From positions 2,864,170-2,928,169 of the forward strand of contig OZ244990.1 of the NCBI GenBank assembly GCA_965223205.1: 64,000 nucleotides of DNA. The letters are read 5' to 3'. The first letter of the stretch is position 1, and each line of letters starts with the position of its first letter. The stretch is from Candidatus Eiseniibacteriota bacterium (GTDB lineage Bacteria > Eisenbacteria > RBG-16-71-46 > CAVPCR01 > CBDCWB01). Under the pieces are notes generated by a model that worked only from the letters and a program-made list of their open reading frames with translations, ran no database searches and was not told the origin of the DNA. The position numbers were made by a program, and so were the translations under genes. Shown here piece after piece: positions 1-64,000 of the stretch.

Positions 1-714
1 GAGGAGCAAACCTTGACGATTGCCCGCCGCATCAAGGAGGCGGGCGCTGATCTGCTGCGGGGCGGTGCCTTCAAGCCGCGCACCTCCCCCTACAGCTTCC
101 AGGGCTTGGGCCAGGAGGGGCTGGAGATCTTGGCACGCGCCCGCGAGGAAACCGGCCTGCCGGTGGTCACCGAAGCGGTGGACGAGCGCTCCTGCGACTT
201 GGTCGAAGAGTTCGCCGACATGATCCAGCTTGGCGCCCGCAACATGCAGAATTTCTCGCTCTTGAAGCGCGCCGGTCGCGCGCAAAAGCCGGTGCTCCTA
301 AAGCGCGGCATGTCGGCAACCCTCGACGAATTCTTGATGTCGGCGGAGTACATCGTGGCCGAGGGAAATCCGCGGGTGGTCCTGTGTGAGCGCGGTGTTA
401 GGACCTTTGCCAACCACACCCGGAACACCCTGGATCTATCGATTGTCCCGGCTGTTAAGCGGGTTAGCCACTTGCCGATCATTGTGGACCCTAGCCACGG
501 CACCGGGCGGCGCGACAAGGTGATGCCTTTGGCGCGAGCCGGGTTGGCCGTGGGGGCCGACGGCGTCATGATCGAGGTGCACCACGATCCTGAGCGCGCC
601 CTTTCGGATGGCCCGCAGGCGCTTTACCCACCCCAGTTCGCCGAACTGATGCACGAACTCGGGCGTTTGGCTCCGGTGGTGCGCCGGGTGATGTCGGGAG
701 CGACGCCCACGTAG
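1..714 (+). CDS. 3-deoxy-7-phosphoheptulonate (DAHP) synthase, type I-beta; 5' end lies outside the window
   Basis: Frame is open from base 1 (no upstream stop). Translation carries [14 protein letters not shown] and [11 protein letters not shown] motifs plus the [15 protein letters not shown] segment typical of AroA(G)-type DAHP synthases rather than KdsA. Confidence 0.8.
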
Positions 715-742
715 GAGGGGAGCGGCGGTCGCCGCCGCAACG

Positions 743-1969
743 ATGTTTCGACGCAAGTCATTTTGGATCGTGGTGGGGGCGCTGGTGCTGGCGGCGCTAG
801 TCGCCGTCAATCTGGCGCGCGACTTTACGAAGGGCACCGAGGTTGAGCTGGAGACCGTCGAGCGCCGACCTCTGCGCTCGATGGTAACCGCCTCAGGCAT
901 CCTCGAAGCGCACCTCAAGGTGGATGTCAGCGCCAACACCCAGGGGAAGGTGGTGGATCTGAAGGTCGCCGAGGGCGACCGGGTCCGGCTGGGCGATGTC
1001 CTCTTAGTGATCGATCCGGTGCCCTACCGGGGCCAGGTCGAAGAGATTCGCGCCGCCATTCGCCGGGCGCGCGCCGAGTTGGCCGGCGCCGACGCCAGCC
1101 TGGCCGAAGCCCAGGACAACGCCGCCCGTGAGGAGCAACTCGCCGAGCGCGGCGTTACCACCAAGCGCGCCCTCGATGCGGCGCGCCGCGAAGTGGTGCG
1201 GGCCGAGGCGGCGGTGGCCTCTCACCAAGCCGAGATTCGCCGTCAAGAAGTAGCGCTGGAGACCGCGAAGCACAACTTGGACCAGGTAACCGTGTCGGCT
1301 GAAATCGACGGGGTGGTGACCCGCTTGAACGTCGAGGAAGGCGAGAACGTGGTGACCGGCACCATGAACAACCCAGGCACCGTGCTCTTGACCATCGCCG
1401 ATTTGTCGCGCATGGAGGTCGAGCTCGAGGTCGACGAGACCGACGTCGTGCACCTGGCGCTCGGGCTCGACGCCGAGGTCCGGATCGACGCCTTTCCGGA
1501 CACGGTGTTCGCCGGCCGCGTCACCGAGATCGGCCACGCGCCCGTCCGTCGCGGGCGCGCTGGTGAAAGCTCGGCCGACTTCGAGGTCGTTGTCGAGTTG
1601 GCCGAAGTGCACCCGGGACTCCGACCGGGACTCTCGGCCGCGGCCGATGTCGTCACCGCCGAGCGCGACTCGGCCCTGGCCGTGTCGATCGGCGCCCTGG
1701 TGTACCGCGATCCGGCCCGCGAAGCGGCGCGCTTCGCGAGCGGCGCCGGCGATGAGGAGGAGGCCGCAGGCACCGCGGACGAGGAGTACGGCGTCTATGT
1801 CGTCGCCGGCGGCCGCGCTCGCTTCCAGCCGGTTCGCTTGGGGATCACCGGCGAGCGCCACTTCGAAGTGCTCGACGGTCTCGGGACGGGCGACGAGGTG
1901 ATCGTCGGCCCCTTCGCCGCCCTCCGCACCCTGGCGGCCGCGGACCCGGTGCGGGTGAAACACGAGTGA
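743..1969 (+). CDS. Efflux transporter periplasmic adaptor subunit (HlyD/MacA-like membrane fusion protein)
   Basis: N-terminal membrane anchor (FWIVVGALVLAALVAV), long coiled-coil region rich in A/E/R, then beta-barrel-like C-terminal part. Sits immediately upstream of two FtsX permease genes. Confidence 0.8.
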   Translation: MFRRKSFWIVVGALVLAALVAVNLARDFTKGTEVELETVERRPLRSMVTASGILEAHLKVDVSANTQGKVVDLKVAEGDRVRLGDVLLVIDPVPYRGQVEEIRAAIRRARAELAGADASLAEAQDNAAREEQLAERGVTTKRALDAARREVVRAEAAVASHQAEIRRQEVALETAKHNLDQVTVSAEIDGVVTRLNVEEGENVVTGTMNNPGTVLLTIADLSRMEVELEVDETDVVHLALGLDAEVRIDAFPDTVFAGRVTEIGHAPVRRGRAGESSADFEVVVELAEVHPGLRPGLSAAADVVTAERDSALAVSIGALVYRDPAREAARFASGAGDEEEAAGTADEEYGVYVVAGGRARFQPVRLGITGERHFEVLDGLGTGDEVIVGPFAALRTLAAADPVRVKHE

Positions 1970-3195
1970 CGAGCTCTGACGCCGTCAGGCTGGCCGTCGA
2001 TTCCCTGGCGCGCCACAAGTTGCGCTCGGCCCTCACGATGTTGGGGAACGTCGTCGGGGTGACCTCGGTGATCGCTGTTGCCTCCTTGATGGGCGGTATG
2101 GACCGCTACGTCGAGGGCGTCATCGCCGGCGAGGGGTCGAACGTCGTCACCGTCGAGCGCTTCAATCCGATGGCGGCCCTGTCCGACCCGGAGGAGTTTC
2201 TGAAATCGCTCCGGAACCCACGCCTGACTTTGGCGGACTACCGGCACTTGAAGGGCTGGATCGGCGCCGCTGACGACGTCGCCGCTCGGGCGCGGGGCCA
2301 AGGCAAAGTAGCTTTTGGCGACAAGCATCTAGACGGCGTCGTCATCGAAGGTTGGACGGCCAACGTCGACCGCGTGCAAGATTTGGAGCTCGGGTTCGGC
2401 CGGTCGTTCACCGTCGCCGAGGTGGAACGCGCCGCGCCAGTCTGCGTCGTCGGCGCCGATCTGGTCGACGAGCTCTTCGGCACCGCCGGCCGCGCCGACG
2501 GCGCCACAGTTCGGATCGGTACCAAGCACGTTCGCATCGTCGGTGGCTTGGAGGATCGCGCCGGACTTCCCGGCCAATCTCCCAACTTGCGCGTCCTGGT
2601 ACCCCTCTCGGTCTTTCCCAAAATCTTGGGAACGCGCGGCTCGGTGTCGTTGCCGATTCGCGCCGGCACGCCGAGCAGGGTGCCCGCCCTGGTCGAAGAA
2701 GCGCAAGCCGCCATGCGCATCAAGCACCGCCTGCGGCCCGACCAGGCCGACGACTTCTTTGTCGGGACCTCCGAGATGTGGCTGGACCTCTGGGGCAAGA
2801 TCTCGCGGTCAATCGCCGGTGCGGTCTTGGGCATGGTCTCGGTGGCGCTCGTGGTCGGGGGCATTGTCATCATGAACACGATGCTCGTCTCGGTGACCGA
2901 GCGGACCCGCGAGGTTGGGCTCAAGAAGGCCTTGGGGGCGCGGGGCTCGGATATCACCGCCCAGTTTCTTCTGGAAGCGGTGGTCTTGTCGGTGGCCGGT
3001 GGGGCGTTGGGGATTCTCCTGGGTTACGCCATCGCTGGGGCGGTCGCTCGCTTTTCGCCCTTGCCGTACGCCATCGAGTTGTGGGCGGTGGTCCTGGCCG
3101 TCTTGGTGACGGTGACGGTCGGCTTGGTGTTCGGCGCCTACCCAGCCCGGCGTGCAGCCGGGTTGAGCCCAGTCGAGGCCCTGCGCAATGAGTGA
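1966..3195 (+). CDS. ABC transporter permease, FtsX/MacB-like (no fused ATPase domain)
   Basis: About 409 aa with N-terminal TM helix, large periplasmic domain and C-terminal multi-TM FtsX-like region. 4-nt overlap with the upstream adaptor gene. Confidence 0.8.
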   Translation: MTSSDAVRLAVDSLARHKLRSALTMLGNVVGVTSVIAVASLMGGMDRYVEGVIAGEGSNVVTVERFNPMAALSDPEEFLKSLRNPRLTLADYRHLKGWIGAADDVAARARGQGKVAFGDKHLDGVVIEGWTANVDRVQDLELGFGRSFTVAEVERAAPVCVVGADLVDELFGTAGRADGATVRIGTKHVRIVGGLEDRAGLPGQSPNLRVLVPLSVFPKILGTRGSVSLPIRAGTPSRVPALVEEAQAAMRIKHRLRPDQADDFFVGTSEMWLDLWGKISRSIAGAVLGMVSVALVVGGIVIMNTMLVSVTERTREVGLKKALGARGSDITAQFLLEAVVLSVAGGALGILLGYAIAGAVARFSPLPYAIELWAVVLAVLVTVTVGLVFGAYPARRAAGLSPVEALRNE

Positions 3196-4432
3196 GCGCT
3201 GGCTTTTGGCCAAGGAAAACTTCCGCCTGGCGCTTGACGTGATGCGTAGCCACCCACTCCGCTCCGCCCTGGTGGTATTGGGGGTGGCGATTGGAGTGGC
3301 GACGCTGATGACCATGGTGACGCTTTTGAACGGTGTCGGTGCCGCCATCAAGCGCGACATGGCGTCGATGGACTCGGCCGTGGTCTACGTCGCTAAATTT
3401 GACTTTCTAGGCGGGCACACCGATGAGTCGGTCTTTGCGCGGCCCGACATCACGCCGCGCCACGTCGAAGACCTGGCGCGCCAGTGCCCGGCGGTGGGCA
3501 TCGCCGACTACTACATCGAGCCCTCGGGCTTCGACACCGTCCCCGCTCACCACGCCGGCCACAAGACCCGACCCCTGTGGGTCTTGGGGGGTGGCGAGCG
3601 CTTTCACCACTTCTATACCGTGGCCATCGAGGAAGGCCGGGCGCTCGGTGCGATCGATATCGCCCGCAGCCGGCGTGCCTGCGTTTTAGGGTTCGCTCCC
3701 GCCCAGGAGCTTTTCCCCGAGGTGGATCCGATCGGCAAGCGCATTCGCCTGGGCGCTCAGGAGTACGAGGTGGTCGGCGTCTACAGCGAGCGCCAGTCCT
3801 TGGCCGGTGATTTGAATGAGAACTACGCCGTCCTGCCCTACACCACCTTCTTCAAAGACTGGAAATCCGAGACCAGCATGGGCTACGGCATGTTGTCGCC
3901 GGCCCCCGGTTACACGACCGCCGATGTCGAACGCCAAGTGCATTCGACGATGCGCCGGCTCCGCCGCCTGCGTCCCGGTGAGGCGGATAACTTCTCGGTG
4001 ATCTCGGCCGACGCCGTCGAGCGCTTTATCCAGCGCATCACCGGGCCAATCGCTTTACTGTTAGTAGTAATCTCGTCGATTGGGCTCATGGTGGGTGGGA
4101 TCGGGGTCATGAACATCATGCTGGTGTCGGTGACCGAGCGCACCGCGGAGATTGGTTTGCGCTTGGCTCTGGGGGCGAGACGACAGACGGTCCTCGGGCA
4201 AATCATGACCGAGGCGGTCACCTTGACCGGTCTGGGTGGTGTTCTGGGCGTCGCCGCAGGTGCAGTCATTGCGTTTGCCATCAGCCGCCTGACCGGGCTC
4301 CCGGCTGCCTTGTCGGTGCCGCTGGTCGTGGGGGCGGTCCTCTTCTCGATGGCGATCGGCGTCGTCTTTGGCATGGCGCCCGCCCGCCGCGCCGCCTACC
4401 TGGACCCGATTGCCGCCCTGAGGCACGAGTAG
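3188..4432 (+). CDS. ABC transporter permease, FtsX/MacB-like (paralog of the previous gene)
   Basis: Same architecture as 1966..3195; C-terminal MNIMLVSVTERTAEIGLRLALGAR motif is shared with the upstream permease (MNTMLVSVTERTREVGLKKALGAR). Overlaps the upstream permease by 8 nt. Confidence 0.8.
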   Translation: MSERWLLAKENFRLALDVMRSHPLRSALVVLGVAIGVATLMTMVTLLNGVGAAIKRDMASMDSAVVYVAKFDFLGGHTDESVFARPDITPRHVEDLARQCPAVGIADYYIEPSGFDTVPAHHAGHKTRPLWVLGGGERFHHFYTVAIEEGRALGAIDIARSRRACVLGFAPAQELFPEVDPIGKRIRLGAQEYEVVGVYSERQSLAGDLNENYAVLPYTTFFKDWKSETSMGYGMLSPAPGYTTADVERQVHSTMRRLRRLRPGEADNFSVISADAVERFIQRITGPIALLLVVISSIGLMVGGIGVMNIMLVSVTERTAEIGLRLALGARRQTVLGQIMTEAVTLTGLGGVLGVAAGAVIAFAISRLTGLPAALSVPLVVGAVLFSMAIGVVFGMAPARRAAYLDPIAALRHE

Positions 4433-4480
4433 GGTGCGCCAAGCTGAGCCAGCAGGGCTGGGCCGTACCCAAGCCAGCCG

Positions 4481-5053
4481 ATGCCCTCGCCCGTAGCCCA
4501 CAGCCTGGCCGCCTTGGCCCTGGCCGAAGCGGTGCGGCGCCGCCCGCTCCGGCGCTCCTGGGGCTTGGTCTTGGCTTTCGCCGGTGCTGCGGTCGCCGCC
4601 GATCTGGACTTTTTGCCTGGGCTCATCGCCGGAAACGCCGATCGCTTTCACCATGGCCCTACCCACAGTCTCGGTGCTGCAATCATGTTTGGCGTCTTAG
4701 TTTGGGGCGTGTTGCGGTGGCGGCGCCTCGCCAATGCTGGTTGGTGGGCGGGGTGGATGACCGCCGCCTACGCCACCCACGTTGTTCTCGACACGGCCTG
4801 CCACGACACCCGCGACCCCGCCGGTGTGCCCCTGGCCTGGCCGTGGTCAGGCCACTACGTGGCGACACCGTTTGAGCTGTTCATGGATATCCGCCGCGAT
4901 CGAGACACCTGGCGCTTTTGGGGAAGCCTCTTTCAGTGGCACAATCTACGCGCGGTCGGCTGGGAGGCTGCCCTAATGTCTTTGGTTTTCGGCCTCGTCT
5001 GGTTGGGACGCCGCGGCGCCGGTTCGCTGAGCGCCGTTTGGAGGAGAACGTAG
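4481..5053 (+). CDS. Membrane-bound metal-dependent hydrolase-like protein (YdjM/DUF457-like)
   Basis: 190-aa hydrophobic protein with conserved His/Asp in predicted membrane segments (DLDFLPG, HHGPTHS). Family assignment is by pattern only. Confidence 0.55.
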   Translation: MPSPVAHSLAALALAEAVRRRPLRRSWGLVLAFAGAAVAADLDFLPGLIAGNADRFHHGPTHSLGAAIMFGVLVWGVLRWRRLANAGWWAGWMTAAYATHVVLDTACHDTRDPAGVPLAWPWSGHYVATPFELFMDIRRDRDTWRFWGSLFQWHNLRAVGWEAALMSLVFGLVWLGRRGAGSLSAVWRRT

Positions 5054-6253
5054 GTGCCACGCCATCTGGCCCTCATGGATGTGACACCCGCCAAGCGCGG
5101 GTCTTTTGAGAACTACGCCGTCGAACTCGCGGCGCGGCTGGAACGGGCTGGCTGGGAGTCGGTCTTGGCGTTTTGGGGGCCGCCACCTGCATGGTTGCGC
5201 GAGGCGCTCGAGGCACACGGTGCCGAGGTGCGCATCCTCACCGACGAACCCGAGTTTGGCGGTCGCCGCGACTGGCCGGAGAGCTTTGGGCGCGATCGGC
5301 GGCTCGCCCAAGTGGCCTGGCGCTACGCCCGCCAAGCGCCACCCGATGTCGTCCACCTCCACTTCTGCGTGGTCTTCTCGCCGCTCCCCTGGGTCTTGCG
5401 CCTGGCGGGGGCGCGGCACATTGTTTTCACTGAGCACATCTCATTGCCGATGGCCGAACGGCATGGGCTTCGGAGTCTGGCGGCGCGGATCAGAAATGGT
5501 GCGTGCATGCGCGCCATGGATCGCGCCTTGGCCGTCTCCGGGTACGTCAAGGAGCGCTTGGTTCGCTCGGATTTCCTGCCCGCCGACAAGGTCGAAGTAC
5601 TCTACAACGGCATCGACTTGCGCCGTTTTCGCGCCGTGCAAAGCGACCCCGCCGCCGTGCGCCGGGGGTTGGGCATCCCGCCGGCGGCGCCGCTCATCCT
5701 TTCGATCGGTCAGCTCATTGAGTTCAAGGGGATGCACGTGTTGATCGATGCCTTGGCCCGCATGGAGGATGCTGGTGTGCACGCGCTTATTGTCGGTGAG
5801 GGGCCTGAAGACGACCGCCTAGCCCGCGACATCGAACACCGGGGACTCGCCAACCGCGTCCAACTTCTCGGCCGCCGGGACGACATTGCCGAGTTGTTGC
5901 ACGCCGCCGACCTCTTCGTCCTGCCATCGGTCTGGAACGAGGCGCTCGGTTACGTCATCGTCGAAGCCATGGCCAGCGGTAAGGCAGTGGTCGCCACCCG
6001 CGTCGGCGGCATCCCCGAGGTTGTCGAGGACGGGGTGACCGGCGTTCTGGTGGAACCGGGGAACGCCGCCCTCCTGGCCCTAGCCGCCGAGAGCCTGCTC
6101 CGAGACCCCGAGCGCTTGGGGCGGCTGGGCGCGCACGGTCGCCAAGTGGCTGAATCCACCTTCGCCCTCGAGGCGGCGATCGAGCGCACTATGGCCATCT
6201 ATCACGAGTTGGCCGGCGGGCCTGAGTTGGAAGTCGCCCGCCGTGCCGGCTAG
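5054..6253 (+). CDS. Glycosyltransferase family 4 (GT-B fold)
   Basis: C-terminal EALGYVIVEAMASGKAVVATRVGGIPEVVEDGVTGVLVEP motif typical of GT4/GT1 retaining glycosyltransferases. GTG start directly after the upstream stop. Confidence 0.8.
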   Translation: MPRHLALMDVTPAKRGSFENYAVELAARLERAGWESVLAFWGPPPAWLREALEAHGAEVRILTDEPEFGGRRDWPESFGRDRRLAQVAWRYARQAPPDVVHLHFCVVFSPLPWVLRLAGARHIVFTEHISLPMAERHGLRSLAARIRNGACMRAMDRALAVSGYVKERLVRSDFLPADKVEVLYNGIDLRRFRAVQSDPAAVRRGLGIPPAAPLILSIGQLIEFKGMHVLIDALARMEDAGVHALIVGEGPEDDRLARDIEHRGLANRVQLLGRRDDIAELLHAADLFVLPSVWNEALGYVIVEAMASGKAVVATRVGGIPEVVEDGVTGVLVEPGNAALLALAAESLLRDPERLGRLGAHGRQVAESTFALEAAIERTMAIYHELAGGPELEVARRAG

Positions 6254-6275
6254 GGTTGGGTGGCGCCGAGCGCCG

Positions 6276-7652
6276 TCAGGGTGCGCTAGCCACCTGGGTT
6301 TGAGCCTGCCCTTCGAGGCGCTCCAAACGCTCCGCCAACGCCAGACACGTCGCTTGGAGTACGGCGATCTCGGCGTTCTTTTCGGCGCGTAGCTCTTTGA
6401 GCGCTTCGATCAACACCGGGCCGAGCTTCGAGTAGTCCATCCCCACCGCATCGGCGCCGTTCTCTTCGTAGCTGACGATTTCAGGAAGGATCTCCCCGGT
6501 TTCCTCGGCGATCATGCCGAGGTCCGGCTGGCCGCCGTGCTCGGCGTCCCAATCGAAGGTAACGCCCCTGAGCGCCAAGACTTTGTCGAGCGCGTCCTCG
6601 ATCGGTGTGATGTTGTGCTTCCAGCGCCTCGACGACGCCGCGCCGTAGTTCACCCCCACTCCATCGGCGTAGAAGTCGAAGCCCGTGGAGGTACTAGCCC
6701 GCCCGCGGACGCCCACTGGCGAACCCGAATTGCTCGTTGCCCAGCCGACGACGCCGGTGCCGGTGGGGCTCGAGGTCTTGCCCGTGACGCCGGTGCCGGC
6801 GCCCGATCCTTCGTGGTGGGCGATCAGTCCAAGCCCCTGCGGCGCGTAGGACTCGGCTTGAATGCCCGTACTGTCCTCGGAACGGGCGTAAATGGCGAGG
6901 CCCCCGGCGGAATTTTCGAACCGGGCTGCACGTGGCCGATCCGACCTCACGTCGAGCTGCGAGAGCAGGTCCGGTGACATCGTGCCAATCCCGACCGACT
7001 GCTGGTTGGTGACCGTCAGCGCGACTCCCTCATTGAAGAGGTGCCAGTCCTTGGTAGAACCGTCGTAGTAGTGCCAGGCGTTGGTCTCGCCCCCGGTCGA
7101 GTAGCCGTAGAACGGCGACGCGTTTTGCCCCAGGGTACTCATGTACATGCCGGCGTAGCCCGAGGTGGTGGTGGAGTGCACGCCAAAGCGTTCCGAGCCG
7201 ATCGAGTAGTCGCGGCCGATGCCGAGGAAATCACCGTCGTCGTTGACAAAGATTCCGCGCGTTGCGGCCGAGTAGGGGGTGGGCGAGACCTGTTGGCGTG
7301 GGTCCACTGCCGTCCAAAAGCTGGTCGAGGAGCGCACCAAGATTCTAAGCCAGCGCTCCTCACCAAGCGCAAAAGCATCGGTCCCGAAATCAAGCGTCAC
7401 GGTGAATCGGCCGTCTTGTACGTGCACTCCTAACAGCTCGACGTCAGCAGCGACGGGCAAGCCGCCGGTGGCTCCAGCGTAGAGGCTGAAATGAAAGTCA
7501 TACGCCCCGTTCGCCAGGGTGCCGCTATCTTTGAGTTCACCCTGATAGGTGAAGGCTGCATCGTTCTGGCCCAAAGCAAGGCTCTCGGTGCTCACCAGCA
7601 TGATGATGGCGAGAGCTGCCCGGGAGCCGAAACATCGGTCTAGGCGTGTCAT
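6276..7652 (-). CDS. Secreted glycine-rich protein with C-terminal intramolecular-chaperone (peptidase S74 / endosialidase-chaperone-like) domain; tail-fibre-like
   Basis: Signal peptide; N-terminal TFTYQGEL..DG..YDF module; Gly-rich repeats; C-terminal SSRRWKHNITPIE...LALRGVTFDWD...GMIAEE...PEIV...DYSKL.PVLIEALKEL followed by a coiled coil. This is the layout of the self-cleaving chaperone domain of phage tail fibres and tailspikes. Confidence 0.75.
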   Translation of the reverse strand: MTRLDRCFGSRAALAIIMLVSTESLALGQNDAAFTYQGELKDSGTLANGAYDFHFSLYAGATGGLPVAADVELLGVHVQDGRFTVTLDFGTDAFALGEERWLRILVRSSTSFWTAVDPRQQVSPTPYSAATRGIFVNDDGDFLGIGRDYSIGSERFGVHSTTTSGYAGMYMSTLGQNASPFYGYSTGGETNAWHYYDGSTKDWHLFNEGVALTVTNQQSVGIGTMSPDLLSQLDVRSDRPRAARFENSAGGLAIYARSEDSTGIQAESYAPQGLGLIAHHEGSGAGTGVTGKTSSPTGTGVVGWATSNSGSPVGVRGRASTSTGFDFYADGVGVNYGAASSRRWKHNITPIEDALDKVLALRGVTFDWDAEHGGQPDLGMIAEETGEILPEIVSYEENGADAVGMDYSKLGPVLIEALKELRAEKNAEIAVLQATCLALAERLERLEGQAQTQVASAP

Positions 7653-7663
7653 AGCTGGGTCTC

Positions 7664-9046
7664 CTACTGTTCTGGCGCGTACGCCGCCAGCTTGCCCTGG
7701 AGGGCGGCGACCTGCGCGTCCCTCGCGGCCTCAAGTGCGCTCAACTGCTGAGCCATGCGTTCGTTTTGGGCGATGAGGGCCTTGACTGCCTCGACCAAGA
7801 GCGGCGTCAATCGGGAGTAATCCATGCCAATTGCGTCGACGCCGTTCTCTTCATAGGCAACGATTTCGGGCAGCACTTCGCCGGTTTCCTCGGCAATCAT
7901 GCCGATGTCGTGGTGACCGCCGTGTTCTTCGTCCCAGTCAAAGGTGACGCCGCGCAGCGCCAGAACCTTCTCGAGCGGCTCCTCGATGGGCTCGACGTTC
8001 CGCTTCCAGCGCCTGGACGAAGTCGAGCCGTAGTCGGTGCCCGCTCCACTGGCAAAAAAGTCGTAGCCCGCTGGACTGACGCAGATCCCTTTCACTCCGA
8101 CCGGCGAGCCGGTTTGAGCGCGGGCCCGACCGAGCACGCCCGTCCCGGTGGCGCTGAACGCGTCCCCAAAGACCCCATGGCTACCTCCCGCGGTCGAGGT
8201 GGAGAGCGCCACCCCCCATACTCCCTTGCCCCCGGACGCGTGGCTTTCCCCGACCACGCCAAAGCCCACGCCGGAGCTGTTGGTGGCTTCGCCGAAGATG
8301 CCCTTGCCACCGAGGGTCGCGTTGGAGACCACCATGGCGTACTCGGTTCCCGAGCTGGGCAGGTGGAATGGGTAGCTGGGGCTAGAGGTCCTGACCCCGA
8401 CGAACCCGCCGTCGGTCACCGTTAGATGGGTCCCCGAGTTGTAGAGATGCCATTTGCTGGTTGTCCCATCGAAGTAGTGATAGGCGTCGACGTCTGCGCC
8501 GGCGGCGTAGCCGTAGAAGGGCCTGGCGCCTTGGCCGGTGGTGCTCGCATACATGCCGCCGAAGCCGTTCGCAACGTCCGAGTGGATGCCGAAGCGTTCA
8601 GCGCCGGTGATCGGATCAGTTCTGCCGATCCCGACGAAGGTGTTCAAAGCGTTGACCGACAAGCCGCGCGTGGCGACCGAGTAGGGTGCGCGGGTGATCG
8701 GCTGGCGCGGGCTGAGGGTGGTGAAGCCCCCGACGCCAGCCGGATAGCGCACCCTGATTTCAAGCCAGCGGTCGCTACCCGGAAACGCCGCCGGGCCAAA
8801 GTCGACGGACACGGTGAAGCGGCCGTCTTGGACCGGGACGTTCGAGTTGGAGTCGGCGCCCAGGTTGTTGCCGCCGGCCGCCGCGTCATAGAGCACCAGC
8901 TCCACGTCACACAGCCCGTCGGCTGGCGTGCCGGTGTCGGTCAGCTCGCCCTGGTAGGTAAAGGTTGTCTCGTTGCCGTGGGCGCTCCAGGCGCCGAGGC
9001 CCAGCCACAGCACTGTCGTTAGAATTTGGCGTTTCATGGTCTGCAC
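7664..9046 (-). CDS. Paralog of 6276..7652: secreted glycine-rich protein with C-terminal intramolecular-chaperone (S74-like) domain
   Basis: Same N-terminal module (TFTYQGELTDTGTPADG), Gly-rich centre and C-terminal SSRRWKRNVEPIE...LALRGVTFDWD...GMIAEETGEVLPEIV...DYSRLTPLLVEAVKAL domain. 11-nt spacing to its tandem partner. Confidence 0.75.
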   Translation of the reverse strand: MQTMKRQILTTVLWLGLGAWSAHGNETTFTYQGELTDTGTPADGLCDVELVLYDAAAGGNNLGADSNSNVPVQDGRFTVSVDFGPAAFPGSDRWLEIRVRYPAGVGGFTTLSPRQPITRAPYSVATRGLSVNALNTFVGIGRTDPITGAERFGIHSDVANGFGGMYASTTGQGARPFYGYAAGADVDAYHYFDGTTSKWHLYNSGTHLTVTDGGFVGVRTSSPSYPFHLPSSGTEYAMVVSNATLGGKGIFGEATNSSGVGFGVVGESHASGGKGVWGVALSTSTAGGSHGVFGDAFSATGTGVLGRARAQTGSPVGVKGICVSPAGYDFFASGAGTDYGSTSSRRWKRNVEPIEEPLEKVLALRGVTFDWDEEHGGHHDIGMIAEETGEVLPEIVAYEENGVDAIGMDYSRLTPLLVEAVKALIAQNERMAQQLSALEAARDAQVAALQGKLAAYAPEQ

Positions 9047-9217
9047 CTCGCAATCCAGTTGGGTAAAGGGTGGGCCCTTCTACGACTGGAGCCGCAAACC
9101 CATCTGGAAACCCGCCAGGCATGCGGCGAAGAGCCCTAACATCCGCGATGACCGGTAGTTGGATCGGAAGGGCGAGCTAGTCGGAGCGGACGGGCGGTGC
9201 GCCGCCGGAATCCGGAC

Positions 9218-9246
9218 TTGCGGGCCGGCCCCGAACGGCGTAGACT
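9218..9246 (+). promoter_or_regulatory. Candidate sigma70-type promoter of the pyr operon (-35 TTGCGG, 17-nt spacer, -10 TAGACT)
   Basis: Hexamers by eye at 9218-9223 and 9241-9246, positioned upstream of the PyrR-binding motif and leader terminator. Confidence 0.3.
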
Positions 9247-9265
9247 GGCGGCGAACGTGCTGGAG

Positions 9266-9297
9266 CCTTTTAACCCGGTCCCGTGAGACCGGCAAGG
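9266..9297 (+). promoter_or_regulatory. PyrR-binding RNA motif (anti-antiterminator loop) in the pyr leader
   Basis: GGUCCCGUGAGACCGGCAAGG fits the conserved PyrR site pattern G-UCC-N-G-N-GAG-...-AAGG (compare B. subtilis GUCCAGAGAGGCUGAGAAGG). Lies 45 nt upstream of an intrinsic terminator and about 105 nt upstream of pyrR. Confidence 0.5.
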
Positions 9298-9340
9298 GTT
9301 CGTTTCAATGAATCGACATCACCCAGAGTTCGACGCCTGA

Positions 9341-9371
9341 CTTCACCCCGCGCGGGGAGAAGTTTTTTTTT
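9341..9371 (+). terminator. Intrinsic terminator / attenuator of the pyr leader
   Basis: CTTCaCCCC-gcgc-GGGGaGAAG hairpin followed directly by a run of 9 T (9363-9371), 30 nt upstream of the pyrR ATG. Confidence 0.6.
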
Positions 9372-9400
9372 GCCCAGACTGGGTGTGGATGGAGCTACGT

Positions 9401-9964
9401 ATGTCTTCAACGAGCGACAAGGTCGAGCGTCGCGTCATTATGGGCCCCCAGGAGATACGCCGGGCCTTGACCCGCATAGCCCACGAGATCGTCGAGCGCA
9501 ACCGCGGTACCGAAGGGCTTGGGTTGATCGGCGTCGAGCGCCGCGGTGTGCCTTTGGCCCGCCGGGTCGCCGAGCTGATCCAGGAGTTCGAGTCCACCGA
9601 GGTGCCGGTGGGCAACTTGGACATCACCCTCTACCGGGACGACTTGGCAACCATCGGCCCACAGCCGATCGTGCGGGCCACCGCCATCCCCTTCGATATC
9701 ACCGATCGGGTGCTGGTCTTGGTCGACGACGTGCTCTACACCGGCCGCACCGTCAGGGCGGCGCTCGATTCGATCATCGACTTTGGGAGGCCCAAGGTCA
9801 TTCAGCTGGCGGTCTTGGTCGACCGCGGGCACCGCGAGCTGCCGGTGCGGGCCGACTACGTCGGCAAGAATCTGCCGACGTCGTTGAATGAGATTGTCGA
9901 CGTGCGTCTCACCGAGCAGGACGGCGAGGAGCTGGTCGCCATCCGCAAACGCCAGAGCGTATGA
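9401..9964 (+). CDS. pyrR: Bifunctional pyrimidine operon regulator / uracil phosphoribosyltransferase PyrR
   Basis: [42 protein letters not shown] (PRPP-binding) and [22 protein letters not shown] motifs. Start placed at the ATG for MSSTSDK; an in-frame ATG at 9389 and GTG at 9383 are alternatives. Confidence 0.9.
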
Positions 9965-11013
9965 AGGGTCGTCGCGACCTCCTCGGCCTCTGCGACTTGG
10001 AGCGCGCCGAGATCGTCCATCTCCTCGACTCCACGCGGCGCTTTCTGGCGGTCTTGGAGCGTGCGGTTCCCAAGGTGCCTACCCTCCGCGGTCAGACAGT
10101 GGTCAATCTGTTCTACGAACCCTCGACCCGCACGCGCGTGTCGTTTGAGCTCGCCGAGAAGCGGCTGTCGGCCGACACCGTCAACTTCTCGGCCTCGGGA
10201 TCGAGCGTCTCGAAAGGCGAGACGCTTCTGGACACCGCCCAGAACATCATGGCCATGCAGATCGACATCCTGGTGGTGCGCCACTCGGCCCCCGGGGTCG
10301 CGGCTTTCTTGGCGCGCCACCTGGATTGCGCGGTGGTCAACGCCGGCGACGGTGCCCACGAGCACCCCACCCAGGCGCTCTTGGACCTCTACACCATGCG
10401 CGAGCACAAGGGGCAGGTCGACGGCTTGAAAGTGGCGATCGTCGGCGACGTCGAGCACAGCCGCGTGGCGCGTTCCAACATCTGGGGCCTGGCCAAGCTG
10501 GGTGCTGAAGTGGTGGTCTGCGGGCCGCCCACCCTGGTGCCGCCGGCGCTTGAGACTTTAGGGTGTCGGGTCACCCACGAGATGGACGACGCCGTGTCCG
10601 GCGCCGACGTCTTGATGGCGCTGCGGCTGCAGCGCGAGCGGCAACAGGCTGGGCGGTTGCCCAGCGTTCGCGAGTATGCCCGCCTCTACGGGATCGACGC
10701 CGCCCGTGTTGGGCAGGCGGCGCCCGATTGCCTGGTGATGCACCCCGGCCCGATGAACCGCGGCGTCGAGATCACCACTGACGTCGCCGACGGCGCCCAG
10801 TCGGTCATCCTCGAGCAAGTGCGAAACGGCGTCGCCCTGCGCATGGCCGTTCTCTACTGGGCGAGCGGCCTGGATCGCTCCCCCGAGGGCGACGAGGGCG
10901 AGGCGCCCGCGGGCGCCTCAGAGACGCGAGAGGACGAAGCGCCGAGTTACTCGCCCGCAGACCGCGCCGGTGCGCGCGCAGTCACGTCGCCGAGAAAGGA
11001 GACGCATGTCTAG
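9961..11013 (+). CDS. pyrB: Aspartate carbamoyltransferase catalytic subunit
   Basis: STRTR carbamoyl-phosphate-binding motif ([11 protein letters not shown]) and HPGP motif (MHPGPMNRG). ATGA start/stop overlap with pyrR. About 40-aa acidic C-terminal tail. Confidence 0.92.
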
Positions 11014-12301
11014 CGCTGAGCGGTTGTGGATTTGTGGCGCCACCCTCTTCGATGGCCGGGGTGTCGATCAGGTCGCGGACGTCTTCATCGAAGACGGCCG
11101 GATCGCCGGGATCGGCGCCGCCGACGGCGATGCCCAGCGCCTGGACGCCCGGGGCGGCCTGCTTGTCCCCGGCCTCTGTGATGTGCACGTGCACTTTCGA
11201 GAGCCTGGCCAGGAGTACAAAGAGACCGTGGCTTCGGGCGCACGGGCGGCGGCGCGCGGCGGCATGACCGACGTGGCCTGCATGCCCAACACCCAACCAC
11301 CCATCGACCAGCTGGCGATTGTCCGACTCATCCAAGAACGCGCCGCCCGAGCCGGCGCCGCCCGCGTCCATCCGATCGCCTGCGTCACCGCCGGCCAGGC
11401 GGGCGCCGAACTCACCGAGATGGCCGAGCTGGCCGAGGCTGGGGTGGTTGCCTTCTCGGACGACGGTCTGCCGGTGGCCTCCGCCGAAATCATGCGGCGT
11501 GCCCTCGAATACAGCCGCATGCTGGGGCTACCGATCATCGACCACTGCGAAGAGCCGGCTCTGGCTAAGGGCGGCGTCATGCACGAAGGCGTTGTCTCCA
11601 CCCAGCTCGGGCTGCGCGGCATGCCCGCCGCTGCCGAAGAAATCATGGTGGCGCGCGACTTGCGGTTGGCCGAGCTGACCGGCGGGCACATTCACTTGGC
11701 GCACATGTCCACCGCCGGCTCGGTGGCGCTCATTCGAGATGCCAAGGGTCGAGGCGTGCGGGTGACTGCCGAGGTCACCCCGCATCACCTGGTGCTGACC
11801 GACGAAGCGGTGCGTTCCTACGACCCAGTCACCAAGGTGAACCCGCCGCTCAGGACCGACGCCGACGTCCGGGCGCTCCGCGCCGCCCTGGCCGACGGCA
11901 CCATCGACTTGGTGGCTTCCGACCACGCACCCCACGCGGTCACCGAGAAAGAGCAGGAGTTCGACCTCGCGCCGTTCGGGATGATCGGCGTCGAGACGCT
12001 GTTACCGATTGTCTGGACTGAACTCGTGGTGCCCGGCGCCATCACCCGGGAGCGCGCCATCGAAGTGATGAGCCATGCCCCGCGCCGGTTGATCGGGCTC
12101 GAGGAGGTCACCTTTGCGGTCGGACGGGCGGCGGATCTGACCCTCTTGGATCCCAAGGAAACCTGGGCCGTGGATCCGCGCCAGTTGGTTTCGGCGTCCC
12201 GCAATTGCCCGTTCGCCGGCCATCCGGTCGTCGGGCGGGTCGCCGGTACTTGGGTGGCGGGGCGTCAAGTGTGGGCTGAGACCCGGGCGGAGGCGATATG
12301 A
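11006..12301 (+). CDS. pyrC: Dihydroorotase (type I, about 430 aa)
   Basis: DVHVHFREPG metal-binding motif; AAGGAG ribosome-binding site 5-10 nt upstream of the ATG at 11006. The ORF-track start at 10970 is an in-frame N-terminal extension. Confidence 0.9.
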   Translation: MSSAERLWICGATLFDGRGVDQVADVFIEDGRIAGIGAADGDAQRLDARGGLLVPGLCDVHVHFREPGQEYKETVASGARAAARGGMTDVACMPNTQPPIDQLAIVRLIQERAARAGAARVHPIACVTAGQAGAELTEMAELAEAGVVAFSDDGLPVASAEIMRRALEYSRMLGLPIIDHCEEPALAKGGVMHEGVVSTQLGLRGMPAAAEEIMVARDLRLAELTGGHIHLAHMSTAGSVALIRDAKGRGVRVTAEVTPHHLVLTDEAVRSYDPVTKVNPPLRTDADVRALRAALADGTIDLVASDHAPHAVTEKEQEFDLAPFGMIGVETLLPIVWTELVVPGAITRERAIEVMSHAPRRLIGLEEVTFAVGRAADLTLLDPKETWAVDPRQLVSASRNCPFAGHPVVGRVAGTWVAGRQVWAETRAEAI

Positions 12302-13493
12302 AGCGGCTCGAAAGGGCTCGGTTAGTGTTGGAGGACGGTCGCGTCTTTAGGGGCACGCGCGTCACCGGCTCTGGGATGGTGACCGGCGAGGTGGTGTTCA
12401 ATACTGCCATGACCGGTTACCAGGAGGTCTTGTCCGACCCTTCCTACGCCGGCCAGATCGTCGTCTTGACCCAACCGCAAATTGGCAACACCGGGGTGAA
12501 CGCCGTCGATATGGAAGCGGTCCAACCGCTCTGCCGGGGTGTGGTGGTGCGCCGCATGTCGGGGCGTCCGTCCAGTTACCGGGCGACCATGACGTTGCCC
12601 GAGTGGTTGTTCCACCACGGCGTCGCCTGCATCGAAGGCGTCGACACCCGGGCGGTCACCCACCACCTGCGCCGTCAAGGCGCCCTGCGCGGGGCGATGG
12701 AGATGGCCGCCGGGCGCTCGGATTCGGCGGAGGCGTTGGAACGAGCGCAGCGCGAGCCCTTGATGGCTGGCAGCGACTGGGCGATGCGGGTGGCGCACGC
12801 TGAGCCCCGGTGTTTCTCTGGAACCGGCGCCGACAAACACTGGTCGCCCCTGCGGCCTGCGGCACCGGTAGTCCCGGGGGACCCCGAGCCGGTGGCACTT
12901 GCGGCGCGGTGTCCATTTCCCATCCCCGGCGTGCCGCGGGTGGTGGTGGTCGACTTCGGGGTCAAAGACGGCGTGCCGGAGGGGTTGGTGCGCGCCGGCG
13001 CCCAGGTCTTGGTGGTGCCGCCGACGACCGATGCCAGCGCCATTGCCGCCACCGGCGCCGACGGCGTCGTCTTGTCGAACGGCCCCGGTGACCCGGCGGC
13101 GGTCCTTGGGGGTGATGCGCTGGCGCGATCTCTCCTCGGTCGCCTGCCCGTGCTCGGCATCTGCTTGGGCCACCAGTTGATGGCGCGCGCCCTGGGGCTT
13201 TGCACCTTCAAGCTGCCGTTCGGACACCACGGCGCCAACCACCCGGTGCAGGCGCTCAACACCGGTCGGGTTTGGGTGACCTCGCAAAACCACGGGTTTG
13301 CGGTGGCACCGCCGGCGGCCGGGCAGCCAGCGATCGAAGTGACCCACGTGAGTTTGGTGGATGGAACGGTCGAAGGGTTCAGAGTCCCCGACCTCCGCGC
13401 CTTCGCCGTGCAGTTTCACCCCGAAGCATCGCCTGGTCCGCACGATGCTTTCGGTGTCCTCGATGGATTCGTTACGTCCCTGAACGAGGTGCC

Positions 13494-16715
<3,222 letters not shown>

Positions 16716-16718
16716 CGC

Positions 16719-18473
16719 GTGTCGGTTCGCCTTCCCCGACATCAAGCCCCGCTCCGACGACTGCCCAGCGCCTGGTGGGTGCTCGTCCTCATGATCTTGA
16801 TCGAGGGTTGTGGCGCCTACTACAACACCTTCTACCACGCCAAGAAGCGTTACCAGGAGGCAGAGGTGCTGCAACGCGCCCAGGGCGAGCGCAACCCGAC
16901 GCCGCAGATCCTTGGGATGTACCAGGAAGCCATCGACAAGAGTCAGAAAGTCATCGAAGACTTTCCCGATTCCAAGTGGGTGGACGACGCGCGCTACCTG
17001 ATGGGCAGGGCACAGTTGGGCCGCCAGGAATACGAGGCGGCGCTGGCGACGTTTCAGCGCTTGATTGCCAGCCATCCCGAGTCCAAGTTGATTCCAGAAG
17101 CACGCTTAGGCATCGGCATGTGCCACGTCGGGACCGGCGACTACGTGCGCGCTGACCAAGTCCTCGAGGACCTCTTGCAGTCCAATCGGAAGTTTGACCG
17201 GCGCGACGAGGTCTACTTGGAACTCGCCAAGTCGGCAGCGTTGCGGCGCGACCACCAGGCCGCCGCCGAGCGCTTCACGCGGCTGTTGGAACGTTCGCCC
17301 GAGCGCCGCGTCTCGATCGACGCCCTCCGGCACCGGGGCGATGCGTACCGCGCGCTGGGTGACCACCAGGCGGCGCTGGCGGACTTCTTGGCCGTCGAAG
17401 AGGCTATTTCCGAACCCGAACTGCGCTACGAGGTCGGTCTCGATATCGGTCAGGCACTCGAAGAGTTGGGGCGCTTCGACGAAGCGTTGGCCCGCTATCA
17501 GGCGCTGGAGCGTGAGATGGCCACCGCGCGTCACCTGCCCCGCACCTTGCTCTCGACCGCACGGGTCACCAATCGGTTGGGCGACCACGCGCGCGCCGTC
17601 GAACTCTACGAGTCGATCGTCGAAAAGTACCCCGGCGGCGCCGACGCCGCTCAGGCGCAATTCCAGCTGGGTAACACCTACGAGGTGTACCTGCACGACA
17701 ATGCCAAAGCCATCGAGGCCTACAGCCAGGTGCGCGCGGTGAACGCCAGCTCCGACTTTGTCGACCTGGCGGAGAGTCGCCAGGCCGACCTGGAGCGCCT
17801 TGGGGCGTTGGCTGAAGAGGTGACTTCGGGGAGTGGTGACGCCCAGGCCGAAGCGGCCTATCAGCTGGCCGAGGTCAAGCTCTTCCGCCTCAATAAACCC
17901 GCCGAAGCCATCGAGGATTTTGCTTCGCTGGAGTCAGACTTCCCGCTGAGCCGTTTCGCCCCCAAGGCGGCCTACGCCATCGGCTACACCCACGAGTCCG
18001 AGTTGGGCGACTCGGTGGCCGCCCACGCTGCCTACCAGCGGGTCTACGAGCGCTATCCCCAGACCGAGTACGGACTCCGCGCGGGTGTCTGGGTGGGTGC
18101 CCTAGACCGCGACTCGTTGAACATCTGGCTCGGCGCCATCGAAATGGAGCGGACCCGGCGGGACTCGTTGGCGCGTGCCCGCGCCTTCGCCGATAGCTTG
18201 ACGCGGGCCGACTCGCTCTGGGCGGCGGGGGGCGATACGACGGCGACCGAGGCGGCACCGGCCGATTCGCTGCGCGCTGCTGGAGCTGATACCGTGGTGG
18301 CCGCGGCCGATTCGCTTGCGGCCCATGCACTGGAGCGGAGTCCCATGGACCCAGAAGAGCGCAGCCGCCGCCTCGTGGCCCACGAACGCATGCGCGACTC
18401 CTTGATGGCCATCGCCCGCGCCCGTCGCGAGTCCCTGGACACGCGGCAGCGCCGGTTGATCGACGAGCGATGA
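16719..18473 (+). CDS. Tetratricopeptide-repeat protein, probable lipoprotein (BamD-like TPR fold) with ADSL-repeat C-terminal region
   Basis: Signal-like N-terminus ending ...LVLMILIEGC; multiple TPR-like helical hairpins; low-complexity C-terminus with four ADSL repeats. Lies inside the pyr operon: 3 nt after the carB stop, and its stop overlaps the pyrK ATG. Confidence 0.75.
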   Translation: MSVRLPRHQAPLRRLPSAWWVLVLMILIEGCGAYYNTFYHAKKRYQEAEVLQRAQGERNPTPQILGMYQEAIDKSQKVIEDFPDSKWVDDARYLMGRAQLGRQEYEAALATFQRLIASHPESKLIPEARLGIGMCHVGTGDYVRADQVLEDLLQSNRKFDRRDEVYLELAKSAALRRDHQAAAERFTRLLERSPERRVSIDALRHRGDAYRALGDHQAALADFLAVEEAISEPELRYEVGLDIGQALEELGRFDEALARYQALEREMATARHLPRTLLSTARVTNRLGDHARAVELYESIVEKYPGGADAAQAQFQLGNTYEVYLHDNAKAIEAYSQVRAVNASSDFVDLAESRQADLERLGALAEEVTSGSGDAQAEAAYQLAEVKLFRLNKPAEAIEDFASLESDFPLSRFAPKAAYAIGYTHESELGDSVAAHAAYQRVYERYPQTEYGLRAGVWVGALDRDSLNIWLGAIEMERTRRDSLARARAFADSLTRADSLWAAGGDTTATEAAPADSLRAAGADTVVAAADSLAAHALERSPMDPEERSRRLVAHERMRDSLMAIARARRESLDTRQRRLIDER

Positions 18474-19309
18474 CCCGCCCGCCCCTCGCCCAGCGGCCGG
18501 CATGGGTTCAGGGAGTGGTCCCGGTGGCTCCCGATTCGTACGTGGCGACTTTGGCGATGGCCGCCGATTTTCCACCGACGGTGCCCGGGCAGTTCGTGCA
18601 TTTGCGCCTCGGCGAGGATCCACTCTTGCGCCGGCCCTTGAGTCTTTTGTCCGACCGGGTAGACGGTGGTACCCGACTTTTGGAAGTGATGTTTGCGGTC
18701 GTCGGGCGCGGGACGCGCGCCATGGCTGTCTGGCAACCGGGCGACGAGGTTGACGTCCTCGGTCCCTGCGGCAACGGTTTCGCCCTGCCCACCAGCGGGC
18801 GTTGTGTGTTGGTGGCCGGTGGCCGGGGAGTGGTGCCGCTCTACCGCGTGGTCCAGTGGTTGGCGGCGGGGGAGGCCTTGGGACCCGAGATCCACTTCAT
18901 TTACGGCGCGCGTACCGCCCCCCTCGTCTGGGGGCTGGAGCGGTTGGGCGCCATCGATGTGGCGGTAGCAACCGACGACGGGAGCTTGGGTCACCATGGC
19001 ACCGCCGTGGATCTCCTCGAGCGCGCTCTGGACCCAACGGCGGCCACCGCCGTTTTGAGCTGCGGCCCCGAGCCCTTCTTGGCGGCCGTCGCCCAAATGG
19101 CCCGGCGGGCCGGTGTCGAGGCGCAGGTGTCGCTCGAAAACCGCATGGGCTGCGCCGCGGGGTTGTGCCGCGGGTGTGTGATTCCGCGCCGGTTGCGTGC
19201 CCACACCCCCTGGCCCGCCGACGGCAACGCGGCGTTCGGTACGGTCTGTCGCGAGGGGCCGGTCTTTTGGGGAAACGATGTCGAGTGGCGGGCGTTGCCG
19301 GTCCCATGA
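18470..19309 (+). CDS. pyrK: Dihydroorotate dehydrogenase electron-transfer subunit
   Basis: FAD-binding RPLSL motif (LRRPLSLLSD), NAD-binding GGRGVVPL, and C-terminal 2Fe-2S cysteine cluster CAAGLCRGC. ATGA overlaps on both sides. Confidence 0.85.
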   Translation: MTRPPLAQRPAWVQGVVPVAPDSYVATLAMAADFPPTVPGQFVHLRLGEDPLLRRPLSLLSDRVDGGTRLLEVMFAVVGRGTRAMAVWQPGDEVDVLGPCGNGFALPTSGRCVLVAGGRGVVPLYRVVQWLAAGEALGPEIHFIYGARTAPLVWGLERLGAIDVAVATDDGSLGHHGTAVDLLERALDPTAATAVLSCGPEPFLAAVAQMARRAGVEAQVSLENRMGCAAGLCRGCVIPRRLRAHTPWPADGNAAFGTVCREGPVFWGNDVEWRALPVP

Positions 19310-20250
19310 GCGCTCTGGATCTCAAAGTGCGCCTTGGGCGCTTGGAGTTGCAAAACCCCATCCTCCTGGCGTCGGGGACCTGCGGCTACGGTGCCGACAT
19401 CGCTGGGTTGGTGGACCTGGGGGCGATCGGTGGCCTGGTGACCAAGACGGTGACCCCCCAACCGCGCACCGGCAATCCGCCGCCCAGAATCGCCGAGGTG
19501 ACCGGCGGCATGCTCAACTCGATCGGCCTCGAAAACGTTGGCGTCGACGCCTTCCTGCGCGACAAGGCGCCGTCCTTCGTCGATCTGGGGACCCAAATCA
19601 TTGTCTCGGTGGGTGGCCACACCGCTGGGGACTATCGGGACGTGGTCGGCGCCCTAGAAGACGCTGATGCGGTCGCCGGCTACGAACTCAATTTGTCCTG
19701 CCCCAACGTCTCGGGTGGGCTCGACTTTTCGACCGACCCGAGTGCCTGCGGGCGGCTGGTGGGTGCTGTGCGTCGCCAGACCGAGCGATCGCTGTGGGTC
19801 AAGCTCACCCCCAACGTCGGAGCGATGGCGCCGATCGCTCAGGCGGCAGCCGACGCCGGTGCCGACGCGGTGGCGCTGGTCAACACTTACCTGGGGATGG
19901 CTATCGACGTCGAGCGCCGGCGTGCCCAACTGGCCACCGTCGTGGGAGGTTTGTCCGGCCCGGCCATCCGGCCGTTGGCTCTCGCCCGGGTTTTTGAGGT
20001 GAGCCGCGCGGTCGGCGTACCGGTGGTCGGGATCGGTGGCATCGCCAGCGCCCAGCACGTCGCCGAGTTCCTGCTGGCTGGCGCCACCGCCGTCCAGGTC
20101 GGCACTCATAACTTTGTGGATCCTCAAGCGCCGGGGCGCTGGGCCCAGGAGCTGGCCGCCTACCTGAACGTGCAGGGTTTGGCGCGAGCGGCCGACCTCC
20201 GGCACGCCTTCCAGGGCTGTCCGGCCCGAGAAGAGGCGGGCCATGCCTGA
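19306..20250 (+). CDS. pyrD: Dihydroorotate dehydrogenase catalytic subunit (class 1B)
   Basis: LQNPILLASGTCGYG, ELNLSCPNV (catalytic Cys) and GIGGIASAQHVAEFLLAGATAVQVGT motifs. The ORF-track start at 18802 is an in-frame extension through pyrK. Confidence 0.9.
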   Translation: MSALDLKVRLGRLELQNPILLASGTCGYGADIAGLVDLGAIGGLVTKTVTPQPRTGNPPPRIAEVTGGMLNSIGLENVGVDAFLRDKAPSFVDLGTQIIVSVGGHTAGDYRDVVGALEDADAVAGYELNLSCPNVSGGLDFSTDPSACGRLVGAVRRQTERSLWVKLTPNVGAMAPIAQAAADAGADAVALVNTYLGMAIDVERRRAQLATVVGGLSGPAIRPLALARVFEVSRAVGVPVVGIGGIASAQHVAEFLLAGATAVQVGTHNFVDPQAPGRWAQELAAYLNVQGLARAADLRHAFQGCPAREEAGHA

Positions 20251-20902
20251 ACGCAGCGGCCGCGAGCGGCTGATCGTTGCCCTGGACTTCTCCGAGCTGA
20301 CCGACGCACTCGAGCTGGTGGATCTGTTGGGTCAGCAGATCTCCTTCTATAAGGTGGGACTGACCCTGTTTGCGTCGGCTGGGCGGCTGGCCGTCGACGC
20401 TCTGGCGGCGCGCCAAAAACACGTGTTTCTCGACATGAAGCTCCACGACATTCCCGCCCAGGTGGCAGGCGCGGTCGGCGCCATCGGCAGGATGGGGGTG
20501 CGGTTGGCGACGGTGCACACGGCGGGGGGCCTGGCCATGCTGGAAGCAGCGGCAGGGGCTGCGCCGCCGTCCCTCCGCCTCTTGGGGGTGACCGTCCTCA
20601 CCAGCCAACCCGCCAGGCCGGAGGTGGTATTGGAGCGAGCCCAGCTGGCGGCCGCGGCTGGGCTGCCTGGGGTCGTCGCCTCTGCCCGGGAAGCCGGCCG
20701 TTTGCGTACCCTCCTCGGATCTGAGACGCTGATCGTGACGCCGGGGATTCGCCTCAAGGGCGACGATCGAGACGATCAAGAGCGCGTGGCGACGCCGGCG
20801 GACGCACGAGACGCCGACTTCCTGGTCGTGGGGCGACCGGTCACCCAGGCTCAAGACCCGCGTCAGGCGGTCGAGGCCTTGAGCGCCGGTCTCCTTCCTT
20901 GA
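20243..20902 (+). CDS. pyrF: Orotidine-5'-phosphate decarboxylase
   Basis: LIVALDF...FYKVG...LDMKLHDIP motifs of OMP decarboxylase; 8-nt overlap with pyrD. Confidence 0.85.
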   Translation: MPERSGRERLIVALDFSELTDALELVDLLGQQISFYKVGLTLFASAGRLAVDALAARQKHVFLDMKLHDIPAQVAGAVGAIGRMGVRLATVHTAGGLAMLEAAAGAAPPSLRLLGVTVLTSQPARPEVVLERAQLAAAAGLPGVVASAREAGRLRTLLGSETLIVTPGIRLKGDDRDDQERVATPADARDADFLVVGRPVTQAQDPRQAVEALSAGLLP

Positions 20903-20946
20903 ATGGGGCAGTGCCATCGCCTGCCCTCACGATGGAACAGCTTTTG

Positions 20947-20971
20947 ACCGATCCTCCCGACGGGGATCGGT
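20947..20971 (+). terminator. Candidate terminator hairpin downstream of pyrF (8-bp stem ACCGATCC/GGATCGGT)
   Basis: Inverted repeat 45 nt after the pyrF stop, followed by a pyrimidine-rich CTCTTTCC. A second hairpin (GGGCAG/CTGCCC, 20906-20926) precedes it. No clean U-tract. Confidence 0.3.
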
Positions 20972-21055
20972 GACCCTCTTTCCGTGCGCAGGCGAGCCGC
21001 AACAGGCGCGTCGGACCAGGACAGGTCCGGCTGCGACCGATCGAAAGGACGAGTG

Positions 21056-22402
21056 ATGTACCGGATTTCAGTCATTGGTACGGGCTACGTGGGCCTGGTG
21101 ACCGGGGCCAGCCTCGCCGACTTCGGCAACGACGTTATCTGCGTCGACAAGATCCCCGAAAAGATCCAGAGCCTCAAGCGACTGGAGATCCCGTTTTACG
21201 AGCCGGGGCTGCGCGAGCTGGTGGCGCGGAACGTCGAAGAAGGACGGCTGCATTTCTCGACCGACCTAGCCGCTGCAGTTGCTGAGACGCCGGTCATCTT
21301 CACGGCAGTCGGCACGCCCATGGGTGATGACGGCCGGGCTGATTTGACCGCGGTCTTCGAAGTGGCGCGCGAAGTGGCGCGGGCCATGCAAGGCTACCGG
21401 CTGATCGTCCAAAAGAGTACCGTGCCGGTCGGCACCGGCCGCAAGATCAAGGAGCTCGTCACCGAGAACTTGACCGGTGACCACCCGTTCGACGTCGCTT
21501 CCAACCCCGAGTTCCTGCGGGAAGGCTCCGCGGTGCAGGATTTCACCCATCCCAATCGGGTGGTGATAGGGACGTGGACGGAGCGCGCCGAAAAGCTCAT
21601 CTCCGATATCTACAAGCCCCTCTACTTGCTCGAAGCGCCGATGGTGAAGACGACGGTCGAAACCGCTGAGCTGATCAAGTACGCCGCCAACGCCTTTTTG
21701 GCGACCAAGATCTCGTTCATCAATGAGATTGCCAACCTCTGCGAGGCGCTGGGTGCCGACGTGCGCGAGGTGGCGCACGCCATGGGGTTGGACAATCGCA
21801 TTGGCAACAAGTTCCTACATGCTGGCCCCGGCTACGGCGGTTCGTGTTTTCCGAAGGACACCCGGGCGCTGGCTCACTTTGCCAGCGAGGTGGGCGAGAC
21901 CATGCGCATTGTCGATGCCGTGATCGAGGTCAACGAGCGTCAGATCGAGCGCATGGTTGCCAAGGTGGCCAAGACCTTGGGTGACTTGGACGGCAAGACG
22001 ATTGGCGTCTTGGGGTTGTCGTTCAAACCCAAGACCGACGACATCCGCGACGCGCCGTCGCTGCGCATCATTCGCGGCTTGGTCGAGCAGGGCGCCCAGG
22101 TGCGTGCCTACGATCCGGTGGCCATTCCGCGCGCCGCCGACGAGCTTCCGGACATCGAATACTGCGCCGGCGCCTACGAAACCTGCGACGGGGCGGATGG
22201 AGTCATTGTCGTCACCGAGTGGAATGAATTCAGGCGCCTGGACCTGGAGCGGATCAAGAGCTTGCTCAAGACCCCGGTTTTCTTCGACTTGAAGAACATC
22301 TACTCGCCCACCGAGGTGGCGGCCAAGGGCTTGCGCTACGTCGGCGTTGGGCGCCGGTTCAACGAGAACAACGCCAATCCGGCTTTGGCTTCGACTCGCT
22401 AG
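21056..22402 (+). CDS. ugd: UDP-glucose 6-dehydrogenase
   Basis: N-terminal Rossmann VIGTGYVGLV, catalytic GGSCFPKD motif, and C-terminal UDP-binding domain. ATG at 21056 is preceded by AAAGGA. Confidence 0.9.
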   Translation: MYRISVIGTGYVGLVTGASLADFGNDVICVDKIPEKIQSLKRLEIPFYEPGLRELVARNVEEGRLHFSTDLAAAVAETPVIFTAVGTPMGDDGRADLTAVFEVAREVARAMQGYRLIVQKSTVPVGTGRKIKELVTENLTGDHPFDVASNPEFLREGSAVQDFTHPNRVVIGTWTERAEKLISDIYKPLYLLEAPMVKTTVETAELIKYAANAFLATKISFINEIANLCEALGADVREVAHAMGLDNRIGNKFLHAGPGYGGSCFPKDTRALAHFASEVGETMRIVDAVIEVNERQIERMVAKVAKTLGDLDGKTIGVLGLSFKPKTDDIRDAPSLRIIRGLVEQGAQVRAYDPVAIPRAADELPDIEYCAGAYETCDGADGVIVVTEWNEFRRLDLERIKSLLKTPVFFDLKNIYSPTEVAAKGLRYVGVGRRFNENNANPALASTR

Positions 22403-22411
22403 GAGGGAACC

Positions 22412-23431
22412 TTGGGCGCATTCCTCGACGATGCCAAGCTGCTGGTGACCGGCGGCGCCGGCTTCATCGGTTCAAACTTTGTTCGCCACATCCTTGGCCA
22501 CCATGGCCGGGCGCGCGTCGTGGTTCTGGATGCTCTGACCTACGCCGGCAACATGGATAACCTGGCGGGCTTGGATGCTGAACGCCTGGAGTTTGTGCAC
22601 GGCAACATCTGCGATTTCGACGCGGTTCGCGCCGCCATGCGCGGCTGTAGCGCCGTGGTCAACTTCGCGGCCGAAACCCACGTTGACCGCTCGATTCAGG
22701 ACCCTGGCGGCTTCGTGCAGACCGACGTCTACGGCAGCTTCGTGCTCTTGGAGGTGGCCAAGGAATGTGGCGTCCAGCGGTTCGTGCAAATATCGACCGA
22801 CGAGGTCTACGGCGAGATTCTGGGCGACCCAGTCAAAGAGGATGCGCCCTTGATGCCCCGGAACCCTTACTCGGCGAGCAAGTCGGGGGCCGATCGACTG
22901 GCCTACTCGTACTTTACAACCTACGACTTACCCGTCACGATTACGCGCTGCAGCAACAACTACGGGCCCTACCAGCACGTCGAGAAGCTGTGGCCCTTGT
23001 TTGTGACCAACGCGCTCGAGGACAAACCGCTGCCGGTGTATGGCACCGGGCGCAATCTGCGCGACTGGATCTATGTCGAGGACCACTGTGAAGCCCTGCG
23101 GATGATCCTGAACGCCGATGGCGTGGCTGGCGAGGTGTTCAACATCGGCGCTTCCAACGAGCACTCCAGCCTCGAGATCGGTAAGCTCATCCTGGCGACG
23201 CTGGGCAAGCCGGAGACCCTAATCCAGCACGTGGACGATCGCCCGGGTCACGACCGGCGCTACGCTCTGGATTCCAGCAAGATCACCGCTCAGCTGGGCT
23301 GGATGCCCAACGTTGACTTCAGAGCCGGGGCGGAGCGCACGATCCGCTGGTACTCGGACAACCGCGCGTGGTGGGAGAAGTTGAAGGGTGGGGAATTCAA
23401 GGAGTACTACGAAAAGGCGTACCGCCTGTAG
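22412..23431 (+). CDS. rfbB: dTDP-glucose 4,6-dehydratase
   Basis: TGGAGFIGSNF, HVDRSI, ISTDEVYG, PYSASKSGAD (YxxxK) and RCSNNYGPYQH motifs. TTG start preceded by AGGAGGG. Confidence 0.9.
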   Translation: MGAFLDDAKLLVTGGAGFIGSNFVRHILGHHGRARVVVLDALTYAGNMDNLAGLDAERLEFVHGNICDFDAVRAAMRGCSAVVNFAAETHVDRSIQDPGGFVQTDVYGSFVLLEVAKECGVQRFVQISTDEVYGEILGDPVKEDAPLMPRNPYSASKSGADRLAYSYFTTYDLPVTITRCSNNYGPYQHVEKLWPLFVTNALEDKPLPVYGTGRNLRDWIYVEDHCEALRMILNADGVAGEVFNIGASNEHSSLEIGKLILATLGKPETLIQHVDDRPGHDRRYALDSSKITAQLGWMPNVDFRAGAERTIRWYSDNRAWWEKLKGGEFKEYYEKAYRL

Positions 23432-25001
23432 CGCCTGCAGCGGATTGGCCGCCATGGTGATCGCCGGGGTTTGGAGCCTCGGCGTTTTGCCCGCCGGCCT
23501 GGCTTCACCGGGGGATTGGCGAGGGGACGGCAGAGCCCTGGAGTTACCCCGTGACGTCCGCGAGGCACGCACCTCGGACGCCAGCCCGGACGCCGAAGCC
23601 AATACCTTGGGTCAGCCGGTGGATCCCGCCACCTACCAGGTGGGACCCGGCGACCTCTTGCGCCTGGCGGTAGGCGGCGGCGACCTCGAACCCTACAACC
23701 TGTGGGTGGACGCCGAAGGCGGCTTGGCGTTGCCCGACGGCAGCCGCGTGGATTTGGCCGGGTTGACCTTGACCGAGGCCCGGGCGGCCGTTGCCAAGGC
23801 CTTGGCGCGCGAGTACCGCCGCGTGCAGTTCGACTTGGGCTTAGTCCGCCCCCGCCGCTTCAAGGTCCACGTCGGTGGCGCAGTCGCCCGCCCGGGCAGC
23901 TACCTGGCCAGCCCTTTGACGTTGACCAGCGAGGTGTTGGAGCGGGCCGGCGGCGTACTCGAGGACGGCTCTCAGCGGCGCGTGCGGTTGGTCGGTACGG
24001 ACGGCAGTGAGCGCTACGCTGACTTGGTGGGATTCGCCTTTCTCGCCGACCGGGAGCGCAACCCCGCAGTGCGCGCCGACGACCTCATCCAGGTGCCGGT
24101 CGCCGTCGACTTCGTGGCGGTCTGGGGAGGGGTGGCGCGCCCGGGGCGCTATGAACTTCGAGACGGCGAAACCATCGGCGACCTTGTTGCCTTGGCTGGT
24201 GGGTTGCTGCCCGAGGCCGACGCCACCCGAATCGAGTGGCGGCACGCCGAAGCAGGACGCTTCGGCGCCCCCGGCGTGGTCGCGTTGAGTGCCACCGATT
24301 CCCAGACCTTGGCAGTTGGCGATGCGCTGGTAGTTCCAACGTTCTACGACCGCGGGCGGCTAGCAGCTACCGTCGAAGTCGAAGGCGAGGTGCCAAGTCC
24401 TGGGGTCTATCCGATCCAGCCGGGGGTCGACCGCGCCCGCCAGTTGCTCGAGTGGGCGGGGGGCTTCACCGAGGCAGCGAACGTTCGGGGGGTTCGACTC
24501 CTGCGGGCGCCCGAGGAACTTCAGGCGGTGGACGCCGAAGACGAGGCGTTGCCGATCGCTGGCGAGGCTGCCCGTTTGGCCCGCCGCCGCGGCCGCCAAC
24601 CCGTGGAGGTGGAATGGTCAGAATCCGGTGGTGCCAATCCAACCTTGGCCGATGGCGACTTGCTGGTCGTCCCGCGCCTGAGTGGCAGGGTTTGGGTGGG
24701 CGGCCGGGTCAAACAACCGGGCTGGGTGGCCTACCAACCGGGGCTGGCGGTGAAGGCGGCCATCCAAGCCGCCGGCGGCTTCGATCGGGGCGCCCACCGC
24801 GGTGGCCTGTTGTTGAGTCCGGTCGGGACCACGGGACACCTGGTGAGCGCTGATTCGGAGCGCCTGTTGATCGACGGGGATCGGCTCTGGGTGCCCGAGA
24901 AGGCACCGATTGGCGGGTGGCAAGTGTTTCGGGACGTCGTCTCCGTCGCTGCGCAGCTGGCGACCATCGCCATTATCGTCGACCAGGTGCGCCGTAACTG
25001 A
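23388..25001 (+). CDS. Polysaccharide biosynthesis/export protein (Wza-like, SLBB-type beta-grasp domains)
   Basis: Signal peptide; repeated 'PG.Y.L..G.T..D....AGG' soluble-ligand-binding beta-grasp modules of outer-membrane polysaccharide export proteins. GTG start at 23388 overlaps rfbB; an in-frame ATG at 23454 is an alternative. Confidence 0.7.
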   Translation: MGNSRSTTKRRTACSACSGLAAMVIAGVWSLGVLPAGLASPGDWRGDGRALELPRDVREARTSDASPDAEANTLGQPVDPATYQVGPGDLLRLAVGGGDLEPYNLWVDAEGGLALPDGSRVDLAGLTLTEARAAVAKALAREYRRVQFDLGLVRPRRFKVHVGGAVARPGSYLASPLTLTSEVLERAGGVLEDGSQRRVRLVGTDGSERYADLVGFAFLADRERNPAVRADDLIQVPVAVDFVAVWGGVARPGRYELRDGETIGDLVALAGGLLPEADATRIEWRHAEAGRFGAPGVVALSATDSQTLAVGDALVVPTFYDRGRLAATVEVEGEVPSPGVYPIQPGVDRARQLLEWAGGFTEAANVRGVRLLRAPEELQAVDAEDEALPIAGEAARLARRRGRQPVEVEWSESGGANPTLADGDLLVVPRLSGRVWVGGRVKQPGWVAYQPGLAVKAAIQAAGGFDRGAHRGGLLLSPVGTTGHLVSADSERLLIDGDRLWVPEKAPIGGWQVFRDVVSVAAQLATIAIIVDQVRRN

Positions 25002-25239
25002 CAGCCGTGCTGGGGGATTTCACCCGGTGCGGCACCGGCGAACCCGCGGCTGGGGGCTGGCCTTGGCTGAGATCCGGGATCTGCCGATGACCCCGAGAGC
25101 ATTCAGGGAGATGAACGACCGGCCGCGCTGTACGACAGAAGGTCGTCGGCGCCCCAGCCGGCCCCGCGCCGTTCGGCCAAGTTGTCGTACCGGGCGCACT
25201 TACGGGACTGCTTCGGGCGTGGAGTGGGGCACACAAGGC

Positions 25240-25268
25240 TTGACACTGTATCGGCCTTACCGTATCGT
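25240..25268 (+). promoter_or_regulatory. Candidate promoter (-35 TTGACA, 17-nt spacer, -10 TATCGT) in the 390-bp gap upstream of the epimerase gene
   Basis: Perfect -35 hexamer and a weak -10 in an otherwise GC-rich intergenic region that becomes AT-richer toward the gene. Confidence 0.25.
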
Positions 25269-25391
25269 ACTCGCCATTCGCCCGGTTTTAAGCTGCAAGT
25301 TGTTGTTATTCTTAGAGTTGGCTGATGCACAGCGAGGGAATCGGGTTGTGGAGTGCCGGTGTGATCAGAGGCAGCTCGGGGAGGATCGAGC

Positions 25392-26426
25392 TTGATGCGT
25401 GACTTGGTGACGGGAGGCGCGGGGTTCATCGGCTCCCACCTCGTCGAGGCTTTGCTCAACAAGGGTGACGAGGTCCTGGTCATTGACGACCTATCCACCG
25501 GCAGCCTCAGGAATCTGCGGCATCTGTCTGGGCACCCGCGGCTGATCTTTCTGGAAGATTCAGTCCTCAACCGGCCGGTGGTCGAACGCCTGGTATCCCA
25601 GGTGGACCGCGTCTTTCATCTGGCGGCGGCGGTTGGCGTGCAGTATGTCGTCGAAAATCCGCTCGAGGCACTGCGGACCAACATCCACGGCGCTGAGTAT
25701 GTCCTCGAGGCAGCCAAGCGCGACCAGAAGCCGGTCGTTATGTTCTCGACCTCCGAGGTCTATGGCAAGTCAGACGACGTGCCGTTTCGGGAAGATTCCG
25801 ACCGCGTCATGGGCTCGACCGCCATCTCCCGTTGGGGTTACGCCAGCTCGAAGGCGGTCGACGAATTCCTGGCGCTGGCCTATCATCGGGCTCACGAGTT
25901 ACCGGTTGTCATTGTGCGGTGCTTCAACACGTGTGGGCCGCGCCAATCGGGGCGCTATGGAATGGTCGTACCACGCTTCGTGCAGAACGCCATCCAAAAC
26001 CGTCCCATCCAGGTCTACGGCACTGGCGACCAAACCCGGTGCTTCTCGTTCGTCGGTGATGTGGTGCGCGGCGTCGTCTTGTTGGCCGACACTGATGCTG
26101 CCTACGGTGAAGTTTTCAACATCGGCACGGACGAAGAAGTGTCGATTCGAACGCTGGCAGAACGGGTGAAAGCACGGGTGGGTTCGTCCTCACCGATCGT
26201 CTCGATGCCCTACGAAGAGGTCTACGGGACGAGCTTCGAAGACATGCAGCGGCGCGTGCCGGACCTCAACAAGATTCGCCGGTTCGTCGGCTACCAACCC
26301 GAGGTCAGGCTGGACGAACTCCTCGAGATGACCATCGAATCGGTGCGGGCGGAACTCGCCGAAGGCGAGAGCACGCCACCCACCGATCGCCTGCTGTCGA
26401 GCGCCGTGCCGCCGGCTAGCTCCTAG
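25392..26426 (+). CDS. NAD-dependent epimerase/dehydratase (UDP-glucuronate decarboxylase / ArnA-C-terminal-like short-chain dehydrogenase)
   Basis: VTGGAGFIGSHLV Rossmann motif, STSEVYG, YASSKAVDE (YxxxK) and RCFNTCGPRQ motifs. Co-located with ugd. Confidence 0.85.
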   Translation: MMRDLVTGGAGFIGSHLVEALLNKGDEVLVIDDLSTGSLRNLRHLSGHPRLIFLEDSVLNRPVVERLVSQVDRVFHLAAAVGVQYVVENPLEALRTNIHGAEYVLEAAKRDQKPVVMFSTSEVYGKSDDVPFREDSDRVMGSTAISRWGYASSKAVDEFLALAYHRAHELPVVIVRCFNTCGPRQSGRYGMVVPRFVQNAIQNRPIQVYGTGDQTRCFSFVGDVVRGVVLLADTDAAYGEVFNIGTDEEVSIRTLAERVKARVGSSSPIVSMPYEEVYGTSFEDMQRRVPDLNKIRRFVGYQPEVRLDELLEMTIESVRAELAEGESTPPTDRLLSSAVPPASS

Positions 26427-26435
26427 TTCTCCTGC

Positions 26436-27407
26436 ATGCACAGTGGTGTCGTGGCGTTTGCCATTGCCTTGGCAACCGTCGCCGTTGCCACGCCTGGCGT
26501 TCGCCGCCTTGCCATCCGCCTGAACCTGGTGGACCAACCCTCCGCCCGCCGCTTCCACCAAGCCGCCGTGCCGCTGGCTGGCGGCGTGGCCATCCTCCTG
26601 GGATGGTGGTTGGGGGCGGGTTGGGTCCACCGGCAAATAGCCGTCCCCGAGTTTCAACCCTTCTGGATAGGTAGTCTTGGGGCACTGCTTCTCGGGTTGG
26701 TCGACGACGCGCGCGGCTTGCCGCCGCTGGTCAAGCTGGCTGGACAGGTGGCGCTGGCGGTGTTTCTGGTCGGTGCCGTCGGCCCCAATGGCTTGGGCTG
26801 GGCCGTCGTCGCCGGCGTTTGGGTGGTGGGGCTCATGAACGCATGCAACTTCCTGGACAACATGGACGGCATCTTGGCTGGTAGCTCGTGCCTGTCGGCT
26901 CTGGCCTTTTGGGTAGTTCTGGCGCCAGCGCCGGTCGCCGCACTGGCGGCAGCGACGACCGGCGCGTGTTTGGGCTTTTTGTTCTTCAACTTCGCACCGG
27001 CGCGCGTGTTCATGGGTGATGCCGGTTCACTGGCACTGGGTTACCTGCTGGGTGGGCTGTCGCTGTTGATAGCTACCCGGGCACCGGCGGGGCCGGCATG
27101 GGTGGCGGTCGCCCTGGCGCTTTGCTACCCATTGTTCGACCTGATCTTTGTCACCTGGACCCGGATCCGCGACGGTCGCAAGTTCTACCTGGGGGGGCGC
27201 GACCACACCTCCCACCGGCTGAACTCCCTGGTTGCGAGCCCGCACCGCACGGCGCTGGGGGTCTACGCCCTCGCCGCGGCGGGAGCGATGGCGGCGGTCG
27301 TGGTCGACGGGTCGTCGTCGCCGACTGTGGCAATTGTCTTGGCTGTCGCCGCGACACTGATGCTGGCGTGGGTGGGCGTCAGGTTGGCGCGCGTGCCCAT
27401 CCGTTAG
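26436..27407 (+). CDS. Undecaprenyl-phosphate sugar-1-phosphate transferase (MraY/WecA family, GT4 polyprenyl-phosphate transferase)
   Basis: About 10 TM segments and the NACNFLDNMDGILAG signature (NxxNxxDGxDGL) of the MraY/WecA family. Confidence 0.8.
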   Translation: MHSGVVAFAIALATVAVATPGVRRLAIRLNLVDQPSARRFHQAAVPLAGGVAILLGWWLGAGWVHRQIAVPEFQPFWIGSLGALLLGLVDDARGLPPLVKLAGQVALAVFLVGAVGPNGLGWAVVAGVWVVGLMNACNFLDNMDGILAGSSCLSALAFWVVLAPAPVAALAAATTGACLGFLFFNFAPARVFMGDAGSLALGYLLGGLSLLIATRAPAGPAWVAVALALCYPLFDLIFVTWTRIRDGRKFYLGGRDHTSHRLNSLVASPHRTALGVYALAAAGAMAAVVVDGSSSPTVAIVLAVAATLMLAWVGVRLARVPIR

Positions 27408-27508
27408 GCCGCTTGTGTTGAGCGCTCGGCGCTCCACGTGGTAGGATTCCACCTCACTCTACACTGCCAATCCCGCCTCCTTGACAACGCCCAGCCCCGC
27501 GGACAGGT

Positions 27509-28696
27509 ATGTCCCTACGACCTGAGCCTATCCCGAGCCGCGCTCATGTGGTCGCCCCAGATGTGAAGGCGGCCGAGCCGGTGTTTGCCGACTACTGCTA
27601 TGGCGTTGCTCGGCGCGCGCGGCGGATTCTGGCGATGGCGGCGCTCGCCGGCGTGGCAGCGGCCGTCTTTGCGTTGTTGCACCCCAGTTGGTATGCCGCG
27701 CGTTGCACCTTCCTGCCATCCCGGGGCGAAAGCCGTGGGCCGAACGTCACCATGTTGTTGAATCGGGTGCTGGGTGGCGGTGCCGGCCTGACTGACGCCG
27801 TCCAAGCGGGTGACCTCACCGTCGTCATCATGCGCAGCGAGTATGTGCGCCAGCAACTAGTCGAAGAGTTCGACCTGGTCGAGCGCTACGAGGCCAAAAC
27901 GGCGCGCGGCGCCGCAGCCCAGCTCCTCGACCGCATGCGCTTCTTCGTCGGCCAAGAGGGCCTGGTGACGGTCTGGGTCGAAGACCGTGATCCAGAACTA
28001 GCTGCCCAGTTGGCCAACCGCACGGTCGCACTGTTGGATCGTTTCAACGCCGAGCGGCGCATGACCGATGGGCGGCGTACGCGGTTGTTTGTGGAGCGCG
28101 AGCTGGCCAAGGTGTCGGCCAACCTGGCGGCAGCCGAAGACTCGTTGCAGACCTATGTGGCGGCGGCCAAGAGCGTGCCGATGGCCTTCGACTCTGAGGC
28201 GATGGCGGCGCAGAGCCTGCTCATCAGCCGCAGGATGGAGCTGGAGATTCAACTCGACATGGAGCGCGAGGTGAAGTCCGATCGCGCCGAGTCGGTGCGC
28301 CTCCTGCAGTCCGAGCTCGACAAGATCAACGAGGCGCTCGGTGAATTGCCAGAAGTGAGTCTCGAGTACGCCAGGCTGCTGCGCGAGGTCAGCGTTCAAG
28401 AGAATCTCTACGAACTTTTGCGGGCCAACTACGAAGAGGCCAAGGTCCGCGAAGCCGAGGACACCCAGTCGATTAGTGTGGTCGACCAGGCCCAGCCGCC
28501 TACCGTGCGCTCCCGACCGCGCCGTAAGCTAATGGTGGCATCGGCTGCCGGAGCCGCCGGGTTTCTCGCTTTGCTGTGGGCGTTGATTGCCACCTACTTC
28601 GAGCTGCTGCCGCCGGGGAGTCGCCACCAGCGCCTGTTCGCCGCCACAGGTCACGAGTTGCGTCGCCTGCTGCGTTGGCCGAGGCGGGCCGACTGA
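27509..28696 (+). CDS. Polysaccharide co-polymerase (Wzz/GumC-like chain-length determinant)
   Basis: Two TM helices (MAALAGVAAAVFALL and AAGAAGFLALLWALIATYF) flanking a long coiled-coil periplasmic region. Stop overlaps the serS ATG. Confidence 0.65.
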   Translation: MSLRPEPIPSRAHVVAPDVKAAEPVFADYCYGVARRARRILAMAALAGVAAAVFALLHPSWYAARCTFLPSRGESRGPNVTMLLNRVLGGGAGLTDAVQAGDLTVVIMRSEYVRQQLVEEFDLVERYEAKTARGAAAQLLDRMRFFVGQEGLVTVWVEDRDPELAAQLANRTVALLDRFNAERRMTDGRRTRLFVERELAKVSANLAAAEDSLQTYVAAAKSVPMAFDSEAMAAQSLLISRRMELEIQLDMEREVKSDRAESVRLLQSELDKINEALGELPEVSLEYARLLREVSVQENLYELLRANYEEAKVREAEDTQSISVVDQAQPPTVRSRPRRKLMVASAAGAAGFLALLWALIATYFELLPPGSRHQRLFAATGHELRRLLRWPRRAD

Positions 28697-29994
28697 TGCT
28701 CGACCTGCGGGCTTTGCGAGCCGACCCCGATGGCTGGCGCGGTGATCTGGAGCGCAAGGGCGGGCGAGACGCGGCCGAGCGCTTGGATCGGATTCTTAGC
28801 GCCGATGAACGGCGCCGGCAGCTCTTGGTCGAAGTCGAGGCGTTGAAGCGCCAGCGAAACGAGACCTCCAAAGAAATTGGTCGCCGGCGCGCTCTGGGCG
28901 ACGGCGCCGCGCCAGAGATGGCGGCGATGAAGGAAGTGGCAGCGTCGATCAAGGCGCTCGATCAAGAACTCAAAGGTGTCGAACTCGAGGTCCAGGACGA
29001 ACTGGCCTGGTTGCCCAACCGCCCCCACCCGGAGGTGCCGGATGGGACCGACGACAGCGCCAACGTCGTGTGCTCGACGAAGGGCGCGCCCCCGAAGTTT
29101 GACTTCGAGCCGCGCAATCACCTGGAGCTGGGGGCAACCCTCGACATGTTCGACTTCGAGGCGGCGGCGGCCCTGTCGGGGGCTGGCTTTGCCGTTTTTC
29201 GAGGCGCCGGGGCGCGCCTGGTGCGCGGGCTCATTCAGTGGATGATCGATCTCCACGTCGGCCAGCACGGTTACACCGAGGTGTGGACGCCGGCGGTCGT
29301 GCGCGAACACGCCTTGTTTGGCACCGGGCAACTGCCCAAGCTCAAAGAGGACATGTACGAGCTGAGCCGCGACGAGGGGTTCTTGATCCCCACCGCTGAG
29401 GTGACCATCACCGGCCTGGCGGCCGATCGGACCTATCCTGAGGCTGATCTGACCACCAAGCTGGTGGGCTACACGCCGTGTTTCCGCCGCGAGGCCGGTG
29501 CTGCCGGCCGCCTAACGCGCGGGCTCCTGCGACTTCACCAGTTCGACAAGGTGGAGCTGGTGCGGATCGCTCACCCCGAGCGTTCCTGGGACGACCACGC
29601 CGAACTGTTGGGCGAGGTCGCCGCTGTGTTGGATCAGCTGGGCTTGCACTACCGCACGACCGAGTTGTGCACGGGCGACTTGAGCTTTGCTGCGGCTCGT
29701 TGTTTCGACCTGGAGGTCTGGGCGCCGGGCGAGAGGCGTTGGCTCGAGGTGTCCTCCTGCTCGAACTATCTCGACTTTCAGGCGCGGCGTTTGGGCACCC
29801 GTATGGCTCCAGCCGATGGCGGCAAGTCGGTCCTCGCCCATACCCTGAACGCCTCGGGGCTGGCCTTGCCCCGTCTGATCGTCGCCCTCTTGGAGACCTA
29901 TCAAACAGCGAGTGGCGCGGTGACCTTGCCCGAAGTGTTGCGCCCCTACATGGCCGGGCTGGACCAACTCCAACCACGCGTCGGCGCCGTCTGA
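28696..29994 (+). CDS. serS: Seryl-tRNA synthetase
   Basis: N-terminal coiled-coil arm (MLDLRALRADPD...), class II aaRS motifs (GYTPCFRREAG; TTELCTGDLSFAAARCFDLEVWAP). The ORF-track start at 28576 is an in-frame extension. Confidence 0.92.
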   Translation: MLDLRALRADPDGWRGDLERKGGRDAAERLDRILSADERRRQLLVEVEALKRQRNETSKEIGRRRALGDGAAPEMAAMKEVAASIKALDQELKGVELEVQDELAWLPNRPHPEVPDGTDDSANVVCSTKGAPPKFDFEPRNHLELGATLDMFDFEAAAALSGAGFAVFRGAGARLVRGLIQWMIDLHVGQHGYTEVWTPAVVREHALFGTGQLPKLKEDMYELSRDEGFLIPTAEVTITGLAADRTYPEADLTTKLVGYTPCFRREAGAAGRLTRGLLRLHQFDKVELVRIAHPERSWDDHAELLGEVAAVLDQLGLHYRTTELCTGDLSFAAARCFDLEVWAPGERRWLEVSSCSNYLDFQARRLGTRMAPADGGKSVLAHTLNASGLALPRLIVALLETYQTASGAVTLPEVLRPYMAGLDQLQPRVGAV

Positions 29995-30003
29995 GACTGA
30001 CGG

Positions 30004-31275
30004 ATGGCGTCGCCGTCCACGACCGCCCAGCACGCGACGCCGCCCTGGCTGCGCGGCTACGTATTCGTCGGTGCCGGGCTCCTGGTTGCCGGCTTGTTTC
30101 TCTACACCCATAACGTGGCGCTGCGGCTCGAGCGGCAGGCAAGAACTTCGACGCGGGTGCTAGCCGACTTCTTCGCCACCGTCACCCTGCAGGCGATTGA
30201 GTCAGAGCCGGTGCACCGCGTGTTCCGTGACGTGCTGGATCGGGTGGATTTTCCGGTGGTGGTGACCGATGCCGAGGGCCGCCCCATCGCCTGGCGGCGG
30301 GTCGACGTCGACCCCAACGCTGTCTCGGTCCAAGAGCAGATGGCCTTCGACCCCACGAGCCCGCCGGTCGACGGACCGCTGGCCGAGTTGCACGGGGTGA
30401 TTCAGGCAATGGACAGCGAGAACCCGCCGGTGCCGATGATCCACCCGCAGTTGCAACGCAAGATGGGCGAGGTGCACTTCGGGGAGTCGCGCCTGGTGCG
30501 GGAACTGCGGTGGGTGCCGGTGGTGGAACTGTTCGCCTTTTTTCTTTTCATTGCTCTGGGCTACTTGGGCTTCCGCAGCGCCCGCGTCGCCGAGCAACGT
30601 TACATCTGGGTGGGCATGGCCAAGGAGACCGCTCACCAGTTGGGGACGCCGACCTCCTCGCTGCTCGGCTGGCTCGAGATGCTCCGCTTGCGCGGCGACA
30701 GTGGCGCCGCCGCTGGAACCGTCAGCCTGGAACGGCGGTTCTTCGAGGAGACCGTCGCCGAAATGTCCTCGGACATCGACCGGTTGGGCAAGGTGGCGGC
30801 GCGCTTTTCACAAGTCGGATCGACGCCGCAAAAGAAACTTCAACCGCTAACGCCAGTCGTCGAAGCAACAGTGCGGTACGTTCGCCGCCGGGCCGGCGCC
30901 GGCACCGAGATTCGGGAGCGCTATGCTCAATCACCGCCGGTCGCAATCAACGCCCAACTCATCGAGTGGGTGATCGAAAACGTTCTAAAAAACGCGCTGG
31001 ACGCCAGCTCTGGCGGCGGCCAGATTCTCGTCGAGGTGTTCCCGCACTTGGACGGGGAGGCAATCGAAGTCGACATCTCTGATCAGGGGGCTGGCATGGA
31101 CGCCGCCCAGCAGCGCCGGGCCTTCGCCCCGGGTTTCTCCACCAAACAGCGCGGCTGGGGACTCGGGCTGTCGCTTGCGAAGCGCATCATCGAGGAATAT
31201 CATGGCGGGCGCATTTGGATAAAGCGCAGCCGCTTGGGGGAAGGCACGACTATCGCCATGTCGTTGCCTTGCTAG
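30004..31275 (+). CDS. Membrane sensor histidine kinase (PorY-like)
   Basis: Two TM helices around a periplasmic segment, H-box AHQLGTPTSSLLGWLEML, HATPase_c G-boxes (DQGAGMD; GWGLGLSLAKRIIEEYHG). Confidence 0.85.
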   Translation: MASPSTTAQHATPPWLRGYVFVGAGLLVAGLFLYTHNVALRLERQARTSTRVLADFFATVTLQAIESEPVHRVFRDVLDRVDFPVVVTDAEGRPIAWRRVDVDPNAVSVQEQMAFDPTSPPVDGPLAELHGVIQAMDSENPPVPMIHPQLQRKMGEVHFGESRLVRELRWVPVVELFAFFLFIALGYLGFRSARVAEQRYIWVGMAKETAHQLGTPTSSLLGWLEMLRLRGDSGAAAGTVSLERRFFEETVAEMSSDIDRLGKVAARFSQVGSTPQKKLQPLTPVVEATVRYVRRRAGAGTEIRERYAQSPPVAINAQLIEWVIENVLKNALDASSGGGQILVEVFPHLDGEAIEVDISDQGAGMDAAQQRRAFAPGFSTKQRGWGLGLSLAKRIIEEYHGGRIWIKRSRLGEGTTIAMSLPC

Positions 31276-31287
31276 GACGGAGCCAAC

Positions 31288-32850
31288 ATGTCTGATGCAC
31301 GCGCGGTCCTCTGGGCCGACGATGAAATCGATCACCTCAGGCCCCACATTCTCTTCTTGGAGGAGCGGGGCATCCAAGTAACACCGGTCACCAACGGCGA
31401 GGACGCGGTGTCTATGTTCCATCAGCGGCGCTACGACGCCGTGCTGCTCGATGAGATGATGCCGGGCATGGGCGGCTTGGACACGCTCGAAGCCATCAAG
31501 GCCGTGAATCCTGATGTGCCGGTGGTGTTGATTACCAAGAGCGAGGAAGAGTCGCTCATGAACGACGCCATCGGCCGGCGCATCTCTGACTACCTCACCA
31601 AGCCGGTGAATCCCAGCCAGGTGTTTCTGGCGATCAAGCGGCTCCTGGAAGGCGTGGCGATCCAACAAGGGCACCTCACGCGGGACTTCGTGCAGGAATT
31701 CGCGCGGCTCCAGGCCACCGATACCGCCGCCCTCGATGCCAATGGCTGGATCGAGCTGTACGTCAAGATGACCGGTTGGGACTTGCGGCTCGAGGAAATG
31801 CGCGACGCCGGGCTAGACCAGTCGTACGCCGACCTCAAGAAGCAGTTGAACCATGTCTTCTGTCGCTACTACGAGACTCACTATCGCGATTGGATGGCGG
31901 CCAGCGGCGACCGGCCGGTGTTTTCGCCCGAGATCGTTTCAAAGTACGTGCAGCCGCATCTCTCTGCCGGCAAGCGGGTCTATCTGGTGGTGGTCGACTG
32001 CATGCGGCTGGATCAGTGGATGGCAGTGCAGCCGCTGCTGGCGCCCCTGTTCGATGTGACCAACGACTACTACTTCTCGATTGTTCCCAGTGCGACGCCG
32101 TACGCCAGAAACGCCATTTTCTCCGGCCTCTATCCGCTGGGCCTCTACCGCGACTACCCCGACTACTGGCAGGAGCGTCTGGTGGGCGAGGGGTCTAAGA
32201 ACCGATTTGAGGCCGAGCTGTTGAGCCTGCAACTCGAGCGCCTGGGGAACAAACCCCTGAGCCAGAAGTACGTCAAGATCTACAGCATGGAGGACGGTCA
32301 GGCCCTCGGCCGCCAGATCGAGAGCTTTCGGTCACTGGACGTGGTCGCCTTGGTGTTCAACTTTGTGGACATCTTTGCCCACGGGCGCAGTGAATCAGAA
32401 ATTCTGCGCGAGTTGGCCCCGGACGAGGCGGCGCTCCGCTCGGTAATGACCTCGTGGTTTGCGCACTCCACACTCCTCGAGGTGTTGCGCTCGATCGCCA
32501 GGCAACCCGACGCCGTGCTGGTCCTGACCACCGACCACGGCGCTACGATCGGCATGCGGTCGTCGCTGGTCTACGGCGACCGCACCACCTCCACCAACGT
32601 TCGCTACAAGTATGGCGACAATTTGAAGTGCGACGACAAGCAAGCGGTTCACGTCAACTCGCCCGAGGAGTTCAACCTGCCGGCAGATACGCTCAACAAG
32701 AACTACTTGCTCGCCAAAGAGGACTACTACTTCGTCTATCCCACGAACTACCACGACTACGAACGGCAGTACCGCGGTAGCATCCAGCACGGCGGCATCT
32801 CTTTGGAGGAGTTGGTGCTGCCCTGCGCCACGTTGGTGCCGCGCGCGTGA
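31288..32850 (+). CDS. Response regulator with CheY-like receiver fused to a PglZ (alkaline-phosphatase-superfamily) effector domain; PorX-like
   Basis: Receiver motifs (VLWADDE...VLLDEMMPGMGG...LTKP) followed by about 400 aa with PglZ hallmarks (VVVDCMRLDQW, PSATPYARNAIFSG, TTDHG). 12 nt downstream of the kinase gene. Confidence 0.8.
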   Translation: MSDARAVLWADDEIDHLRPHILFLEERGIQVTPVTNGEDAVSMFHQRRYDAVLLDEMMPGMGGLDTLEAIKAVNPDVPVVLITKSEEESLMNDAIGRRISDYLTKPVNPSQVFLAIKRLLEGVAIQQGHLTRDFVQEFARLQATDTAALDANGWIELYVKMTGWDLRLEEMRDAGLDQSYADLKKQLNHVFCRYYETHYRDWMAASGDRPVFSPEIVSKYVQPHLSAGKRVYLVVVDCMRLDQWMAVQPLLAPLFDVTNDYYFSIVPSATPYARNAIFSGLYPLGLYRDYPDYWQERLVGEGSKNRFEAELLSLQLERLGNKPLSQKYVKIYSMEDGQALGRQIESFRSLDVVALVFNFVDIFAHGRSESEILRELAPDEAALRSVMTSWFAHSTLLEVLRSIARQPDAVLVLTTDHGATIGMRSSLVYGDRTTSTNVRYKYGDNLKCDDKQAVHVNSPEEFNLPADTLNKNYLLAKEDYYFVYPTNYHDYERQYRGSIQHGGISLEELVLPCATLVPRA

Positions 32851-33353
32851 CCCGCACACGGCTCTGGGCGGGGCAAACGCACAGCGAGGCCGAGACCGAG
32901 GCGGCTGGCCGGCGTCTAGGTGAGCGGCTCGAGTCGCCGTGCGTATGGGTCTTGGAAGGCGATCTTGGCAGTGGTAAGAGCGTCTTGGCGCGCGGCGTGT
33001 TGCGCGGTCTCGGGGTCACCGGTGCTGTGCGCAGCCCGACGTTTACCTTGGCGATCCCATACGAGGCTCGCCTCGATGCCGTCCACATTGACCTCTACCG
33101 CCTGGAGTCGGTCGCCGCCATCCGCGCCGCCGGCCTCGATGAGTGGATGGACGGCCGCCAGGTGGCGCTCATCGAGTGGGGTGAGCGGGCGTTGCCCCTC
33201 GTGACACCGGAGGCCCTCTACACGCGTTTTGAGCATCAGGGCGGTGACGCCCGGCAGCTCGAGTTCGGAGTGCTGGGCGAAGCGGCAGCGCCCTGGCACC
33301 ACGCGCTAGGCGAAGCGATGGCGGGGATCGACGGTCGTGGTCTTAGGAATTGA
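32847..33353 (+). CDS. tsaE: tRNA threonylcarbamoyladenosine (t6A) biosynthesis ATPase TsaE
   Basis: P-loop GDLGSGKS, RSPTFTL and IDLYRL...IEWGE motifs of YjeE/TsaE. Confidence 0.85.
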   Translation: MTRTRLWAGQTHSEAETEAAGRRLGERLESPCVWVLEGDLGSGKSVLARGVLRGLGVTGAVRSPTFTLAIPYEARLDAVHIDLYRLESVAAIRAAGLDEWMDGRQVALIEWGERALPLVTPEALYTRFEHQGGDARQLEFGVLGEAAAPWHHALGEAMAGIDGRGLRN

Positions 33354-34053
33354 CACCTCTACCAGTCAGCTGGCACTCGGCCTCGTCCGAGACGGCGAGG
33401 TGGTTGCCGAGTGGCTGGTGATGGACGGGCTCAGGCACTGCGAGCGCCTGCAGAGCGGCGTTGCTACCCTGCTGGCTGACCTGGGGGCGGACGTCGGGGC
33501 ACTCACCGGAGTCGCGGTCGGCCAGGGACCGGGCTCGTTTACCGGCTTGAGGATCGGTGTGGCCGCCGCCCAGGGCTTGGCAACGGGGCGAGGGGTGCCG
33601 ATCGTTGGAGTGTCTTCGCTTGAGGCGTTAGCCCATCCGTGGCGGCGAACGCCGGGGAGTGTCGTCGCTTGCCTTGACGCGCGCCGGGGTGAGGTTTACG
33701 TTTGCGTGTATCATGCGTCGGAGTCGGGGCTTAGAGCGATTGGCCAGGAGCGGTTGGCAACGCCGGCGGATGGCCCGAGCCTCGTCGGCAGCGCCCCGCC
33801 GCCGGTGACGGTCATCGGCACCGGGGCGCCGCAGGTCGCCGCGGCCCTCGTTGAGAGCGGCATCGACGTCGTCGAACCCGGCGGGCCAGCTGATTATCCG
33901 CGCGGGGCGACGATCGCACAGCTGGGCGCCGGCCGTCTCGCGACTTCAACCCGAGGCCAAGCGCCCGTGGAACCCAACTATTGCCGGCCAAGCGATGCAG
34001 AAGGTCAGCCCAACGTGCCAACCGGTGTCGATCCGCCCCATGGCGGTCGATGA
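33337..34053 (+). CDS. tsaB: tRNA t6A biosynthesis protein TsaB (inactive Kae1/TsaD paralog)
   Basis: LGIDTSTS N-terminus and GPGSFTGLRIG motif; overlaps tsaE by 17 nt. Confidence 0.85.
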   Translation: MVLGIDTSTSQLALGLVRDGEVVAEWLVMDGLRHCERLQSGVATLLADLGADVGALTGVAVGQGPGSFTGLRIGVAAAQGLATGRGVPIVGVSSLEALAHPWRRTPGSVVACLDARRGEVYVCVYHASESGLRAIGQERLATPADGPSLVGSAPPPVTVIGTGAPQVAAALVESGIDVVEPGGPADYPRGATIAQLGAGRLATSTRGQAPVEPNYCRPSDAEGQPNVPTGVDPPHGGR

Positions 34054-34465
34054 TCTGCCGGGCGTGGTCGACCTCGAGGCCCGGGCCTTCCCTCAACCGT
34101 GGTCGCGCAAGTTCTTTGAAGCCGAACTGGCACGGCAGCACCCGCCAGGCTGGGTGTGGGTGGCAACGGCCGCCAGGGGTGGTCTGGCCGGCTACTTGGT
34201 GGCTTGGCTGATGGTGGACGAAGTGCACCTAGGGAACTTGGCGGTCGAGGAGGGTTGCCGCCGTCAAGGCGTGGCGGCCACGTTGCTCGGGTGCCTGGAG
34301 CGCGCTGCCCTGGAGCGGCGGGCAGCGGCGATCACCTTGGAGGTGCGCACGACCAACCGCGCGGCCCTTTGCCTCTACGCCCGCCATCGGTTTCGGCCGA
34401 TCGGCGTGCGGCGCGGCTACTATGGAGTGGGACGCGACGCGGTGGTCATGCTGCGCGAGCTTTGA
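34040..34465 (+). CDS. rimI: Ribosomal-protein-alanine N-acetyltransferase (GNAT)
   Basis: GNAT motif A (QGVAATLL...AAITLEVRTTNRAALCLYARHRF); conserved tsaE-tsaB-rimI gene order. Start at ATG for MAVDDLPG. Confidence 0.8.
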   Translation: MAVDDLPGVVDLEARAFPQPWSRKFFEAELARQHPPGWVWVATAARGGLAGYLVAWLMVDEVHLGNLAVEEGCRRQGVAATLLGCLERAALERRAAAITLEVRTTNRAALCLYARHRFRPIGVRRGYYGVGRDAVVMLREL

Positions 34466-34474
34466 GAGAGTCCG

Positions 34475-35467
34475 ATGTCCTGGTTCAAGAAAAAGCCCAA
34501 CTTCGGTTTTAGCATTCGCAAGCGAGAAGCCCCGGACGGGCTTTGGCTCAAGTGTGAAAACTGCAGCGAGATGCTCTACGCCCGCGAGCTGGAGCGGGCC
34601 TTGCGCGTCTGCGACAAGTGTGGCCACCACTTCAAGATCCGCTGCACCGACTATGTGACTCTCCTGGCCGACCCCGATTCCTTTGCAGAAATGTTCGCCG
34701 GGGTGGTCGCGGTCGATCCACTCAACTTTCGTGATTCCAAGCGTTACACCGATCGCCTGAAGGACTACCGTAAGCGAACCCAGCTCGAGGAGTCGGTGCT
34801 AACCGGTGCCGCCCAGCTCGCTGGGCACAGAATTGGGCTAGGCGTGATGGACTTCGCTTTCATGGGCGGCACGCTGGGCTCGGCTACCGGCGAGCGCTTG
34901 AAGCGGCTGATCGATTGGTGCACAGAGGCCCCTTGCCCCCTGGTCTTGGTGTCGACCTCGGGCGGGGCCCGCATGCAAGAGGGCATCCTGTCGCTCATGC
35001 AAATGGCCAAGACGTCCGTCGCCCTGGCGCACCTGCGTGCCGCCCGCCAGCCATTCATTTCGATTCTCTTGAATCCGACCACGGCCGGGGTGGCGGCGAG
35101 CTACGCCAGCCTTGGGGACGTCATCATCGCCGAGCCGCGGGCCCAGATTGGCTTTGCTGGACCGCGGGTGATTCAGCAGACCATCAACCAGGACTTGCCC
35201 GAGGGTTTTCAAACCGCTGAATTCGTGCTGGAACACGGCATGATCGACATGATTGTACCCCGCTCCGAAATGCGCGACACCGTCGGCAGAGTGCTGGACA
35301 TGCTCCTGGTGCCTCAACGGACGATCGAACTCGAAACCGCGGCGGTCAACGGCGACCGGCCGCCAGCCGATGCCGCCGGGACCGACGTCGCCGCCGGCGA
35401 CTCCACCGAGCCGGCGCCGTTGGGTGATGGTGAGGTGCCCCAAGCGGAGTCATCCACCCCTGAATGA
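34475..35467 (+). CDS. accD: Acetyl-CoA carboxylase carboxyltransferase beta subunit
   Basis: N-terminal zinc ribbon (CENCSEMLY...CDKCGHH) and carboxyltransferase motifs (MDFAFMGGTLGSATGE). Confidence 0.9.
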   Translation: MSWFKKKPNFGFSIRKREAPDGLWLKCENCSEMLYARELERALRVCDKCGHHFKIRCTDYVTLLADPDSFAEMFAGVVAVDPLNFRDSKRYTDRLKDYRKRTQLEESVLTGAAQLAGHRIGLGVMDFAFMGGTLGSATGERLKRLIDWCTEAPCPLVLVSTSGGARMQEGILSLMQMAKTSVALAHLRAARQPFISILLNPTTAGVAASYASLGDVIIAEPRAQIGFAGPRVIQQTINQDLPEGFQTAEFVLEHGMIDMIVPRSEMRDTVGRVLDMLLVPQRTIELETAAVNGDRPPADAAGTDVAAGDSTEPAPLGDGEVPQAESSTPE

Positions 35468-36741
35468 CCGCTGGTCGCCGCTACCTGGAAGCGCTCATGA
35501 CCAGCGAGCGCAGTGGGTTGAAGTTGGGATTGAGCCGCTTTCGGCGCGTTCTCCGAGACCTCGACCACCCCGAGCGGCGGTTCCGCACGCTGATCGTCGG
35601 CGGCACCAACGGCAAGGGGTCAGTCGCCGCCATGTTGGCGTGCATGATGAGAGCGGCTGGCTACCGGACCGGACTGTTGACCAGCCCGCATCTGTTGGGC
35701 TACCGGGAACGGATTCGCGTCGACGGTCGGGCGATCAGCCGCGCCCAAGTAGACCGCGACATGGATTATCTGTTGCCCTACGTCCAGCGTCACGGCGCTT
35801 CCTTCTTTGAGACGATGACGGGCTTGGCATTCGTGCACTTTGCTGCCGAAGGCGTCCAGGCGGCGGTGCTCGAGGTGGGGCTGGGGGGGCGCCTCGACGC
35901 TACGAACGTCACCCGGCCGCTGGTCGCGACCGTCGTCTCGGTCGGCATGGACCACACGAGGATTTTGGGATCGACGGTGGCGTCGATCGCCCGCGAAAAG
36001 GTGGCCATCGCCCGGTCCGGCCGGCCGCTGGTAGTCGGTGCCCGCGGCGTGGCCGGCGTCGAACTCGAGCGCTTGGGCCGGGCGCGCGGCGCGCGCGTCG
36101 AGCGGCTCGGCCAGGACGCCCATTTTCGCCTGACCCAGGCCGAGCCTCGACGGCTGCGCGTTGAACTCGATCGCCAGGGTCGCCGCTATGGCGCTTGGCT
36201 GAGCATGGCTGGCCGCCACCAGGGCCGCAACGCTGCCACCGCGATGTTGGCGGCGGCGGCGGCCCACGATTCCGGGCTCCCCCAACCCGAGATCGGCCGA
36301 GGGCTCGACCAGGTGGTCTGGCCGGGCCGCCTGCAGTGGATCGACTCGACCCCCCCCGTTCTCCTGGACAGTGCGCACAACGCCGCCGGGAGTCGGGTGT
36401 TGGCCGACTACCTGGCCGAATTCTTGGCTGATCGACGCATTCTTTGCGTTCTCGGTCTCTTGGCTCGGAAGCGGCTCAGGAGTTTTCTGGCGCCGCTCTT
36501 GCCGCACATCGCCGAGTGGATCGTGACCGAGCCCGCCGGCGACCGCGCCCATCCTCGTGCCGACATCGCCCGGGCACTGCCGGCCGAGGCCCGCCAGACG
36601 GACACGCCGAGCGTTGCGACGGCGTTGGAGTTGGCCCAGTGTCACGCCGGCCCGCGGGATGTCGTTTTGGTGGCAGGATCGCTCCGGGTGGTCGCCGAGG
36701 CGCTCAGGGCGCTCGGCCGGCGCCGCTTCGAGCTGATCTAG
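35464..36741 (+). CDS. folC: Bifunctional folylpolyglutamate synthase / dihydrofolate synthase
   Basis: Mur-ligase-type P-loop (VGGTNGKGSV) and EVGLGGRLDATNV motif; classic accD-folC adjacency with 4-nt overlap. Confidence 0.85.
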   Translation: MTAGRRYLEALMTSERSGLKLGLSRFRRVLRDLDHPERRFRTLIVGGTNGKGSVAAMLACMMRAAGYRTGLLTSPHLLGYRERIRVDGRAISRAQVDRDMDYLLPYVQRHGASFFETMTGLAFVHFAAEGVQAAVLEVGLGGRLDATNVTRPLVATVVSVGMDHTRILGSTVASIAREKVAIARSGRPLVVGARGVAGVELERLGRARGARVERLGQDAHFRLTQAEPRRLRVELDRQGRRYGAWLSMAGRHQGRNAATAMLAAAAAHDSGLPQPEIGRGLDQVVWPGRLQWIDSTPPVLLDSAHNAAGSRVLADYLAEFLADRRILCVLGLLARKRLRSFLAPLLPHIAEWIVTEPAGDRAHPRADIARALPAEARQTDTPSVATALELAQCHAGPRDVVLVAGSLRVVAEALRALGRRRFELI

Positions 36742-36769
36742 CCGGCACCCATCGGGTAGGCTGCGCGGT

Positions 36770-37744
36770 ATGGCAGAGGCTTTGGCAGTCGGCATCGATC
36801 TGGGGGGGACCCGCACCAAGCTGGCCTTGGTTGGCGCCGAGAGCGGCGTGCGCGCTCAGGGGGTCGCCGACACCCGAGTCGGGGCGGGTGCAACCACCAT
36901 CGTCGCTGGAGCGCTGGCTGCGGCGCGCCAGCTCATCGACCAGGCTGGAGTCGAGCCGCAGAGTGTGGCCGCTGTCGGCGTTGGGGTCGCCGGCTTGTTG
37001 GACTCCACCACGGGCGTGGTTGCCACGGCTCCCAACTTGGCCGACTTTGTCGGGTTGTCGATCACCGATTGTGTAGCGGTGGGGTTGGACGACGCGCTCG
37101 GCGTCCAGCGACCGATTATCGCCGACAATGACGCGACGGCTGCCGCTTTCGCTGAAGCGCGAATGGGGGCTGGGGTTGGGGCGGCGCTTCTGGTCGGCGT
37201 CACGCTCGGCACCGGCGTCGGTGGCGGGCTCGTGGTTGGGGGACAACCGCTGCGCGGTGCCCGCGGCATGGCCGGCGAGATCGGCCACATGGAACTCGTC
37301 CCCGGCGGCCGGGCGTGCGGGTGCGGGCGGCGCGGCTGCTTGGAGCCCTACGTCAACGCCCAGGCACTGACCGCCGGAGCGCTGGAGTTGGGCGAGCCAG
37401 CCGTGCGCGCGCGCTTTGGGGCGGCGGGACCCTCGGCCCGCGCCGTCGGTGAAGCGGCGGCAGTTGGAGAACCCTGGGCCACTACCGTGTTGAGTCAAGT
37501 GGGCGAGCGGTTGGGTCAGGGATTGGCGCGCGCCGTCTGCCTTTTGAACCCGGATCGCATTGTGGTGGGGGGCGGCGTCGCTCTAGCGGGGGCCCCACTG
37601 TTCGATGCCGCCCGACGGACCTTGGCGGCGGGCACCTTCGAGCCCCTGGCAACGCATGTGCAACTCGTGAGTGCCAAGCTATTGGATTCGGCCGGCGCGA
37701 TTGGCGCCGCATTGTTGGCGTTGGAGCACTCGTGCGCTGGCTGA
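36770..37744 (+). CDS. ROK-family sugar kinase (glucokinase / N-acetylglucosamine kinase-like)
   Basis: DLGGT ATP-binding motif and ROK zinc signature CGCGRRGCLE. Confidence 0.8.
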   Translation: MAEALAVGIDLGGTRTKLALVGAESGVRAQGVADTRVGAGATTIVAGALAAARQLIDQAGVEPQSVAAVGVGVAGLLDSTTGVVATAPNLADFVGLSITDCVAVGLDDALGVQRPIIADNDATAAAFAEARMGAGVGAALLVGVTLGTGVGGGLVVGGQPLRGARGMAGEIGHMELVPGGRACGCGRRGCLEPYVNAQALTAGALELGEPAVRARFGAAGPSARAVGEAAAVGEPWATTVLSQVGERLGQGLARAVCLLNPDRIVVGGGVALAGAPLFDAARRTLAAGTFEPLATHVQLVSAKLLDSAGAIGAALLALEHSCAG

Positions 37745-40700
37745 CCGCCCTGGTGGTGGCGGTGGTGATGTGGATGGCTCCGCATCCCAGCTGGAGCCAG
37801 GCGGCCGAGCCCTCCCGGGAATTCGACGGACCGACCCAGGTCGACGGCGACAAGCTTGAGCAGGTGCAAGAGGACGGGCGGCCCATCCTCTTGGTCAAGA
37901 GTGTGCGCCTGCGCCAGGGCACGACGGCGGTGACCGGTAAGGTCGGGCGTTTTGACCGACTCAACCAGTGGCTGACCATCGACGGAGATGTGCGGATTGT
38001 CGAGGGCGCCACGACCATCCGCGGCGAGCGCGCCACCTACGACCTGCGCACGCGACAGGCCACCGTCACCGGCGACGTGGAAATCGAGGAGGCCGGAGTC
38101 ACCGTTCAAGCGCCGCGCGCCCGCTACGACCGGGATACGGCGATCACCCGCCTGGGGGGTGGGGTTCGCGTCGAAGGGCTCGAGGGCGGCCGCCAGGTGG
38201 ACGCCGACAGCCTAGTGTTCGAGTCAACCACTGGCCGGGTCGAGGCCTACGGTGACGTAGTTATCGAGGACCCTGACGAGCAGGCCCTGGTGCGCGGTCA
38301 AAGGGCGGTTTATGAACGCGGCTCGGGCGACTTGGACGTTACCGACCGCGCCAGCATGCAGCTCTCCCAGCGGGGTCAACCGGTGTTGGTGACCGCCGAT
38401 AGCCTCTGCTTTCTGCGGCAATCAGACGTTGTCGAAGCGCGCGGCGGCGTGCGCGTGCAGCAGGGGTTGACCGAGGCGTATGCTGGCTTCGCTCGCTTTG
38501 AAGAGCGTCAAGAGCGGGCCTTCTTGACCGATTCGCCCCTCGCCCTGAGTTCCACCGGAGTGGTGCGCGGCGACACATTGCACCTCCGCATGCGCCAGGA
38601 TGCCATCGAGCAGGTGATCGCCGTCGGTGACGCTCGGGCCATCTATGAATCGGCAAAGCCGGCCGCTGGGGATGCGCCGCCGTCGCGCGACGTCATGCGT
38701 TTGGTTGGGGATACCCTATGGCTGCGGGTGGTCGACGGTGAGGCCGACGAAGTGCGCGCTGTCGGCCAGGCCGAGACCGTCTATGAGCCCACCGGCGCCG
38801 GTGGCGCCCGCCTGAATCGCGCCCGCGGGGAGCGTATCCGCTTGCTCCTGGATCGCGGCGAACCGTATCAGGCGATTGTCGAGGGGGATGCCACCGGTAC
38901 CTACTATTTCGCGGCGGCCGCCGACACGGCCGACAGTCTGGTCAGCGGTGTGCCCGGAGTCGTCGATTCGGTCACCGCGTTAGGGTCTCCAGCTCGGTTG
39001 GGTGGTACCAGGGATCAGTTTCTTGGGGCGGCAGCCGTTCCAGACTCGTCGGTCGAAGAAGTGCAGTACTCGGCGCGGCGCATGACCTACCTGGCCGAAC
39101 GCGGCGAGCTACGGCTCGAAGAGGAGGCGGTGGTCGAGTATCAGGCGTCGACCTTGCGCGCCGGCCAGATCCGTTTCCAGGCCGAGGAGCGGCTCTTGGT
39201 GGCGACCGAAAGTCCCGAACTGACCGAAGGCGCAGACGTCATCGATGGCGATCTGATGACCTACGATCTGGACACGCGGGTCGGCCAGGTGCACACCGGC
39301 GTCACCGAATTCGAGCGCGGCATCTACCGCGGCGCCAAGCTGGAACGCAGCCCCGACAACGTCTTCTACGTCGAGGACGGGGCCTACACCACGTGCGACT
39401 TGGATGAGCCGCACTACCACTTTGCCAGCCGCCAGATGAAGCTGTACCTGGGTGACAAGGCCGTCGCCAAGCCGCTGGTCCTGCATGCCGGCCGCGTCCC
39501 GATTTTGGCCCTGCCGTTCTACATGTTTCCCATCAACAAGGGCCGCCAGTCCGGCCTCTTAGTGCCGCGCATCGAGTTCGGGGTCTCGGACAGAACGGGA
39601 CGTTTCGTCCGTAATGCCGGGTACTATTGGGTGATCAACGACTACGCCGACCTCGAAGCCTTCGCTGACCTCAATGAGCATTCGCCGTTCTTCGTGGCCA
39701 ACAGCCGGTTTCGCTACCACGTCCGCTACATGATGCGCGGCGAGATATCCGCCAGCTCCAGCTTTGGCGAGGCCAACCGCGACTGGGATGTCGAGGGCGA
39801 TTGGCGGACCTTAGAGGGGTTGCCGCGCTTCAGTGCCAACATCGACTTCTTGTCGCGGCGTTCCTTCCGCCAGGACGCTCAGAGCCTGCTCGAGTCCAAC
39901 CGCCTGGACACCGAGCTGCGCACCAACCTCACCTACGAAAAGGCCTTCGAATCGGGCACCAGCCTGACGGTCTCCAGCGAGCGCGTGCAGCGCCTGCAGG
40001 ATGCTTCCGGGGCGACCCTGGCCGGCTCCGGGGTGGTGACCGGGGTGGCGCCGTCGGTGGCCCTGTCGTTTGCGCCCCGGACCCTCGGCGGGCCACCCGA
40101 CGCCAAGGGGCGCGGTGGTCGCTGGCCATGGCTAGCCTCGACGAGCTACAGCTTCCGCGCCGCCGCTCGCAACACCTATGACAGTCGCCGACCGGACTCG
40201 CGGTACCTGCGGACGGCCGATGGCTCCGCGAGCTTGAGCGACGCGCGTGCGCTCGGCTACCTGCGCCTGGTGCCGTCCGTGGGCGCCAGCGCCACGTACG
40301 TGGAGCGTACCGAGTCGCTGGTCGATGGAATCCAAGTGCCGGGTATCGGGCACGTCGTGACCGGCGGGGTCACCTACGGTTTGCAGCTCAGAACCGAGGT
40401 GTTTGGTCGCTGGCGGCCGCGGCTTGGGCCCTACCACGGTTTCCGCCACGTCATCACCCCGTCGGCCGGCTTTTCTCACACGCGGCCCTTTGACTCGCGA
40501 CGCGACCTCCTAGTGGAACCCGAGCCGTTCTCGTCTCTGTCGCTACGCCTGGGCAATCGCCTCGAGACTCGGCTTGGGGAACCGGGAGAGTTCCGCGTGC
40601 ATCGCGACTTTCTCACCTTCAACCTCACGACTAGCTACGATGTCGATGGCCGCTCCGCCCGTCGGTTTTCGGACATCAATCTAAGCGGCCGCTTCGTCCC

Positions 40701-41232
40701 TTGGACCGGTGTTCCGGGTATGAACTTTTCTCTGCGCTACGACCCCTATGAGCGCCGGAACGAGCAGTACTCCACCGATCTGCGCTTTGAGTTCACCAGG
40801 CGGCCAAAAACCACCGACTCGGAGGCCCCGGTGCTCGACTCCGAGGCCCCGGTGCTCGACTCCGAGGAGCCCGAAGAAGAAGTCGAACCTGTCGCGCAAG
40901 CTGTGTTCCCATCGCGATTTACGCTGAGTGGTTCGTTCAGCTTCGCGGGCGGAGGTGGTAGCGCCAAACATCTGCAGACCACCTCGACCATGCGCTTCAA
41001 CCTGACTCCGAAGTGGAACCTGTACTACTCAGTGACCATTGACCCACTCGAACGCTCCATCGTATCGCAGCGCTACAACATCGTCCGTGACTTGCATTGT
41101 TGGGAGGCGCGGTTTAGCCGCGCCTTTTCCGGCAACCGCTGGGAGTATTCGTTCCGGATCGCGGCGCGCGATCTACCCGACTTGTTCTACGAAAAGACCT
41201 CGGGAGTGACCCGTCAATCCAGCTTGTTCTAG
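37732..41232 (+). CDS. lptD: LPS-assembly protein LptD (OstA family), unusually large (1166 aa)
   Basis: Signal peptide, extended N-terminal region of repeated OstA/LptA-like beta-jellyroll segments, then beta-barrel region with LptD-like segment ILALPFYMFPINKGRQSGLLVPRIEFG. Assignment by motif resemblance. Confidence 0.75.
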   Translation: MRWLTALVVAVVMWMAPHPSWSQAAEPSREFDGPTQVDGDKLEQVQEDGRPILLVKSVRLRQGTTAVTGKVGRFDRLNQWLTIDGDVRIVEGATTIRGERATYDLRTRQATVTGDVEIEEAGVTVQAPRARYDRDTAITRLGGGVRVEGLEGGRQVDADSLVFESTTGRVEAYGDVVIEDPDEQALVRGQRAVYERGSGDLDVTDRASMQLSQRGQPVLVTADSLCFLRQSDVVEARGGVRVQQGLTEAYAGFARFEERQERAFLTDSPLALSSTGVVRGDTLHLRMRQDAIEQVIAVGDARAIYESAKPAAGDAPPSRDVMRLVGDTLWLRVVDGEADEVRAVGQAETVYEPTGAGGARLNRARGERIRLLLDRGEPYQAIVEGDATGTYYFAAAADTADSLVSGVPGVVDSVTALGSPARLGGTRDQFLGAAAVPDSSVEEVQYSARRMTYLAERGELRLEEEAVVEYQASTLRAGQIRFQAEERLLVATESPELTEGADVIDGDLMTYDLDTRVGQVHTGVTEFERGIYRGAKLERSPDNVFYVEDGAYTTCDLDEPHYHFASRQMKLYLGDKAVAKPLVLHAGRVPILALPFYMFPINKGRQSGLLVPRIEFGVSDRTGRFVRNAGYYWVINDYADLEAFADLNEHSPFFVANSRFRYHVRYMMRGEISASSSFGEANRDWDVEGDWRTLEGLPRFSANIDFLSRRSFRQDAQSLLESNRLDTELRTNLTYEKAFESGTSLTVSSERVQRLQDASGATLAGSGVVTGVAPSVALSFAPRTLGGPPDAKGRGGRWPWLASTSYSFRAAARNTYDSRRPDSRYLRTADGSASLSDARALGYLRLVPSVGASATYVERTESLVDGIQVPGIGHVVTGGVTYGLQLRTEVFGRWRPRLGPYHGFRHVITPSAGFSHTRPFDSRRDLLVEPEPFSSLSLRLGNRLETRLGEPGEFRVHRDFLTFNLTTSYDVDGRSARRFSDINLSGRFVPWTGVPGMNFSLRYDPYERRNEQYSTDLRFEFTRRPKTTDSEAPVLDSEAPVLDSEEPEEEVEPVAQAVFPSRFTLSGSFSFAGGGGSAKHLQTTSTMRFNLTPKWNLYYSVTIDPLERSIVSQRYNIVRDLHCWEARFSRAFSGNRWEYSFRIAARDLPDLFYEKTSGVTRQSSLF
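40816..40870 (+). repeat. In-frame 21-bp tandem direct repeat (2.6 copies) inside lptD encoding (DSEAPVL)x2-DSEE
   Basis: gactcggaggccccggtgctc / gactccgaggccccggtgctc / gactccgaggagc read directly from the sequence. Confidence 0.8.
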
Positions 41233-41337
41233 GGTCGCGGTTGGACTTTTGCGTAGTTTCTCGGTGCGTTTCAAGCGTCAGAGTGCGATGACGCCGTGTC
41301 ATCGCGATGATCTCGTACGAAGCGTGCGCTTTTGTTG

Positions 41338-41366
41338 TTGACACGCGCCCGATCGATTCAATAGCC
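41338..41366 (+). promoter_or_regulatory. Candidate promoter for the HU gene (-35 TTGACA at 41338-41343; weak -10 around 41361-41367)
   Basis: Perfect -35 hexamer in an AT-richer gap; strong AAAGGAGGTGA ribosome-binding site at 41387-41397 before the ATG at 41402. Confidence 0.3.
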
Positions 41367-41401
41367 TGCCCCCGTTCCTTCGCCGAAAGGAGGTGAACGG
41401 C

Positions 41402-41704
41402 ATGAACAAGACTGAATTGACAGCGGCTCTCGCCGACAAGGTTGGTCTCACGTTGAAAGACGCGAAGCTAACTGTCGACGCCATGTTCTCGACTGAACCC
41501 CGTGAAGGCATCATTGCTTCCGAGCTCGCGGCGGGCAGGAAAGTGACTGTCACTGGGTTTGGGACATTCGAGACGCGCAAGCGCAAGGCTCGTGAAGGTC
41601 GCAATCCGCAGACCGGGGAACCGATCAAGATTGCGGCGGCGCGCTATCCGGCCTTCCATCCAGGCAAGGCTTTGAAGGATCGCGTCAAGAAGAAGCGGCG
41701 CTAG
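41402..41704 (+). CDS. HU-family nucleoid-associated DNA-binding protein
   Basis: MNKTELTAALADKVGLT...GFGTFETRKRKAREGRNPQTGEPIKIAA...F.PGKALKD, the canonical HU/IHF fold signature; C-terminal lysine-rich tail. Confidence 0.9.
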   Translation: MNKTELTAALADKVGLTLKDAKLTVDAMFSTEPREGIIASELAAGRKVTVTGFGTFETRKRKAREGRNPQTGEPIKIAAARYPAFHPGKALKDRVKKKRR

Positions 41705-41728
41705 CCGACCTCGATTCTCGAGGACCCA

Positions 41729-41762
41729 GGGGTGCTCCGTAGTTGGGGCACCCCGCTTTTTT
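41729..41762 (+). terminator. Intrinsic terminator downstream of the HU gene
   Basis: GGGGTGC...GCACCCC hairpin (41729-41754) followed by GC and TTTTTT (41757-41762). Confidence 0.6.
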
Positions 41763-41940
41763 GTGGGGCAAAACCCTCCCCTGCGGGGGGCCGTCCTCGA
41801 GCTTTGGCGCGCTTTTGACCCTTCGCTGCCCGGCCAGCGGCTACCATGGTGCTCGAACTTGTAGGGTGGCAGCGTCTACCCTAAGCCGATATAGTTGCCC
41901 GGGTTCCACGATTGACCTTAATGGGTGCTGAGGAGTGAGC

Positions 41941-42081
41941 ATGTTGAAGTGGTTGAGCGCCATTGCCCTGGTGGCGTCCCTCGGAATGCAGGGGGACGCC
42001 CGCGCCGAACGCTCGGAGGAAGTCGAGCTGCTGATCATCAGTTCCGCCTCCAATCGCGGCGAAGTCGATCCCTGCGGGTGA
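41941..42081 (+). other. Signal-peptide-encoding 5' segment, in frame with the downstream cytochrome ORF and terminated by a single in-frame TGA (42079-42081)
   Basis: GGAG 5 nt upstream of the ATG at 41941. Encodes MLKWLSAIALVASLGMQGDARA|ERSEEVELLIISSASNRGEVDPCG then TGA. Same frame as 42145..43293, with no other stop in between. Confidence 0.5.
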
Positions 42082-42144
42082 AAAAAGTCCCAGAAGGGGG
42101 GGCTAGCCCGGCGGGCTTGCCTAGTCGACTCAGTCAGAACACAT

Positions 42145-43293
42145 GTGGATGACCAACTCCTGCTCGTAGACGGCGGCGACTACACCCATCCCAACATGAC
42201 CAAGGACGACCGCTTGAACTGGTTTGTCCTGGAGGCCATGGGGCGGATGGGCTACGACGCCATGACCTTGGGCGAGCTCGAGTTGTACCGCGGTGCCGAG
42301 TACGTCGAACGCATTCTTGCCGAGAGTCAGGTACCGGTGGCCTTGGCCAACGTTTTCTTCGCTGACACCGGCGAGCGGGTAGGTGCCGAGACGGTCGTCG
42401 TCGACAAGAGCGGCGTCAAGATCGGCATTCTCGGCCTCATGGGTCAGGACTTTGGTGAGGGCGTTGCCAAGTTTGAGGGGCTCGGTTTCCGCATCGACGA
42501 TCCGTTCGAAGTGGCTGCCAAAGTGGTGCCCGAACTCAGCTCCCAGGTCGACGTGGTAGTTGTCCTGTCCCATGCACCCTCGGCTGACACCTTCCAGCTG
42601 CCCAAGCAGGTGAACGGCATCGACCTTCTGGTTTTCGGGCACTACCCGGGCACCGTGGCCGCGACGCAGGTCGACGGTGCTGTGACCATCCGCTCGGGCC
42701 AGCGCGGCCAGCACATCGCCGAGACCCGCGTGGTGATCAACCCGGAAAACGAAGTGGTGACATACGAGGGCAAGGCGACAGCGTTGCTTATCGATACTTT
42801 CTGCGAGGACCCGACCCTGGCAGAGGAGCTCACCTCGCTCAAAGACGATGTCGAGGCCGACCAGCGCAAGTCGCAGCTTGAGGAGGAGATTCGCAGCCAG
42901 TCCTCCAAGTTGGTCTTGGGCCAGGACCACTTCATGGGCGATGCCAAGTGCTCCCGCTGCCACGCCGACATTTACAGCCATTGGCAGGAAACACCGCACG
43001 CCCGCGCCTTTCAGACGCTGGTCGACGATCAGGCGGCTGAGAACTCCGAGTGCCTCAAGTGCCACGTCACCGGTTTTCAGCTAGCCGGGGGCTTTCAGGG
43101 AGTGGGTGCCGACGCGGATATGCGCAACGTCCAGTGCGAGGCGTGTCACGACATGGGTACCCGCCACAACATGATCGACGCCAAGCCGGTGGGCGAAGTC
43201 GCCTGCCTGGGGTGTCACGACCAGGAGAACAGCCCGGCGTTCGACTTCGAGTCCTACTGGGCTGAGATCGCCCACCCCAAACCAAGCGATTAG
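42145..43293 (+). CDS. Calcineurin-like/5'-nucleotidase-like (degenerate metallophosphatase) domain fused to a C-terminal tetrahaem c-type cytochrome; ORF as given. The biological gene probably begins at 41941 if the TGA is read through.
   Basis: Four CxxCH haem-binding motifs (CSRCH, CLKCH, CEACH, CLGCH) in the last 120 aa; N-terminal LLLVDGGDY...GELELYRG resembles metallophosphatase motifs II/III. The GTG start at 42145 has no ribosome-binding site and no signal peptide. Confidence 0.7.
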   Translation: MDDQLLLVDGGDYTHPNMTKDDRLNWFVLEAMGRMGYDAMTLGELELYRGAEYVERILAESQVPVALANVFFADTGERVGAETVVVDKSGVKIGILGLMGQDFGEGVAKFEGLGFRIDDPFEVAAKVVPELSSQVDVVVVLSHAPSADTFQLPKQVNGIDLLVFGHYPGTVAATQVDGAVTIRSGQRGQHIAETRVVINPENEVVTYEGKATALLIDTFCEDPTLAEELTSLKDDVEADQRKSQLEEEIRSQSSKLVLGQDHFMGDAKCSRCHADIYSHWQETPHARAFQTLVDDQAAENSECLKCHVTGFQLAGGFQGVGADADMRNVQCEACHDMGTRHNMIDAKPVGEVACLGCHDQENSPAFDFESYWAEIAHPKPSD

Positions 43294-43325
43294 CCTCGCC
43301 CGGACGGCCGGCTTGGAGTAAAGTG

Positions 43326-43356
43326 GATGCCCCGCAGGCGCTGGCTGCGGGGCATC
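43326..43356 (+). promoter_or_regulatory. Perfect 12-bp inverted repeat with 7-nt spacer (GATGCCCCGCAG-gcgctgg-CTGCGGGGCATC) upstream of the cystathionine beta-synthase gene
   Basis: Read directly from the sequence; lies between the cytochrome stop (43293) and the CBS start (43382). No U-tract follows. Confidence 0.5.
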
Positions 43357-43381
43357 AGCTGTATCAAAGCGTGGAGGCAAC

Positions 43382-44761
43382 ATGTCGGATCGCTCCAAGG
43401 TTCGCTACGCCGAGAACATTGTCGACACTATCGGCAACACGCCTCTGGTCCGTCTCAACGCCGTCGCCCGCGGCGTGCGGCCGCTGGTGCTCGCCAAGGT
43501 GGAGTCGTTCAACCCCGGCGGCAGCGTCAAAGACCGCATCGGCTACCACATTGTCGACGCTGCTGAGAGGGAGGGATTGCTCGAGGCTGGTGGTACCATC
43601 GTCGAAGCAACCTCGGGCAACACCGGCTGCGGGCTGGCGATGGTGGCGGCGACCCGCGGCTACCGGGCGATCTTCACGATGCCCGACAAGATGAGCCAGG
43701 AGAAGATCAATCTCTTGAAAGCCTACGGCGCCGACGTGCACGTGGCGCCGACGGCGGTGGCTCCCGACCACCCCGACAGCTACTACGAAGTCGCCAAGCG
43801 CTTGGCTCGTGAGATCCCCGGCGCCTTTCTGGCCAACCAGTACTTCAATCCCGCCAATCCCCGGTCGCACGTCGTGACCACCGGGCCCGAGCTGTGGGAG
43901 CAGACCGGCGGTGAACTCGACGTGTTTGTGGCTGGCATGGGCACTGGCGGCACCATCTCCGGCGTCGGTCAGTACTTGAAGGAGCGCAAGCCCTCGGTGA
44001 GCGTGGTGGGTGCCGACCCCGACGGTTCGATCCTCTGCCATTACTTCGAGACCGGCCAGATGATCGAGGCGCGCACCTACAAGACCGAAGGCGTCGGGGA
44101 GGACATCATCCCCGGCACTACCAACTTCGACGTGATCGACCGAGTGGTGACGGTTACCGACAAGGAAGCTCTGAACATGGCGCGCCGCGTGTCGCGCGAG
44201 GATGGGATCCTGATCGGTGGGTCTGGCGGCATGGCGGTGGTGGCGGCGCTGAAAATCGCCGCCGAGTTGGACGAGTCTAAGATCATCGTTGTCTTGTTGC
44301 CCGACACCGGCGAGCGCTATCTCTCCAAGGTGCACTCGGACGAGTGGATGCGCGACAACTGCTTGTTGGATGTGCATGACGTCAGCGTTCAAGACGTCCT
44401 GGGGGGCAAGCCGGAGTCGGTCCCCGGTCTCCTCAAGGTGGCCAAAGACGACCCGGTGCGGGCGGCCTTGGACTTGGTGCGCAACTACAACGTCTCACAG
44501 TTGCCGGTGATGGATGGCGAGCGGGTGGTAGGTTGCGTCGAAGAGACGCAGCTCATGTCTCGCGTCCTCGAGAACGCCGGTGCCTTGGATGAACCGGTGT
44601 CCAGCGTCATGTCTGCGCCCCTACCGGTCATCGAGGCGGGGAGTTCGGTGGTGGAGGCCCTGCAGTTTTTGGCCGATCGGAACGCCGTCCTAGTGCGCGA
44701 AAACGGCGGTGCCTGTGGCATTCTGACCCGCTTCGATCTCATCGAGTACGTCACCTCGTAG
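43382..44761 (+). CDS. Cystathionine beta-synthase (PLP-dependent cysteine synthase fold plus tandem CBS-pair regulatory domains)
   Basis: GNTPLVRL, PLP-lysine motif FNPGGSVKDR, SGNTG, then a C-terminal Bateman (CBS-pair) module. Confidence 0.9.
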   Translation: MSDRSKVRYAENIVDTIGNTPLVRLNAVARGVRPLVLAKVESFNPGGSVKDRIGYHIVDAAEREGLLEAGGTIVEATSGNTGCGLAMVAATRGYRAIFTMPDKMSQEKINLLKAYGADVHVAPTAVAPDHPDSYYEVAKRLAREIPGAFLANQYFNPANPRSHVVTTGPELWEQTGGELDVFVAGMGTGGTISGVGQYLKERKPSVSVVGADPDGSILCHYFETGQMIEARTYKTEGVGEDIIPGTTNFDVIDRVVTVTDKEALNMARRVSREDGILIGGSGGMAVVAALKIAAELDESKIIVVLLPDTGERYLSKVHSDEWMRDNCLLDVHDVSVQDVLGGKPESVPGLLKVAKDDPVRAALDLVRNYNVSQLPVMDGERVVGCVEETQLMSRVLENAGALDEPVSSVMSAPLPVIEAGSSVVEALQFLADRNAVLVRENGGACGILTRFDLIEYVTS

Positions 44762-44765
44762 GCCC

Positions 44766-45932
44766 ATGTCGCGTTCGCCGAGGACGGGGGGGCTGGCGAC
44801 CCGGGCGGTGCACGCTGGCCAGGTGCCCGACCCGACCACCGGCGCCGTGGTGCCACCGATCTACCAAACGTCGACCTATGCCCAGCCGCGTTTGGGGGAG
44901 CACCAGGGCTACCAGTACGCCCGCGGCGCCAACCCCACTCGCACCTCCCTTGAGGAGGCGCTGGCTGCACTCGAGGGCGCTTCCGGGGCGCTGGCGTTTG
45001 CCTCAGGGATGGCGGCAGTCGACGCCACGGTGGCGCCCTTGTCGGCCGGCGCGCACCTCGTTGCCTCCGCCGACATGTACGGCGGAACCTACCGCCTGTT
45101 CGAATCCTTGCTCGGTCAGCGGGGCGTCGCAGTGACCTACGCCGACACCACCGAGGTCGCGGCGGTGGAGGCGGCGCTGAGGCCAGAGACCGAACTCTTG
45201 TTTGTGGAGACGCCCTCCAATCCGCTCATGCGGGTGTCCGATTTGGCGGCGCTGGCCTCCCTTGCCAAGGCGCGGCGGCTGCGCACGGTGTGTGACAACA
45301 CGTTTTTGACCCCCTACCTCCAGAACCCGCTGGCCCTGGGGTTCGACGCGGTGGTGCACTCGACCACCAAGTACCTGAATGGTCACTCGGATGCGGTGGG
45401 CGGCGCGGTGGTGTCGAGTGATGAGGCGTGGTTGGGTGTCCTGGCAGCCTACCGCAACACCGCCGGCGCGGTCCCGGGACCCTTTGACTGCTGGCTGGTG
45501 GCGCGCGGCATCAAGACCCTGCCGGTGCGGATGGAGCGACACACCGAGAACGCCAGCCACCTCGCCCGCGTGTTGGAAGACGACTCGCGCGTCGCCCAGG
45601 TCTACTATCCCGGTCTGCCCGCCCATCCACACCACGCCCGCAGTGCTCGCCAGGCGCGCGGCGCCGGCGGCATGCTGGCCGTCGAATTGGGGAGTGAGGC
45701 GAGCGCCAAGCGATTCATGGAGGCGGCGCGCGTTCTGACCCTGGCGGAAAGCCTGGGCGGTGTTGAAAGCCTCATGTGCTATCCGCGCAGCATGACCCAC
45801 GGCTTCCTCACCGAGTCACGTCGCCTCGAGTTGGGCATCACGCCCGGTTTGGTGCGATTGTCGGTCGGGATCGAAGACGCCGAGGACTTGGTTCTCGACG
45901 TCAAAGAGGCGCTGGCAGAGGCTTTCGCTTGA
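44766..45932 (+). CDS. Cystathionine gamma-lyase / gamma-synthase family PLP enzyme
   Basis: Cys/Met-metabolism PLP-enzyme motifs (YARGANPT, FASGMAA, PLP-lysine region VVHSTTKYLNGHSD). 4 nt downstream of the CBS gene. Confidence 0.85.
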   Translation: MSRSPRTGGLATRAVHAGQVPDPTTGAVVPPIYQTSTYAQPRLGEHQGYQYARGANPTRTSLEEALAALEGASGALAFASGMAAVDATVAPLSAGAHLVASADMYGGTYRLFESLLGQRGVAVTYADTTEVAAVEAALRPETELLFVETPSNPLMRVSDLAALASLAKARRLRTVCDNTFLTPYLQNPLALGFDAVVHSTTKYLNGHSDAVGGAVVSSDEAWLGVLAAYRNTAGAVPGPFDCWLVARGIKTLPVRMERHTENASHLARVLEDDSRVAQVYYPGLPAHPHHARSARQARGAGGMLAVELGSEASAKRFMEAARVLTLAESLGGVESLMCYPRSMTHGFLTESRRLELGITPGLVRLSVGIEDAEDLVLDVKEALAEAFA

Positions 45933-46051
45933 CCATGGGCCATCCACTGCTACACTGCCGCCACTTCCGTCTCGTGCCCCGCCCCCGCGGCCCCTTTTCG
46001 CCTCACCGTGCGGCGCTTCTAGCGCGCGCGGCGCGTAGGTTGGGCTGATAC

Positions 46052-47755
46052 GTGCACGTCTGGGTCATCCAAACAGACCGCCGCCTTGGTCTCCTGGTGG
46101 CTCTACTCATCGCTGCGACCTTCTCTGCGGCGTGTCGCGTCAAGCCGCCGGCCGATCCCGTCCAAGCACCCAGCCGGCTCCACGGCGGCGTCTTTCGCTA
46201 CGCCGAGAGTTCCGACCTGCCGGCCCTGGATCCGGTGCGCTGCGACGACACGGCGTCCACCCATGCTGCGACGCAGCTCTACGAGGGCCTGGTAGCGCTG
46301 GGTGACGACCTCCAGCCCGAGCCGGCTTTGGCTGAGCGCTGGACGGTCTCGGCGGATGGCTTGGAGTGGCGTTTTCAGCTGCGCACCGACGCCTTCTATC
46401 ACGATGACCCGTGCTTTGCCGGCGGCCGCGGCCGGGCGCTGACCGCGGCCGATGTGAAGCTTAACTTCGAGCGCCTGTGCGATCCCGAGTCGGGGAGCAC
46501 CGGCTACTGGATTTTTGCCGGCAAGATCGCCGGTGCCGACGCCTTTCATCAGGGGCGAGCACCAGGAGTCCGTGGCTTCTCGGCGCCGAGTCCCGACGTT
46601 TTCGTCGTGCGACTCACCCGCCCATACGCGCCGCTCCTCCGACTGATGGCGATGCCCTATGCGCTGGTTGTCGCCCCCGAAGCGATCCAGCGCTACGGTG
46701 AGCGCCTGGATCGCCACCCGGTCGGCACCGGTCCGTTTCGGCTGGCCGCCTGGGCCGCGGGCGAAGGGCTGGAGATGGTACGTCACCCGCGCTACTGGGG
46801 AAGGGATGCCGACGGGCGCCAGCTGCCCTACCTGGATGGCGTTCAGGTCATTTTTGAGCCGGACGCAGCCCGCCAGGTGGCGCTTTTCGAGCGCGGCGCG
46901 TTGGAGCAACTCTATCCCATCCCGAGCGACTACTTCGCGGAGTTGGTAGTGCCCGAGGGCGGCGTTCGCACGGGAGTTGGCAACTTTGTGATTCAGTCGG
47001 CCCCCGAGTTGGACGTCCAGTATTACGGGATGCGCATGGACGCGCCGCCGTTTCAAGGAAACCGGGCGCTACGCCAGGCATTGAACTACGCGGTCGATCG
47101 CCGGGCGTTGGTGGACGAGGTGCTGCGCCGCGGCACTCCGGCGCACCACGGTGTGCTGCCGCCGGGCTTGCCCGGCTTCAACCCGGCGCTCGAGGGCTAC
47201 CGCTACGACCCGGAGCTGGCCCGCTCGCTGTTGACCGCGGCCGGCTACCCGGACGGACGAGGCCTTTCCGAGATGACGCTCGAAGTCAACGCCGGGGGCA
47301 CGGCCACCGTCGAGGTTGCCGAGGCGGTGGCCGCGCAGCTCGGGCGACTGGGCCTCCGCGTGCGCGTCGAAGCCCGGCCTTGGCCGGAGCACCTGCGGCG
47401 GGTCGAGGAAGGCGAAGCACCGTTGTTCCGCATGGCGTGGTTGGCCGACTACCCCGATCCCGAGAACTTCTTGGCGTTGTTTTACAGCGCTCACTGGGCA
47501 CCCCGTGGCCCTAACACCACCCACTACGCCAACCCTGCCTTCGACCGCCTGTTCGAGCAGGCGCTCTCCACGGCGGATACGGCGGCGCGCGATGCGCTCT
47601 ACCACCAAGCCGAGGCGCTGGTGGTCGAGGACGCGCCCTGGATTTTTCTCTTCCACGCCGAAAGCTACAGGCTCATCCAACCCTGGGTGCGGGGCTACCC
47701 CATCAACCCGCTCGACTACCGGGTTCTCAAGCGGGTTCGGCTTGCGCAGCCTTAG
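46052..47755 (+). CDS. ABC transporter substrate-binding protein, family 5 (Opp/Dpp-like), lipoprotein
   Basis: Lipoprotein-type signal (LIAATFSAAC) and SBP_bac_5-type motifs (HPVGTGPFRLAAW...RHPRYWG). No cognate permease or ATPase genes in the window. Confidence 0.8.
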   Translation: MHVWVIQTDRRLGLLVALLIAATFSAACRVKPPADPVQAPSRLHGGVFRYAESSDLPALDPVRCDDTASTHAATQLYEGLVALGDDLQPEPALAERWTVSADGLEWRFQLRTDAFYHDDPCFAGGRGRALTAADVKLNFERLCDPESGSTGYWIFAGKIAGADAFHQGRAPGVRGFSAPSPDVFVVRLTRPYAPLLRLMAMPYALVVAPEAIQRYGERLDRHPVGTGPFRLAAWAAGEGLEMVRHPRYWGRDADGRQLPYLDGVQVIFEPDAARQVALFERGALEQLYPIPSDYFAELVVPEGGVRTGVGNFVIQSAPELDVQYYGMRMDAPPFQGNRALRQALNYAVDRRALVDEVLRRGTPAHHGVLPPGLPGFNPALEGYRYDPELARSLLTAAGYPDGRGLSEMTLEVNAGGTATVEVAEAVAAQLGRLGLRVRVEARPWPEHLRRVEEGEAPLFRMAWLADYPDPENFLALFYSAHWAPRGPNTTHYANPAFDRLFEQALSTADTAARDALYHQAEALVVEDAPWIFLFHAESYRLIQPWVRGYPINPLDYRVLKRVRLAQP

Positions 47756-49340
47756 ATTCCCGGTTGTCGCCAGCGCGTTGTTCTTGCTCCTGGGCTTGCC
47801 GTTCTGGGAGTACCGCACGGACGACACCTACATCTTCCTGCGCTACGCCCAGAACTGGGCGGCCGGACTGGGGCCGGCGTTCAACCCGGGGGAGCCGACC
47901 TACGGGTTTTCCAGCCCGCTGTGGTTGGCCGCATTGACCGGTGCCGAGCGCCTCGGGATCGGCGGGCTGACCGCTGCCAAGGTCTTGGCGGTCGCTTGTG
48001 GGGTGGCTTCGGTCTGGGGCTTTTGGTGGTGGGCGCGGGCGTGGCTCCCGGCCAGCGCCGCCGGTTGGGTCACTTGTGCCTGGGCGGCGAACGGTTGGTT
48101 GGTGCGCTGGAGTGCGGCGGGGATGGAAACCGCCCTGATCTTGGCGTGGACGGTGTGGTGCTTGGCGCTCGACGCCCGGGCGTGGCAGCGCCGGGAGGTG
48201 AGTTGGGGGGCGGCGGTGTGCGCGGGCGCTGCCGCGTTGACGCGGCCGGAAGGAGCAATTCTCGCCGCCGTATTGTGCGTTGCCACCGTCTGGCGCGCCG
48301 GTTGGCGCCACGCCCTCGCCCAGGGTGTCATCGTCTCGCTCCTCGTCGTCCCTTGGCTCCTCTATGCGCAGTTCACCTTCGGCGGCTTCCTGCCGATTAC
48401 CGGCGCCGCCAAAGGGACGGTCGGTGTGGCGTGGGGGATCGACCCGCTCCGGGATGTGGCGCGGGCGGTGGCGGCGACCAGCTGTCTTGAAGTTCTATTG
48501 GCCGGCCTCGGCATCGGCTTGGCCCTGGGTGCTGACCGGCGTCCGCCCGGCTGGGGGACGGCGCTCGGTTGGCTCGGTGGTTTGATCCTCTTCTACAGCC
48601 TCACCGGCTTTGACGTCCTGTCGCGCTACGCCCTGCCGATCGTGCCCGTGGTCGTTGTTGCCGGCTTCTGGGAATTGGAGCGCTTGCCGGGTCGCTGGGC
48701 GCCGGGCGTTCTTCTCGCCTTGATGACCGTGTGGTGGGCGTGGGTCGGGGCGCAGGCCGAACTCAGCCCTAGGGTTTGGGGGATAGCGGCGGTGGCCACG
48801 GCAGCCGTGGTGGTGGGACTTCACCACCGGCTGTGGCCCAGGCGATTGGCACTCGCGGCGGCGCTCGTGGTCTTGGGGAATGCCGGTCTTTTGGCCAACG
48901 TCGTCTACCCGCACACCCACGCCTTCTCGCGCGGGGTGATCGACTGCTTCCAGGGGCTCGGTACGTGGTTCGCCGAACACACCGAGCCGGACGCCCAGGT
49001 GGCGATCGCTGATATCGGTGCTTTTGGCTACTATTCGAACCGCCGGGTCGTCGACATGGCGGGTCTCATTACCCCCCAGATGATTCCTTTGGTGGACGCC
49101 TACCCGATCGAGGACATCGCCCGCGGTCTCCTGTTCGAGGGTTTTGCCAGGCCGGCTTACTTGGTGGACCGGGCCGACCAACCGGAGCGGCTCCTGAACC
49201 ACCCGTCGGGGGCGTTCCAACCGTTCGACGGCTCGCCCTGCGCCATTCGGGGACTCGGCGTGCGCTCGCCTGCCACCATTTTCTACACCGCGTATCGGCT
49301 AGACTGGCCCCGCTTCGAGCGCTGGCGCGGCGGGCACTGA
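47742..49340 (+). CDS. Polytopic integral membrane protein, putative GT-C-type glycosyltransferase (ArnT/PMT-like); function uncertain
   Basis: About 12 predicted TM helices with a conserved-looking first loop (RTDDTYIFLRYAQNWAAGLGPAFNPGEPTYGFSSPLW). Start set at the first TTG after the upstream stop; TTG at 47778 is an alternative. The ORF-track start at 47316 is an in-frame extension. Confidence 0.6.
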   Translation: MRSLRFPVVASALFLLLGLPFWEYRTDDTYIFLRYAQNWAAGLGPAFNPGEPTYGFSSPLWLAALTGAERLGIGGLTAAKVLAVACGVASVWGFWWWARAWLPASAAGWVTCAWAANGWLVRWSAAGMETALILAWTVWCLALDARAWQRREVSWGAAVCAGAAALTRPEGAILAAVLCVATVWRAGWRHALAQGVIVSLLVVPWLLYAQFTFGGFLPITGAAKGTVGVAWGIDPLRDVARAVAATSCLEVLLAGLGIGLALGADRRPPGWGTALGWLGGLILFYSLTGFDVLSRYALPIVPVVVVAGFWELERLPGRWAPGVLLALMTVWWAWVGAQAELSPRVWGIAAVATAAVVVGLHHRLWPRRLALAAALVVLGNAGLLANVVYPHTHAFSRGVIDCFQGLGTWFAEHTEPDAQVAIADIGAFGYYSNRRVVDMAGLITPQMIPLVDAYPIEDIARGLLFEGFARPAYLVDRADQPERLLNHPSGAFQPFDGSPCAIRGLGVRSPATIFYTAYRLDWPRFERWRGGH

Positions 49341-49883
49341 ATGGACTGGTCGGCGCTTTTCTCGGGAGCCGGAACCACCCTCGGGTGGGTATGCTTCTAT
49401 CTGGGGCTGGTCGTCGGGCTCCTCTGTATTCCGCTCGGGCTGGGTGGCACCTTCATCATCTTGGCGGACGCTTTGATCTTGGCGCTGGTGACCGAGTTCC
49501 GGACGGTCGGGATCGGTTCCCTGGTGGCCATGGCGGCCCTGGCGGTGCTGGGTGAGGTGATCGAATCGTTCCTGGGGGTGGTGACCGCCCAGCGCTTTGG
49601 TGCTTCGCGGTGGGCGATGTTTGGAACCTTTGCCGGCGGCATCGCCGGCGCCGTCTGGGGAGCACCTTTTGTGCCGGTGGTAGGGAGTTTGTTGGGCGCC
49701 TTCGTCGGCGCCTTCGCTGGTGCCTTTTTGGCGGAAATCTTGTACCGGCGCCACCTAGGTGCGAGTCTGCGGGCAGGGTGGGGCGCGTTTCTCGGGCGAC
49801 TTCTGTCGACCGTCATCAAGTTTCAACTGGGCTTGGTCATGATATGGATTGTCATCTTCGACTTGCGCGGGTGGCGCTCTTGA
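49341..49883 (+). CDS. DUF456-family small membrane protein
   Basis: 180-aa Gly/Ala-rich protein with four TM helices; ATG abuts the upstream stop codon. Confidence 0.7.
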   Translation: MDWSALFSGAGTTLGWVCFYLGLVVGLLCIPLGLGGTFIILADALILALVTEFRTVGIGSLVAMAALAVLGEVIESFLGVVTAQRFGASRWAMFGTFAGGIAGAVWGAPFVPVVGSLLGAFVGAFAGAFLAEILYRRHLGASLRAGWGAFLGRLLSTVIKFQLGLVMIWIVIFDLRGWRS

Positions 49884-50578
49884 CGCTCTGTGCCATCGCG
49901 CCGGCGGCGGCCGGCGGCTCCGAGGGCGCCCACCAGACTGCGGCGCGGCGGGCGATGGTTGAGCAAACGATTGTGGCACGGGGCGTTGCTGACAGCTTGG
50001 TGCTCGAGGCGCTGCGCCGAGTCCCCCGGCACCGGTTTGTGCCGCGCTCTCACCGCCACCTGGCGTACACCGATCACGCCCTGCCGATTGGGGACGGCCA
50101 GACCATCTCGCAGCCCTACATCGTCGCTTTGATGACCGAACTGCTCGAACTCAGGCCCGGCGATCGGGTGTTGGAGGTGGGCACCGGGTCGGGCTACCAA
50201 GCGGCGGTCTTGGCCGAGATCACTTCAGAGGTCTACTCGATCGAGATCATCGCCGAGTTGGCCGAGGGTGCTGCCCGGCGCTTGGCGGCGCTCGGCTACG
50301 ACACCGTCAACGTGCGGGCCGGCGACGGCTACCGGGGTTGGCCGGAGGCGGCGCCCTTTGACCGTATCATTCTGACCGCCGCCCCCGTCCACTTGCCGAT
50401 TCCCTTGGTCGACCAACTCCGGGTCGGCGGCATTTTGGTGGCACCCTTGGGGGAAGAGCGGCAGGTGCTCATGCGCTACCGGAAGGACGCCACGGGCGCG
50501 CTGGTCGAGGAAGCGGTGACGCGCGTGCGGTTCGTCCCGATGACCGGCGAAGCGGAGATCGACCCCAATGCGCCCTAG
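49844..50578 (+). CDS. pcm: Protein-L-isoaspartate O-methyltransferase, possibly with N-terminal signal peptide
   Basis: SAM-binding motif LEVGTGSGYQAAVLA, GDG motif and TISQP motif. Start at ATG 49844 yields the signal-like MDCHLRLARVALLTLCAIAPAAA; the ATG at 49955 (MVEQ...) is the cytoplasmic-form alternative. Confidence 0.85.
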   Translation: MDCHLRLARVALLTLCAIAPAAAGGSEGAHQTAARRAMVEQTIVARGVADSLVLEALRRVPRHRFVPRSHRHLAYTDHALPIGDGQTISQPYIVALMTELLELRPGDRVLEVGTGSGYQAAVLAEITSEVYSIEIIAELAEGAARRLAALGYDTVNVRAGDGYRGWPEAAPFDRIILTAAPVHLPIPLVDQLRVGGILVAPLGEERQVLMRYRKDATGALVEEAVTRVRFVPMTGEAEIDPNAP

Positions 50579-50623
50579 CTCGGGTGCAGGTGTCGGGGGT
50601 CTAGGAGGCCGGGGGAGAGGCGT

Positions 50624-51811
50624 GTGAGACGATCGCCTGCCAAGCGGTTGGGCTGGTGTGGTGCGGTGCTGGTGCTCTTCCCTCTCCTTGGGAACGTGCG
50701 ACCGGCGGCCGGGTTGCCGCTGTACGCTGTCCGCGAGCGGCTCTCGTGCAGCAGTTGCCACGTCGATCCCTCAGGGGGCGGGCCACGCAACGCCTACGGC
50801 TTTGACTACATGCTGGCGCGCCACGCCACCACTCCCGAGTTCAAGTGGCCCGAGTTGCCGGAGGCGCAGCCAGAGCTGGCGCCCGGACTCGCCGCCGGCG
50901 CCGACCTCCGGGCGATTTACGACGCCCGCAACGCCCGACACGTGGAGGGTTTCCCGGATCAAGCTTCGTCCTTCGTCCGCATGCAGAGCGCGCTCTACCT
51001 GACCTATGCGCCGCTCGAACCATTGGTCTTGGCTTTGAACGCCGACATCGACCAGGGACGTCTGGGTGGGCCCGAGTGGTTTGCCATGGGGCATCAACCC
51101 GACGGCCCACTCTATGTAAAGTTCGGTGCGTTCCGAGTTCCTTACGGCCTGAGGATGGACGACCACACCCTTTGGGTGCGCAACGATTGGGTGACCCACA
51201 CCCTCGCACCCCGCCGGTTCGAGCTGTTGGGACGCGGCGGCGATCCGCGTTTGCCCGACGTCGGCATCGAGCTGGGCGCTCAGCGCCGTCGCGCCTTTGC
51301 CCAACTGGCGCTCACCAACGGCGCCACCGGTGCTCTCGATATTGCCGACCGCAACTTGGCGGTCACCGCCCGCGCCGGTGGCGCTTTGCGCGACCTCTGG
51401 GGGGGAGTGACCACCCACCTCGACACCGACGGCGAGCCGGGCGCCGCCGGCGCCGTCCAAGTACGGCGCTACGGCGTCTTCGGTGGTGTCCGTGCCCACG
51501 GGCGCTGGGTCTTCCTGGGCGAGGCGTCGCTCGGCGAAGATCGGCCCCTCGGGACGCATACGATCCAACGGCTTATCGCTTCTTGGGCCGAAGCCGATTT
51601 TCTCTGGTCGCGCGGAGCGCGCGCCCGCTTCCGCTACGACTACGTCAACTCCGACCGTGACCTGGAGTTTGCCGCAGCCGAGCGCTACACGGCCGAAGTC
51701 GATTGGACGCCGACGCCGTTCACGACCCTGCGTTGGAGCTATCGGTTCACTTCCAGCGAGTTCGGACCGGATCTCGACGAGTTCGTGTTCCTGGGTCACT
51801 TCCACTTCTAG
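50624..51811 (+). CDS. Putative outer-membrane beta-barrel protein with an N-terminal CxxCH motif
   Basis: Signal peptide, CSSCH 12 residues into the predicted mature protein, alternating amphipathic strands, C-terminal ...LGHFHF (terminal aromatic typical of outer-membrane barrels). GTG start with GGAGG upstream. Confidence 0.65.
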   Translation: MRRSPAKRLGWCGAVLVLFPLLGNVRPAAGLPLYAVRERLSCSSCHVDPSGGGPRNAYGFDYMLARHATTPEFKWPELPEAQPELAPGLAAGADLRAIYDARNARHVEGFPDQASSFVRMQSALYLTYAPLEPLVLALNADIDQGRLGGPEWFAMGHQPDGPLYVKFGAFRVPYGLRMDDHTLWVRNDWVTHTLAPRRFELLGRGGDPRLPDVGIELGAQRRRAFAQLALTNGATGALDIADRNLAVTARAGGALRDLWGGVTTHLDTDGEPGAAGAVQVRRYGVFGGVRAHGRWVFLGEASLGEDRPLGTHTIQRLIASWAEADFLWSRGARARFRYDYVNSDRDLEFAAAERYTAEVDWTPTPFTTLRWSYRFTSSEFGPDLDEFVFLGHFHF

Positions 51812-53821
<2,010 letters not shown>

Positions 53822-53944
53822 TAGCGTCGCGCCGGCGCTGAAACCGAGAGGTGCGCCCCGGTGTTGATGTGCAGACAGGGCAGCCCCAGCCCCGCCGCTG
53901 ACGTTCCCGCCCCGGCCCAGTGAGAGAGGAGCAGAAGAACACCT

Positions 53945-54619
53945 ATGTCTGACCTCGGCGTCTTTTCGATCATTCACTCGTCGGGATGGTTCGCCAAGTT
54001 GGTGTTGCTTGTCCTCCTGGGTTTCTCCCTGGTGTCGTTGACCATCGCTATCGACCGCTGGCGTTACTTCAGGCGCGCCCAAGGCCACATGGCCCACTTC
54101 AAGCGCATCTTTCGCGGCGAGAGCTTGGTCAACCTGTCGTCGGTGGTCGACGAACTGCACGAGGGTCCCATGTCACGCCTGGCCGGTGCCGGCATGGATG
54201 AATACGAGTTGACCTTCGGCAGCGCCCCACAGGCCAACCAGGACGTGCGCCAGGCCGGCTTGGACAACGTCCGCCGGGCGCTGGTGACCGCCGCGGGCGA
54301 AGAGCTAGCCCGCGCCGAAGAGCGCCTGGGCGTGTTGGCGACCAGCGGGTCGGTAAGCCCGTTTTTTGGGTTGTTGGGGACGGTGTGGGGTGTGATGACC
54401 TCTTTTGTGGCAATGGGGATGCAGACTTCGGCTAGTCTGGCGGTGGTTGCCCCCGGCATCGCCGAGGCGTTGATCACCACCATCGCCGGGTTGGCGGTCG
54501 CCATTCCGTCGGTCATCTTCTACAACTACTTCCAGAGTCGCGTGCGCTGGTTGGATGGCGAACTCGAAGCTTTTTCGGGAGACCTGGTCAACGCCTTCAG
54601 CCGCGAGTTGTGGCGCTGA
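53945..54619 (+). CDS. tolQ: Tol-Pal system protein TolQ (MotA/TolQ/ExbB proton channel)
   Basis: Three TM helices and the conserved C-terminal GLLGTVWGVM...APGIAEALITTIAGLAVAIP segment. Confidence 0.85.
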   Translation: MSDLGVFSIIHSSGWFAKLVLLVLLGFSLVSLTIAIDRWRYFRRAQGHMAHFKRIFRGESLVNLSSVVDELHEGPMSRLAGAGMDEYELTFGSAPQANQDVRQAGLDNVRRALVTAAGEELARAEERLGVLATSGSVSPFFGLLGTVWGVMTSFVAMGMQTSASLAVVAPGIAEALITTIAGLAVAIPSVIFYNYFQSRVRWLDGELEAFSGDLVNAFSRELWR

Positions 54620-55038
54620 TGGCGCGCCCCTCCGCCAGGCCGATGGCCGACATCAACGTCACCTCCCTGGTCGACGTGAGCTTGGTGCTGCTCATCATCT
54701 TCATGATTACCGCGCCTTTCATTCAGGCTGGCGTCGAGGTTGAGTTGCCAGAGACTACCGACACCGGTGTCGACGTCCGCGAGGGGTTAGTGTTGTCGGT
54801 GGGTGCCGATCGCACGGTCTACCTGGGTGATGATCCCGTCCCACTCGACAATCTGGCCAGCGAGTTGGCCAGGCGCTACGACGAGCAGGCTGGGCGCACC
54901 CTCTACATGCGGGCGGACCAGGGTGTGCCGTACGGCTTCGTGGTGCAGGTGATGGCGCTGGCCAAGAGCGCCGGTTTTGTGCACCTGGGATTGGTTACCC
55001 AACCCGATCAACAGGGGCTGTTTGGGGCGAGTGACTGA
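54619..55038 (+). CDS. tolR: Tol-Pal system protein TolR (ExbD/TolR family)
   Basis: DINVTSLVDVSLVLLIIFMITAPF signature; ATG overlaps the tolQ TGA. The ORF-track GTG at 54610 is an upstream alternative. Confidence 0.85.
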   Translation: MARPSARPMADINVTSLVDVSLVLLIIFMITAPFIQAGVEVELPETTDTGVDVREGLVLSVGADRTVYLGDDPVPLDNLASELARRYDEQAGRTLYMRADQGVPYGFVVQVMALAKSAGFVHLGLVTQPDQQGLFGASD

Positions 55039-55039
55039 C

Positions 55040-55843
55040 ATGGCGGGCGCTACTTGGCCTCGCCCGTTGCGAGAGCCGTGGGTGCCCTCCTTTGGGCTGT
55101 CGGTTCTCTGCCACGCGCTCGCCCTGGCGTTCGTGTGGTGGATGGCAGCGATTCGCTTGGGACCGAGCGAACGCCCCACCATCTACCGTGTGGAGTTGGT
55201 GGAATTGGATGCCTTTGAACCCCCGGTGACGCCGCCGGCCGGGGTCGACGAGCCGATCGAGACGCCTGCCCCGCCGCCGGCTGCAGCCCCGCCCGAGCCA
55301 GTGGCCGAACCGACCCCAACTCCACTGGAACCACCGCCCCTCGAAGGACGCCGGCGTTCGCCGTCGGCCCGTCGCCCCGAAGCTCCGGCGCCGGCAGCAG
55401 CCGCCCAACCGCTGGCCGTCTCCGAGCCGACCGAAGTCGCACCCCCGCCGGCCGCACCGGCGGTGTCTGAAACACCTGTCCCACCCGTGGAGCCGCCGGC
55501 CGCGACTATCACCGCCGAGGCGCCGGCTGGCGCCTCGACCCAGGATGTTCCCGAGTCGCCGCTCTTTACGGAGTACGCCTACTATCGCGTGGCGATGCGC
55601 AACAAGATTGCGGCGGCTTGGTCGCCGCCGCCTGCCGGCGCCGAGATGGTGTGTTCGGTCCGATTTCGCATTGTCCGCTCGGGGCACCTGACCGGCGCTC
55701 AGTTGGCGACCTCCTCGGGGTTGCCCTGGTTTGACCAGACGGCGCTCCGCGCCGTGGCCCAGGCCAGCCCGTTGCCACCTTTGCCCGCCGACTTTCCAGA
55801 CGACCAGGTGGGTGTGCTTTTCCACTTCATCTTCAAACCATGA
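55040..55843 (+). CDS. TolA-like / TonB-family energy transducer (TM anchor, proline-rich spacer, TonB_C domain)
   Basis: N-terminal anchor, about 100-aa Pro/Ala/Glu-rich linker, C-terminal YAYYRVAMRNKIAAAW...VRFRIVRSGHL domain. Located between tolR and tolB. Confidence 0.7.
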   Translation: MAGATWPRPLREPWVPSFGLSVLCHALALAFVWWMAAIRLGPSERPTIYRVELVELDAFEPPVTPPAGVDEPIETPAPPPAAAPPEPVAEPTPTPLEPPPLEGRRRSPSARRPEAPAPAAAAQPLAVSEPTEVAPPPAAPAVSETPVPPVEPPAATITAEAPAGASTQDVPESPLFTEYAYYRVAMRNKIAAAWSPPPAGAEMVCSVRFRIVRSGHLTGAQLATSSGLPWFDQTALRAVAQASPLPPLPADFPDDQVGVLFHFIFKP

Positions 55844-57132
55844 CCGGCGCCCGGTGGTTGGTGATCGTCGTCGCGGTGGCTTGGGCTGCGCCGCTTGCTT
55901 GGGCGATCGATTGGGAGGAGCGCATCGAGCGCGACCAAGCGGCGCGGATTCCATTGTGGGTTGATCGCTTCCTGTGGGTGGGCCCGCCGACTCTCGAATA
56001 CCAGTCGGCGCAGGGCGAGCGGACGTTGCTCAGCGACTTGGAGCTGTCCGGCCACTTTCGGGTGGTCGGCCCCCTGGCGGCCGACCTGGCCGGTGACGGT
56101 CCTGTCGCCCGCTCTAAGAGCGACATCCTGGCGACCGTCGAGGGCCGCTTGGAGGAAGTGGCCGGCGCCTTGCAGTTCACCGGCGGGCTCTCAGCCTTTC
56201 CCTCAGGCAAGCGTATCGCCGAGTGGAGCGCTCCGGTGCCGGCCGGGCAGGTGCGCCAAGTCATGCACGCGTTCGCCGACGAGGTGGTGTTTCATCTAAC
56301 CGGGGAGCGCGGCATTGCCCAGACGCAGTTGGCTTGCGTGTGTGGCGAGCGCCGCCGGCGCGAAGTCCACGTGTTCGACTATGACGGTCGCAACCCGCGG
56401 GCGGTGACCGCCGGGGATGGCACCGCCCTCTCCCCAGCCTGGTCGCCGGTCGAGCCGCTCATTGCCTTTACGTCATTTAGACGTGGTGAGGCCGATCTCT
56501 ACGCCGTCCACGCCGACAGCGGCCAGATCTTCGGTGTGAGCCACCACCCGGGTTTGGATTCCGCCCCGGCCTGGTCGCCCGACGGGCGGCGACTGGCGGC
56601 CACTTTGTCGATGGGAGAGGGCAACCCGGACATCTATCTTTTGGCCCGGGATGGCAAGGTCCAAAAGCGCCTGACGTTCCACCCGGGCATCGACGCCTCC
56701 CCATCGTTTGCGCCCTCGGGGCGGCGCCTGGTGTTCATGTCGGATCGGGACGGCACCCCACAGCTGTTCACGATGGATACCGACGGACTCGACGTCCGCC
56801 GCATCCCTTTGTCCGAGAACTACGCCGATTCACCCTCGTGGTCGCCGCGCGGCGACTTGATCGCCTACGCCGGCATGGTGAACGGCCATTTCGATATTTT
56901 CGTGGCGGCCCCCGATGGCGCCGGCGCCCTACGATTGACCGAGGGTTCGGGCTCCAACGAGAACCCGCGCTTCGCCCCCGACGGCCGCCACATTGTCTTC
57001 AGCTCGAACCGCTCAGGGGGCTGGCGGGTTTACATCATGCAGGTCGACGGCACCGCCCAGACTGCGGTGTCGCCTGACGACGTCGAGTGTTTCTACCCGA
57101 CCTGGTCGCCCTACCCAGAGCGCCGCGAGTAG
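55840..57132 (+). CDS. tolB: Tol-Pal system beta-propeller protein TolB
   Basis: Signal peptide, then repeated WD40-like/TolB blades (PAWSPDGRRLA, PSFAPSGRRLVFMSDRDG, PRFAPDGRHIVFSSNRSG). Confidence 0.88.
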   Translation: MTGARWLVIVVAVAWAAPLAWAIDWEERIERDQAARIPLWVDRFLWVGPPTLEYQSAQGERTLLSDLELSGHFRVVGPLAADLAGDGPVARSKSDILATVEGRLEEVAGALQFTGGLSAFPSGKRIAEWSAPVPAGQVRQVMHAFADEVVFHLTGERGIAQTQLACVCGERRRREVHVFDYDGRNPRAVTAGDGTALSPAWSPVEPLIAFTSFRRGEADLYAVHADSGQIFGVSHHPGLDSAPAWSPDGRRLAATLSMGEGNPDIYLLARDGKVQKRLTFHPGIDASPSFAPSGRRLVFMSDRDGTPQLFTMDTDGLDVRRIPLSENYADSPSWSPRGDLIAYAGMVNGHFDIFVAAPDGAGALRLTEGSGSNENPRFAPDGRHIVFSSNRSGGWRVYIMQVDGTAQTAVSPDDVECFYPTWSPYPERRE

Positions 57133-57256
57133 GAGTGTGGAGTGCCAACATCACGCGTGCCCCGCGCCCGGGCTTGACACGGAGCGGAAGCCTGCTCATG
57201 CTTCGAGCCACTCAGGGCGATGCGTCTTTGTGCGAACCCAAACGGGGAGTAAGTGG

Positions 57257-57838
57257 ATGACTTTGCCTGCGCTTGCCAGCCGCGCCGTCCTTTGGATGGC
57301 CTGTTTGATCTGCTTGGTTGGTTGTTCGAAGAAGGAACAGCAACTCACCGACGTCGGCGATCCGACGCCGCCGCCCCAAGCTTCCAACGAGAGTGACTGG
57401 CCCCCGCCACCACCGGCCGCTGGCACCGGCGCCAACACTGGTTGGTCGGACGGCGATACGGGAACGCCAGCCACCGGCTTTGGGGAAACCACCCCCGAGT
57501 TCGAGGTGACCAGCCTCGCTGATGTCCACTTTGAATTTGATCGCTACGCTCTCGATAGCGGCGCCCGGACAACCCTCGCCGACAACGCCCGGATGCTCGA
57601 AAGCTACCCAGAGGTGGCGGTGGTGGTCGAGGGCCACTGCGACGAGCGGGGGAGCATTGAGTACAACTTGGCACTTGGCGAGAAACGCGCTCAAGTGGTG
57701 CGCGACTATTTGGTCCGCTACGGCATTGAGGCCGATCGCATCGATACCGTCAGCTTCGGCGAAGAGCGCCCGCTCGACCCCCGCGGCACCGAGGAGGCGT
57801 GGGCGGCCAACCGCCGCGCCCACTTCCGGGCGCGCTAG
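57257..57838 (+). CDS. pal: Peptidoglycan-associated lipoprotein Pal (OmpA-like domain)
   Basis: Lipobox LVGC, Pro-rich linker, OmpA-C motifs (FEFDRYAL...VVVEGHCDERGSIEYNLALGEKRA). The ORF-track start at 56993 is an in-frame extension. Confidence 0.88.
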   Translation: MTLPALASRAVLWMACLICLVGCSKKEQQLTDVGDPTPPPQASNESDWPPPPPAAGTGANTGWSDGDTGTPATGFGETTPEFEVTSLADVHFEFDRYALDSGARTTLADNARMLESYPEVAVVVEGHCDERGSIEYNLALGEKRAQVVRDYLVRYGIEADRIDTVSFGEERPLDPRGTEEAWAANRRAHFRAR

Positions 57839-57839
57839 C

Positions 57840-58583
57840 TTGGTCGCTCGGCGCGCCGTGGTGCTGGCGCTCGGCGGCCTCCTCTGGTCCGGCTGTGCGG
57901 TGATGCAGATGCCGGAGCAGCTGGCCGAAACCCAAGACCAGGTCACCGCCCTCGAGGCGCGGATCGCTGCGCTGGCCGCCCAAGTCGATGAGCTCCGCCA
58001 GGCCGAGCGCTTGGGACAGCGGGGCGTGCGCGAGGCGCGCGCTGACCTGAGCGCCCAGCTCGACGAGATTGAGCGCCATCTCGCCGCTGTCGCCGAGTTG
58101 CAGCGCGACTCCCGGAGCCGCCTGGATCGCCTGCAGGCCCGCGCCGCCGAGCCGGAGCGCATCCATGTGGCGACGCGGCCCGACACTGTCCTGATCCCCA
58201 CCATTCTGGGCGAGCAGCTCTATGATGCGGCGCTCTCCAACGCATTGCAGGAGCGCTACCCCCTGGCCATCCAGGAGTTTTCGGACTACCTGGAGCGCTT
58301 TCCACAGGGCGAGCTGGCCGATGATTGCCAGTATTACATTGGCGACTGCTACGACGCCCAACACAGCTTCGAGGCGGCCGCCCGCGCCTACCTCAAGTTG
58401 GTAAAGGACTTTCCAGCCAGTGACCGAGTCCCGCAGGCGCTCTACAAGGCGGGCGCCGCCCTGGCGGAGCTGGGGCGCGTCGACGAGGCCCAGCGCACCC
58501 TCGAACGGGTCGTGGACGAGTACCCGTTTACCGACGAGGCGATCCGGGCCCGCGACGCATTGCGCCGGCTCCATACCCGCTGA
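57840..58583 (+). CDS. cpoB: Tol-Pal system protein CpoB/YbgF (coiled coil plus TPR)
   Basis: Lipoprotein-like signal (LWSGC), N-terminal coiled coil, C-terminal TPR repeats. TTG start 1 nt after the pal stop. Confidence 0.75.
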   Translation: MVARRAVVLALGGLLWSGCAVMQMPEQLAETQDQVTALEARIAALAAQVDELRQAERLGQRGVREARADLSAQLDEIERHLAAVAELQRDSRSRLDRLQARAAEPERIHVATRPDTVLIPTILGEQLYDAALSNALQERYPLAIQEFSDYLERFPQGELADDCQYYIGDCYDAQHSFEAAARAYLKLVKDFPASDRVPQALYKAGAALAELGRVDEAQRTLERVVDEYPFTDEAIRARDALRRLHTR

Positions 58584-58851
58584 CCAGTCTCAAAGCGGGA
58601 CACGCTGGCGGCGGCGGTGAGTTGCACCGCGCCACCACTCCTGCAAGATGCGTGCTCGGACGCTACGTCTGAACATCGTTCCCGCTTGCATCTGCCTCAG
58701 TAACATCGCGTTGTGCCATTGACTACAAGTGGCACATTACTTGCCGAACGCTCTCCCGGACTGCCAAAGGCAGCCTCGGGCAATGGCGTCCGCTGGTGCG
58801 CGACGCCTGCCAACTCACATCAGATGACTTGAGCACCAGGGGGAAAACTGC

Positions 58852-59322
58852 ATGAACACGCAAGGAAGAAGTTGGGGGTTGGCTGGCGTTGTGGTGGCCG
58901 CTGCTCTAGCGGTCGTGGGTTGTGGAGAGGACGAGGCTGGACCCGGGACGCCCGATCAGGCGGCGCCGTCGCGCCCCAGCGGCCTGGTGGCGAGCGGGTT
59001 GGCGACGACGCCGGGCGCCGCGGCCGCCGTGACTCTGAACTGGACGGCCAATGCCGAGAGCGACGTTGCCACCTATCAGGTCTACTTCTCGACGACACCA
59101 GCAAACGAGACCTCGTACGAACTCCTCGGGACGGTCCCCGCCACCGTCCAGACCTACCAGGATGCACGGGCCCTGGGCAGCGCCTATGCTTACAAGGTGA
59201 CGGCGATGGATACGGCCGAGAACGAGAGTGAGCGTTCGGACGCGGCAATCGTCGAGCTGCCCAATTGGCCCACTGGCGGCACCAAAGTCTCCACCTCAGA
59301 CTGGCGGGATGAGGACTTTTAG
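58852..59322 (+). CDS. Small lipoprotein with a fibronectin type III-like domain
   Basis: Lipobox AVVGC, then an FN3-like module (VTLNWTANAESDVATYQVY...YAYKVTAMDTAENESERS). Confidence 0.6.
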   Translation: MNTQGRSWGLAGVVVAAALAVVGCGEDEAGPGTPDQAAPSRPSGLVASGLATTPGAAAAVTLNWTANAESDVATYQVYFSTTPANETSYELLGTVPATVQTYQDARALGSAYAYKVTAMDTAENESERSDAAIVELPNWPTGGTKVSTSDWRDEDF

Positions 59323-60022
59323 CCCAACACCCTCGCCGCCTTGCGGCCGGATGTGCACAATGGGTAAAAAGAGGGGCCGTCGCTCCATTTGAGGATTGGA
59401 GGACAGCCCCTGCTTGAGGAGGGCTCCGCACGAGCGGGGCCCTAAGGCCGACGGCAGTGGGCTCGGTACACTGCTCGCCAGCGAAGCAGCACGAGGGGGG
59501 ATCCTGACCACGTCGCCCACCATCGCGGTCAACTGAGTATTTTCAGTGGGGTTCCCCCCTCGCTACATCTGTGCTCCAGAACACACTCCGCCATTCGCCC
59601 TAGTGGGCCACTCCGCAAAGTCTTCTTGCGGGCGGACGCGCACCAGGCGCGCCACGGGTGCCAACAACCTGGCGCTAACCGTCGGCTAGCGCTGGGGCGT
59701 TGGGTAGCTGGTTCTGTTGCTCGTTAGCCAGTTGGGAATACGCTGATCCGGGCGGCCGGTGACGGGAGTTCACTTGGGGGGCGCTGGGCGCCGGAACGTG
59801 CGGTGTAGCCAGATCGTGGTTGGATTCTCCTGGTGTCCACGCGAGCGCGGGCGCCGCTCGAGCTGACACCCTCATTTTATAGCACGGACTCGGCGCTCGG
59901 GCAACGCGGTTTTAGAAGTGGGTCCTTCCGGCCTGGGTGGCCGGCCCCAACCCCTGGCCCCTGACTTGCAACTCCGGTGGTAGGCGGCCACTAGGGGCCG
60001 CCGCGGCGGGGAGCTGCCTACT

Positions 60023-61564
60023 GTGTTGACGCGCGTGGCGTCGGCGGCGACGCTTGGGGTTCAGGGCTTTGTCGTGCAGGTGGAGGTTCACGCTGGCCGC
60101 GGCCTGCCGGCCTACCACGTCGTCGGCCTGCCAGACGCGGCGGTACGCGAAAGTCGCGAACGGATCACGGCAGCGCTCGACGCTTGTGGCCGCCGGCTGC
60201 CGCCCTCAAGACTGACCGTTAACTTAGCCCCGGCTGGGATCAAGAAGGCGGGCCCGGCGTTTGACTTGCCCATTGCCCTGGGTTTGATTGTGGCTACCTG
60301 CCAGGGGCGCCGCTGCCGCCTGGATGGACTCGGGGTGGTCGGCGAGCTGTCGTTGGACGGGCGCATCCAGCCGCTACGCGGCGCCTTGGCGTTGGCCATC
60401 GCCCTGCGCGACGCCGGCATCCACCACATCATCGTTCCCGCCGCCAACGCCAGCGAAGTGGCGATGGCTGCCGGTTTGCAAGTGCATCCCGTCGATCACC
60501 TGAGCGAGGTGCTCCAGTGGCTAGCCGGCGGTGGGCGGGTGGCGGCGTTGCCGGGTTATGCCGACGGGCCGCCGGCCCATCGGGAGCCAAGACCGGTACC
60601 TAGCTGGGCGACGATCCGCGGCCAACTCCACGCCAAGCGTGCCCTGGAGGTGGCCGCGGCTGGTGGGCATCACCTCATCATGATCGGGCCACCCGGCTCG
60701 GGAAAAACCAGCCTGGCGCGACAACTGCCTGGCCTCTTGCCCTGCCTCGACGACGAGGAGGCTCTGGACGTCACGCAGATTGCCTCGGTGGTCGGCCAAA
60801 ACGGCGGACAACCGGTCAGGCAGCGGCCGTTTCGCGCCCCCCATCACACCATCTCGACGGCGGGGATGGTCGGCGGCGGCCAGCCGGTGCGTCCGGGCGA
60901 GATCACCTTGGCGCACCGCGGCGTCTTGTTCCTGGACGAGTTGCCTGAGTTCAGGCGGGTGACGCTCGAGGCTCTCAGGCAACCGCTCGAGACGGGCGAG
61001 TTGCACCTGGTCCGGGCGCAATACACCGTCCGGCTGCCCTGCCAGTTCCAACTGGTTGGAGCGCTCAACCCCTGTCCGTGCGGTTGGCTGGGTGACCTCG
61101 AGCAACGCTGCGCGTGTACGCCGACGGCAGTGCGCCAATATCGCGCCCGGCTCTCCGGGCCGCTGCTCGATCGGATCGACCTGCACGTCGAGGTTGCCCG
61201 GGTGGCACCAGAGTTGTTGTTTAAGTCGGCGGCGCCGGGCGCTGAAGTGGCCGCAGAAGACGTCCGTGTGCGCCTCGAGAAGGCCCGCGCGCGGTCCATT
61301 TCGCGGTTCGCGGGTCGATCGTGCCGCTCCAACGCCGAGCTCACCGCGACCGAGGTTCTCGGCCTATGCCGGTTGGACGACGCCAGCGTCAAGCTGATCC
61401 ACGGCGCGGTCCGGCGACACGGCCTGACCGCGCGCGCTACCACCAGCATTGTCAAGGTGGCGCGGACCATCGCCGACTTGGACGGCGCCGCGCGCATCGC
61501 CCGCCAGCACGTTGCCGAGGCGATTTCCTACCGCGCCCTGGATAGACGGCTCGAGCTGGACTAG
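60023..61564 (+). CDS. YifB/ComM-family Mg-chelatase-like AAA+ ATPase
   Basis: N-terminal Lon-protease-like domain, Walker A (GPPGSGKT), Walker B (VLFLDELPEF), and C-terminal Mg-chelatase subunit ChlI-like segment. Confidence 0.88.
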   Translation: MLTRVASAATLGVQGFVVQVEVHAGRGLPAYHVVGLPDAAVRESRERITAALDACGRRLPPSRLTVNLAPAGIKKAGPAFDLPIALGLIVATCQGRRCRLDGLGVVGELSLDGRIQPLRGALALAIALRDAGIHHIIVPAANASEVAMAAGLQVHPVDHLSEVLQWLAGGGRVAALPGYADGPPAHREPRPVPSWATIRGQLHAKRALEVAAAGGHHLIMIGPPGSGKTSLARQLPGLLPCLDDEEALDVTQIASVVGQNGGQPVRQRPFRAPHHTISTAGMVGGGQPVRPGEITLAHRGVLFLDELPEFRRVTLEALRQPLETGELHLVRAQYTVRLPCQFQLVGALNPCPCGWLGDLEQRCACTPTAVRQYRARLSGPLLDRIDLHVEVARVAPELLFKSAAPGAEVAAEDVRVRLEKARARSISRFAGRSCRSNAELTATEVLGLCRLDDASVKLIHGAVRRHGLTARATTSIVKVARTIADLDGAARIARQHVAEAISYRALDRRLELD

Positions 61565-62802
61565 GCGATGTCCAGTCGCTCGCGCTCGGTGGTGCGGTGC
61601 AAGTACTCCACCATGCGCCGGTAAGCGGCGGTGACCGCCCGCCCGCGCCGTTCCATTACCACCTGCATGGTCGCCAGGCAGTCGGGCAGGCGATAGGTCT
61701 TGCATTCGGGGGGTAAACCCCAGCTGAACGACGGCACCCAAGGGGCGCGCACCAGGCCGCCGCCGAAGACGTTGGCCGCCACCCCAACCACGGCCCCGGT
61801 GTTGAGCAACGTACCGATGCCAGTCTTGGTGTGGTCACCGATCACGGCCCCGACTTTCGCGCTGCCGGTATCGACCAGCTGACCAGCGTTCCACATCTTC
61901 ACCGATCCATAGTTGTTCTTGAGGTCGGAGTTGGTGGTCAGCGCCCCCAGGTTGACCCACTCGCCCAGATAGGCGTGGCCGATGAAGCCCTCGTGGTATT
62001 TGTTCGTGTATCCCAAGAAGATCGACTCTTCGACCTCGCCACCGACGCGGCAATGGGGCCCCAGCGTAGTGCCGCCGCGGATCTTCCCGCCGACTAACTG
62101 GGTGGCGTGGCCGATGGCCGCTGGACCTTCGACGCGGGTGTGTGGGCGCAGCACCGCTTCTGACCCCAGGATGATCGGGCCGTTGCGACTGTCCAAGCAG
62201 ACTCCCGGATCGATCTGCGCGTTGCCGGCGGTGGTCACCGCGTTGCCCAGGACGTCAACGCCGCGCAAGGCGACCAGCTTGGGCAGGGGTGGAAAGAGCT
62301 CGGCGACATCGCGCGCCAGCCACTCGCCGTTTTGGTGGATCAATTCCCAGGGGTAGGTGACCAGCGCCTCACGCGCCTCGAAGCGGCGGGTGGGCGGCAG
62401 CATGGCCGGATCGACCAGGTAGTCGTTGTCGGCGGCCGACTCCAGGAGTTGGCGGCTGCCCCGGGTGTCGAGCACACAGGCGACGAGCTGGTCCTGGTCC
62501 CAGAGGCTGGCTGGTGCAGAGCGCAGCCGGCCCGGCAGTTTGAGTGCTCCCGCCCGCGCGTTCACCCACAAGCACTCGCCGGGGGGCAAACGACGTGGGT
62601 TGACCGTACGCCCCAGCTGAGCCCGCCAGACCGCGGCCAAGTGGGGGCGCATGGTCAAGACCGCCGGTTGACCGACCGTGCGCTCGGTGCGCTCCCGAAA
62701 CGGCATGGTTCCGCAGAACAGCTCGCCCATCGGCCGGGTGTGGCTGAGTGGCAGGAAGCGCTCGGCACCGGCGTCTTCGAACACCACCAAGTGGACTGGC
62801 AT
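61561..62802 (-). CDS. Nucleotidyltransferase-like protein with C-terminal left-handed beta-helix (hexapeptide-repeat) domain; putative sugar-1-phosphate nucleotidyltransferase or acyltransferase
   Basis: C-terminal hexapeptide repeats; N-terminal region resembles an NTP-transferase fold but with a degenerate G-x-G-x-R motif (VVFEDAGAERFLPL). Only - strand gene between 9.4 and 62.8 kb. Confidence 0.7.
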   Translation of the reverse strand: MPVHLVVFEDAGAERFLPLSHTRPMGELFCGTMPFRERTERTVGQPAVLTMRPHLAAVWRAQLGRTVNPRRLPPGECLWVNARAGALKLPGRLRSAPASLWDQDQLVACVLDTRGSRQLLESAADNDYLVDPAMLPPTRRFEAREALVTYPWELIHQNGEWLARDVAELFPPLPKLVALRGVDVLGNAVTTAGNAQIDPGVCLDSRNGPIILGSEAVLRPHTRVEGPAAIGHATQLVGGKIRGGTTLGPHCRVGGEVEESIFLGYTNKYHEGFIGHAYLGEWVNLGALTTNSDLKNNYGSVKMWNAGQLVDTGSAKVGAVIGDHTKTGIGTLLNTGAVVGVAANVFGGGLVRAPWVPSFSWGLPPECKTYRLPDCLATMQVVMERRGRAVTAAYRRMVEYLHRTTERERLDIA

Positions 62803-62969
62803 GGGCTCTCCTGGTCGGTGCTAGGGACGGCGCAGTGTAACACCAAGGGCGCCGCCCAAAATTTTGCTGCGCCAGAATCTTGCGCTACGATCTACGGGTA
62901 TGGACGGTCGTGGCGGCCTTGCTCATCGTGGTGAGCGCCCCGCCGTCTCCCATCCGACGAGGAGTATTC

Positions 62970-63719
62970 ATGCAAGTGCGACGTTTCGAGATCGCTGTAA
63001 CTTTGTGCGCGCTCTTGGCCTGGAGCGCGTTGGCGTTGGCCGGCGACGAGTCCGCCACCCGCGCCGAGGCCAGCCAGGACGCTCCGCCCGCCGGCGCGGC
63101 GCGCAGTGCAGATCCGCGCGAGCAGCTCATCCAGGGGCTCGAGGCCGAGCTAGCTGAGGACCCGAAAAATGCCGAACTGCACTACAAACTCGGCAATGCC
63201 AACTTGGACGCCGGCTACAACCGCGTGGCTCTCGATCACTTTGACGAAGCCTTGAGCCTCGACTCCAGCATGTCGCGCGCCTGGGTCAACAAAGGCGTGG
63301 TGCTCAAGGAGTTGAACCGCCACGAAGAGGCAATCGCGGCGTTTGAGAAGGCGTTGGAACTCGACCCCGAGGACCCCTTGGCGCACGTCAATCTGGGTGA
63401 CGAGTACCTGCTCCAGAAACGCTATGGGGAAGCGGTCGATGCCTACCGGCAAGCCCTGAAGATTGATCCCAAGTGCGCGCCAGCCTACTACTCGTTGGCC
63501 ATTTCTTTCGCTGAGACCGGCATGTACCGCGATGCTGCGCGCACCTGGAAGAAGTGCGCCGAAGTCGCCGAGGCATCGCAGGGCGCCGACTCGGACACCT
63601 ACAAGCGCGCTACCGAGAACGCCAAGCTGATGGAGCAAATCGTCGCCGACGCCGAAGAGCAGCTCAAGGAGCGCCAGGATCTGGCGGACGAGTTGAAGGC
63701 CAAAGAAGACGCCGAGTAG
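62970..63719 (+). CDS. Secreted TPR-repeat protein
   Basis: GAGGAG ribosome-binding site 5 nt before the ATG at 62970; signal peptide MQVRRFEIAVTLCALLAWSALALA; at least four TPR motifs; acidic coiled-coil C-terminus. The ORF-track TTG at 62880 is an upstream extension. Confidence 0.75.
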   Translation: MQVRRFEIAVTLCALLAWSALALAGDESATRAEASQDAPPAGAARSADPREQLIQGLEAELAEDPKNAELHYKLGNANLDAGYNRVALDHFDEALSLDSSMSRAWVNKGVVLKELNRHEEAIAAFEKALELDPEDPLAHVNLGDEYLLQKRYGEAVDAYRQALKIDPKCAPAYYSLAISFAETGMYRDAARTWKKCAEVAEASQGADSDTYKRATENAKLMEQIVADAEEQLKERQDLADELKAKEDAE

Positions 63720-63722
63720 CGC

Positions 63723-64000
63723 TTACTCGGTGTCCAGCTTCCAGATGATGCCGGCCGTGACCCCGAAAGCGTCGTGGGTAGCAGGGTCGCCCATGTTGAA
63801 TTCGGGCAGCGAATCGATGACCAGCGCGTAACGGAGCGCCGCGTCGAAGTCGAAACGCGATTGGGGACGCGCCATCAGGACGCCGGCCCGCACTTCGGCC
63901 ATGGGGAAGAGCGTGGTGATGTCGTCGTACTCGAAGAAACTGGCGTCTAAGTCTTCAAAGTCGGCGGCAATGAGCGCTACCCCACCGGAGCCGCCGACGT
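63723..64000 (-). CDS. 3' end of a - strand gene running off the right edge of the window (hypothetical protein ending ...AGIIWKLDTE)
   Basis: Open frame on the - strand across 63726-64000 with GC-rich third positions, terminated by TAA (reverse complement of 63723-63725). No start in the window, so it is absent from the ORF track. Weak evidence. Confidence 0.35.
   Translation of the reverse strand, partial: VGGSGGVALIAADFEDLDASFFEYDDITTLFPMAEVRAGVLMARPQSRFDFDAALRYALVIDSLPEFNMGDPATHDAFGVTAGIIWKLDTE

What the first reader, a model, noticed from the sequence alone, without database searches (positions are those of the whole stretch)
6276..9046. Tandem pair of secreted, glycine-rich proteins with phage tail-fibre-type self-cleaving chaperone C-termini, outside any prophage
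Two adjacent - strand paralogs (458 and 460 aa) share a signal peptide, an N-terminal TFTYQGEL..DG..YDF module, a Gly-rich repetitive centre, and a C-terminal domain with the layout of the peptidase S74 intramolecular chaperone of phage tail fibres and endosialidases (SSRRWK...LALRGVTFDWD...GMIAEE...DYSKL...EALKEL plus coiled coil). No integrase, capsid, terminase or other phage genes are nearby; the neighbours are housekeeping and envelope genes. This suggests a host-encoded trimeric surface fibre or adhesin pair that borrowed a phage folding module. The paralogs are diverged, so this is not a recent duplication.
Basis: partly seen in the sequence, partly recalled or inferred. Interest (0 to 1): 0.75.

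Follow-up and report, generated by a model that had tools for sequence, protein, structure and literature searches.

The report
Cell-encoded phage-like surface fibre pair
Two neighbouring genes of a planctomycete-type bacterium encode exported fibre proteins that join a bacterial N-terminal domain to a phage tail-fibre shaft and its self-cleaving folding domain; this kind of protein was first described in the predator Bdellovibrio in 2024, so the pair is a genuine but not unprecedented find.

Summary
Two adjacent minus-strand genes (7664-9046, 460 aa; 6276-7652, 458 aa) are 47% identical and 11 nt apart, so they are probably one operon. Each encodes a signal peptide, a ~105-aa beta-sandwich N-domain, a beta-helix module, Gly-rich GVxG repeats, a Peptidase_S74 domain (53-54 bits, cut-off 22) with an invariant Ser-x4-Lys dyad, and a coiled coil.

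The flanks hold the pyrimidine operon and envelope genes, with no phage genes.

The protein is chimeric:
- The N-domain has no match in 50,697 phage genomes or in a pattern scan of 2.9 M viral contigs. It occurs in about 25,000 cluster representatives, nearly always right after a signal peptide and with varied C-termini.
- The shaft plus S74 part matches 678 phage records.

Relatives are common in Phycisphaerae and other Planctomycetota, often as tandem arrays of 2-5 genes.

The layout and the best solved-structure matches (Bd3182, Bd2133) are those of the Bdellovibrio 'mosaic adhesive trimer' (MAT) fibres (Caulton 2024), whose list already includes a planctomycete. This is a new, uncharacterised member.

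Trimerisation, self-cleavage, surface display and ligand remain inferred.

The parts
7664..9046 (-). geneB: 460-aa fibre precursor (first gene of the pair)
   Evidence: ORF; identical to public protein P0001 from Met4; Pfam S74
8975..9046 (-). geneB signal peptide, aa 1-24 (MQTMKRQILTTVLWLGLGAWSAHG)
   Evidence: Two basic residues, then a hydrophobic stretch (mean Kyte-Doolittle 2.1), then A-H-G before the conserved domain. Inferred from sequence; no predictor was run
8663..8974 (-). geneB N-domain, aa 25-128 (FTYQG...PRQP..APY..TRG), a beta-sandwich
   Evidence: AF2 pLDDT above 90, seven strands; translation; 25,011 cluster representatives; no Pfam model; absent from phage collections
8342..8662 (-). 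geneB beta-helix module, aa 129-235, bounded by two 'capping loop' motifs (VGIGRTDPITGAERF at 138; VGVRTSSPSYPFHL at 216)
   Evidence: Motifs. The family profile aligns this region to the Bd3182 tip beta-helix (8ojn, E 4.5e-4); Bd2133 (8ond, E 9.5e-8) aligns further downstream, over profile positions 179-291. Foldseek best PDB hits are the Bd3182/Bd2133 fibres
8021..8341 (-). geneB Gly-rich G-V-x-G repeats, aa 236-342 (six units, period 12-16 aa); predicted mature C-terminal tip
   Evidence: 23% Gly; low-confidence in the monomer model; matched in viral S74 proteins
7772..8020 (-). geneB S74 / intramolecular chaperone auto-processing domain, aa 343-425
8003..8020 (-). geneB catalytic motif S343-S-R-R-W-K348; predicted cleavage between T342 and S343
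   Evidence: Translation; S343, S344, R346 and K348 invariant in 46 homologs; corresponds to SDxxxK of Bd3182 (PMC10769870)
7667..7771 (-). geneB C-terminal coiled coil, aa 426-460
   Evidence: Single long helix 410-456, pLDDT 84-96
6276..7652 (-). geneA: 458-aa paralogous fibre precursor (second gene). Its ATG lies 11 nt after the geneB stop, whose TAG overlaps a GGAG
   Evidence: identical-length public protein P0008
7569..7652 (-). geneA signal peptide, aa 1-28 (…AALAIIMLVSTESLALG)
   Evidence: h-region mean Kyte-Doolittle 2.7, three basic residues before it
7254..7568 (-). geneA N-domain, aa 29-133
   Evidence: Translation; local N-domain HMM E 1.4e-35
6948..7253 (-). geneA beta-helix module, aa 134-235 (capping loop VGIGTMSPDLLSQL at 220)
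6636..6947 (-). geneA Gly-rich repeats, aa 236-339
   Evidence: 17% Gly; five units with spacings of 12-14 aa
6387..6635 (-). geneA S74 domain, aa 340-422, with S340...K345 (codons 6618-6635)
   Evidence: Pfam 54.1 bits; translation
6279..6386 (-). geneA C-terminal coiled coil, aa 423-458
   Evidence: Alignment to geneB; weak SlyX-type coiled-coil hit
9047..9262 (.). Intergenic stretch left for the divergent promoters of geneB and of the pyr operon (no promoter identified)
   Evidence: No sigma-70 consensus found; the pyr leader occupies 9263-9372

Best explanation
The two genes form one operon. They encode two paralogous precursors of short, cell-made fibres of the 'mosaic adhesive trimer' type.

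Proposed sequence of events:
1. Each precursor is exported through the Sec pathway, using the signal peptide.
2. The three C-terminal S74 domains and their coiled coil come together and template the folding of the Gly-rich repeats and the beta-helix module into an intertwined trimer.
3. The Ser-Lys dyad (S343/K348 in geneB, S340/K345 in geneA) then cuts the chain just before the serine.
4. This releases a ~13 kDa chaperone fragment and leaves a ~32 kDa-per-chain mature fibre.
5. The conserved N-terminal beta-sandwich holds the fibre on the cell envelope, and the freshly exposed C-terminal end points outward as a binding tip, probably for a glycan.

Shown here: the domain content, the conserved dyad, the fold of the N-domain and of the S74 domain, the non-phage genomic setting, and the absence of the N-domain from phages.

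Inferred from characterised relatives (Bd3182, endosialidase, T5 pb1, MyRF): trimerisation, self-cleavage, surface anchoring and ligand binding.
For: - Domain content: Pfam S74 is well above cut-off in both proteins, starting at profile position 1 on the first Ser.
- Dyad: S343, S344, R346 and K348 are invariant in 46 homologs. The dyad aligns with that of S16 gp37 and MyRF.
- Bdellovibrio link: the best PDB matches by Foldseek are the fibres Bd3182 and Bd2133 (E 6e-5 to 2e-3). The family profile hits their beta-helix regions by sequence (9.5e-8 and 4.5e-4), and the capping-loop motif is present.
- Trimer: relatives insert collagen Gly-X-Y repeats between the same N-domain and the same shaft (P0032; PF01391), which argues for a trimer.
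- Export: 43 of 46 homologs have signal-peptide-like N-termini.
- N-domain: it was confidently modelled as a beta-sandwich (pLDDT above 90). It is found in 25,011 cluster representatives, almost always at aa ~25-130. In 90 sampled proteins it carries mosaic C-termini: S74 in 10, collagen with BclA_C, Peptidase_G2 IMC, FG-GAP, Kelch, pectate lyase-like, UspA1 repeats and CBM5/12.
- Phage contrast: the N-domain has no hit in 50,697 phage genomes, no hit in a pattern scan of the viral contig collection and none in 13 viral S74 loci. Residues 131-460 hit 678 phage records.
- Setting: the flanks are the pyr operon and envelope genes. Tandem arrays of 2-5 paralogs, some without S74, recur in related genomes.
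- Precedent: Bd3182 self-cleaves at its Ser, S782A blocks cleavage, and MAT fibres are surface-displayed (PMC10769870).
Against: - No oligomer could be modelled.
- Homology of the N-domain to the Bdellovibrio MAT N-domain could not be tested. The only bridge, to the N-domain of Bacteroidota S74 proteins, is weak (hhalign E 1.4e-3, probability 18%).
- No route across the outer membrane and no envelope receptor for the N-domain is known, so the fibres could be periplasmic or released.
- Neighbours conserved next to relatives (a dockerin-type small protein, an ECF sigma factor and a Ser/Thr kinase) are missing from this window.
- MAT fibres were tied to predatory lifestyles. No predation is known or suggested for this organism.
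Confidence: 0.72

Rival explanations
1. The genes are leftovers of a prophage or the fibre genes of a phage tail-like particle (tailocin) encoded elsewhere. The proteins would be assembled onto a tail in the cytoplasm.
For: The shaft and S74 part is the same module as in hundreds of phage tail fibres. The pair is the only minus-strand unit in about 60 kb, and GC dips to 0.615 over it, as expected for acquired DNA.
Against: Both proteins and 43 of 46 relatives start with export signals, which cytoplasmically assembled virion fibres lack. The N-terminal domain, where a tail attachment domain would sit, is absent from phage genomes and viral contigs. The immediate flanks are a glycosyltransferase and pyrR, with no integrase, tRNA or flanking direct repeats. 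Nothing phage-like lies within 29 kb.
Confidence: 0.05
2. They are exported trimeric beta-helix proteins that are not cell-anchored adhesins. They could instead be released into the medium or kept in the enlarged periplasm, as a matrix or envelope structural component or a soluble lectin.
Against: The strict position of the N-domain directly after the signal peptide in thousands of proteins with unrelated C-termini fits a common presentation or anchoring role. The Bdellovibrio proteins of the same layout are surface-displayed (PMC10769870).
Confidence: 0.18
3. They are secreted polysaccharide depolymerases of the endosialidase or tailspike type, with the S74 domain folding a catalytic trimer.
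For: S74 was first described on endosialidases. PHROGs lists a hyaluronidase family among the C-terminal matches. A relative of the N-domain family carries a pectate lyase-like domain.
Against: No catalytic domain was found at E<=1 in Pfam or NCBIfam. The mature chain has only about 315 residues, of which about 105 are the N-domain. All phage-family matches cover only the C-terminal 100-220 residues.
Confidence: 0.05

Closest known systems
Bdellovibrio bacteriovorus MAT (mosaic adhesive trimer) fibres, S74 subgroup, e.g. Bd3182 (Caulton et al. 2024, PMC10769870; PDB 8ojn, 8onb, 8onc, 8ond)
   Same: The order of parts is the same: signal peptide, conserved beta-rich N-domain, trimeric beta-helix shaft with V-G-x-x-x-x-P-x-x-x-L capping loops, then an S74 domain with a Ser-x4-Lys motif. 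Both are chromosomal, occur as multiple paralogs, and have family members that swap S74 for other tips. These fibres are the best PDB matches by fold and by profile. The paper's own list of MATs outside Bdellovibrio includes a PVC-group planctomycete, an Omnitrophica bacterium, Saprospiraceae and Patiriisocius, taxa that also appear among my related loci.
   Different: These proteins are much shorter (458-460 aa against about 600-1,950 aa) and lack a long stalk. A Gly-rich GVxG repeat block lies between the capped beta-helix and S74. The motif is SSRRWK rather than SDxxxK. N-domain homology is untested. The organism is of Phycisphaerae type with no known predatory lifestyle.
Phage tail fibres and tailspikes with the intramolecular chaperone auto-processing domain (K1F endosialidase, T5 pb1, S16/T4-like gp37, GA-1 neck appendage)
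   Same: The C-terminal S74 domain, the Ser-Lys dyad, and a preceding Gly-rich beta-helical shaft.
   Different: Phage proteins have no signal peptide and carry virion-attachment N-termini. The N-domain found here is absent from phage collections, and the genes are not in a phage genome.
Myelin regulatory factor (MyRF) ICA domain of eukaryotes (PDB 7dc3)
   Different: MyRF is a membrane-bound transcription factor that uses the cleavage to release its DNA-binding part. It is not an extracellular fibre.
Trimeric autotransporter adhesins (YadA, UspA1)
   Same: The functional analogy: a trimeric, repeat-built surface fibre with a binding head. One N-domain relative carries UspA1 repeats.
   Different: No C-terminal beta-barrel translocator is present. 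Here the C-terminus is a cleaved chaperone and the cell-proximal end is presumed to be the N-terminus, the opposite polarity.
Collagen-like exosporium fibres such as BclA
   Same: Some family members combine the same N-domain with collagen repeats and a BclA_C (TNF/C1q-like) tip, which again gives trimeric surface filaments.
   Different: The two window proteins have neither collagen repeats nor a BclA_C tip.

Membership tests
Peptidase S74 / intramolecular chaperone auto-processing (ICA) domain, Pfam PF13884 | Sequence match to the family model above the curated threshold | tested here: met
   54.1 and 53.3 bits against a gathering score of 22, profile positions 1-57 of 58
Peptidase S74 / intramolecular chaperone auto-processing (ICA) domain, Pfam PF13884 | Catalytic serine with lysine five residues downstream (SDxxxK type) | tested here: met
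   S343/K348 and S340/K345 in SSRRWK; invariant in 46 homologs; aligned to the motif of S16 gp37 and MyRF
Peptidase S74 / intramolecular chaperone auto-processing (ICA) domain, Pfam PF13884 | ICA fold followed by a C-terminal helix | tested here: met
Peptidase S74 / intramolecular chaperone auto-processing (ICA) domain, Pfam PF13884 | Homotrimerisation and templating of a triple beta-helix upstream | not testable with these tools
   Only monomer prediction is offered.
Peptidase S74 / intramolecular chaperone auto-processing (ICA) domain, Pfam PF13884 | Autoproteolytic release of the domain | not testable with these tools
   This needs expression and an S343A/K348A comparison
MAT (mosaic adhesive trimer) fibres, Caulton et al. 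2024 | N-terminal signal peptide | tested here: met
   Basic n-region, hydrophobic h-region and small residues at -3/-1 in both proteins; 43 of 46 homologs. Rule-based; no dedicated predictor was available
MAT (mosaic adhesive trimer) fibres, Caulton et al. 2024 | [quoted passage not shown] | tested here: inconclusive
   A ~105-aa all-beta domain is present at that position and conserved in about 25,000 cluster representatives. Bdellovibrio MAT sequences could not be retrieved and afdb50 was unavailable. The link to the N-domain of Bacteroidota S74 proteins is weak (hhalign E 1.4e-3, probability 18%, colinear over 102 columns)
MAT (mosaic adhesive trimer) fibres, Caulton et al. 2024 | Beta-helical shaft with capping-loop motif V-G-G/N-pi-x-x-P-x-x-x-L | tested here: met
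   Motifs at geneB 138 and 216 and geneA 220; the profile aligns to Bd2133 (9.5e-8) and Bd3182 (4.5e-4) shafts; these are the top Foldseek PDB hits
MAT (mosaic adhesive trimer) fibres, Caulton et al. 2024 | Constant N-terminal end with exchangeable C-terminal tips across paralogs | tested here: met
   Paralogs with the N-domain and shaft but no S74 sit in the same arrays. Only 10 of 90 N-domain proteins carry S74; others carry collagen/BclA_C, Peptidase_G2, FG-GAP, Kelch, CBM5/12 and more
MAT (mosaic adhesive trimer) fibres, Caulton et al. 2024 | Display on the cell surface and a role in cell-cell recognition | not testable with these tools
   Experimental only
Virion tail fibre of a (pro)phage | Encoded among phage structural, integration or lysis genes | tested here: not met
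   The flanks are a GT4 glycosyltransferase and pyrR-pyrB-pyrC-carAB; no phage family lies within 29 kb; no tRNA
Virion tail fibre of a (pro)phage | N-terminal domain shared with phage fibres for attachment to the tail | tested here: not met
   The N-domain gives 0 tblastn hits in 50,697 phage records, no confirmed hit in the viral contig scan, and none in 13 viral S74 loci
Trimeric autotransporter adhesin | C-terminal YadA-type beta-barrel anchor | tested here: not met
   No such Pfam match at E<=1; the C-terminus is S74 plus a coiled coil
Endosialidase / tailspike depolymerase | Catalytic glycosidase or lyase domain upstream of S74 | tested here: not met
   No catalytic family in Pfam or NCBIfam; PHROGs matches are confined to the C-terminal part

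The most novel reading that the evidence does not exclude
The ~105-aa FTYQG...PRQP..PY N-domain, which has no Pfam model, defines a very large superfamily (at least 25,000 clusters at 50% identity) of exported, cell-anchored mosaic fibres. These would be the general, non-predatory counterpart of the Bdellovibrio MAT fibres. In Planctomycetota, arrays of them would form regulated surface-recognition loci: many relatives sit next to a planctomycete-type ECF sigma factor with a Ser/Thr kinase, and are translationally coupled to a small dockerin-type secreted protein that could be the missing anchor or partner. The window pair would then be a minimal, stand-alone example of a widespread but unstudied way of decorating the bacterial surface with phage-derived receptor-binding modules.
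Probability: 0.3. Interest if true: 0.6.

Novelty: new member of a known kind. Interest (0 to 1): 0.42.

Why it matters
The result would extend the recently described class of cell-encoded, phage-derived S74 fibres from a specialised predator to Phycisphaerae-type planctomycetes and, through the shared N-domain, to tens of thousands of environmental proteins. For Planctomycetota, whose surface appendages and attachment to algae and polysaccharide particles are poorly understood at the molecular level, these genes are concrete candidates for adhesins. The pair is small (about 32 kDa mature chains), which makes it a convenient model for testing S74-assisted folding and for finding what the N-domain binds. 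This does not change current concepts, because the principle was established in 2024.

Tried and rejected
- Source organism and third paralog. Exact look-ups of P0001 and P0002 found no contig and cluster look-ups gave no names. The window's genome is not among the species representatives scanned (best hit 43%). The organism is therefore only inferred to be of Phycisphaerae/Planctomycetota type, from its closest relatives.
- Direct test of N-domain homology to Bdellovibrio MATs. A search with a Bd3182 fragment rebuilt from the PDB alignment found nothing. The AlphaFold-database fold library was not available. The supplement of the MAT paper gives accessions but no sequences.
- Trimer model.
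- Viral scan with the broad N-domain alignment failed for lack of a conserved stretch. It was repeated with a tighter alignment.
- Sigma-70 promoter and terminator scans gave nothing above chance. No transcription signals are claimed.
- Synteny. Neighbourhoods of relatives share almost nothing with the window. One locus has pyrB next to a fibre gene, which I treat as coincidence.
- Crateriform-structure fibres. I considered that these proteins are the dextran-binding fibres of planctomycete crateriform structures (Boedeker 2017, PMC5394234). I rejected this as unlikely. Those fibres can exceed the cell in length, whereas the mature chains here have about 315 residues. That work also concerns Planctomycetia, not Phycisphaerae.
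- Literature searches for S74 or 'tail fiber domain-containing protein' in Planctomycetes or Phycisphaerae found nothing relevant.
Full report
**1. What is in the sequence**

The region holds two minus-strand ORFs, 7664-9046 (geneB, 460 aa) and 6276-7652 (geneA, 458 aa). By third-position GC they are the only credible minus-strand genes between the start of the window and about 61.5 kb. GC content falls to 0.615 over them, against 0.65-0.70 around them.

The geneB stop codon (TAG) overlaps a GGAG, and the geneA ATG follows 11 nt later. The two genes are therefore most likely co-transcribed and translated in series. GeneA ends 22 nt from the convergent stop of a glycosyltransferase gene.

The proteins are 47% identical over their full length. 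Identity is uneven: 75% in the S74 domain, 52% in the N-domain, 48% in the following beta-helix module and 38% in the Gly-rich repeats. At DNA level only the S74 part is still recognisable as a 256-nt repeat at 76% identity. The duplication is old.

A third paralog (P0002, 438 aa, 52-56% identical) lies on the same 4.58-Mb public contig.

**2. Domain anatomy**

- Both proteins pass Pfam Peptidase_S74 with 53-54 bits against a cut-off of 22. The match starts at profile position 1, on the first serine of SSRRWK.
- Nothing else in Pfam or NCBIfam matches. In particular nothing matches the first 330 residues.
- PHROGs families (tail fibre, baseplate wedge, long tail fibre distal subunit) match mainly the last ~100 residues, and at most from about residue 140 (phrog_1980).
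- In an alignment of 46 full-length homologs, S343, S344, R346 and K348 (geneB numbering) are invariant. Ser343 and Lys348 have the i/i+5 spacing of the SDxxxK dyad that Caulton et al. describe for Bd3182, where S782A abolishes cleavage (PMC10769870).
- The family profile aligns this motif with that of phage S16 gp37 and of MyRF.

An AlphaFold2 monomer model gives the following picture:
- aa 28-117: a seven-stranded beta-sandwich, pLDDT above 90.
- aa 188-218: a few strands.
- aa 233-349: no confident structure, as expected for a segment that folds only as an intertwined trimer.
- aa 357-456: an alpha/beta domain followed by one long helix, pLDDT 74-96.

The centre has two parts.
- Residues ~129-235 are bounded in geneB by two loops of the form VG-x-x-T/R-x-x-P-x-x-x-x-F/L. 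This is the 'capping loop' motif that Caulton et al. derived from Bd3182. The family profile aligns this stretch to the Bd3182 tip beta-helix (E 4.5e-4). It also matches the Bd2133 shaft further along (profile positions 179-291, E 9.5e-8). Foldseek ranks these Bdellovibrio fibres as the best PDB matches.
- Residues ~236-342 carry five (geneA) or six (geneB) G-[VIL]-x-[GA] units spaced 12-16 residues apart, with 17-23% glycine.

Predicted processing leaves mature chains of 32.3 kDa (geneB aa 25-342) and 32.6 kDa (geneA aa 29-339), and releases 13-kDa fragments.

**3. Export signal**

Both proteins begin with basic residues, a hydrophobic stretch, and small residues at -3/-1. 43 of 46 homologs have such a prefix, of median length 28 residues, before the FTYQG motif. 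There is no lipobox cysteine and no known C-terminal sorting signal. This is a rule-based reading, because no dedicated signal-peptide predictor was available.

**4. Not a prophage**

On one side lie DAHP synthase, an HlyD-type adaptor, two MacB/FtsX permeases, YdjM and a GT4 glycosyltransferase. On the other side lie pyrR, pyrB, pyrC, carA, carB, a TPR protein, a pyrK-like protein and pyrF. A polysaccharide synthesis and export cluster follows (UDP-glucose dehydrogenase, epimerases, Wza-like exporter, WecA-like transferase, chain-length determinant).

There is no tRNA in the window. No flanking direct repeats suggest an integration site.

**5. A chimera of a cellular and a phage part**

The N-domain (108 aa) has no tblastn match in 50,697 phage genomes at E<=0.01. 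Residues 131-460 match 678 of them, annotated as tail fibres.

In 2.9 million viral contigs, 13 loci encode S74 relatives. All match only residues 221 onward. None contains the N-domain by HMM search, and a dedicated pattern scan for the N-domain found none.

Conversely, a full scan of 1.84 billion cluster representatives with the N-domain finds 25,011 at E<=1e-3 and 16,876 at E<=1e-10. In nearly all of the 150 listed, the domain sits at about residues 25-130. A few proteins have two or three copies.

Of 90 such proteins scanned against Pfam, only 10 carry S74. Others carry collagen with BclA_C, the Peptidase_G2 chaperone, FG-GAP, Kelch, pectate lyase-like, UspA1 repeats, CBM5/12 or dockerin domains, and most have no known domain. 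The N-domain is therefore a constant, export-linked module joined to many different distal parts.

**6. Relatives and their neighbourhoods**

The full-length family is large. 706 proteins scored E<=0.001 among the capped set of 8,000 candidates. Public names are 'tail fiber domain-containing protein', 'chaperone of endosialidase' or 'hypothetical'.

A scan of species-representative genomes returned 79 loci. Most are from Phycisphaerae, Phycisphaerales, Pirellulales, Isosphaeraceae and other Planctomycetota MAGs. A few are proteobacterial MAGs. Bacteroidota, Omnitrophota and Marinimicrobia share only the repeats and S74.

Tandem arrays of two to five paralogs are frequent (L001, L015, L025, L032, L066, L069). 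They include members that keep the N-domain and shaft but lack S74. One relative (P0032) inserts collagen Gly-X-Y repeats between the same N-domain and the same shaft, which is independent support for a trimer.

Three neighbours recur in relatives:
- A ~140-aa secreted protein with dockerin-type calcium-binding repeats, which often overlaps the stop of the last fibre gene (25 loci).
- A planctomycete-type ECF sigma factor (PF07638, 9 loci).
- A Ser/Thr kinase with TPR or WD40 repeats (13 loci).

None of the three is present anywhere in this window.

**7. Comparison with what is known**

Caulton et al. 2024 described 21 MAT fibres in B. bacteriovorus. Each has a signal peptide, a conserved ~130-aa beta-rich N-domain and a trimeric shaft. 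Thirteen end in S74 and eight in other tips. The authors showed surface display, S74 self-cleavage (Bd3182) and glycan binding (Bd2439).

Their Supplementary Table S3 lists MATs in other organisms, including Ca. Uabimicrobium amorphum (PVC group), an Omnitrophica bacterium, Saprospiraceae and Patiriisocius marinistellae. These taxa also appear among my loci.

In the P. marinistellae locus (L068), four tandem genes share a Bacteroidota-type N-domain that sits directly after the signal peptide. A profile-profile comparison of that domain with the planctomycete N-domain is colinear over 102 columns but weak (E 1.4e-3, probability 18%).

I could not obtain a Bdellovibrio N-domain sequence for a direct test. 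The window proteins therefore work like S74-type MATs and meet all the MAT features I could test. Homology of the N-domain, the family's constant part, remains open.

No paper in the searchable library deals with S74 proteins of Planctomycetes.

**8. Mechanism and confidence**

I take the proteins to be Sec-exported precursors. They would trimerise through the S74 domain and coiled coil, fold the shaft from the C-terminal end, cut themselves before Ser343/Ser340, and remain attached to the envelope through the N-domain, with the new C-terminus as the distal tip. The region next to the cleavage site is the most diverged between the paralogs (38%), as expected for a specificity-determining end.

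The domain content, dyad, folds, export signals, non-phage setting and chimeric origin are shown here. Trimerisation, cleavage, anchoring and ligand are inferred.

Overall confidence is 0.72 that this is a cell-made, exported, S74-processed trimeric fibre. Confidence is lower, about 0.5, that it is a surface adhesin for a glycan.

**9. Verdict**

The kind is already described and these genes are already labelled 'tail fiber domain-containing protein' in public annotation. It is a new, uncharacterised member, and possibly the short end of a very large family whose N-domain has no curated model. That merits moderate interest.

Noticed in passing
window 9263-9372 (+), just upstream of pyrR (9383): A full-length match to the Rfam PyrR binding site (RF00515): 48.3 bits, below the gathering score of 54, E 8.3e-6 in a 361-nt search. 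It ends in a GC-rich hairpin plus a T9 run at 9340-9372. It is probably the attenuator of the pyr operon, and it was missed at the curated threshold.
   Followed up: partly
related loci, e.g. L006 11353-11790, L009 11695-12114, L013 11656-12120, L049 11710-12132: A ~140-aa secreted protein with a GGG..F.L.GTIGQ...GGFW motif and dockerin/EF-hand-type repeats lies immediately downstream of the last fibre gene in 25 of 79 loci, often overlapping its stop codon. It is not present in the window. It could be a partner or anchor of the fibres.
   Followed up: partly
related loci, e.g. L009 12185-15549, L006 3184-6168, L002 1471-5524: Pairs of a planctomycete-type ECF sigma factor (PF07638) and a Ser/Thr kinase with TPR or WD40 repeats sit next to fibre gene arrays in 9-13 loci. 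This hints that the arrays belong to the regulon of these sigma/kinase pairs. They are absent from the window.
   Followed up: partly
proteins P0244-P0248 (from the N-domain search): A few proteins carry two or three tandem copies of the N-domain, and not directly after the signal peptide, unlike nearly all other members listed.
   Followed up: no
L068 8786-14911 (Patiriisocius marinistellae): Four tandem genes (693, 271, 731 and 278 aa) share a Bacteroidota-type N-domain (NYQAVVRD...SVPYAL) right after the signal peptide. Only the first ends in S74. This is a Bacteroidota counterpart of the planctomycete arrays.
   Followed up: partly
window 1-61500: Apart from the two fibre genes, every credible gene in about 60 kb is on the plus strand, and GC dips to 0.615 at 7001-8000. 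This is consistent with the pair being an inserted unit between the glycosyltransferase gene and pyrR, although no insertion scars were found.
   Followed up: partly
window 16719-18473 (+): A 584-aa TPR/YfiO-like protein gene is embedded in the pyrimidine operon, between carB and the pyrK-like gene.
   Followed up: no
window 20984-28696 (+): A polysaccharide synthesis and export cluster: UDP-glucose dehydrogenase, two epimerase/dehydratases, a Wza-like Poly_export/SLBB protein, a WecA-like transferase and a GNVR chain-length protein. It lies 12 kb from the fibre genes, and no link to them was tested.
   Followed up: no

Follow-up and report, generated by a model that had tools for sequence, protein, structure and literature searches.

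Does the pyr operon of a high-GC bacterium outside the Firmicutes carry a PyrR-dependent transcription attenuator in its leader, and if so, does that attenuator work by the refolding of RNA that is best described in Bacillus? The question arises from a stretch of DNA of 64,000 nucleotides (hereafter, the window), in which a sequence-only reading had noticed a candidate promoter, a PyrR-binding motif and an intrinsic terminator ahead of pyrR and had taken the arrangement to be that of PyrR-mediated attenuation as in Bacillus.

The first gene after this leader is a genuine pyrR (Table 1). Its product scores 243 bits against the NCBIfam PyrR equivalog model NF003549 (cut-off 138), and its best match in the PDB is 1UFR, the "pyr mRNA-binding attenuation protein" of Thermus thermophilus (E = 7.6e-72). 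Two stretches of the window's PyrR, of 11 and 12 residues, are kept in the alignment. A cognate PyrR protein is encoded beside the leader element. The genes that would be regulated span 9961 to 16715 on the plus strand and follow pyrR in the order pyrB-pyrC-carA-carB; because the gene ends overlap or abut, we expect pyrR-pyrB-pyrC-carA-carB to form a single operon. The neighbouring upstream gene (7664-9046) is on the opposite strand and divergent, so the terminator that we describe below is not its 3′ end. This neighbour and the adjacent minus-strand gene at 6276-7652 encode paralogous proteins of about 460 amino acids, and the C terminus of each has a Peptidase_S74 (endosialidase intramolecular chaperone) domain; both genes are divergent from the pyr operon. 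The G+C content of the window is 66%, and its strongest deviation in strand composition is at 48001-50000 (AT skew of -0.365 and GC skew of 0.11).

Table 1. Positions of the leader elements and genes of the pyr operon, counted from the first nucleotide of the window.
Feature	Position	Strand	Details
Candidate promoter	9218-9246	+	-35 TTGCGG (9218-9223), 17-nt spacer, -10 TAGACT (9241-9246)
Predicted PyrR-binding hairpin	9264-9300	+	Lower stem 9264-9270/9294-9300; upper stem 9275-9280/9287-9292
Internal loop of hairpin, 5′ side	9271-9274	+	UAAC (also given as UUAAC)
Hairpin loop	9281-9286	+	CCGUGA
Putative Shine-Dalgarno sequence of leader ORF	9294-9298	+	AAGGG in the 3′ arm of the binding hairpin; invariant in 9/9 leaders; 9 nt 5′ of ATG 9308
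Putative leader mini-ORF	9308-9340	+	MNRHHPEFDA, 10 codons; TGA 9338-9340 abuts the terminator 5′ arm
Intrinsic terminator	9341-9371	+	Hairpin 9341-9362 (CUUC-A-CCCC, loop GCGC, GGGG-A-GAAG), then U9 at 9363-9371
Shine-Dalgarno sequence of pyrR	9391-9394	+	GGAG, 6 nt 5′ of ATG 9401
pyrR	9401-9964	+	RNA-binding regulator, also uracil phosphoribosyltransferase; Pfam PF00156
pyrB	9961-11013	+	Pfam domains
pyrC	about 10970-12301	+	Pfam domains
carA	12298-13527	+	Pfam domains
carB	to 16715	+	Pfam domains

The Rfam model of the PyrR binding site (RF00515) aligns over its full length (model positions 1-115) to positions 9263-9370 on the plus strand, with a score of 48.3 bits and posterior probabilities near 1 over 9263-9300. 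The E value is 9.2e-6 in a search of 401 nt and 0.0015 in a search of the whole window on both strands, and this is the sole match with E of 0.5 or below among 4227 Rfam families in the whole window. The match was seen in E-value mode; a default scan of the window with gathering thresholds reported no match. The curated gathering score of RF00515 is 54 bits, which is an operational cut-off and not a biological feature. Hence the covariance-model search that had been suggested as a check did find the expected element, full length and with a low window-wide E value, but just under the gathering score. The hallmarks of the family are all present: the C-G-GA terminal loop, the UCC/GG(A) upper stem, the UUUAA internal loop, and the AAGG 3′ arm. 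The context is also as expected (on the sense strand, in the 5′ leader, and 30 nt ahead of pyrR-pyrB-pyrC-carAB). By sequence, structure, context, and cognate protein, the leader element belongs biologically with RF00515, although it scores just below the operational threshold. The motif at 9277-9297 that the sequence-only reading had matched to the PyrR RNA-binding loop lies inside the hairpin that the model aligns. The lower stem of this hairpin has two G-C, two G.U, and three A-U pairs, and the hairpin folded alone is predicted to have a free energy of -14.6 kcal/mol. PyrR would be expected to bind it, in dependence on UMP or UTP.

We compared the leader with those of the closest relatives. 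Among representative genomes, the closest PyrR (79% identity) is from a Candidatus Eisenbacteria MAG, L001; the other matches in representative genomes are at most 68% identical and come from many phyla. A metagenome scan found no relative closer than 67%, and a protein search gave a group of PyrR proteins that are 76-86% identical to the window's. Our clade set comprises the window and eight relatives, namely L001 and seven contigs (L161-L167), which are labelled as Eisenbacteria and whose PyrR proteins are 76-82% identical to the window's. The nearest relatives of pyrC (60-68% identity) are on the same contigs as the clade's PyrR proteins. Since the nearest relatives of both proteins share contigs, the window appears to be from a deep relative of this uncultured, Eisenbacteria-labelled clade and not from a Firmicute. 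The G+C content and these neighbours bear out the earlier suggestion of a non-Firmicute, high-GC host.

The relatives score 44.5-54.0 bits against RF00515 (L167 reaches 54.0), and the threshold is passed by fetched loci of Rokubacteria, Nitrospirae, Omnitrophica, and Actinomycetota. PyrR sites outside the Firmicutes, including those of high-GC lineages, are already detected by Rfam, so the element is not new in kind.

The promoter, the binding hairpin, and the terminator are common to the window and its eight relatives. The nine leaders align over the binding hairpin (GGGCCUUUUAACUCGGUCCnGCGAGACCGGAAAGGGUUC), which is nearly invariant and keeps its stem pairs, and over the terminator with a U run of 6-9. 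Comparative folding of the nine leaders with RNAalifold gives these two structures as conserved and nothing between them, and two of the terminator's pairs show changes on both sides. Long open frames are also found in these leaders. In the window, a frame of 202 amino acids (9283-9891, plus strand) begins at a GTG within the binding loop and overlaps pyrR in another reading frame; it is most likely an artefact of high G+C, and we consider the other long off-frame ORFs in the leaders (with similar ones in L001) to be products of high G+C as well.

The candidate promoter agrees with the sigma-70 consensus at 7 of 12 positions, and a sigma-70 promoter scanner did not report it. The pattern TTGnnn-N17/18-TAnnnT occurs exactly once in the 160 nt 5′ of the binding hairpin in each of the nine clade leaders; its background is 10 matches per 128 kb (the window, both strands). 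Conservation of the motif across the clade thus supports the promoter call, which had been made from a weak match to the consensus. Transcription would then start near 9253. Most of the clade leaders (L001 at 2747-2790, L161-L163, and L165-L167) have an extra hairpin, variable in sequence, 3′ of the -10 box and 5′ of the PyrR hairpin; the distance from the end of the -10 box to CCTTTTAA is 33-53 nt in these leaders. This hairpin is missing from the window and L164, where the gap is 19-21 nt.

The stem of the terminator consists of 4 bp, an A.A mismatch, and another 4 bp, with a predicted free energy of -10.3 kcal/mol. This makes it the weakest terminator of the clade (-12.6 to -20 kcal/mol in the others). 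Its T9 is the sole run of at least seven T or A bases in 64 kb. A terminator scanner missed 9341-9371 because it needs five uninterrupted pairs and the mismatch breaks the stem. The terminator and its 9-T run are nevertheless where the sequence-only reading had put them, at about 30 nt ahead of the start codon: 29 nt separate the end of the U run from the ATG of pyrR. From sequence and predicted structure, we consider it very probable that the leader contains an attenuator that binds PyrR and has a working terminator. A small hairpin, CCCA-GAC-UGGG, is also found at 9374-9384, after the U run and before the Shine-Dalgarno sequence of pyrR; the clade consensus at that site is GCC..CCGGG..CCGG, and the clade consensus ahead of the pyrR ATG is GAGGAGCGA.

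How would PyrR control this terminator? In Bacillus, PyrR stabilizes an anti-antiterminator hairpin (review, PMC6524683). Such a switch requires an antiterminator in which the 5′ strand of the terminator pairs with the 3′ strand of the binding hairpin. We looked for such a structure in several ways. Folding of the full leader gave 68,701 structures that are at most 8 kcal/mol above the optimum, and in none of them are 4 or more nt of the terminator 5′ arm (9341-9349) paired to RNA further upstream. Penalizing the binding hairpin, the terminator, or both, in full and truncated transcripts, gave no antiterminator either, and when the hairpin was forbidden, the arm was free. In our first folds, a long-range helix (9247-9256/9329-9338) was dominant, but we discounted it because a transcript that starts near 9253 would leave out most of its 5′ strand. 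With folds that start at 9251-9255, the pairing probability of the arm stays below 0.5 and no antiterminator forms.

We then ran the same truncated-transcript test on other fetched loci as a control (the window itself is judged from the full-leader and hairpin-forbidden folds). In Bacillus paralicheniformis (L055) and many other Firmicute loci, 8-14 nt of the arm pair with the 3′ half of the hairpin; in Eisenbacteria L001 and in the Deinococcota loci L033 and L038, only 2-5 nt of the arm are paired, of which at most two are paired to the 3′ half of the hairpin. The mutually exclusive antiterminator and terminator that the sequence-only reading expected, with and without the binding hairpin, were therefore not obtained: of the Bacillus geometry, the PyrR-binding leader element, the terminator, and pyrR itself hold up, and the switch between alternative structures does not. 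Because an antiterminator was tested for and not found, these folding models indicate that the leader is not a Bacillus-type three-structure attenuator.

The best case for a Bacillus-type switch is a helix of 4 bp. GGGU at 9296-9299, in the 3′ arm of the binding hairpin, is the best complement to the terminator 5′ arm (ACCC at 9345-9348; -5.8 kcal/mol), and the two might re-pair unless PyrR is bound. In seven of the nine clade leaders, no upstream sequence pairs better with the terminator 5′ arm than the 3′ arm of the hairpin (CGGAAAGGG), and a pyrimidine-rich 5′ arm with a purine-rich 3′ arm is typical of RF00515. For an RNA of the window that begins with the hairpin and ends at the apex of the terminator, GGGU/ACCC is in the optimum. 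Among the relatives, pairing of the arm with the 3′ half of the hairpin is predicted at -4.8 to -7.5 kcal/mol in seven of eight and is strong in L165 (-14.7 kcal/mol), and a truncated fold of L166 adopts such a structure. However, the helix in the window would close a loop of about 45 nt, it is lost once the fold starts at the presumed transcription start, and it is absent both from the near-optimal folds of the full leader and from the comparative fold. It is also far weaker than its counterparts in the control Firmicute loci, and the terminator would displace it easily. We consider this explanation unlikely.

What the clade leaders do share, besides the hairpin and the terminator, is a start codon. 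ATG or GTG is found 8, 9, or 10 nt 3′ of AAGGG in all nine leaders, in a spacer that is otherwise poorly conserved. The first 50 nt 3′ of AAGGG contain 15 ATG or GTG codons across these leaders, and nine of them are at offsets 8-10. Empirically, the probability that a sequence has a start codon in a 3-nt interval of this kind is about 0.10, to be set against roughly five independent start-codon contexts, as the nine leaders are related (L001, L162, and L166 clearly share ancestry there). In the window, ATG 9308 is the only start codon between AAGGG and the terminator, and it opens a frame that reads ATG AAT CGA CAT CAC CCA GAG TTC GAC GCC TGA.

The positions of the stop codons divide the clade. 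The window, L163, L164, and L165 have short ORFs of 10-15 codons; counted from the terminator's first base, their stops are at -3, -3, -1, and +6, so that none is more than 3 nt before the terminator. The stop in the window is 1 nt ahead of the terminator, and any overlap with the terminator would come only from the presumed footprint of the terminating ribosome. L001, L162, L166, and L167 have long ORFs of 41-51 codons that run through the terminator and end at most 16 nt from the start of pyrR or overlap it (in L001, the leader ORF overlaps the start as TGATG). In L161 (1054-1779), the leader ORF begins with GTG and is in frame with pyrR with no stop between them, so translation from the leader GTG would yield a PyrR with an N-terminal extension.

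Several considerations temper this evidence. AAGGG would be a partial Shine-Dalgarno sequence only, and it would be kept anyway as part of the PyrR site, so its invariance is not independent evidence. The leader peptide's sequence is not conserved, and the length of the ORF carries little weight, as chance alone should give open frames of 10-50 codons at 66% G+C. AAGGG has a predicted pairing probability of 0.5-1.0 in free RNA and so is mostly paired, in a hairpin that is predicted to be stable by itself; a ribosome would need to open this hairpin. Finally, ATG 9308 is 63 nt from the termination point, so a ribosome would be in time only if the polymerase pauses, and we identified no pause site. 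On balance, we regard it as somewhat probable that the leader has an ORF whose putative ribosome-binding site, AAGGG, lies inside the PyrR hairpin, and that the mini-ORF may be translated from there.

These elements suggest the following scheme. Transcription would begin near 9253, and the nascent RNA would fold into the binding hairpin. If pyrimidine nucleotides are plentiful, PyrR with UMP or UTP would clamp the hairpin and AAGGG would stay paired; no ribosome would load onto the 10-codon ORF, the terminator hairpin would form, and transcription would stop in the U9 run. If pyrimidines are scarce, PyrR would be off the RNA, and a ribosome could open the weak lower stem and translate the mini-ORF. 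With TGA in its A site, the ribosome would cover roughly 15 nt 3′ of the P-site codon (9335-9337), including the whole of the terminator's 5′ arm (9341-9349). The hairpin would then be unable to form, and the polymerase would continue into pyrR. This picture uses the size of the ribosome footprint and the spacing between the ribosomal P site and the active site of the polymerase, which is about 34-36 nt; the polymerase would be in the U run when the ribosome reaches the stop codon. In short, the leader would be a PyrR attenuator of pyrR-pyrB-pyrC-carAB that is coupled to leader translation, of the type that was proposed for Thermus, and we lean towards this mechanism as a whole.

Another possibility is that the leader lacks any means of antitermination: its terminator would be leaky, and PyrR on the adjacent hairpin would raise its efficiency, for instance by slowing the polymerase or by making the leader's fold more compact. 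The window's terminator, with its mismatch and its low stability relative to the rest of the clade, is what this explanation would call for, and every predicted fold has both the terminator and the binding hairpin. But the strong terminators of the relatives would not leak, and the start codon at Shine-Dalgarno spacing in nine of nine leaders and the placement of the stops would be left unexplained. We know of no precedent for PyrR merely raising the efficiency of a leaky terminator, and we judge this explanation to be distinctly improbable.

Alternatively, PyrR might act as a translational repressor only, as in Mycobacterium smegmatis, with a terminator that is unrelated to regulation. High-GC actinobacteria use PyrR in this way, and the binding hairpin of the window does sequester a Shine-Dalgarno-like sequence. 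That sequence, however, is about 100 nt 5′ of the GGAG of pyrR, so the hairpin cannot occlude the pyrR start, and a conserved terminator with the window's only U9 run lies between the two sites. This makes repression of translation alone very improbable. Last, a chance resemblance in an ordinary untranslated leader, to which the Rfam score below the gathering threshold might point, is hardly credible for an element that has a window-wide E value of 0.0015, is in the expected place and orientation, and is conserved in eight relatives.

The layout with a leader ORF is also found in Meiothermus rufus (L038), with the Shine-Dalgarno sequence AAAGGAGAG, an ATG, and 30 codons that run through the terminator; in a Deinococcota genome (L033), with a stop, TGATG, on the start of pyrR; and in MAGs of Nitrospirae, Rokubacteria, and Omnitrophota. 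The Rfam threshold is passed by three of these ORF-type loci: Nitrospirae L080, Rokubacteria L062, and Omnitrophica L023. We compared 69 elements (from L001-L167) that have both a binding loop and a terminator; the median predicted antiterminator duplex is -6.3 kcal/mol in those with a leader ORF versus -10.1 kcal/mol in those without (Mann-Whitney p = 1e-4, or 0.0035 if the clade is left out). The elements with a leader ORF are mainly from non-Firmicutes (Deinococcota, Nitrospirota, Rokubacteria, Omnitrophota, and Zixibacteria). PyrR attenuators of the leader-ORF type thus seem to be widespread and to be anticorrelated with RNA antiterminators, which is of modest added value.

More tentatively, and with some doubt, we propose that two classes of PyrR attenuator may replace each other across phyla. 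One would be the RNA antiterminator of the Firmicutes; the other would depend on the ribosome, with the hairpin sequestering the Shine-Dalgarno sequence of a leader ORF, and would be found in Eisenbacteria-like bacteria, Deinococcota, Nitrospirota, Rokubacteria, and Omnitrophota. Within the second class, the window and L163, L164, and L165 would form a sub-variant in which a very short ORF parks the terminating ribosome at the foot of the terminator, whereas in the others the ribosome would translate through. PyrR in this class would gate the loading of ribosomes instead of the refolding of RNA. A leader ORF in place of an RNA antiterminator would also explain why such elements have Rfam scores at or below the threshold.

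The finding of a PyrR leader opens no new field. For a lineage that is uncultured and poorly known, it annotates the control region of a pyrimidine operon, and it corrects the mechanism that would have been expected there. For the modelling of PyrR sites in non-Firmicutes, it offers a comparison: leaders that lack an RNA antiterminator have a start codon at Shine-Dalgarno spacing from the hairpin that PyrR would bind. It also makes an old and little-tested proposal for Thermus checkable across several phyla.

How does the leader compare with known systems? It resembles that of Bacillus subtilis in its CCUUUUAA internal loop, its GGUCC-G-GAGACC upper hairpin, its AAGG 3′ arm, and its terminator with a U run, in a pyr leader with PyrR as the regulator. 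It differs in that no antiterminator overlaps the 3′ arm of the hairpin and the 5′ arm of the terminator. The pyr operon of B. subtilis has three attenuators, whereas the window has one PyrR site. In addition, the leader start codon that is conserved in the window's clade is absent from the Bacillus locus L055.

The pyr leader of Mycobacterium smegmatis is, like the window's, from a high-GC organism, and according to Fields and Switzer (2007), a study cited in PMC13328217, it reportedly has a PyrR hairpin that occludes a ribosome-binding site, as is predicted for the window. The difference is in which site is occluded: in M. smegmatis, it belongs to the pyr gene that comes first, and no terminator is known, whereas in the window, it would be the site of a mini-ORF ahead of a terminator. 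In the pyrBI attenuator of E. coli, a ribosome that translates the leader close behind the polymerase keeps the terminator hairpin from folding. For the window, too, we propose that the attenuator of a pyrimidine operon is read through by means of a ribosome on a leader ORF. The E. coli attenuator, however, is not known to involve PyrR or a binding hairpin, and it relies on UTP-sensitive pausing of the polymerase and not on a protein that blocks ribosome loading.

The closest likeness is to the pyr operon of Thermus strain ZO5, for which Van de Casteele et al. (in J Bacteriol in 1997) are said to have proposed a PyrR scheme coupled to leader translation. There too, the 3′ arm of the PyrR hairpin contains the putative ribosome-binding site of a leader ORF, a terminator follows, no RNA antiterminator is known, and pyrR is the first gene. 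The Meiothermus and Deinococcota loci described above (L038 and L033) show exactly this Thermus-type layout, and among solved structures, the window's PyrR is closest to the Thermus protein. There are two differences. The Shine-Dalgarno sequence is weaker in the window (AAGGG) than in the loci of Thermaceae and Deinococcota (AAGGAG(G)). In those loci and in five of the clade relatives, an ORF of 22-51 codons crosses the terminator and ends at or over the start of pyrR, whereas the ORF in the window has 10 codons and stops before the terminator, so that masking would be by a terminating ribosome. Overall, the best reading of these comparisons is that the leader would work most like the Thermus type, with an ORF that ends at the foot of the terminator instead of crossing it.

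What the first reader, a model, noticed from the sequence alone, without database searches (positions are those of the whole stretch)
20984..28696. Surface-polysaccharide locus built around UDP-glucuronate and dTDP-sugar chemistry
Co-directional genes for UDP-glucose 6-dehydrogenase, dTDP-glucose 4,6-dehydratase, a Wza-like export protein, a UXS/ArnA-like dehydratase, a WecA/MraY-family initiating transferase and a Wzz-like co-polymerase indicate a Wzx/Wzy-type or export-dependent polysaccharide pathway. Within the window there is no flippase, polymerase, or further glycosyltransferase apart from the GT4 at 5054-6253, and no rmlA/C/D genes, so the cluster is incomplete or split. A 390-bp non-coding gap with a TTGACA -35 box precedes the dehydratase gene.
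Basis: partly seen in the sequence, partly recalled or inferred. Interest (0 to 1): 0.4.

Follow-up and report, generated by a model that had tools for sequence, protein, structure and literature searches.

The report
Partial capsule/exopolysaccharide gene cluster, conserved
This is an ordinary six-gene piece of a bacterial surface-sugar (capsule or slime) pathway that makes sugar precursors, starts the chain on a lipid carrier and exports the polymer. It lacks the flipping and polymerising genes, and relatives keep it almost unchanged between the same housekeeping genes.

Summary
Window 20984-28696 holds six co-directional genes:
- ugd, true start 21056
- an rmlB-type dTDP-glucose 4,6-dehydratase
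- a UXS-like short-chain dehydrogenase (SDR2)
- a WecA/MraY-family initiating transferase (PNPT)
- a kinase-less chain-length/co-polymerase protein (PCP) with a GNVR domain

A non-coding gap of about 390 bp carries TTGACA-N17-TATCGT. This motif occurs once in the window and is conserved at the same place in four distinct relatives' loci.

No wzx, wzy, BY-kinase or rmlA/C/D gene lies in the 64 kb. The best reading is a split Wzx/Wzy-type capsule or exopolysaccharide pathway.

New points:
- The source is a Candidatus Eisenbacteria-like genome, and four distinct relatives' loci keep the same gene order between pyrF and serS, so this is a stable core locus, not a variable island.
- SDR2-PNPT-serS-histidine kinase-PorX is syntenic across several FCB candidate phyla, with a variable cassette upstream.
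- SDR2's constant neighbour is the PNPT, not ugd, so its substrate is uncertain.

Verdict: an ordinary new member of a known kind, of low interest.

The parts
21056..22402 (+). ugd, UDP-glucose 6-dehydrogenase (448 aa). The ORF opens at GTG 20984, but an ATG preceded by AAAGGA at 21056 fits the length of the orthologs.
   Evidence: Pfam: three UDPG_MGDP_dh domains. TIGR03026 471 bits, above its cutoff. The TuaD equivalog scores 562 bits, below its 700 cutoff. Sequence read. 70-72% identical to Eisenbacteria orthologs.
22412..23431 (+). rmlB-type dTDP-glucose 4,6-dehydratase (339 aa, STDEVYG motif), 9 nt after ugd.
   Evidence: TIGR01181 431.5 bits against a cutoff of 365.1. PDB 1r66 345 bits, E 3e-102. 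73% identical to orthologs.
23454..25001 (+). OPX, a Wza-like outer-membrane polysaccharide export protein (515 aa). It has a signal peptide, a Poly_export domain, four SLBB/beta-grasp domains and a hydrophobic C-terminal helix (residues 488-514). A GTG at 23388 is an alternative start. No lipobox.
   Evidence: Pfam. Family profile against Wza 2e-35. AF2 model pLDDT 82.8. Foldseek top hits Wza 2w8h/9r64/2j58, E about 1e-17. An identical protein, P0001, is in the database.
25004..25086 (+). GC-rich hairpins directly after the OPX stop codon. Possibly a terminator without a U-tract; the evidence is weak.
   Evidence: MFE -53.6 kcal/mol, z -2.09 against shuffles. The consensus scan found no T-tract terminator here.
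25240..25268 (+). Sigma-70-type promoter-like site TTGACA-N17-TATCGT, about 125 nt upstream of SDR2.
   Evidence: 10 of 12 matches to the consensus. Unique in the window, 0.01 expected. The same motif lies at the orthologous position in L001/L005, L004, L018 and L019.
25395..26426 (+). SDR2, an extended short-chain dehydrogenase of the UXS/ArnA/RmlB group (343 aa). It carries the motifs STSEVYG, Y-x3-K, FNTxGPR and QTR. It is a probable UDP-glucuronate decarboxylase, but its substrate is unverified.
   Evidence: PDB best hit is human UXS1 4lk3, 192 bits, 39% identity, with the motifs aligned. No NCBIfam cutoff is met: LegB 181, RmlB 170, U4kpxs 147.
26436..27407 (+). PNPT, a WecA/MraY-family polyprenyl-phosphate HexNAc-1-phosphate transferase (323 aa, about 10-12 TM segments), 9 nt after SDR2. 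Motifs read directly: VDDARG, NACNFLDNMDG, FMGDAGS, DHTSHRL.
   Evidence: PF00953 E 6e-26. TIGR02380 wecA 96.9 bits, below its 326 cutoff. MraY structures E 2e-12. TM scan. Sequence.
27509..28696 (+). PCP, a polysaccharide co-polymerase / chain-length protein (395 aa). It has TM segments at about residues 40-58 and 342-360, a periplasmic coiled region and a GNVR motif. It has no kinase domain.
   Evidence: GNVR E 1.5e-10; the Wzz domain reaches only 15.7 bits. It matches the Wzc periplasmic region at E 1e-6 and the 390-aa capsular biosynthesis protein 8tsh (which I recall to be KpsE) at 3e-5. TM scan.
28696..32850 (+). Context genes packed onto the same strand with no room for a promoter: serS (28696-29994), whose ATG overlaps the PCP stop in TGATG; a histidine kinase (30004-31275); and a PorX-type response regulator (31288-32850). 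They are probably co-transcribed from the 25240 promoter.
   Evidence: Sequence. Intergenic distances of -1, 9 and 12 nt. Pfam. PorX structures 7pv7 and 8ted at 447-458 bits over the full length.

Best explanation
The region is the precursor, initiation and export core of a Wzx/Wzy-type capsule or exopolysaccharide pathway in a Candidatus Eisenbacteria-like diderm. It is organised as two transcription units.

**Unit 1: ugd-rmlB-opx**
- It makes UDP-glucuronate and dTDP-4-keto-6-deoxyglucose.
- It encodes the outer-membrane channel, a Wza-like multimer with four periplasmic beta-grasp rings and a C-terminal helix that would span the membrane.

**Unit 2: sdr2-PNPT-pcp, probably reading on into serS and the kinase/PorX pair**
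- It starts from its own conserved TTGACA-N17-TATCGT promoter.
- SDR2, a UXS-like enzyme, most likely decarboxylates UDP-GlcA to UDP-xylose or a 4-keto-pentose.
- The PNPT puts a HexNAc-1-phosphate on undecaprenyl phosphate.
- The kinase-less PCP couples polymerisation to the OPX.

**What is missing**

The remaining glycosyltransferases, Wzx, Wzy, RmlA and the enzymes that finish the dTDP-sugar must be encoded elsewhere in the 4.58-Mb genome.

**Shown and inferred**
- Shown: the family assignments, the gene order, the conservation of the locus, and the conservation of the promoter motif.
- Inferred: the substrates, the operon structure, the Wzx/Wzy mode of export, and the role of the C-terminal helix as the pore.
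For: - Family and fold assignments for all six proteins.
- Tight spacing inside each unit (9, 22, 9, 101 and -1 nt) and a 390-nt non-coding gap between the units.
- The promoter motif is unique in the window and recurs upstream of the SDR2 orthologs in L001/L005, L004, L018 and L019.
- Four distinct Eisenbacteria loci (five locus ids; L001 and L005 are the same contig region) share the order pyrF-...-ugd-rmlB-opx-gap-sdr2-PNPT-pcp-serS where their contigs extend that far. The proteins are 40-76% identical, which shows purifying selection on the whole set.
- In a more distant relative (L020), a Wzy_C protein, a Polysacc_synt (Wzx) flippase and GT4/GT9 genes lie directly upstream of sdr2-PNPT-serS. 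This ties the pair to Wzx/Wzy chemistry.
- An Und-P-dependent PNPT is the classic initiator for Wzx/Wzy pathways, whereas Kps-type ABC capsules use a lipid-Kdo primer (established knowledge).
- No wzx or wzy candidate is in the window.
- LptD and the Tol proteins in the window show a diderm envelope.
Against: - No flippase, polymerase, BY-kinase or RmlA/C/D has been seen, so the pathway type rests on analogy.
- The PCP matches the 390-aa capsular biosynthesis protein 8tsh (which I recall to be KpsE) nearly as well as Wzc.
- The OPX is long, is not a lipoprotein and has no detectable Pfam Wza_C domain. This resembles KpsD-type class 2B proteins as much as class 1 (PMC9603273).
- The Zixibacteria versions of the locus also lack wzx and wzy between opx-pcp and the PNPT.
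- SDR2 meets no curated cutoff. It occurs next to the PNPT in loci with no ugd within 8-10 kb, so its substrate may not be UDP-GlcA.
- Transcription units are inferred from spacing and a motif only.
Confidence: 0.68

Rival explanations
1. Two functionally separate modules that are neighbours only by descent. In this reading sdr2-PNPT(-pcp) is an ancient core pair that initiates a lipid-linked glycan of its own, for example an O-antigen-like or protein- or lipid-attached glycan finished by periplasmic GT-C enzymes. SDR2 would make the PNPT's unusual UDP-HexNAc-derived substrate (a 4,6-dehydrated, 4-epimerised or decarboxylated GlcNAc or GlcNAcA) rather than UDP-xylose. ugd-rmlB-opx would serve another polymer.
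For: - SDR2-PNPT-serS-kinase-PorX is conserved in Latescibacteria (L019), in L020 and, as sdr2-PNPT, in L008, all without ugd nearby.
- SDR2 is 52-78% identical across these lineages. That is far more conserved than the OPX, PCP or PNPT.
- PNPTs use 2-acetamido sugars, not xylose (established knowledge).
- The SDR2 score against the LegB 4,6-dehydratase model (181 bits) is as high as against the UXS-type models.
- The unit has its own promoter.
- A GT-C enzyme exists in the window.
Against: - In Eisenbacteria the PCP sits inside the sdr2-PNPT unit and the OPX directly upstream. In Zixibacteria opx-pcp and the PNPT bracket a single locus. This argues for one pathway.
- The SDR2 motifs (STSEVYG, FNTxGPR, QTR) align best with UXS1.
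- Ugd is present and conserved in the Eisenbacteria loci whose contigs cover that position.
Confidence: 0.17
2. An ABC-transporter-dependent (group 2/3 capsule-like) pathway. In this reading the OPX and PCP are KpsD/KpsE-type partners of an ABC exporter encoded elsewhere.
For: - The PCP has no kinase, is 395 aa long, and matches the 390-aa capsular biosynthesis protein 8tsh (which I recall to be KpsE) at E 3e-5.
- The OPX is 515 aa with an SPI-type signal, several SLBB domains and Foldseek similarity to GfcC (3p42, E 3e-7). Class 2B KpsD-like proteins share these features (PMC9603273).
- No wzx or wzy is in the window.
Against: - No KpsM/T, KpsC/S or Wzm/Wzt is in the window. The only ABC parts are MacB/FtsX-type with an HlyD adaptor, 17 kb away.
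- A PNPT initiator is not part of Kps-type systems.
- No Pfam GfcC domain is detected.
- L020 has Wzx and Wzy_C next to the orthologous sdr2-PNPT.
Confidence: 0.1
3. A decaying remnant of a once complete locus, no longer producing a polymer.
For: More distant relatives carry larger cassettes with GT4s, sugar-modifying enzymes, Wzx and Wzy at the same position. The closer relatives have two extra SDR genes between pyrF and ugd that this genome lacks.
Against: - All six ORFs are intact, with coding-type GC3 of 0.76-0.82.
- Catalytic motifs are intact.
- The same set is kept across relatives at 40-76% protein identity.
- The promoter is conserved.
Confidence: 0.04

Closest known systems
E. coli group 1 capsule / colanic acid export machinery (Wza-Wzc with WecA- or WbaP-type initiation, Wzx, Wzy)
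   Same: - A Poly_export plus SLBB export protein with a C-terminal helix. The fold and the family profile match Wza.
- A 2-TM periplasmic PCP with GNVR that matches the periplasmic part of Wzc.
- ugd lies in the locus, as in the colanic acid and K30 loci (established knowledge).
   Different: - The OPX has four rather than two SLBB domains, no lipoprotein signal and no detectable Wza_C Pfam domain.
- The PCP has no tyrosine kinase domain, and no Wzb or separate kinase is present.
- wzx, wzy and the glycosyltransferases are not in the locus.
Myxococcus xanthus EPS pathway (kinase-less PCP EpsV, OPX EpsY/WzaX; PMC7484181, PMC9603273)
   Same: A Wzx/Wzy-type pathway whose PCP lacks a kinase domain and whose genes are not all contiguous. 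The OPX gives a weak hit to the EpsY model.
   Different: - The M. xanthus OPX proteins are short class 3 proteins paired with an 18-strand beta-barrel (PMC9603273). Here the OPX is long, ends in a helix, and has no adjacent beta-barrel gene.
- The initiator there is a PHPT; here it is a PNPT.
E. coli group 2 capsule KpsD/KpsE
   Same: The size and architecture of the pair are similar: a long multi-domain OPX with an SPI signal, and a PCP of about 390 aa without a kinase.
   Different: No KpsMT, KpsCS or GfcC domain is present. An Und-P PNPT is present.
UDP-xylose synthase / UDP-glucuronate decarboxylase (human UXS1; bacterial UXS, ArnA C-terminal domain, RsU4kpxs)
   Same: SDR2 aligns end to end with UXS1 at 39% identity. 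The T-S-E, Y-x3-K, FNTxGPR and QTR motifs are conserved, and ugd is in the same locus.
   Different: - SDR2 falls below every curated family cutoff.
- It belongs to a large, uncharacterised and very conserved subfamily that sources name inconsistently.
- Its conserved neighbour is a PNPT.
WecA / WbpL-type PNPT initiating transferases, often paired with an SDR (e.g. WbpV-WbpL, WreQ-WreU; recalled from memory)
   Same: PF00953 fold, about 11 TM segments and the catalytic Asp motifs. An SDR gene sits immediately upstream.
   Different: - Only 97 bits to the WecA model, against a cutoff of 326.
- The sugar specificity is unknown.
- The paired SDR looks like a decarboxylase or dehydratase, not a reductase or epimerase.

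Membership tests
Wzx/Wzy-dependent capsule/EPS pathway | Initiating polyprenyl-phosphate phosphoglycosyl transferase | tested here: met
   PF00953 PNPT at 26436-27407 with intact Asp motifs.
Wzx/Wzy-dependent capsule/EPS pathway | Wzx flippase (MOP family) and Wzy polymerase | tested here: not met
   None found in the 64-kb window by Pfam or by a multi-TM scan. The rest of the genome was not available. Both are present upstream of the orthologous sdr2-PNPT in L020.
Wzx/Wzy-dependent capsule/EPS pathway | PCP and OPX export pair | tested here: met
   GNVR 2-TM protein and a Wza-like protein.
Wzx/Wzy-dependent capsule/EPS pathway | BY-kinase (fused to the PCP or separate) and phosphatase | tested here: not met
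   The PCP ends about 35 aa after its second TM segment. No P-loop kinase gene is in the window. This feature is not universal; M. xanthus EpsV lacks it.
ABC-transporter-dependent capsule (Kps type) | KpsM/KpsT ABC-2 exporter and KpsC/KpsS Kdo transferases | tested here: not met
   Absent from the window. Only MacB/FtsX permeases with an HlyD adaptor are present, at 743-4432.
ABC-transporter-dependent capsule (Kps type) | KpsD-type OPX with a GfcC module; KpsE-type PCP-3 | tested here: inconclusive
   No Pfam GfcC domain even at E up to 10, but Foldseek hits GfcC 3p42 at 3e-7. The PCP hits the 390-aa capsular biosynthesis protein 8tsh (which I recall to be KpsE) at 3e-5, against Wzc at 1e-6.
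Class 1 OPX (Wza type; Saidi et al. 2022, PMC9603273) | Poly_export followed by one or more SLBB domains | tested here: met
   Poly_export plus four SLBB stretches. The fold matches Wza.
Class 1 OPX (Wza type; Saidi et al. 2022, PMC9603273) | C-terminal outer-membrane-spanning Wza_C helix | tested here: inconclusive
   AF2 predicts a 27-residue terminal helix (residues 488-514) that is hydrophobic and conserved in the family. Pfam Wza_C is not detected, and no HHpred-type test was run.
Class 1 OPX (Wza type; Saidi et al. 2022, PMC9603273) | Lipoprotein signal (about 78% of class 1 members) | tested here: not met
   No lipobox cysteine follows the hydrophobic signal segment (sequence).
dTDP-L-rhamnose (rml) pathway | RmlB dTDP-glucose 4,6-dehydratase | tested here: met
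   TIGR01181 above its cutoff. PDB 1r66 345 bits. TDE motif.
dTDP-L-rhamnose (rml) pathway | RmlA, RmlC and RmlD | tested here: not met
   None in the window. The only nucleotidyltransferase is an alternative GlmU (TIGR03991).
UDP-glucuronate decarboxylase (UXS) family, for SDR2 | Extended SDR with T-S-E and Y-x3-K catalytic residues, the closing Arg, and full-length similarity to UXS | tested here: met
   Alignment to 4lk3 over residues 3-323, with STSEVYG, Y..SK, FNTCGPR and QTR aligned. 39% identity.
UDP-glucuronate decarboxylase (UXS) family, for SDR2 | Score above a curated family threshold, or demonstrated activity on UDP-GlcA | tested here: not met
   No NCBIfam cutoff is reached: PRK11908 146.9 against 294, LegB 180.7 against 475. 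Enzyme activity cannot be tested with these tools.
WecA-type PNPT | PF00953 domain with DD, NxxNxxDxxDG and FMGDxGS motifs | tested here: met
   The motif positions are read from the sequence against recalled WecA/MraY motifs.
WecA-type PNPT | Equivalog-level similarity to WecA (GlcNAc-1-P specificity) | tested here: not met
   TIGR02380 96.9 bits against a cutoff of 326.

The most novel reading that the evidence does not exclude
The unit sdr2-PNPT(-pcp)-serS-histidine kinase-PorX, driven by one conserved promoter, could be an ancient module of the FCB superphylum. In that reading, initiation of a core surface glycan is transcriptionally tied to the PorXY-type regulator of type IX secretion. 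The glycan might be the one that anchors or accompanies T9SS cargo. The highly conserved SDR2 would not be a UDP-xylose synthase. It would make an unusual UDP-HexNAc-derived donor, such as UDP-XylNAc or a 4-keto-6-deoxy-HexNAc, for the PNPT.
Probability: 0.08. Interest if true: 0.55.

Novelty: new member of a known kind. Interest (0 to 1): 0.17.

Why it matters
The locus gives a first, modest handle on the cell-surface glycan of an uncultured candidate phylum (Eisenbacteria). It identifies which genes are the conserved core: SDR2, the PNPT, the PCP, the OPX, ugd and rmlB. It also locates a conserved sigma-70-type promoter.

It flags a very large, well conserved and inconsistently annotated SDR subfamily that sits next to PNPT initiators and has never been assayed.

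Otherwise the finding is a routine polysaccharide cluster. It does not challenge current models.

Tried and rejected
- **Known RNA families.** Rfam at gathering thresholds gave no hit in the whole window, and there are no tRNA genes. No known riboswitch or leader lies in the gap.
- **Structured leader RNA.** I tested whether the roughly 125-nt leader (25275-25400) is a structured RNA. Its z-score is -0.39 against shuffles, and its sequence is conserved only patchily. Rejected.
- **Hidden gene in the gap.** The three ORFs there have non-coding GC3. Their only conserved stretch is the antisense of the SDR2 N-terminus. Rejected.
- **Repeats or a mobile element in the gap.** Only short, chance-level repeats were found. 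GC content across the locus (0.62-0.68) is within the window's range, so there is no sign of recent transfer.
- **PEP-CTERM/XrtA-type EPS system.** The OPX, PCP and GT4 give their weak best hits to such models, but all fall far below the cutoffs. Not supported.
- **Exact-sequence look-ups of the window's own PNPT and OPX.** Both failed, so the rest of the source genome could not be inspected.
- **Locus search with the 26-sequence OPX alignment.** The alignment was too diverse, so a 7-sequence alignment was used instead.
- **L012, a distant Eisenbacteria locus.** It was left unparsed because its ORF structure is fragmented.
- **Family searches for the GT-C protein.** Pfam and NCBIfam found nothing. 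Only structure prediction identified it.

Full report
**Observation**

The window is about 66% G+C, and almost all genes lie on the + strand. Between 20984 and 28696 there are six co-directional ORFs.

Pfam, NCBIfam and searches of solved structures give these assignments:
- **Ugd.** UDP-glucose 6-dehydrogenase, with three UDPG_MGDP_dh domains. TIGR03026 scores 471 bits, above its cutoff. The TuaD equivalog scores 562 bits, below its 700 cutoff.
- **RmlB.** dTDP-glucose 4,6-dehydratase. The TIGR01181 equivalog scores 431.5 against 365.1. PDB 1r66 scores 345 bits.
- **OPX.** A polysaccharide export protein with Poly_export and four SLBB stretches.
- **SDR2.** A second extended short-chain dehydrogenase. 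Its best solved relative is human UDP-glucuronate decarboxylase UXS1 (192 bits, 39% identity). The motifs STSEVYG, Y-x3-K, FNTxGPR and QTR are aligned.
- **PNPT.** A PF00953 WecA/MraY-family transferase with about 10-12 TM segments.
- **PCP.** A 395-aa protein with two TM segments and a GNVR motif. It matches the periplasmic part of Wzc (1e-6) and the 390-aa capsular biosynthesis protein 8tsh, which I recall to be KpsE (3e-5). It has no kinase domain.

The gene starts need small corrections:
- ugd starts at ATG 21056.
- The OPX starts at 23454 in the database call (P0001).
- SDR2 starts at ATG 25395.

The 390-bp gap (25002-25391) is real and non-coding. Its ORFs have GC3 of 0.62-0.66, against 0.76-0.87 for genes. 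The only conserved stretch is the antisense of the SDR2 N-terminus.

**The promoter**

TTGACA at 25240 is followed by a 17-nt spacer and TATCGT, which matches 10 of 12 consensus positions. The pattern occurs once in 64 kb, with 0.01 expected.

The same TTGACA-N17-TATCGT lies about 110-140 nt upstream of the SDR2 ortholog in three independent Eisenbacteria loci (L001/L005, L004, L018). TTGACA-N17-TATTTT lies at that position in a Latescibacteria locus, L019.

This is good comparative evidence for a real promoter. The leader downstream of it is not detectably structured (z -0.39), and Rfam finds nothing in the window. GC-rich hairpins follow the OPX stop codon (z -2.09) and may act as a terminator.

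**Surroundings**

Upstream is a pyrimidine operon: pyrR-like, pyrB, pyrC, carA, carB, a TPR gene, pyrK, pyrD and pyrF.

Downstream, serS starts on the last base of the PCP stop codon, in the sequence TGATG. A histidine kinase follows after 9 nt. A response regulator follows after a further 12 nt. The response regulator is a full-length ortholog of PorX, scoring 447-458 bits to PDB entries 7pv7 and 8ted, which I recognise as PorX structures.

The rest of the window is housekeeping: tsaB, rimI, accD, folC, a ROK kinase, LptD, ligA, the Tol proteins and others.

No Wzx, Wzy, BY-kinase, RmlA/C/D or Kps-type genes were found. A hydrophobicity scan of all coding-like ORFs leaves no unexplained multi-TM protein.

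The gene at 47778-49340 has no Pfam or NCBIfam hit. It has six or more TM segments and a weak sequence hit to AftB. Its family has an invariant N-terminal Asp-Asp pair.

Its AlphaFold model is of high confidence (pLDDT 92.7, pTM 0.92). The model's top PDB matches are all GT-C glycosyltransferases: ArnT at TM 0.61, then AftB, ALG9/12, STT3/PglB and Emb.

So the window does contain a glycosyltransferase besides the GT4 at 5054-6253. In a distant relative its homolog sits inside a glycan cluster. In Eisenbacteria it sits in the same housekeeping context as here.

**Origin and comparative genomics**

Proteins identical to the OPX, to SDR2 and to the GT-C protein lie on a single 4,583,619-bp NCBI/ENA contig. 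The nearest relatives are Candidatus Eisenbacteria/Eiseniibacteriota MAGs.

Where their contigs extend, the Eisenbacteria loci L001/L005, L003, L004 and L018 show the order pyrF-[two extra SDR genes]-ugd-rmlB-opx-gap-sdr2-PNPT-pcp-serS-kinase-PorX-tsaE-tsaB. L003 and L004 are truncated contigs, and the two extra SDR genes are seen in L001/L005, L003 and L018. Identities to the window proteins are:
- 70-76% for ugd, rmlB and SDR2
- 40-53% for the OPX, PNPT and PCP

The 'incomplete' six-gene set is therefore a stable arrangement under purifying selection. It is not a strain-variable island or a wreck. The window genome lacks the two extra SDR genes, which are GMD/LegB-like.

At greater depth, sdr2-PNPT-serS-kinase-PorX-tsaE-tsaB is kept in Latescibacteria DG_63 (L019) and in another lineage (L020). 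The cassette upstream of sdr2 differs between them:
- L019 has GT4s, AsnB, a GFO/IDH/MocA oxidoreductase and a WecB-like epimerase.
- L020 has Wzy_C, GT4s, GT9 and a Polysacc_synt flippase.

Zixibacteria-type loci have opx-pcp-(WbpB/D/E/I-like enzymes)-GT4s-DUF3473 deacetylase-(sdr2)-PNPT-serS.

This suggests an old locus in the FCB superphylum. It is bracketed by opx-pcp and by (sdr2-)PNPT-serS, with a variable middle. In this Eisenbacteria clade the middle has shrunk, and pcp has moved to sit behind the PNPT.

**The export protein**

A profile of 26 family members hits Wza at 2e-35.

The AlphaFold model (pLDDT 82.8) shows a Poly_export domain, four beta-grasp domains and a terminal helix at residues 488-514. 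Its best PDB matches are Wza structures, at E about 1e-17. The helix is hydrophobic and conserved.

Pfam Wza_C and GfcC are not detected, and there is no lipobox. In the scheme of Saidi et al. (PMC9603273) the protein is a helix-bearing OPX, class 1-like. Assignment to class 2B (KpsD-like) cannot be excluded.

**Mechanism proposed**

Steps that are shown are the family assignments. Steps that are inferred are marked as such.
1. Ugd oxidises UDP-Glc to UDP-GlcA (the family is shown; the substrate is inferred from TuaD-level similarity).
2. SDR2 decarboxylates UDP-GlcA to UDP-Xyl or a 4-keto-pentose (inferred from motifs and from UXS1 similarity).
3. RmlB makes dTDP-4-keto-6-deoxy-Glc (equivalog level). 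RmlA and the finishing enzymes are encoded elsewhere.
4. The PNPT forms Und-PP-HexNAc (the family is shown; the sugar is unknown).
5. Glycosyltransferases, Wzx and Wzy encoded elsewhere build, flip and polymerise the repeat units (inferred).
6. The PCP and OPX pass the polymer through the periplasm and the outer membrane (inferred by homology to Wzc-Wza).

**Main uncertainty**

SDR2's constant partner across phyla is the PNPT, not Ugd, and PNPTs use 2-acetamido sugars.

SDR2 could therefore make or modify the PNPT's substrate. Its score against the LegB 4,6-dehydratase model is as high as against the UXS-type models, and no curated cutoff is met.

**Verdict**

The locus is a new member of a well known kind, a PCP/OPX-type surface polysaccharide locus, in a poorly studied phylum. 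Three things are mildly interesting:
- the deep synteny with serS and the PorX/kinase pair;
- the conserved promoter;
- the uncharacterised SDR2 subfamily.

None of these is surprising enough to raise the score much.

Noticed in passing
window 47778-49340 (+): A 520-aa protein with six or more TM segments and no Pfam or NCBIfam hit. Its AF2 model (pLDDT 92.7) matches GT-C glycosyltransferases: ArnT at TM 0.61, AftB, ALG9/12 and STT3/PglB. It has an invariant N-terminal DD. The family is small (57 hits) and unannotated. In a distant relative (L022) its homolog sits in a glycan cluster with PglF-like, DegT and GT4 genes.
   Followed up: yes
window 30004-32850 (+): A histidine kinase immediately followed by a full-length PorX ortholog (receiver plus PglZ domains; 447-458 bits to PDB entries 7pv7 and 8ted, which I recognise as PorX structures). 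Here the kinase and PorX genes are adjacent and packed behind serS. As I recall, porX and porY are unlinked in P. gingivalis.
   Followed up: partly
window 25395-32850; L018, L019, L020: The block sdr2-PNPT-serS-kinase-PorX-tsaE-tsaB(-rimI) is syntenic across Eisenbacteria, Latescibacteria and a further lineage. PNPT-serS adjacency is also seen in Zixibacteria (L009).
   Followed up: partly
window 6276-7652 (-) and 7664-9046 (-): Two tandem paralogs of about 460 aa. Each has a signal-like N-terminus and a C-terminal Peptidase_S74 domain (the intramolecular chaperone of endosialidase and tail-spike proteins). They lie next to the GT4 at 5054-6253. No other domain was found.
   Followed up: no
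window 61561-62802 (-): An alternative bacterial GlmU-type enzyme (TIGR03991, 331 bits against a cutoff of 225; Pfam NTP_transf_4). It is the only sugar nucleotidyltransferase in the window, and it is not an RmlA.
   Followed up: partly
L001 5499-7476; L003 696-2589; L018 3382-5407: Eisenbacteria relatives carry two extra SDR genes (GMD/LegB-like, with no cutoff met) between pyrF and ugd. The window genome has only a 153-nt spacer there.
   Followed up: partly
window 16719-18473 (+): A 584-aa TPR/YfiO-like protein sits inside the pyrimidine operon between carB and pyrK. The same insertion is present in the relatives L001 and L018.
   Followed up: no
window 50624-51811 (+): A 395-aa secreted-looking protein with a CSSCH (CxxCH-like) motif near the N-terminus and no Pfam or NCBIfam hit. 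A gene of similar size with no Pfam hit occupies the same position before ligA in L021; its similarity to this protein was not tested.
   Followed up: no
L009 18314-20593 (+): In one Zixibacteria locus a single 759-aa ORF combines an N-terminal PNPT domain (PF00953) with a C-terminal Bac_transf (PHPT) fragment. It lies directly before serS. It could be a real fusion or an assembly or ORF-calling artefact.
   Followed up: no
L008 6355-8853; L009 7136-9634; L010 7162-9660: In L008, an 832-aa fusion of a sugar-1-phosphate nucleotidyltransferase (with LbH repeats) and a phosphoglucomutase/phosphomannomutase sits directly upstream of opx (Pfam). L009 and L010 have an 832-aa ORF at the same position that was not scanned.
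   Followed up: no

What the first reader, a model, noticed from the sequence alone, without database searches (positions are those of the whole stretch)
30004..32850. Adjacent PorY/PorX-like two-component system with a PglZ-domain response regulator
A membrane histidine kinase is followed 12 nt later by a response regulator whose output domain is not DNA-binding but a roughly 400-aa PglZ (alkaline-phosphatase-superfamily) domain. This is the architecture of PorX, the regulator of type IX secretion in Bacteroidota, where PorX and PorY are encoded apart. Here the pair is adjacent and apparently co-transcribed in a high-GC genome, with no recognisable type IX secretion components in the window. 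PglZ is also the phosphatase-like component of BREX phage-defence systems, so the effector chemistry and target are worth testing.
Basis: partly seen in the sequence, partly recalled or inferred. Interest (0 to 1): 0.6.

Follow-up and report, generated by a model that had tools for sequence, protein, structure and literature searches.

The report
Operon-encoded PorY/PorX secretion regulator pair
This is a genuine copy of the PorY/PorX signalling pair that controls type IX protein secretion, encoded side by side in an uncultured Eisenbacteria-like bacterium, which supports the debated idea that the two proteins are true partners.

Summary
A 423-aa two-transmembrane histidine kinase (30004-31275) lies 12 nt upstream of a 520-aa receiver+PglZ regulator (31288-32850). 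The regulator is a full-length PorX ortholog: NCBIfam PorX equivalog 632 bits (cutoff 300), E 3e-136 to the P. gingivalis PorX crystal structure, and every phospho-acceptor, metal-binding and nucleophile residue is conserved. The kinase is a PorY ortholog: it aligns end to end with P. gingivalis PorY (E 4e-68) and shares the KETAHQLGTP H-box. Both genes sit in a tightly packed string, serS-porY-porX-tsaE-tsaB-rimI-accD-folC. Across 82 related loci, porX-tsaE-tsaB-accD is near-universal in the FCB superphylum. porY-porX linkage is confined to one large clade (Eisenbacteria, Latescibacterota, Zixibacteria, Gemmatimonadota). In the sister clade (Bacteroidota and Ignavibacteriota MAGs), the type IX translocon gene sprA usually sits upstream of porX instead. 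Relatives in the porY-linked clade encode proteins with type IX sorting domains. The window has no type IX genes, and the rest of its genome could not be reached. It is not a BREX component. Verdict: an ordinary new member of a known system. Its gene order gives useful, apparently unreported support for PorY being PorX's cognate kinase.

The parts
28696..29994 (+). serS (seryl-tRNA synthetase), first gene of the conserved string; its ATG overlaps the stop of the upstream GNVR chain-length gene
   Evidence: TIGR00414 425.6 bits. Start at 28696. Lies directly upstream of porY in most porY-linked loci.
30004..31275 (+). porY ortholog: two-TM sensor histidine kinase, 423 aa
   Evidence: BLASTP to P. 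gingivalis PorY BAG34519.1: 209 bits, E 4e-68, 33% identity over residues 21-422. Shares PorY motifs. Best non-PorY kinase in PDB scores only 54 bits. AlphaFold mean pLDDT 84.6.
30121..30507 (+). periplasmic sensor domain of PorY (residues 40-168), small mixed alpha/beta domain
   Evidence: Sensor-only HMM built from Bacteroidota PorY: 12.3 bits against at most 2.7 in 500 shuffles; 20-47 bits for the adjacent kinases of Zixibacteria, Gemmatimonadota and Latescibacterota. Secondary structure.
30634..30636 (+). codon of H211, predicted autophosphorylation site (equals H193 of P. gingivalis PorY)
   Evidence: Invariant KETAHQLGTP H-box.
31288..32850 (+). porX ortholog: receiver + three-helix bundle + PglZ/alkaline-phosphatase-superfamily domain, 520 aa
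   Evidence: NF052313 T9SS_RR_PorX 632 bits, cutoff 300, profile positions 2-513 of 513. PDB 7pv7 E 2.8e-136 and 8ted E 8e-133.
31450..31452 (+). codon of D55, receiver phospho-acceptor (equals D58 in P. gingivalis, D54 in F. johnsoniae)
   Evidence: Alignment; D11, D12, T83 and K105 are also conserved.
31933..32847 (+). PglZ phosphodiesterase domain (residues about 216-520) with T270 nucleophile and metal ligands D237, D361, H365, D416, H417, H501
   Evidence: All conserved in the window protein and in 11 orthologs from 8 phyla. Residue roles from PMC9757075.
32847..33353 (+). tsaE (YjeE/UbK family); its GTG overlaps the porX stop (GTGA)
   Evidence: TIGR00150 92 bits, Pfam TsaE 107 bits. Walker A, SPT, HIDLYR and EW motifs present. 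Directly downstream of porX in nearly all 82 loci. Same order in 81 P. gingivalis strains (PMC13241743).
33337..34053 (+). tsaB, overlapping tsaE by 17 nt
   Evidence: TIGR03725 165 bits.
34040..34465 (+). rimI-like GNAT acetyltransferase (start uncertain: 33995, 34025 or 34040)
   Evidence: tblastn with the Pfam-annotated GNAT of L003 gives E 4e-29 over 34013-34462. Same position in L001 and L003.
34475..35467 (+). accD, part of the conserved string
   Evidence: TIGR00515 364.7 bits; conserved downstream in most loci.
35464..36741 (+). folC, last gene of the conserved string
   Evidence: TIGR01499 304.7 bits.

Best explanation
The two genes encode the orthologs of PorY and PorX, the two-component system that switches on type IX secretion, here kept as an operonic pair inside serS-porY-porX-tsaE-tsaB-rimI-accD-folC. 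Proposed mechanism follows. Shown here: orthology, conserved residues and conserved gene order. Inferred from studied orthologs: all biochemical steps. PorY senses a periplasmic signal through its roughly 130-aa domain; in P. gingivalis that signal is the C-terminal sorting domain of the cargo protein PorA. PorY autophosphorylates on H211 and transfers the phosphate to D55 of PorX. Phospho-PorX dimerises. Its receiver domain then binds the cytoplasmic tail of the PorL/GldL motor and an ECF sigma factor (SigP). Its PglZ domain becomes an active Zn-dependent phosphodiesterase that degrades linear and cyclic oligonucleotides, with T270 as nucleophile. The translationally coupled TsaE/UbK protein is a likely second input or partner. 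The output is most probably control of a type IX secretion system encoded elsewhere in the genome.
For: PorX: equivalog score of 632 bits against a cutoff of 300 over the full length; 42% global identity to crystallised PorX; all catalytic, metal-binding, nucleotide-binding and dimer-interface residues conserved. PorY: end-to-end alignment with P. gingivalis PorY at E 4e-68, including both TM helices and the sensor; sensor-only HMM scores above all shuffles. Partner surfaces are the best-conserved parts of both proteins: DHp 58-61% and REC helix alpha-1 76%, against 22% for the sensor and 28% for the helical bundle. Gene spacing is 9 nt, 12 nt, a 4-nt overlap and a 17-nt overlap. The same serS-porY-porX-tsaE-tsaB order occurs in Gemmatimonadota and Eiseniibacteriota chromosomes and in 38 of 69 scorable loci. 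The linked state needs only 5 changes on the PorX tree, against 16-25 in shuffles. Link to type IX secretion: sprA (E 7e-111 to the SprA structure) lies directly upstream of porX in 22 loci of the sister clade. Eisenbacteria, Latescibacterota and Zixibacteria relatives encode proteins with type IX type-A sorting domains.
Against: No type IX core or cargo gene lies in the 64-kb window. The rest of the 4.58-Mb genome could not be examined. The sensor domain is only 12-22% identical to Bacteroidota PorY, so the ligand may differ. No promoter or terminator signal stands above the shuffle background, so the operon is inferred from spacing alone. Y79, the UbK1 target in P. gingivalis PorX, is D76 here. 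In P. gingivalis the porY and porX mutant phenotypes overlap only partly (PMC9757075, PMC11320123).
Confidence: 0.75

Rival explanations
1. It is a true PorY/PorX pair, but in this lineage it controls something other than type IX secretion. Candidates are the flanking envelope and exopolysaccharide export genes (Wza, GNVR, WecA-like, LptD-like), or a housekeeping function tied to TsaE/t6A or oligonucleotide turnover.
For: No type IX gene lies in the window, while EPS export genes sit immediately upstream and an LptD-like gene downstream. The pair is embedded in a string of housekeeping genes conserved across phyla. PMC11320123, as summarised in PMC12398890, suggests PorX may act in pathways not directly related to type IX secretion. 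TXSScan found type IX secretion only in Bacteroidetes.
Against: Close relatives carry type IX sorting-domain cargo, some right beside the cluster (L013, L033, L037, L009). sprA-porX adjacency in the sister clade ties PorX to the secretion machine. The EPS genes are not conserved neighbours in relatives beyond an epimerase/dehydratase (GDP_Man_Dehyd/Epimerase) gene and GT4.
Confidence: 0.15
2. The neighbouring kinase is not the physiological phosphodonor. PorX is instead activated by acetyl phosphate, by TsaE/UbK or by another kinase, and the adjacency is only inherited gene order.
For: Authors of the PorX structure papers doubt PorY is the only input in P. gingivalis. UbK1 phosphorylates PorX in vitro. 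tsaE is linked to porX even more universally than porY is.
Against: The adjacency is kept across at least four phyla, with tight spacing in most loci. The DHp and REC contact surfaces are the most conserved regions of both proteins. PorY-PorX phosphotransfer and interaction have been reported experimentally in P. gingivalis (PMC4800418 abstract).
Confidence: 0.07
3. The PglZ protein belongs to a BREX/Pgl-type phage-defence system.
For: Weak PglZ-domain similarity: NCBIfam BREX_PglZ_3 83.6 bits; PADLOC PglZ 64 bits over the C-terminal half of the profile.
Against: The score is far below the BREX cutoff of 250. The protein has a receiver domain and is 520 aa, whereas BREX PglZ proteins are at least 600 aa. 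No PglX, BrxC, BrxL or other defence protein is in the window. The locus is conserved housekeeping synteny, not a defence island.
Confidence: 0.01

Closest known systems
PorX of Porphyromonas gingivalis (PGN_1019; PDB 7pv7, 7pva, 7pvk) and PorX of Flavobacterium johnsoniae (PDB 8ted, 8p6f)
   Same: Same length and three-part architecture (receiver, three-helix bundle, PglZ). Global identity is 42% and 40%. The phospho-acceptor, all seven metal/nucleophile residues, R274/N358 and the S385/S389 interface are identical. tsaE/ubK lies immediately downstream, as in P. gingivalis.
   Different: The gene is preceded by porY rather than being an 'orphan'. The UbK1 target Y79 is replaced by D76. The three-helix bundle is only 28% identical. 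The host is a 66% GC Eisenbacteria-like organism, not a member of the Bacteroidota.
PorY of Porphyromonas gingivalis (PGN_2001, BAG34519.1)
   Same: Two TM helices flank a periplasmic domain of about 115-130 aa. There is no HAMP or PAS linker. The H-box is KETAHQLGTPxSSL (H211 here, H193 in P. gingivalis). The RFxxxGSxP, WxxENxxxNAxDA and RGWGLGLxLxKRI motifs are shared. Identity is 33% over the full length.
   Different: Encoded 12 nt upstream of porX instead of at a distant locus. The sensor domain is only about 22% identical and carries an insertion of about 13 residues, so recognition of a PorA-type ligand is unproven.
UbK1/TsaE of P. gingivalis (PMC13241743)
   Same: Same family (TsaE/YjeE), all four UbK motifs present, and the same position directly downstream of porX.
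   Different: Here it is followed by tsaB and rimI, the classical t6A operon partners. Its reported target residue in PorX is not conserved.
BREX PglZ proteins
   Same: Distantly related PglZ/alkaline-phosphatase fold with the same metal-ligand set.
   Different: BREX PglZ proteins have no receiver domain, are longer (at least 600 aa), come with different partners and have a different genomic context. This protein scores far below the BREX family cutoffs.

Membership tests
PorX (NCBIfam NF052313, T9SS response regulator signal transducer) | Full-length match above the curated equivalog cutoff | tested here: met
   632 bits against a cutoff of 300; protein residues 6-519 match profile positions 2-513 of 513.
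PorX (NCBIfam NF052313, T9SS response regulator signal transducer) | Receiver + helical bundle + PglZ architecture, 500-530 aa | tested here: met
   520 aa; Response_reg at 7-116 and PglZ at 229-419; collinear with the crystal structures over 514 residues.
PorX (NCBIfam NF052313, T9SS response regulator signal transducer) | Receiver phospho-acceptor Asp and catalytic quintet | tested here: met
   D11, D12, D55, T83 and K105.
PorX (NCBIfam NF052313, T9SS response regulator signal transducer) | PglZ metal ligands and Thr nucleophile (D239, T272, D361, H365, D415, H416, H500 in P. gingivalis) | tested here: met
   D237, T270, D361, H365, D416, H417 and H501 are all present.
PorX (NCBIfam NF052313, T9SS response regulator signal transducer) | Zn-dependent phosphodiesterase activity on oligoadenylates; binding to PorL/GldL and SigP | not testable with these tools
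   Biochemical properties known only for the P. gingivalis and F. johnsoniae orthologs.
PorX (NCBIfam NF052313, T9SS response regulator signal transducer) | Co-occurrence with a type IX secretion system in the same genome | tested here: inconclusive
   None in the 64-kb window, and the genome is unreachable. Relatives in the same clade carry type-A sorting-domain cargo. The sister clade has sprA next to porX.
PorY sensor kinase | End-to-end homology to P. gingivalis PorY that exceeds similarity to other histidine kinases | tested here: met
   209 bits, E 4e-68, covering residues 21-422, against at most 54 bits for any kinase in PDB. The best NCBIfam match, AtoS at 98.9 bits, covers the C-terminal core only.
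PorY sensor kinase | Topology TM1 - periplasmic domain of about 115-130 aa - TM2 running directly into DHp, with no HAMP or PAS | tested here: met
   Hydrophobic segments at about 15-38 and 167-192. The model shows a continuous helix 171-233. The P. gingivalis periplasmic region is A35-R149.
PorY sensor kinase | PorY-type H-box KETAHQ(L/I)GTPxSSL and CA-domain motifs | tested here: met
   Invariant in the window kinase, in 8 Bacteroidota PorY and in 25 family members.
PorY sensor kinase | Homologous periplasmic sensor domain | tested here: met
   Weak but above background: 12.3 bits against at most 2.7 in 500 shuffles. Bridged by adjacent kinases of other phyla at 20-47 bits. Identity is only 12-22%.
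PorY sensor kinase | Phosphotransfer to PorX; activation by a cargo C-terminal domain (PorA) | not testable with these tools
   Requires biochemistry. No PorA ortholog was searched for.
BREX PglZ | Match above the BREX PglZ family cutoff | tested here: not met
   BREX_PglZ_3 scores 83.6 bits against a cutoff of 250. PADLOC gives only partial hits.
BREX PglZ | Neighbouring BREX genes (pglX, brxC, brxL and others) | tested here: not met
   None among about 55 window genes.
Type IX secretion system locus | Core genes (gldK/L/M/N, sprA, porV, porU, porP) or cargo with TIGR04183/PF18962 domains in the window | tested here: not met
   No hit in any Pfam or NCBIfam scan of window genes. No SprA or sorting-domain hit in six-frame ORFs of the window.

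The most novel reading that the evidence does not exclude
PorX may be at root a partner of the TsaE/UbK-TsaB module rather than a dedicated secretion regulator. porX-tsaE-tsaB-(rimI)-accD is the one arrangement kept in every FCB phylum sampled, while the upstream partner is swapped (porY in one clade, sprA in the other). On this reading, PorX's oligonucleotide phosphodiesterase and TsaE's ATPase/kinase couple translation or tRNA-modification status, or nanoRNA levels, to envelope export. In the Eisenbacteria-like lineage the PorY-PorX-TsaE operon would then be the ancestral, complete form of this circuit.
Probability: 0.15. Interest if true: 0.7.

Novelty: new member of a known kind. Interest (0 to 1): 0.4.

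Why it matters
PorX and PorY are always described as 'orphan' partners, and several structural papers question whether PorY really feeds PorX. A whole clade of FCB phyla keeps the two genes adjacent, and their contact surfaces are the best-conserved regions. This is independent comparative evidence that they are cognate. It also provides natural co-evolving pairs for specificity analysis and simpler operons for biochemistry. The universal porX-tsaE linkage extends the 2026 UbK1-PorX observation from one species to a superphylum. The sprA-porX linkage extends the genomic tie between PorX and the secretion machine to uncultured Bacteroidota and Ignavibacteriota lineages. None of this changes what the system is: NCBI's own HMM would already name this protein PorX.

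Tried and rejected
1. Reaching the source genome failed. The look-up of encoding contigs had no record of the kinase. The listing of cluster members gave no names or accessions, only a 4,583,619-bp contig. The genome is not among the species representatives scanned; the best PorX match there is 67%.

2. Type IX core genes in this genome could not be tested. The genome scan, homolog searches and family searches are all capped and exhausted, and any Bacteroidota query would fill the 120-row list with Bacteroidota hits.

3. The L009 C-terminal domain did not reach NCBIfam TIGR04183 and found only 3 database hits on its own. It was resolved later with a canonical sorting-domain query and a 5-sequence profile.

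4. The promoter and terminator scan gave counts at shuffle level, so it says nothing about the operon.

5. A Foldseek search with the full kinase model returned only kinase cores, so the sensor fold is unassigned.

6. Rfam found nothing in the window.

7. Literature searches for type IX secretion or PorX in Eisenbacteria, Gemmatimonadota, Latescibacterota or Zixibacteria returned nothing specific. This covers only the open-access library.

8. The BREX reading is rejected.

9. The spreadsheet supplement of PMC7323717 did not give a per-genome accession table. Accession gaps were read from the FASTA headers instead.
Full report
OBSERVATION. A GGAG lies 8 nt before the second start codon. Both have the high third-position GC (0.81-0.83) of the real genes in this 66% GC window. 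Pfam gives HATPase_c for the first ORF and Response_reg plus PglZ for the second, all above the gathering cutoffs.

THE REGULATOR IS PorX. NCBIfam's equivalog model for the 'T9SS response regulator signal transducer PorX' scores 632 bits against a cutoff of 300 and covers the whole protein. The protein aligns without large gaps to the crystallised PorX of Porphyromonas gingivalis (7pv7, E 2.8e-136) and Flavobacterium johnsoniae (8ted, E 8e-133). Global identity is 42% and 40%. I took residue numbering and roles from the structure paper PMC9757075 and the native sequence from the PeerJ supplement. Every functional residue is present:
- Receiver: D11, D12, D55, T83, K105.
- PglZ metal ligands and nucleophile: D237, T270, D361, H365, D416, H417, H501.
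- Nucleotide contacts: R274, N358.
- Dimer interface: S385, S389.

The same holds for 11 orthologs from eight phyla. The one non-conserved site is Y79, the UbK1 target in P. gingivalis, which is D76 here. The UbK1 paper itself notes that this residue is not broadly conserved.

THE KINASE IS PorY. PorY sequences came from supplement 20 of PMC7323717. BLASTP against P. gingivalis PorY gives 209 bits, E 4e-68 and 33% identity over residues 21-422. The alignment spans both transmembrane helices, the periplasmic domain, DHp and the catalytic domain. The best other kinase in PDB reaches 54 bits, and the best NCBIfam family (AtoS, 98.9 bits) covers only the C-terminal core. The unusual H-box KETAHQLGTPxSSL (H211 here, H193 in P. 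gingivalis) and three further motifs are shared with eight Bacteroidota PorY. They are invariant in 25 family members. An HMM built from the Bacteroidota sensor domains alone scores the window's sensor at 12.3 bits, against at most 2.7 in 500 shuffles. It scores the PorX-adjacent kinases of Zixibacteria, Gemmatimonadota and Latescibacterota at 20-47 bits. The sensor is therefore homologous but strongly diverged (12-22% identity). An AlphaFold model (mean pLDDT 84.6) shows a long TM1 helix, a small four-stranded alpha/beta periplasmic domain, and a TM2 helix that continues into the DHp helix with no HAMP or PAS.

CONTEXT. The pair lies in a tightly packed run of + strand genes:

| Gene | Coordinates |
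|---|---|
| serS | 28696-29994 |
| porY | 30004-31275 |
| porX | 31288-32850 |
| tsaE | 32847-33353 |
| tsaB | 33337-34053 |
| rimI-like GNAT | about 34040-34465 |
| accD | 34475-35467 |
| folC | 35464-36741 |

The junctions from serS to tsaB are gaps of 9 and 12 nt followed by overlaps of 4 and 17 nt. The consensus promoter and terminator scan shows nothing above shuffle level inside the run, so the operon is an inference from spacing. The rest of the window is housekeeping: pyrimidine synthesis, EPS export, Tol-Pal, ligA and an LptD-like gene. It contains no type IX core or cargo gene. Rfam finds nothing.

COMPARATIVE GENOMICS. The kinase family's named members are Candidatus Eisenbacteria and Gemmatimonadota. 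In complete chromosomes of a Gemmatimonadota MAG and an Eiseniibacteriota MAG, the called genes are serS, kinase, Response_reg+PglZ, TsaE, TsaB, GNAT, AccD and FolC, in the same order. A scan of one genome per species with the window's PorX found 578 relatives. The best 80 are 46-67% identical, and the closest are Eisenbacteria MAGs. The window's own genome is not among them.

I searched six-frame ORFs of all loci with the window's seven proteins. TsaE, TsaB and AccD follow PorX in nearly every locus of every phylum. PorY precedes PorX in 38 loci and is absent upstream in 31; 11 loci have too little upstream sequence and 3 more are doubtful.
- porY-linked loci are Eisenbacteria, Gemmatimonadota, Latescibacterota (3 of 4), Zixibacteria (3 of 3) and unnamed MAGs.
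- Unlinked loci are Bacteroidota (0 of 19), named Ignavibacteriota (0 of 9), KSB1 and Calditrichota.

On a neighbour-joining PorX tree the linked state needs 5 changes, against a mean of 24.9 and a minimum of 16 in 300 label shuffles. This amounts to one ancient difference between two large clades plus a few later losses or insertions.

In the unlinked clade, the gene directly upstream of porX on the same strand is a giant ORF, up to about 2,560 aa where complete, in 22 loci. The one I tested matches the F. johnsoniae SprA translocon structure at 374.6 bits, E 7e-111. The two arrangements are therefore serS-porY-porX-tsaE... and sprA-porX-tsaE....

For cultured Bacteroidota, GenBank accession numbers place PorX and PorY hundreds to thousands of genes apart in P. 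gingivalis W83, ATCC 33277 and TDC60 and in Psychroflexus torquis. The literature calls them orphans.

DOES THE LINEAGE HAVE TYPE IX SECRETION? This could not be tested for the window's genome. At lineage level I used a canonical sorting domain from a subtilisin-like protein in L057 (...NYPNPFNP...) as query. It finds C-terminal domains on large secreted proteins in porY-linked loci: L025 (Latescibacterota, 68.9 bits), L013 and L033 (Eisenbacteria, 34.5 and 22.2 bits), L037 and L009. A profile of these five retrieves 3,078 proteins. Nearly all of the top 120 carry Pfam Por_Secre_tail. The NCBI-named ones are 'T9SS type A sorting domain-containing protein', from Zixibacteria and Calditrichaeota plus a few from outside the FCB group. 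Two hits lie on the same 4,540,735-bp Latescibacterota chromosome as L025. Reviews say type IX secretion 'may' occur in Gemmatimonadetes and other FCB phyla, whereas TXSScan found it only in Bacteroidetes. I take it as likely, but not shown, that this organism has the system.

MECHANISM. By orthology, a periplasmic signal reaches the PorY sensor. PorY autophosphorylates at H211 and transfers the phosphate to PorX D55. PorX then dimerises. Its outputs are binding of the phosphorylated receiver to the PorL/GldL motor tail and to SigP, and Zn-dependent cleavage of linear and cyclic oligonucleotides by the PglZ domain. The kinase-regulator contact regions are the most conserved parts of both proteins relative to P. 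gingivalis: DHp 58-61% and REC helix alpha-1 76%, against sensor 22% and helical bundle 28%. This fits a conserved interface. TsaE has all four UbK motifs and is translationally coupled to porX, so a second input, as reported for UbK1, is plausible. Everything after 'by orthology' is inference.

COMPARISON AND NOVELTY. The proteins pass every sequence-level membership test for PorX and PorY. They fail those for BREX PglZ: 83.6 bits against a cutoff of 250, no partner genes, and PADLOC hits to the PglZ domain only. This is a new member of a known system, and NCBI's annotation model would already name it. Three points appear to be unreported in the papers I could read:
- porY-porX adjacency is the rule in a whole clade of FCB phyla.
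- porX-tsaE linkage is superphylum-wide.
- sprA sits next to porX in the sister clade.

These points bear on a live question, whether PorY is PorX's cognate kinase, but they do not reveal a new kind of system.

LIMITS. Taxon labels are those of MAG depositors. L041 ('Terriglobales') and L081 ('Poribacteria') are probably misbinned. The tree is a quick distance tree. ORFs in loci were called mechanically. Only 80 of at least 578 PorX loci were examined, and they are the ones closest to the window.

Noticed in passing
L064:97-7776 (+); also L038, L042, L043, L046, L047, L050, L052, L055, L056, L058, L059, L061, L063, L066, L067, L068, L070, L071, L076, L079, L083: In 22 Bacteroidota and Ignavibacteriota MAG loci, the type IX translocon gene sprA lies immediately upstream of porX on the same strand, giving sprA-porX-tsaE-tsaB-accD. 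The ORFs reach about 2,560 aa where complete, and L064 scores 374.6 bits to PDB 6h3i. From memory, this is not the arrangement in P. gingivalis or F. johnsoniae.
   Followed up: partly
L013:2-2785, L033:2526-5585, L037:5681-7849, L009:7298-10189: Large secreted proteins ending in type IX type-A sorting domains are encoded right beside the porY-porX-tsaE cluster in several Eisenbacteria-like loci. In L037 the gene lies between porY and porX, and in L013 it is directly upstream of porX. This recalls PorA, whose sorting domain is the PorY ligand in P. gingivalis. Four of about 25 loci is not clearly more than chance.
   Followed up: partly
L006:5183-7843, L007:5156-7932, L009:1140-3830 (minus strand); L014:6291-7868: A subclade of Eisenbacteria has 1-4 kb inserted between porY and porX. 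In L006, L007 and L009 the insert is an opposite-strand pair, a DUF4097 'toastrack' protein and a Peptidase_M28. In L014 it is a Cache-HAMP methyl-accepting chemotaxis protein. The adjacency is therefore loosened in some lineages.
   Followed up: partly
window 6276-7652 (-) and 7664-9046 (-): Two tandem paralogous proteins of about 460 aa carry a Peptidase_S74 'chaperone of endosialidase' domain near the C-terminus and nothing else recognisable. They sit between a glycosyltransferase and the pyrimidine operon.
   Followed up: no
window 47316-49340 (+) and 50624-51811 (+): Two long high-GC3 ORFs (up to 674 aa and 395 aa) have no Pfam, NCBIfam or PADLOC match. The first overlaps the end of the SBP_bac_5 gene, so its true start is probably later.
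   Followed up: no
window 37732-41232 (+): A 1,166-aa outer-membrane protein combines LptC/LptA/LptD_N-like N-terminal domains with an LptD_2 barrel. Similar very large ORFs follow folC in Eisenbacteria relatives (for example L019:12409-16968).
   Followed up: no
L041 (labelled Terriglobales), L081 (labelled Poribacteria), L032 and L035 (labelled uncultured Ignavibacteria): These contigs carry the FCB-type PorX cluster. L041, L032 and L035 have the porY-linked arrangement typical of Zixibacteria and Latescibacterota, which suggests misbinning or mislabelling rather than true occurrence in those taxa.
   Followed up: no
window 28694-28698: The serS ATG overlaps the TGA of the upstream GNVR chain-length-determinant gene (ATGA-type overlap). 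The tight packing therefore extends upstream into the EPS export genes.
   Followed up: no
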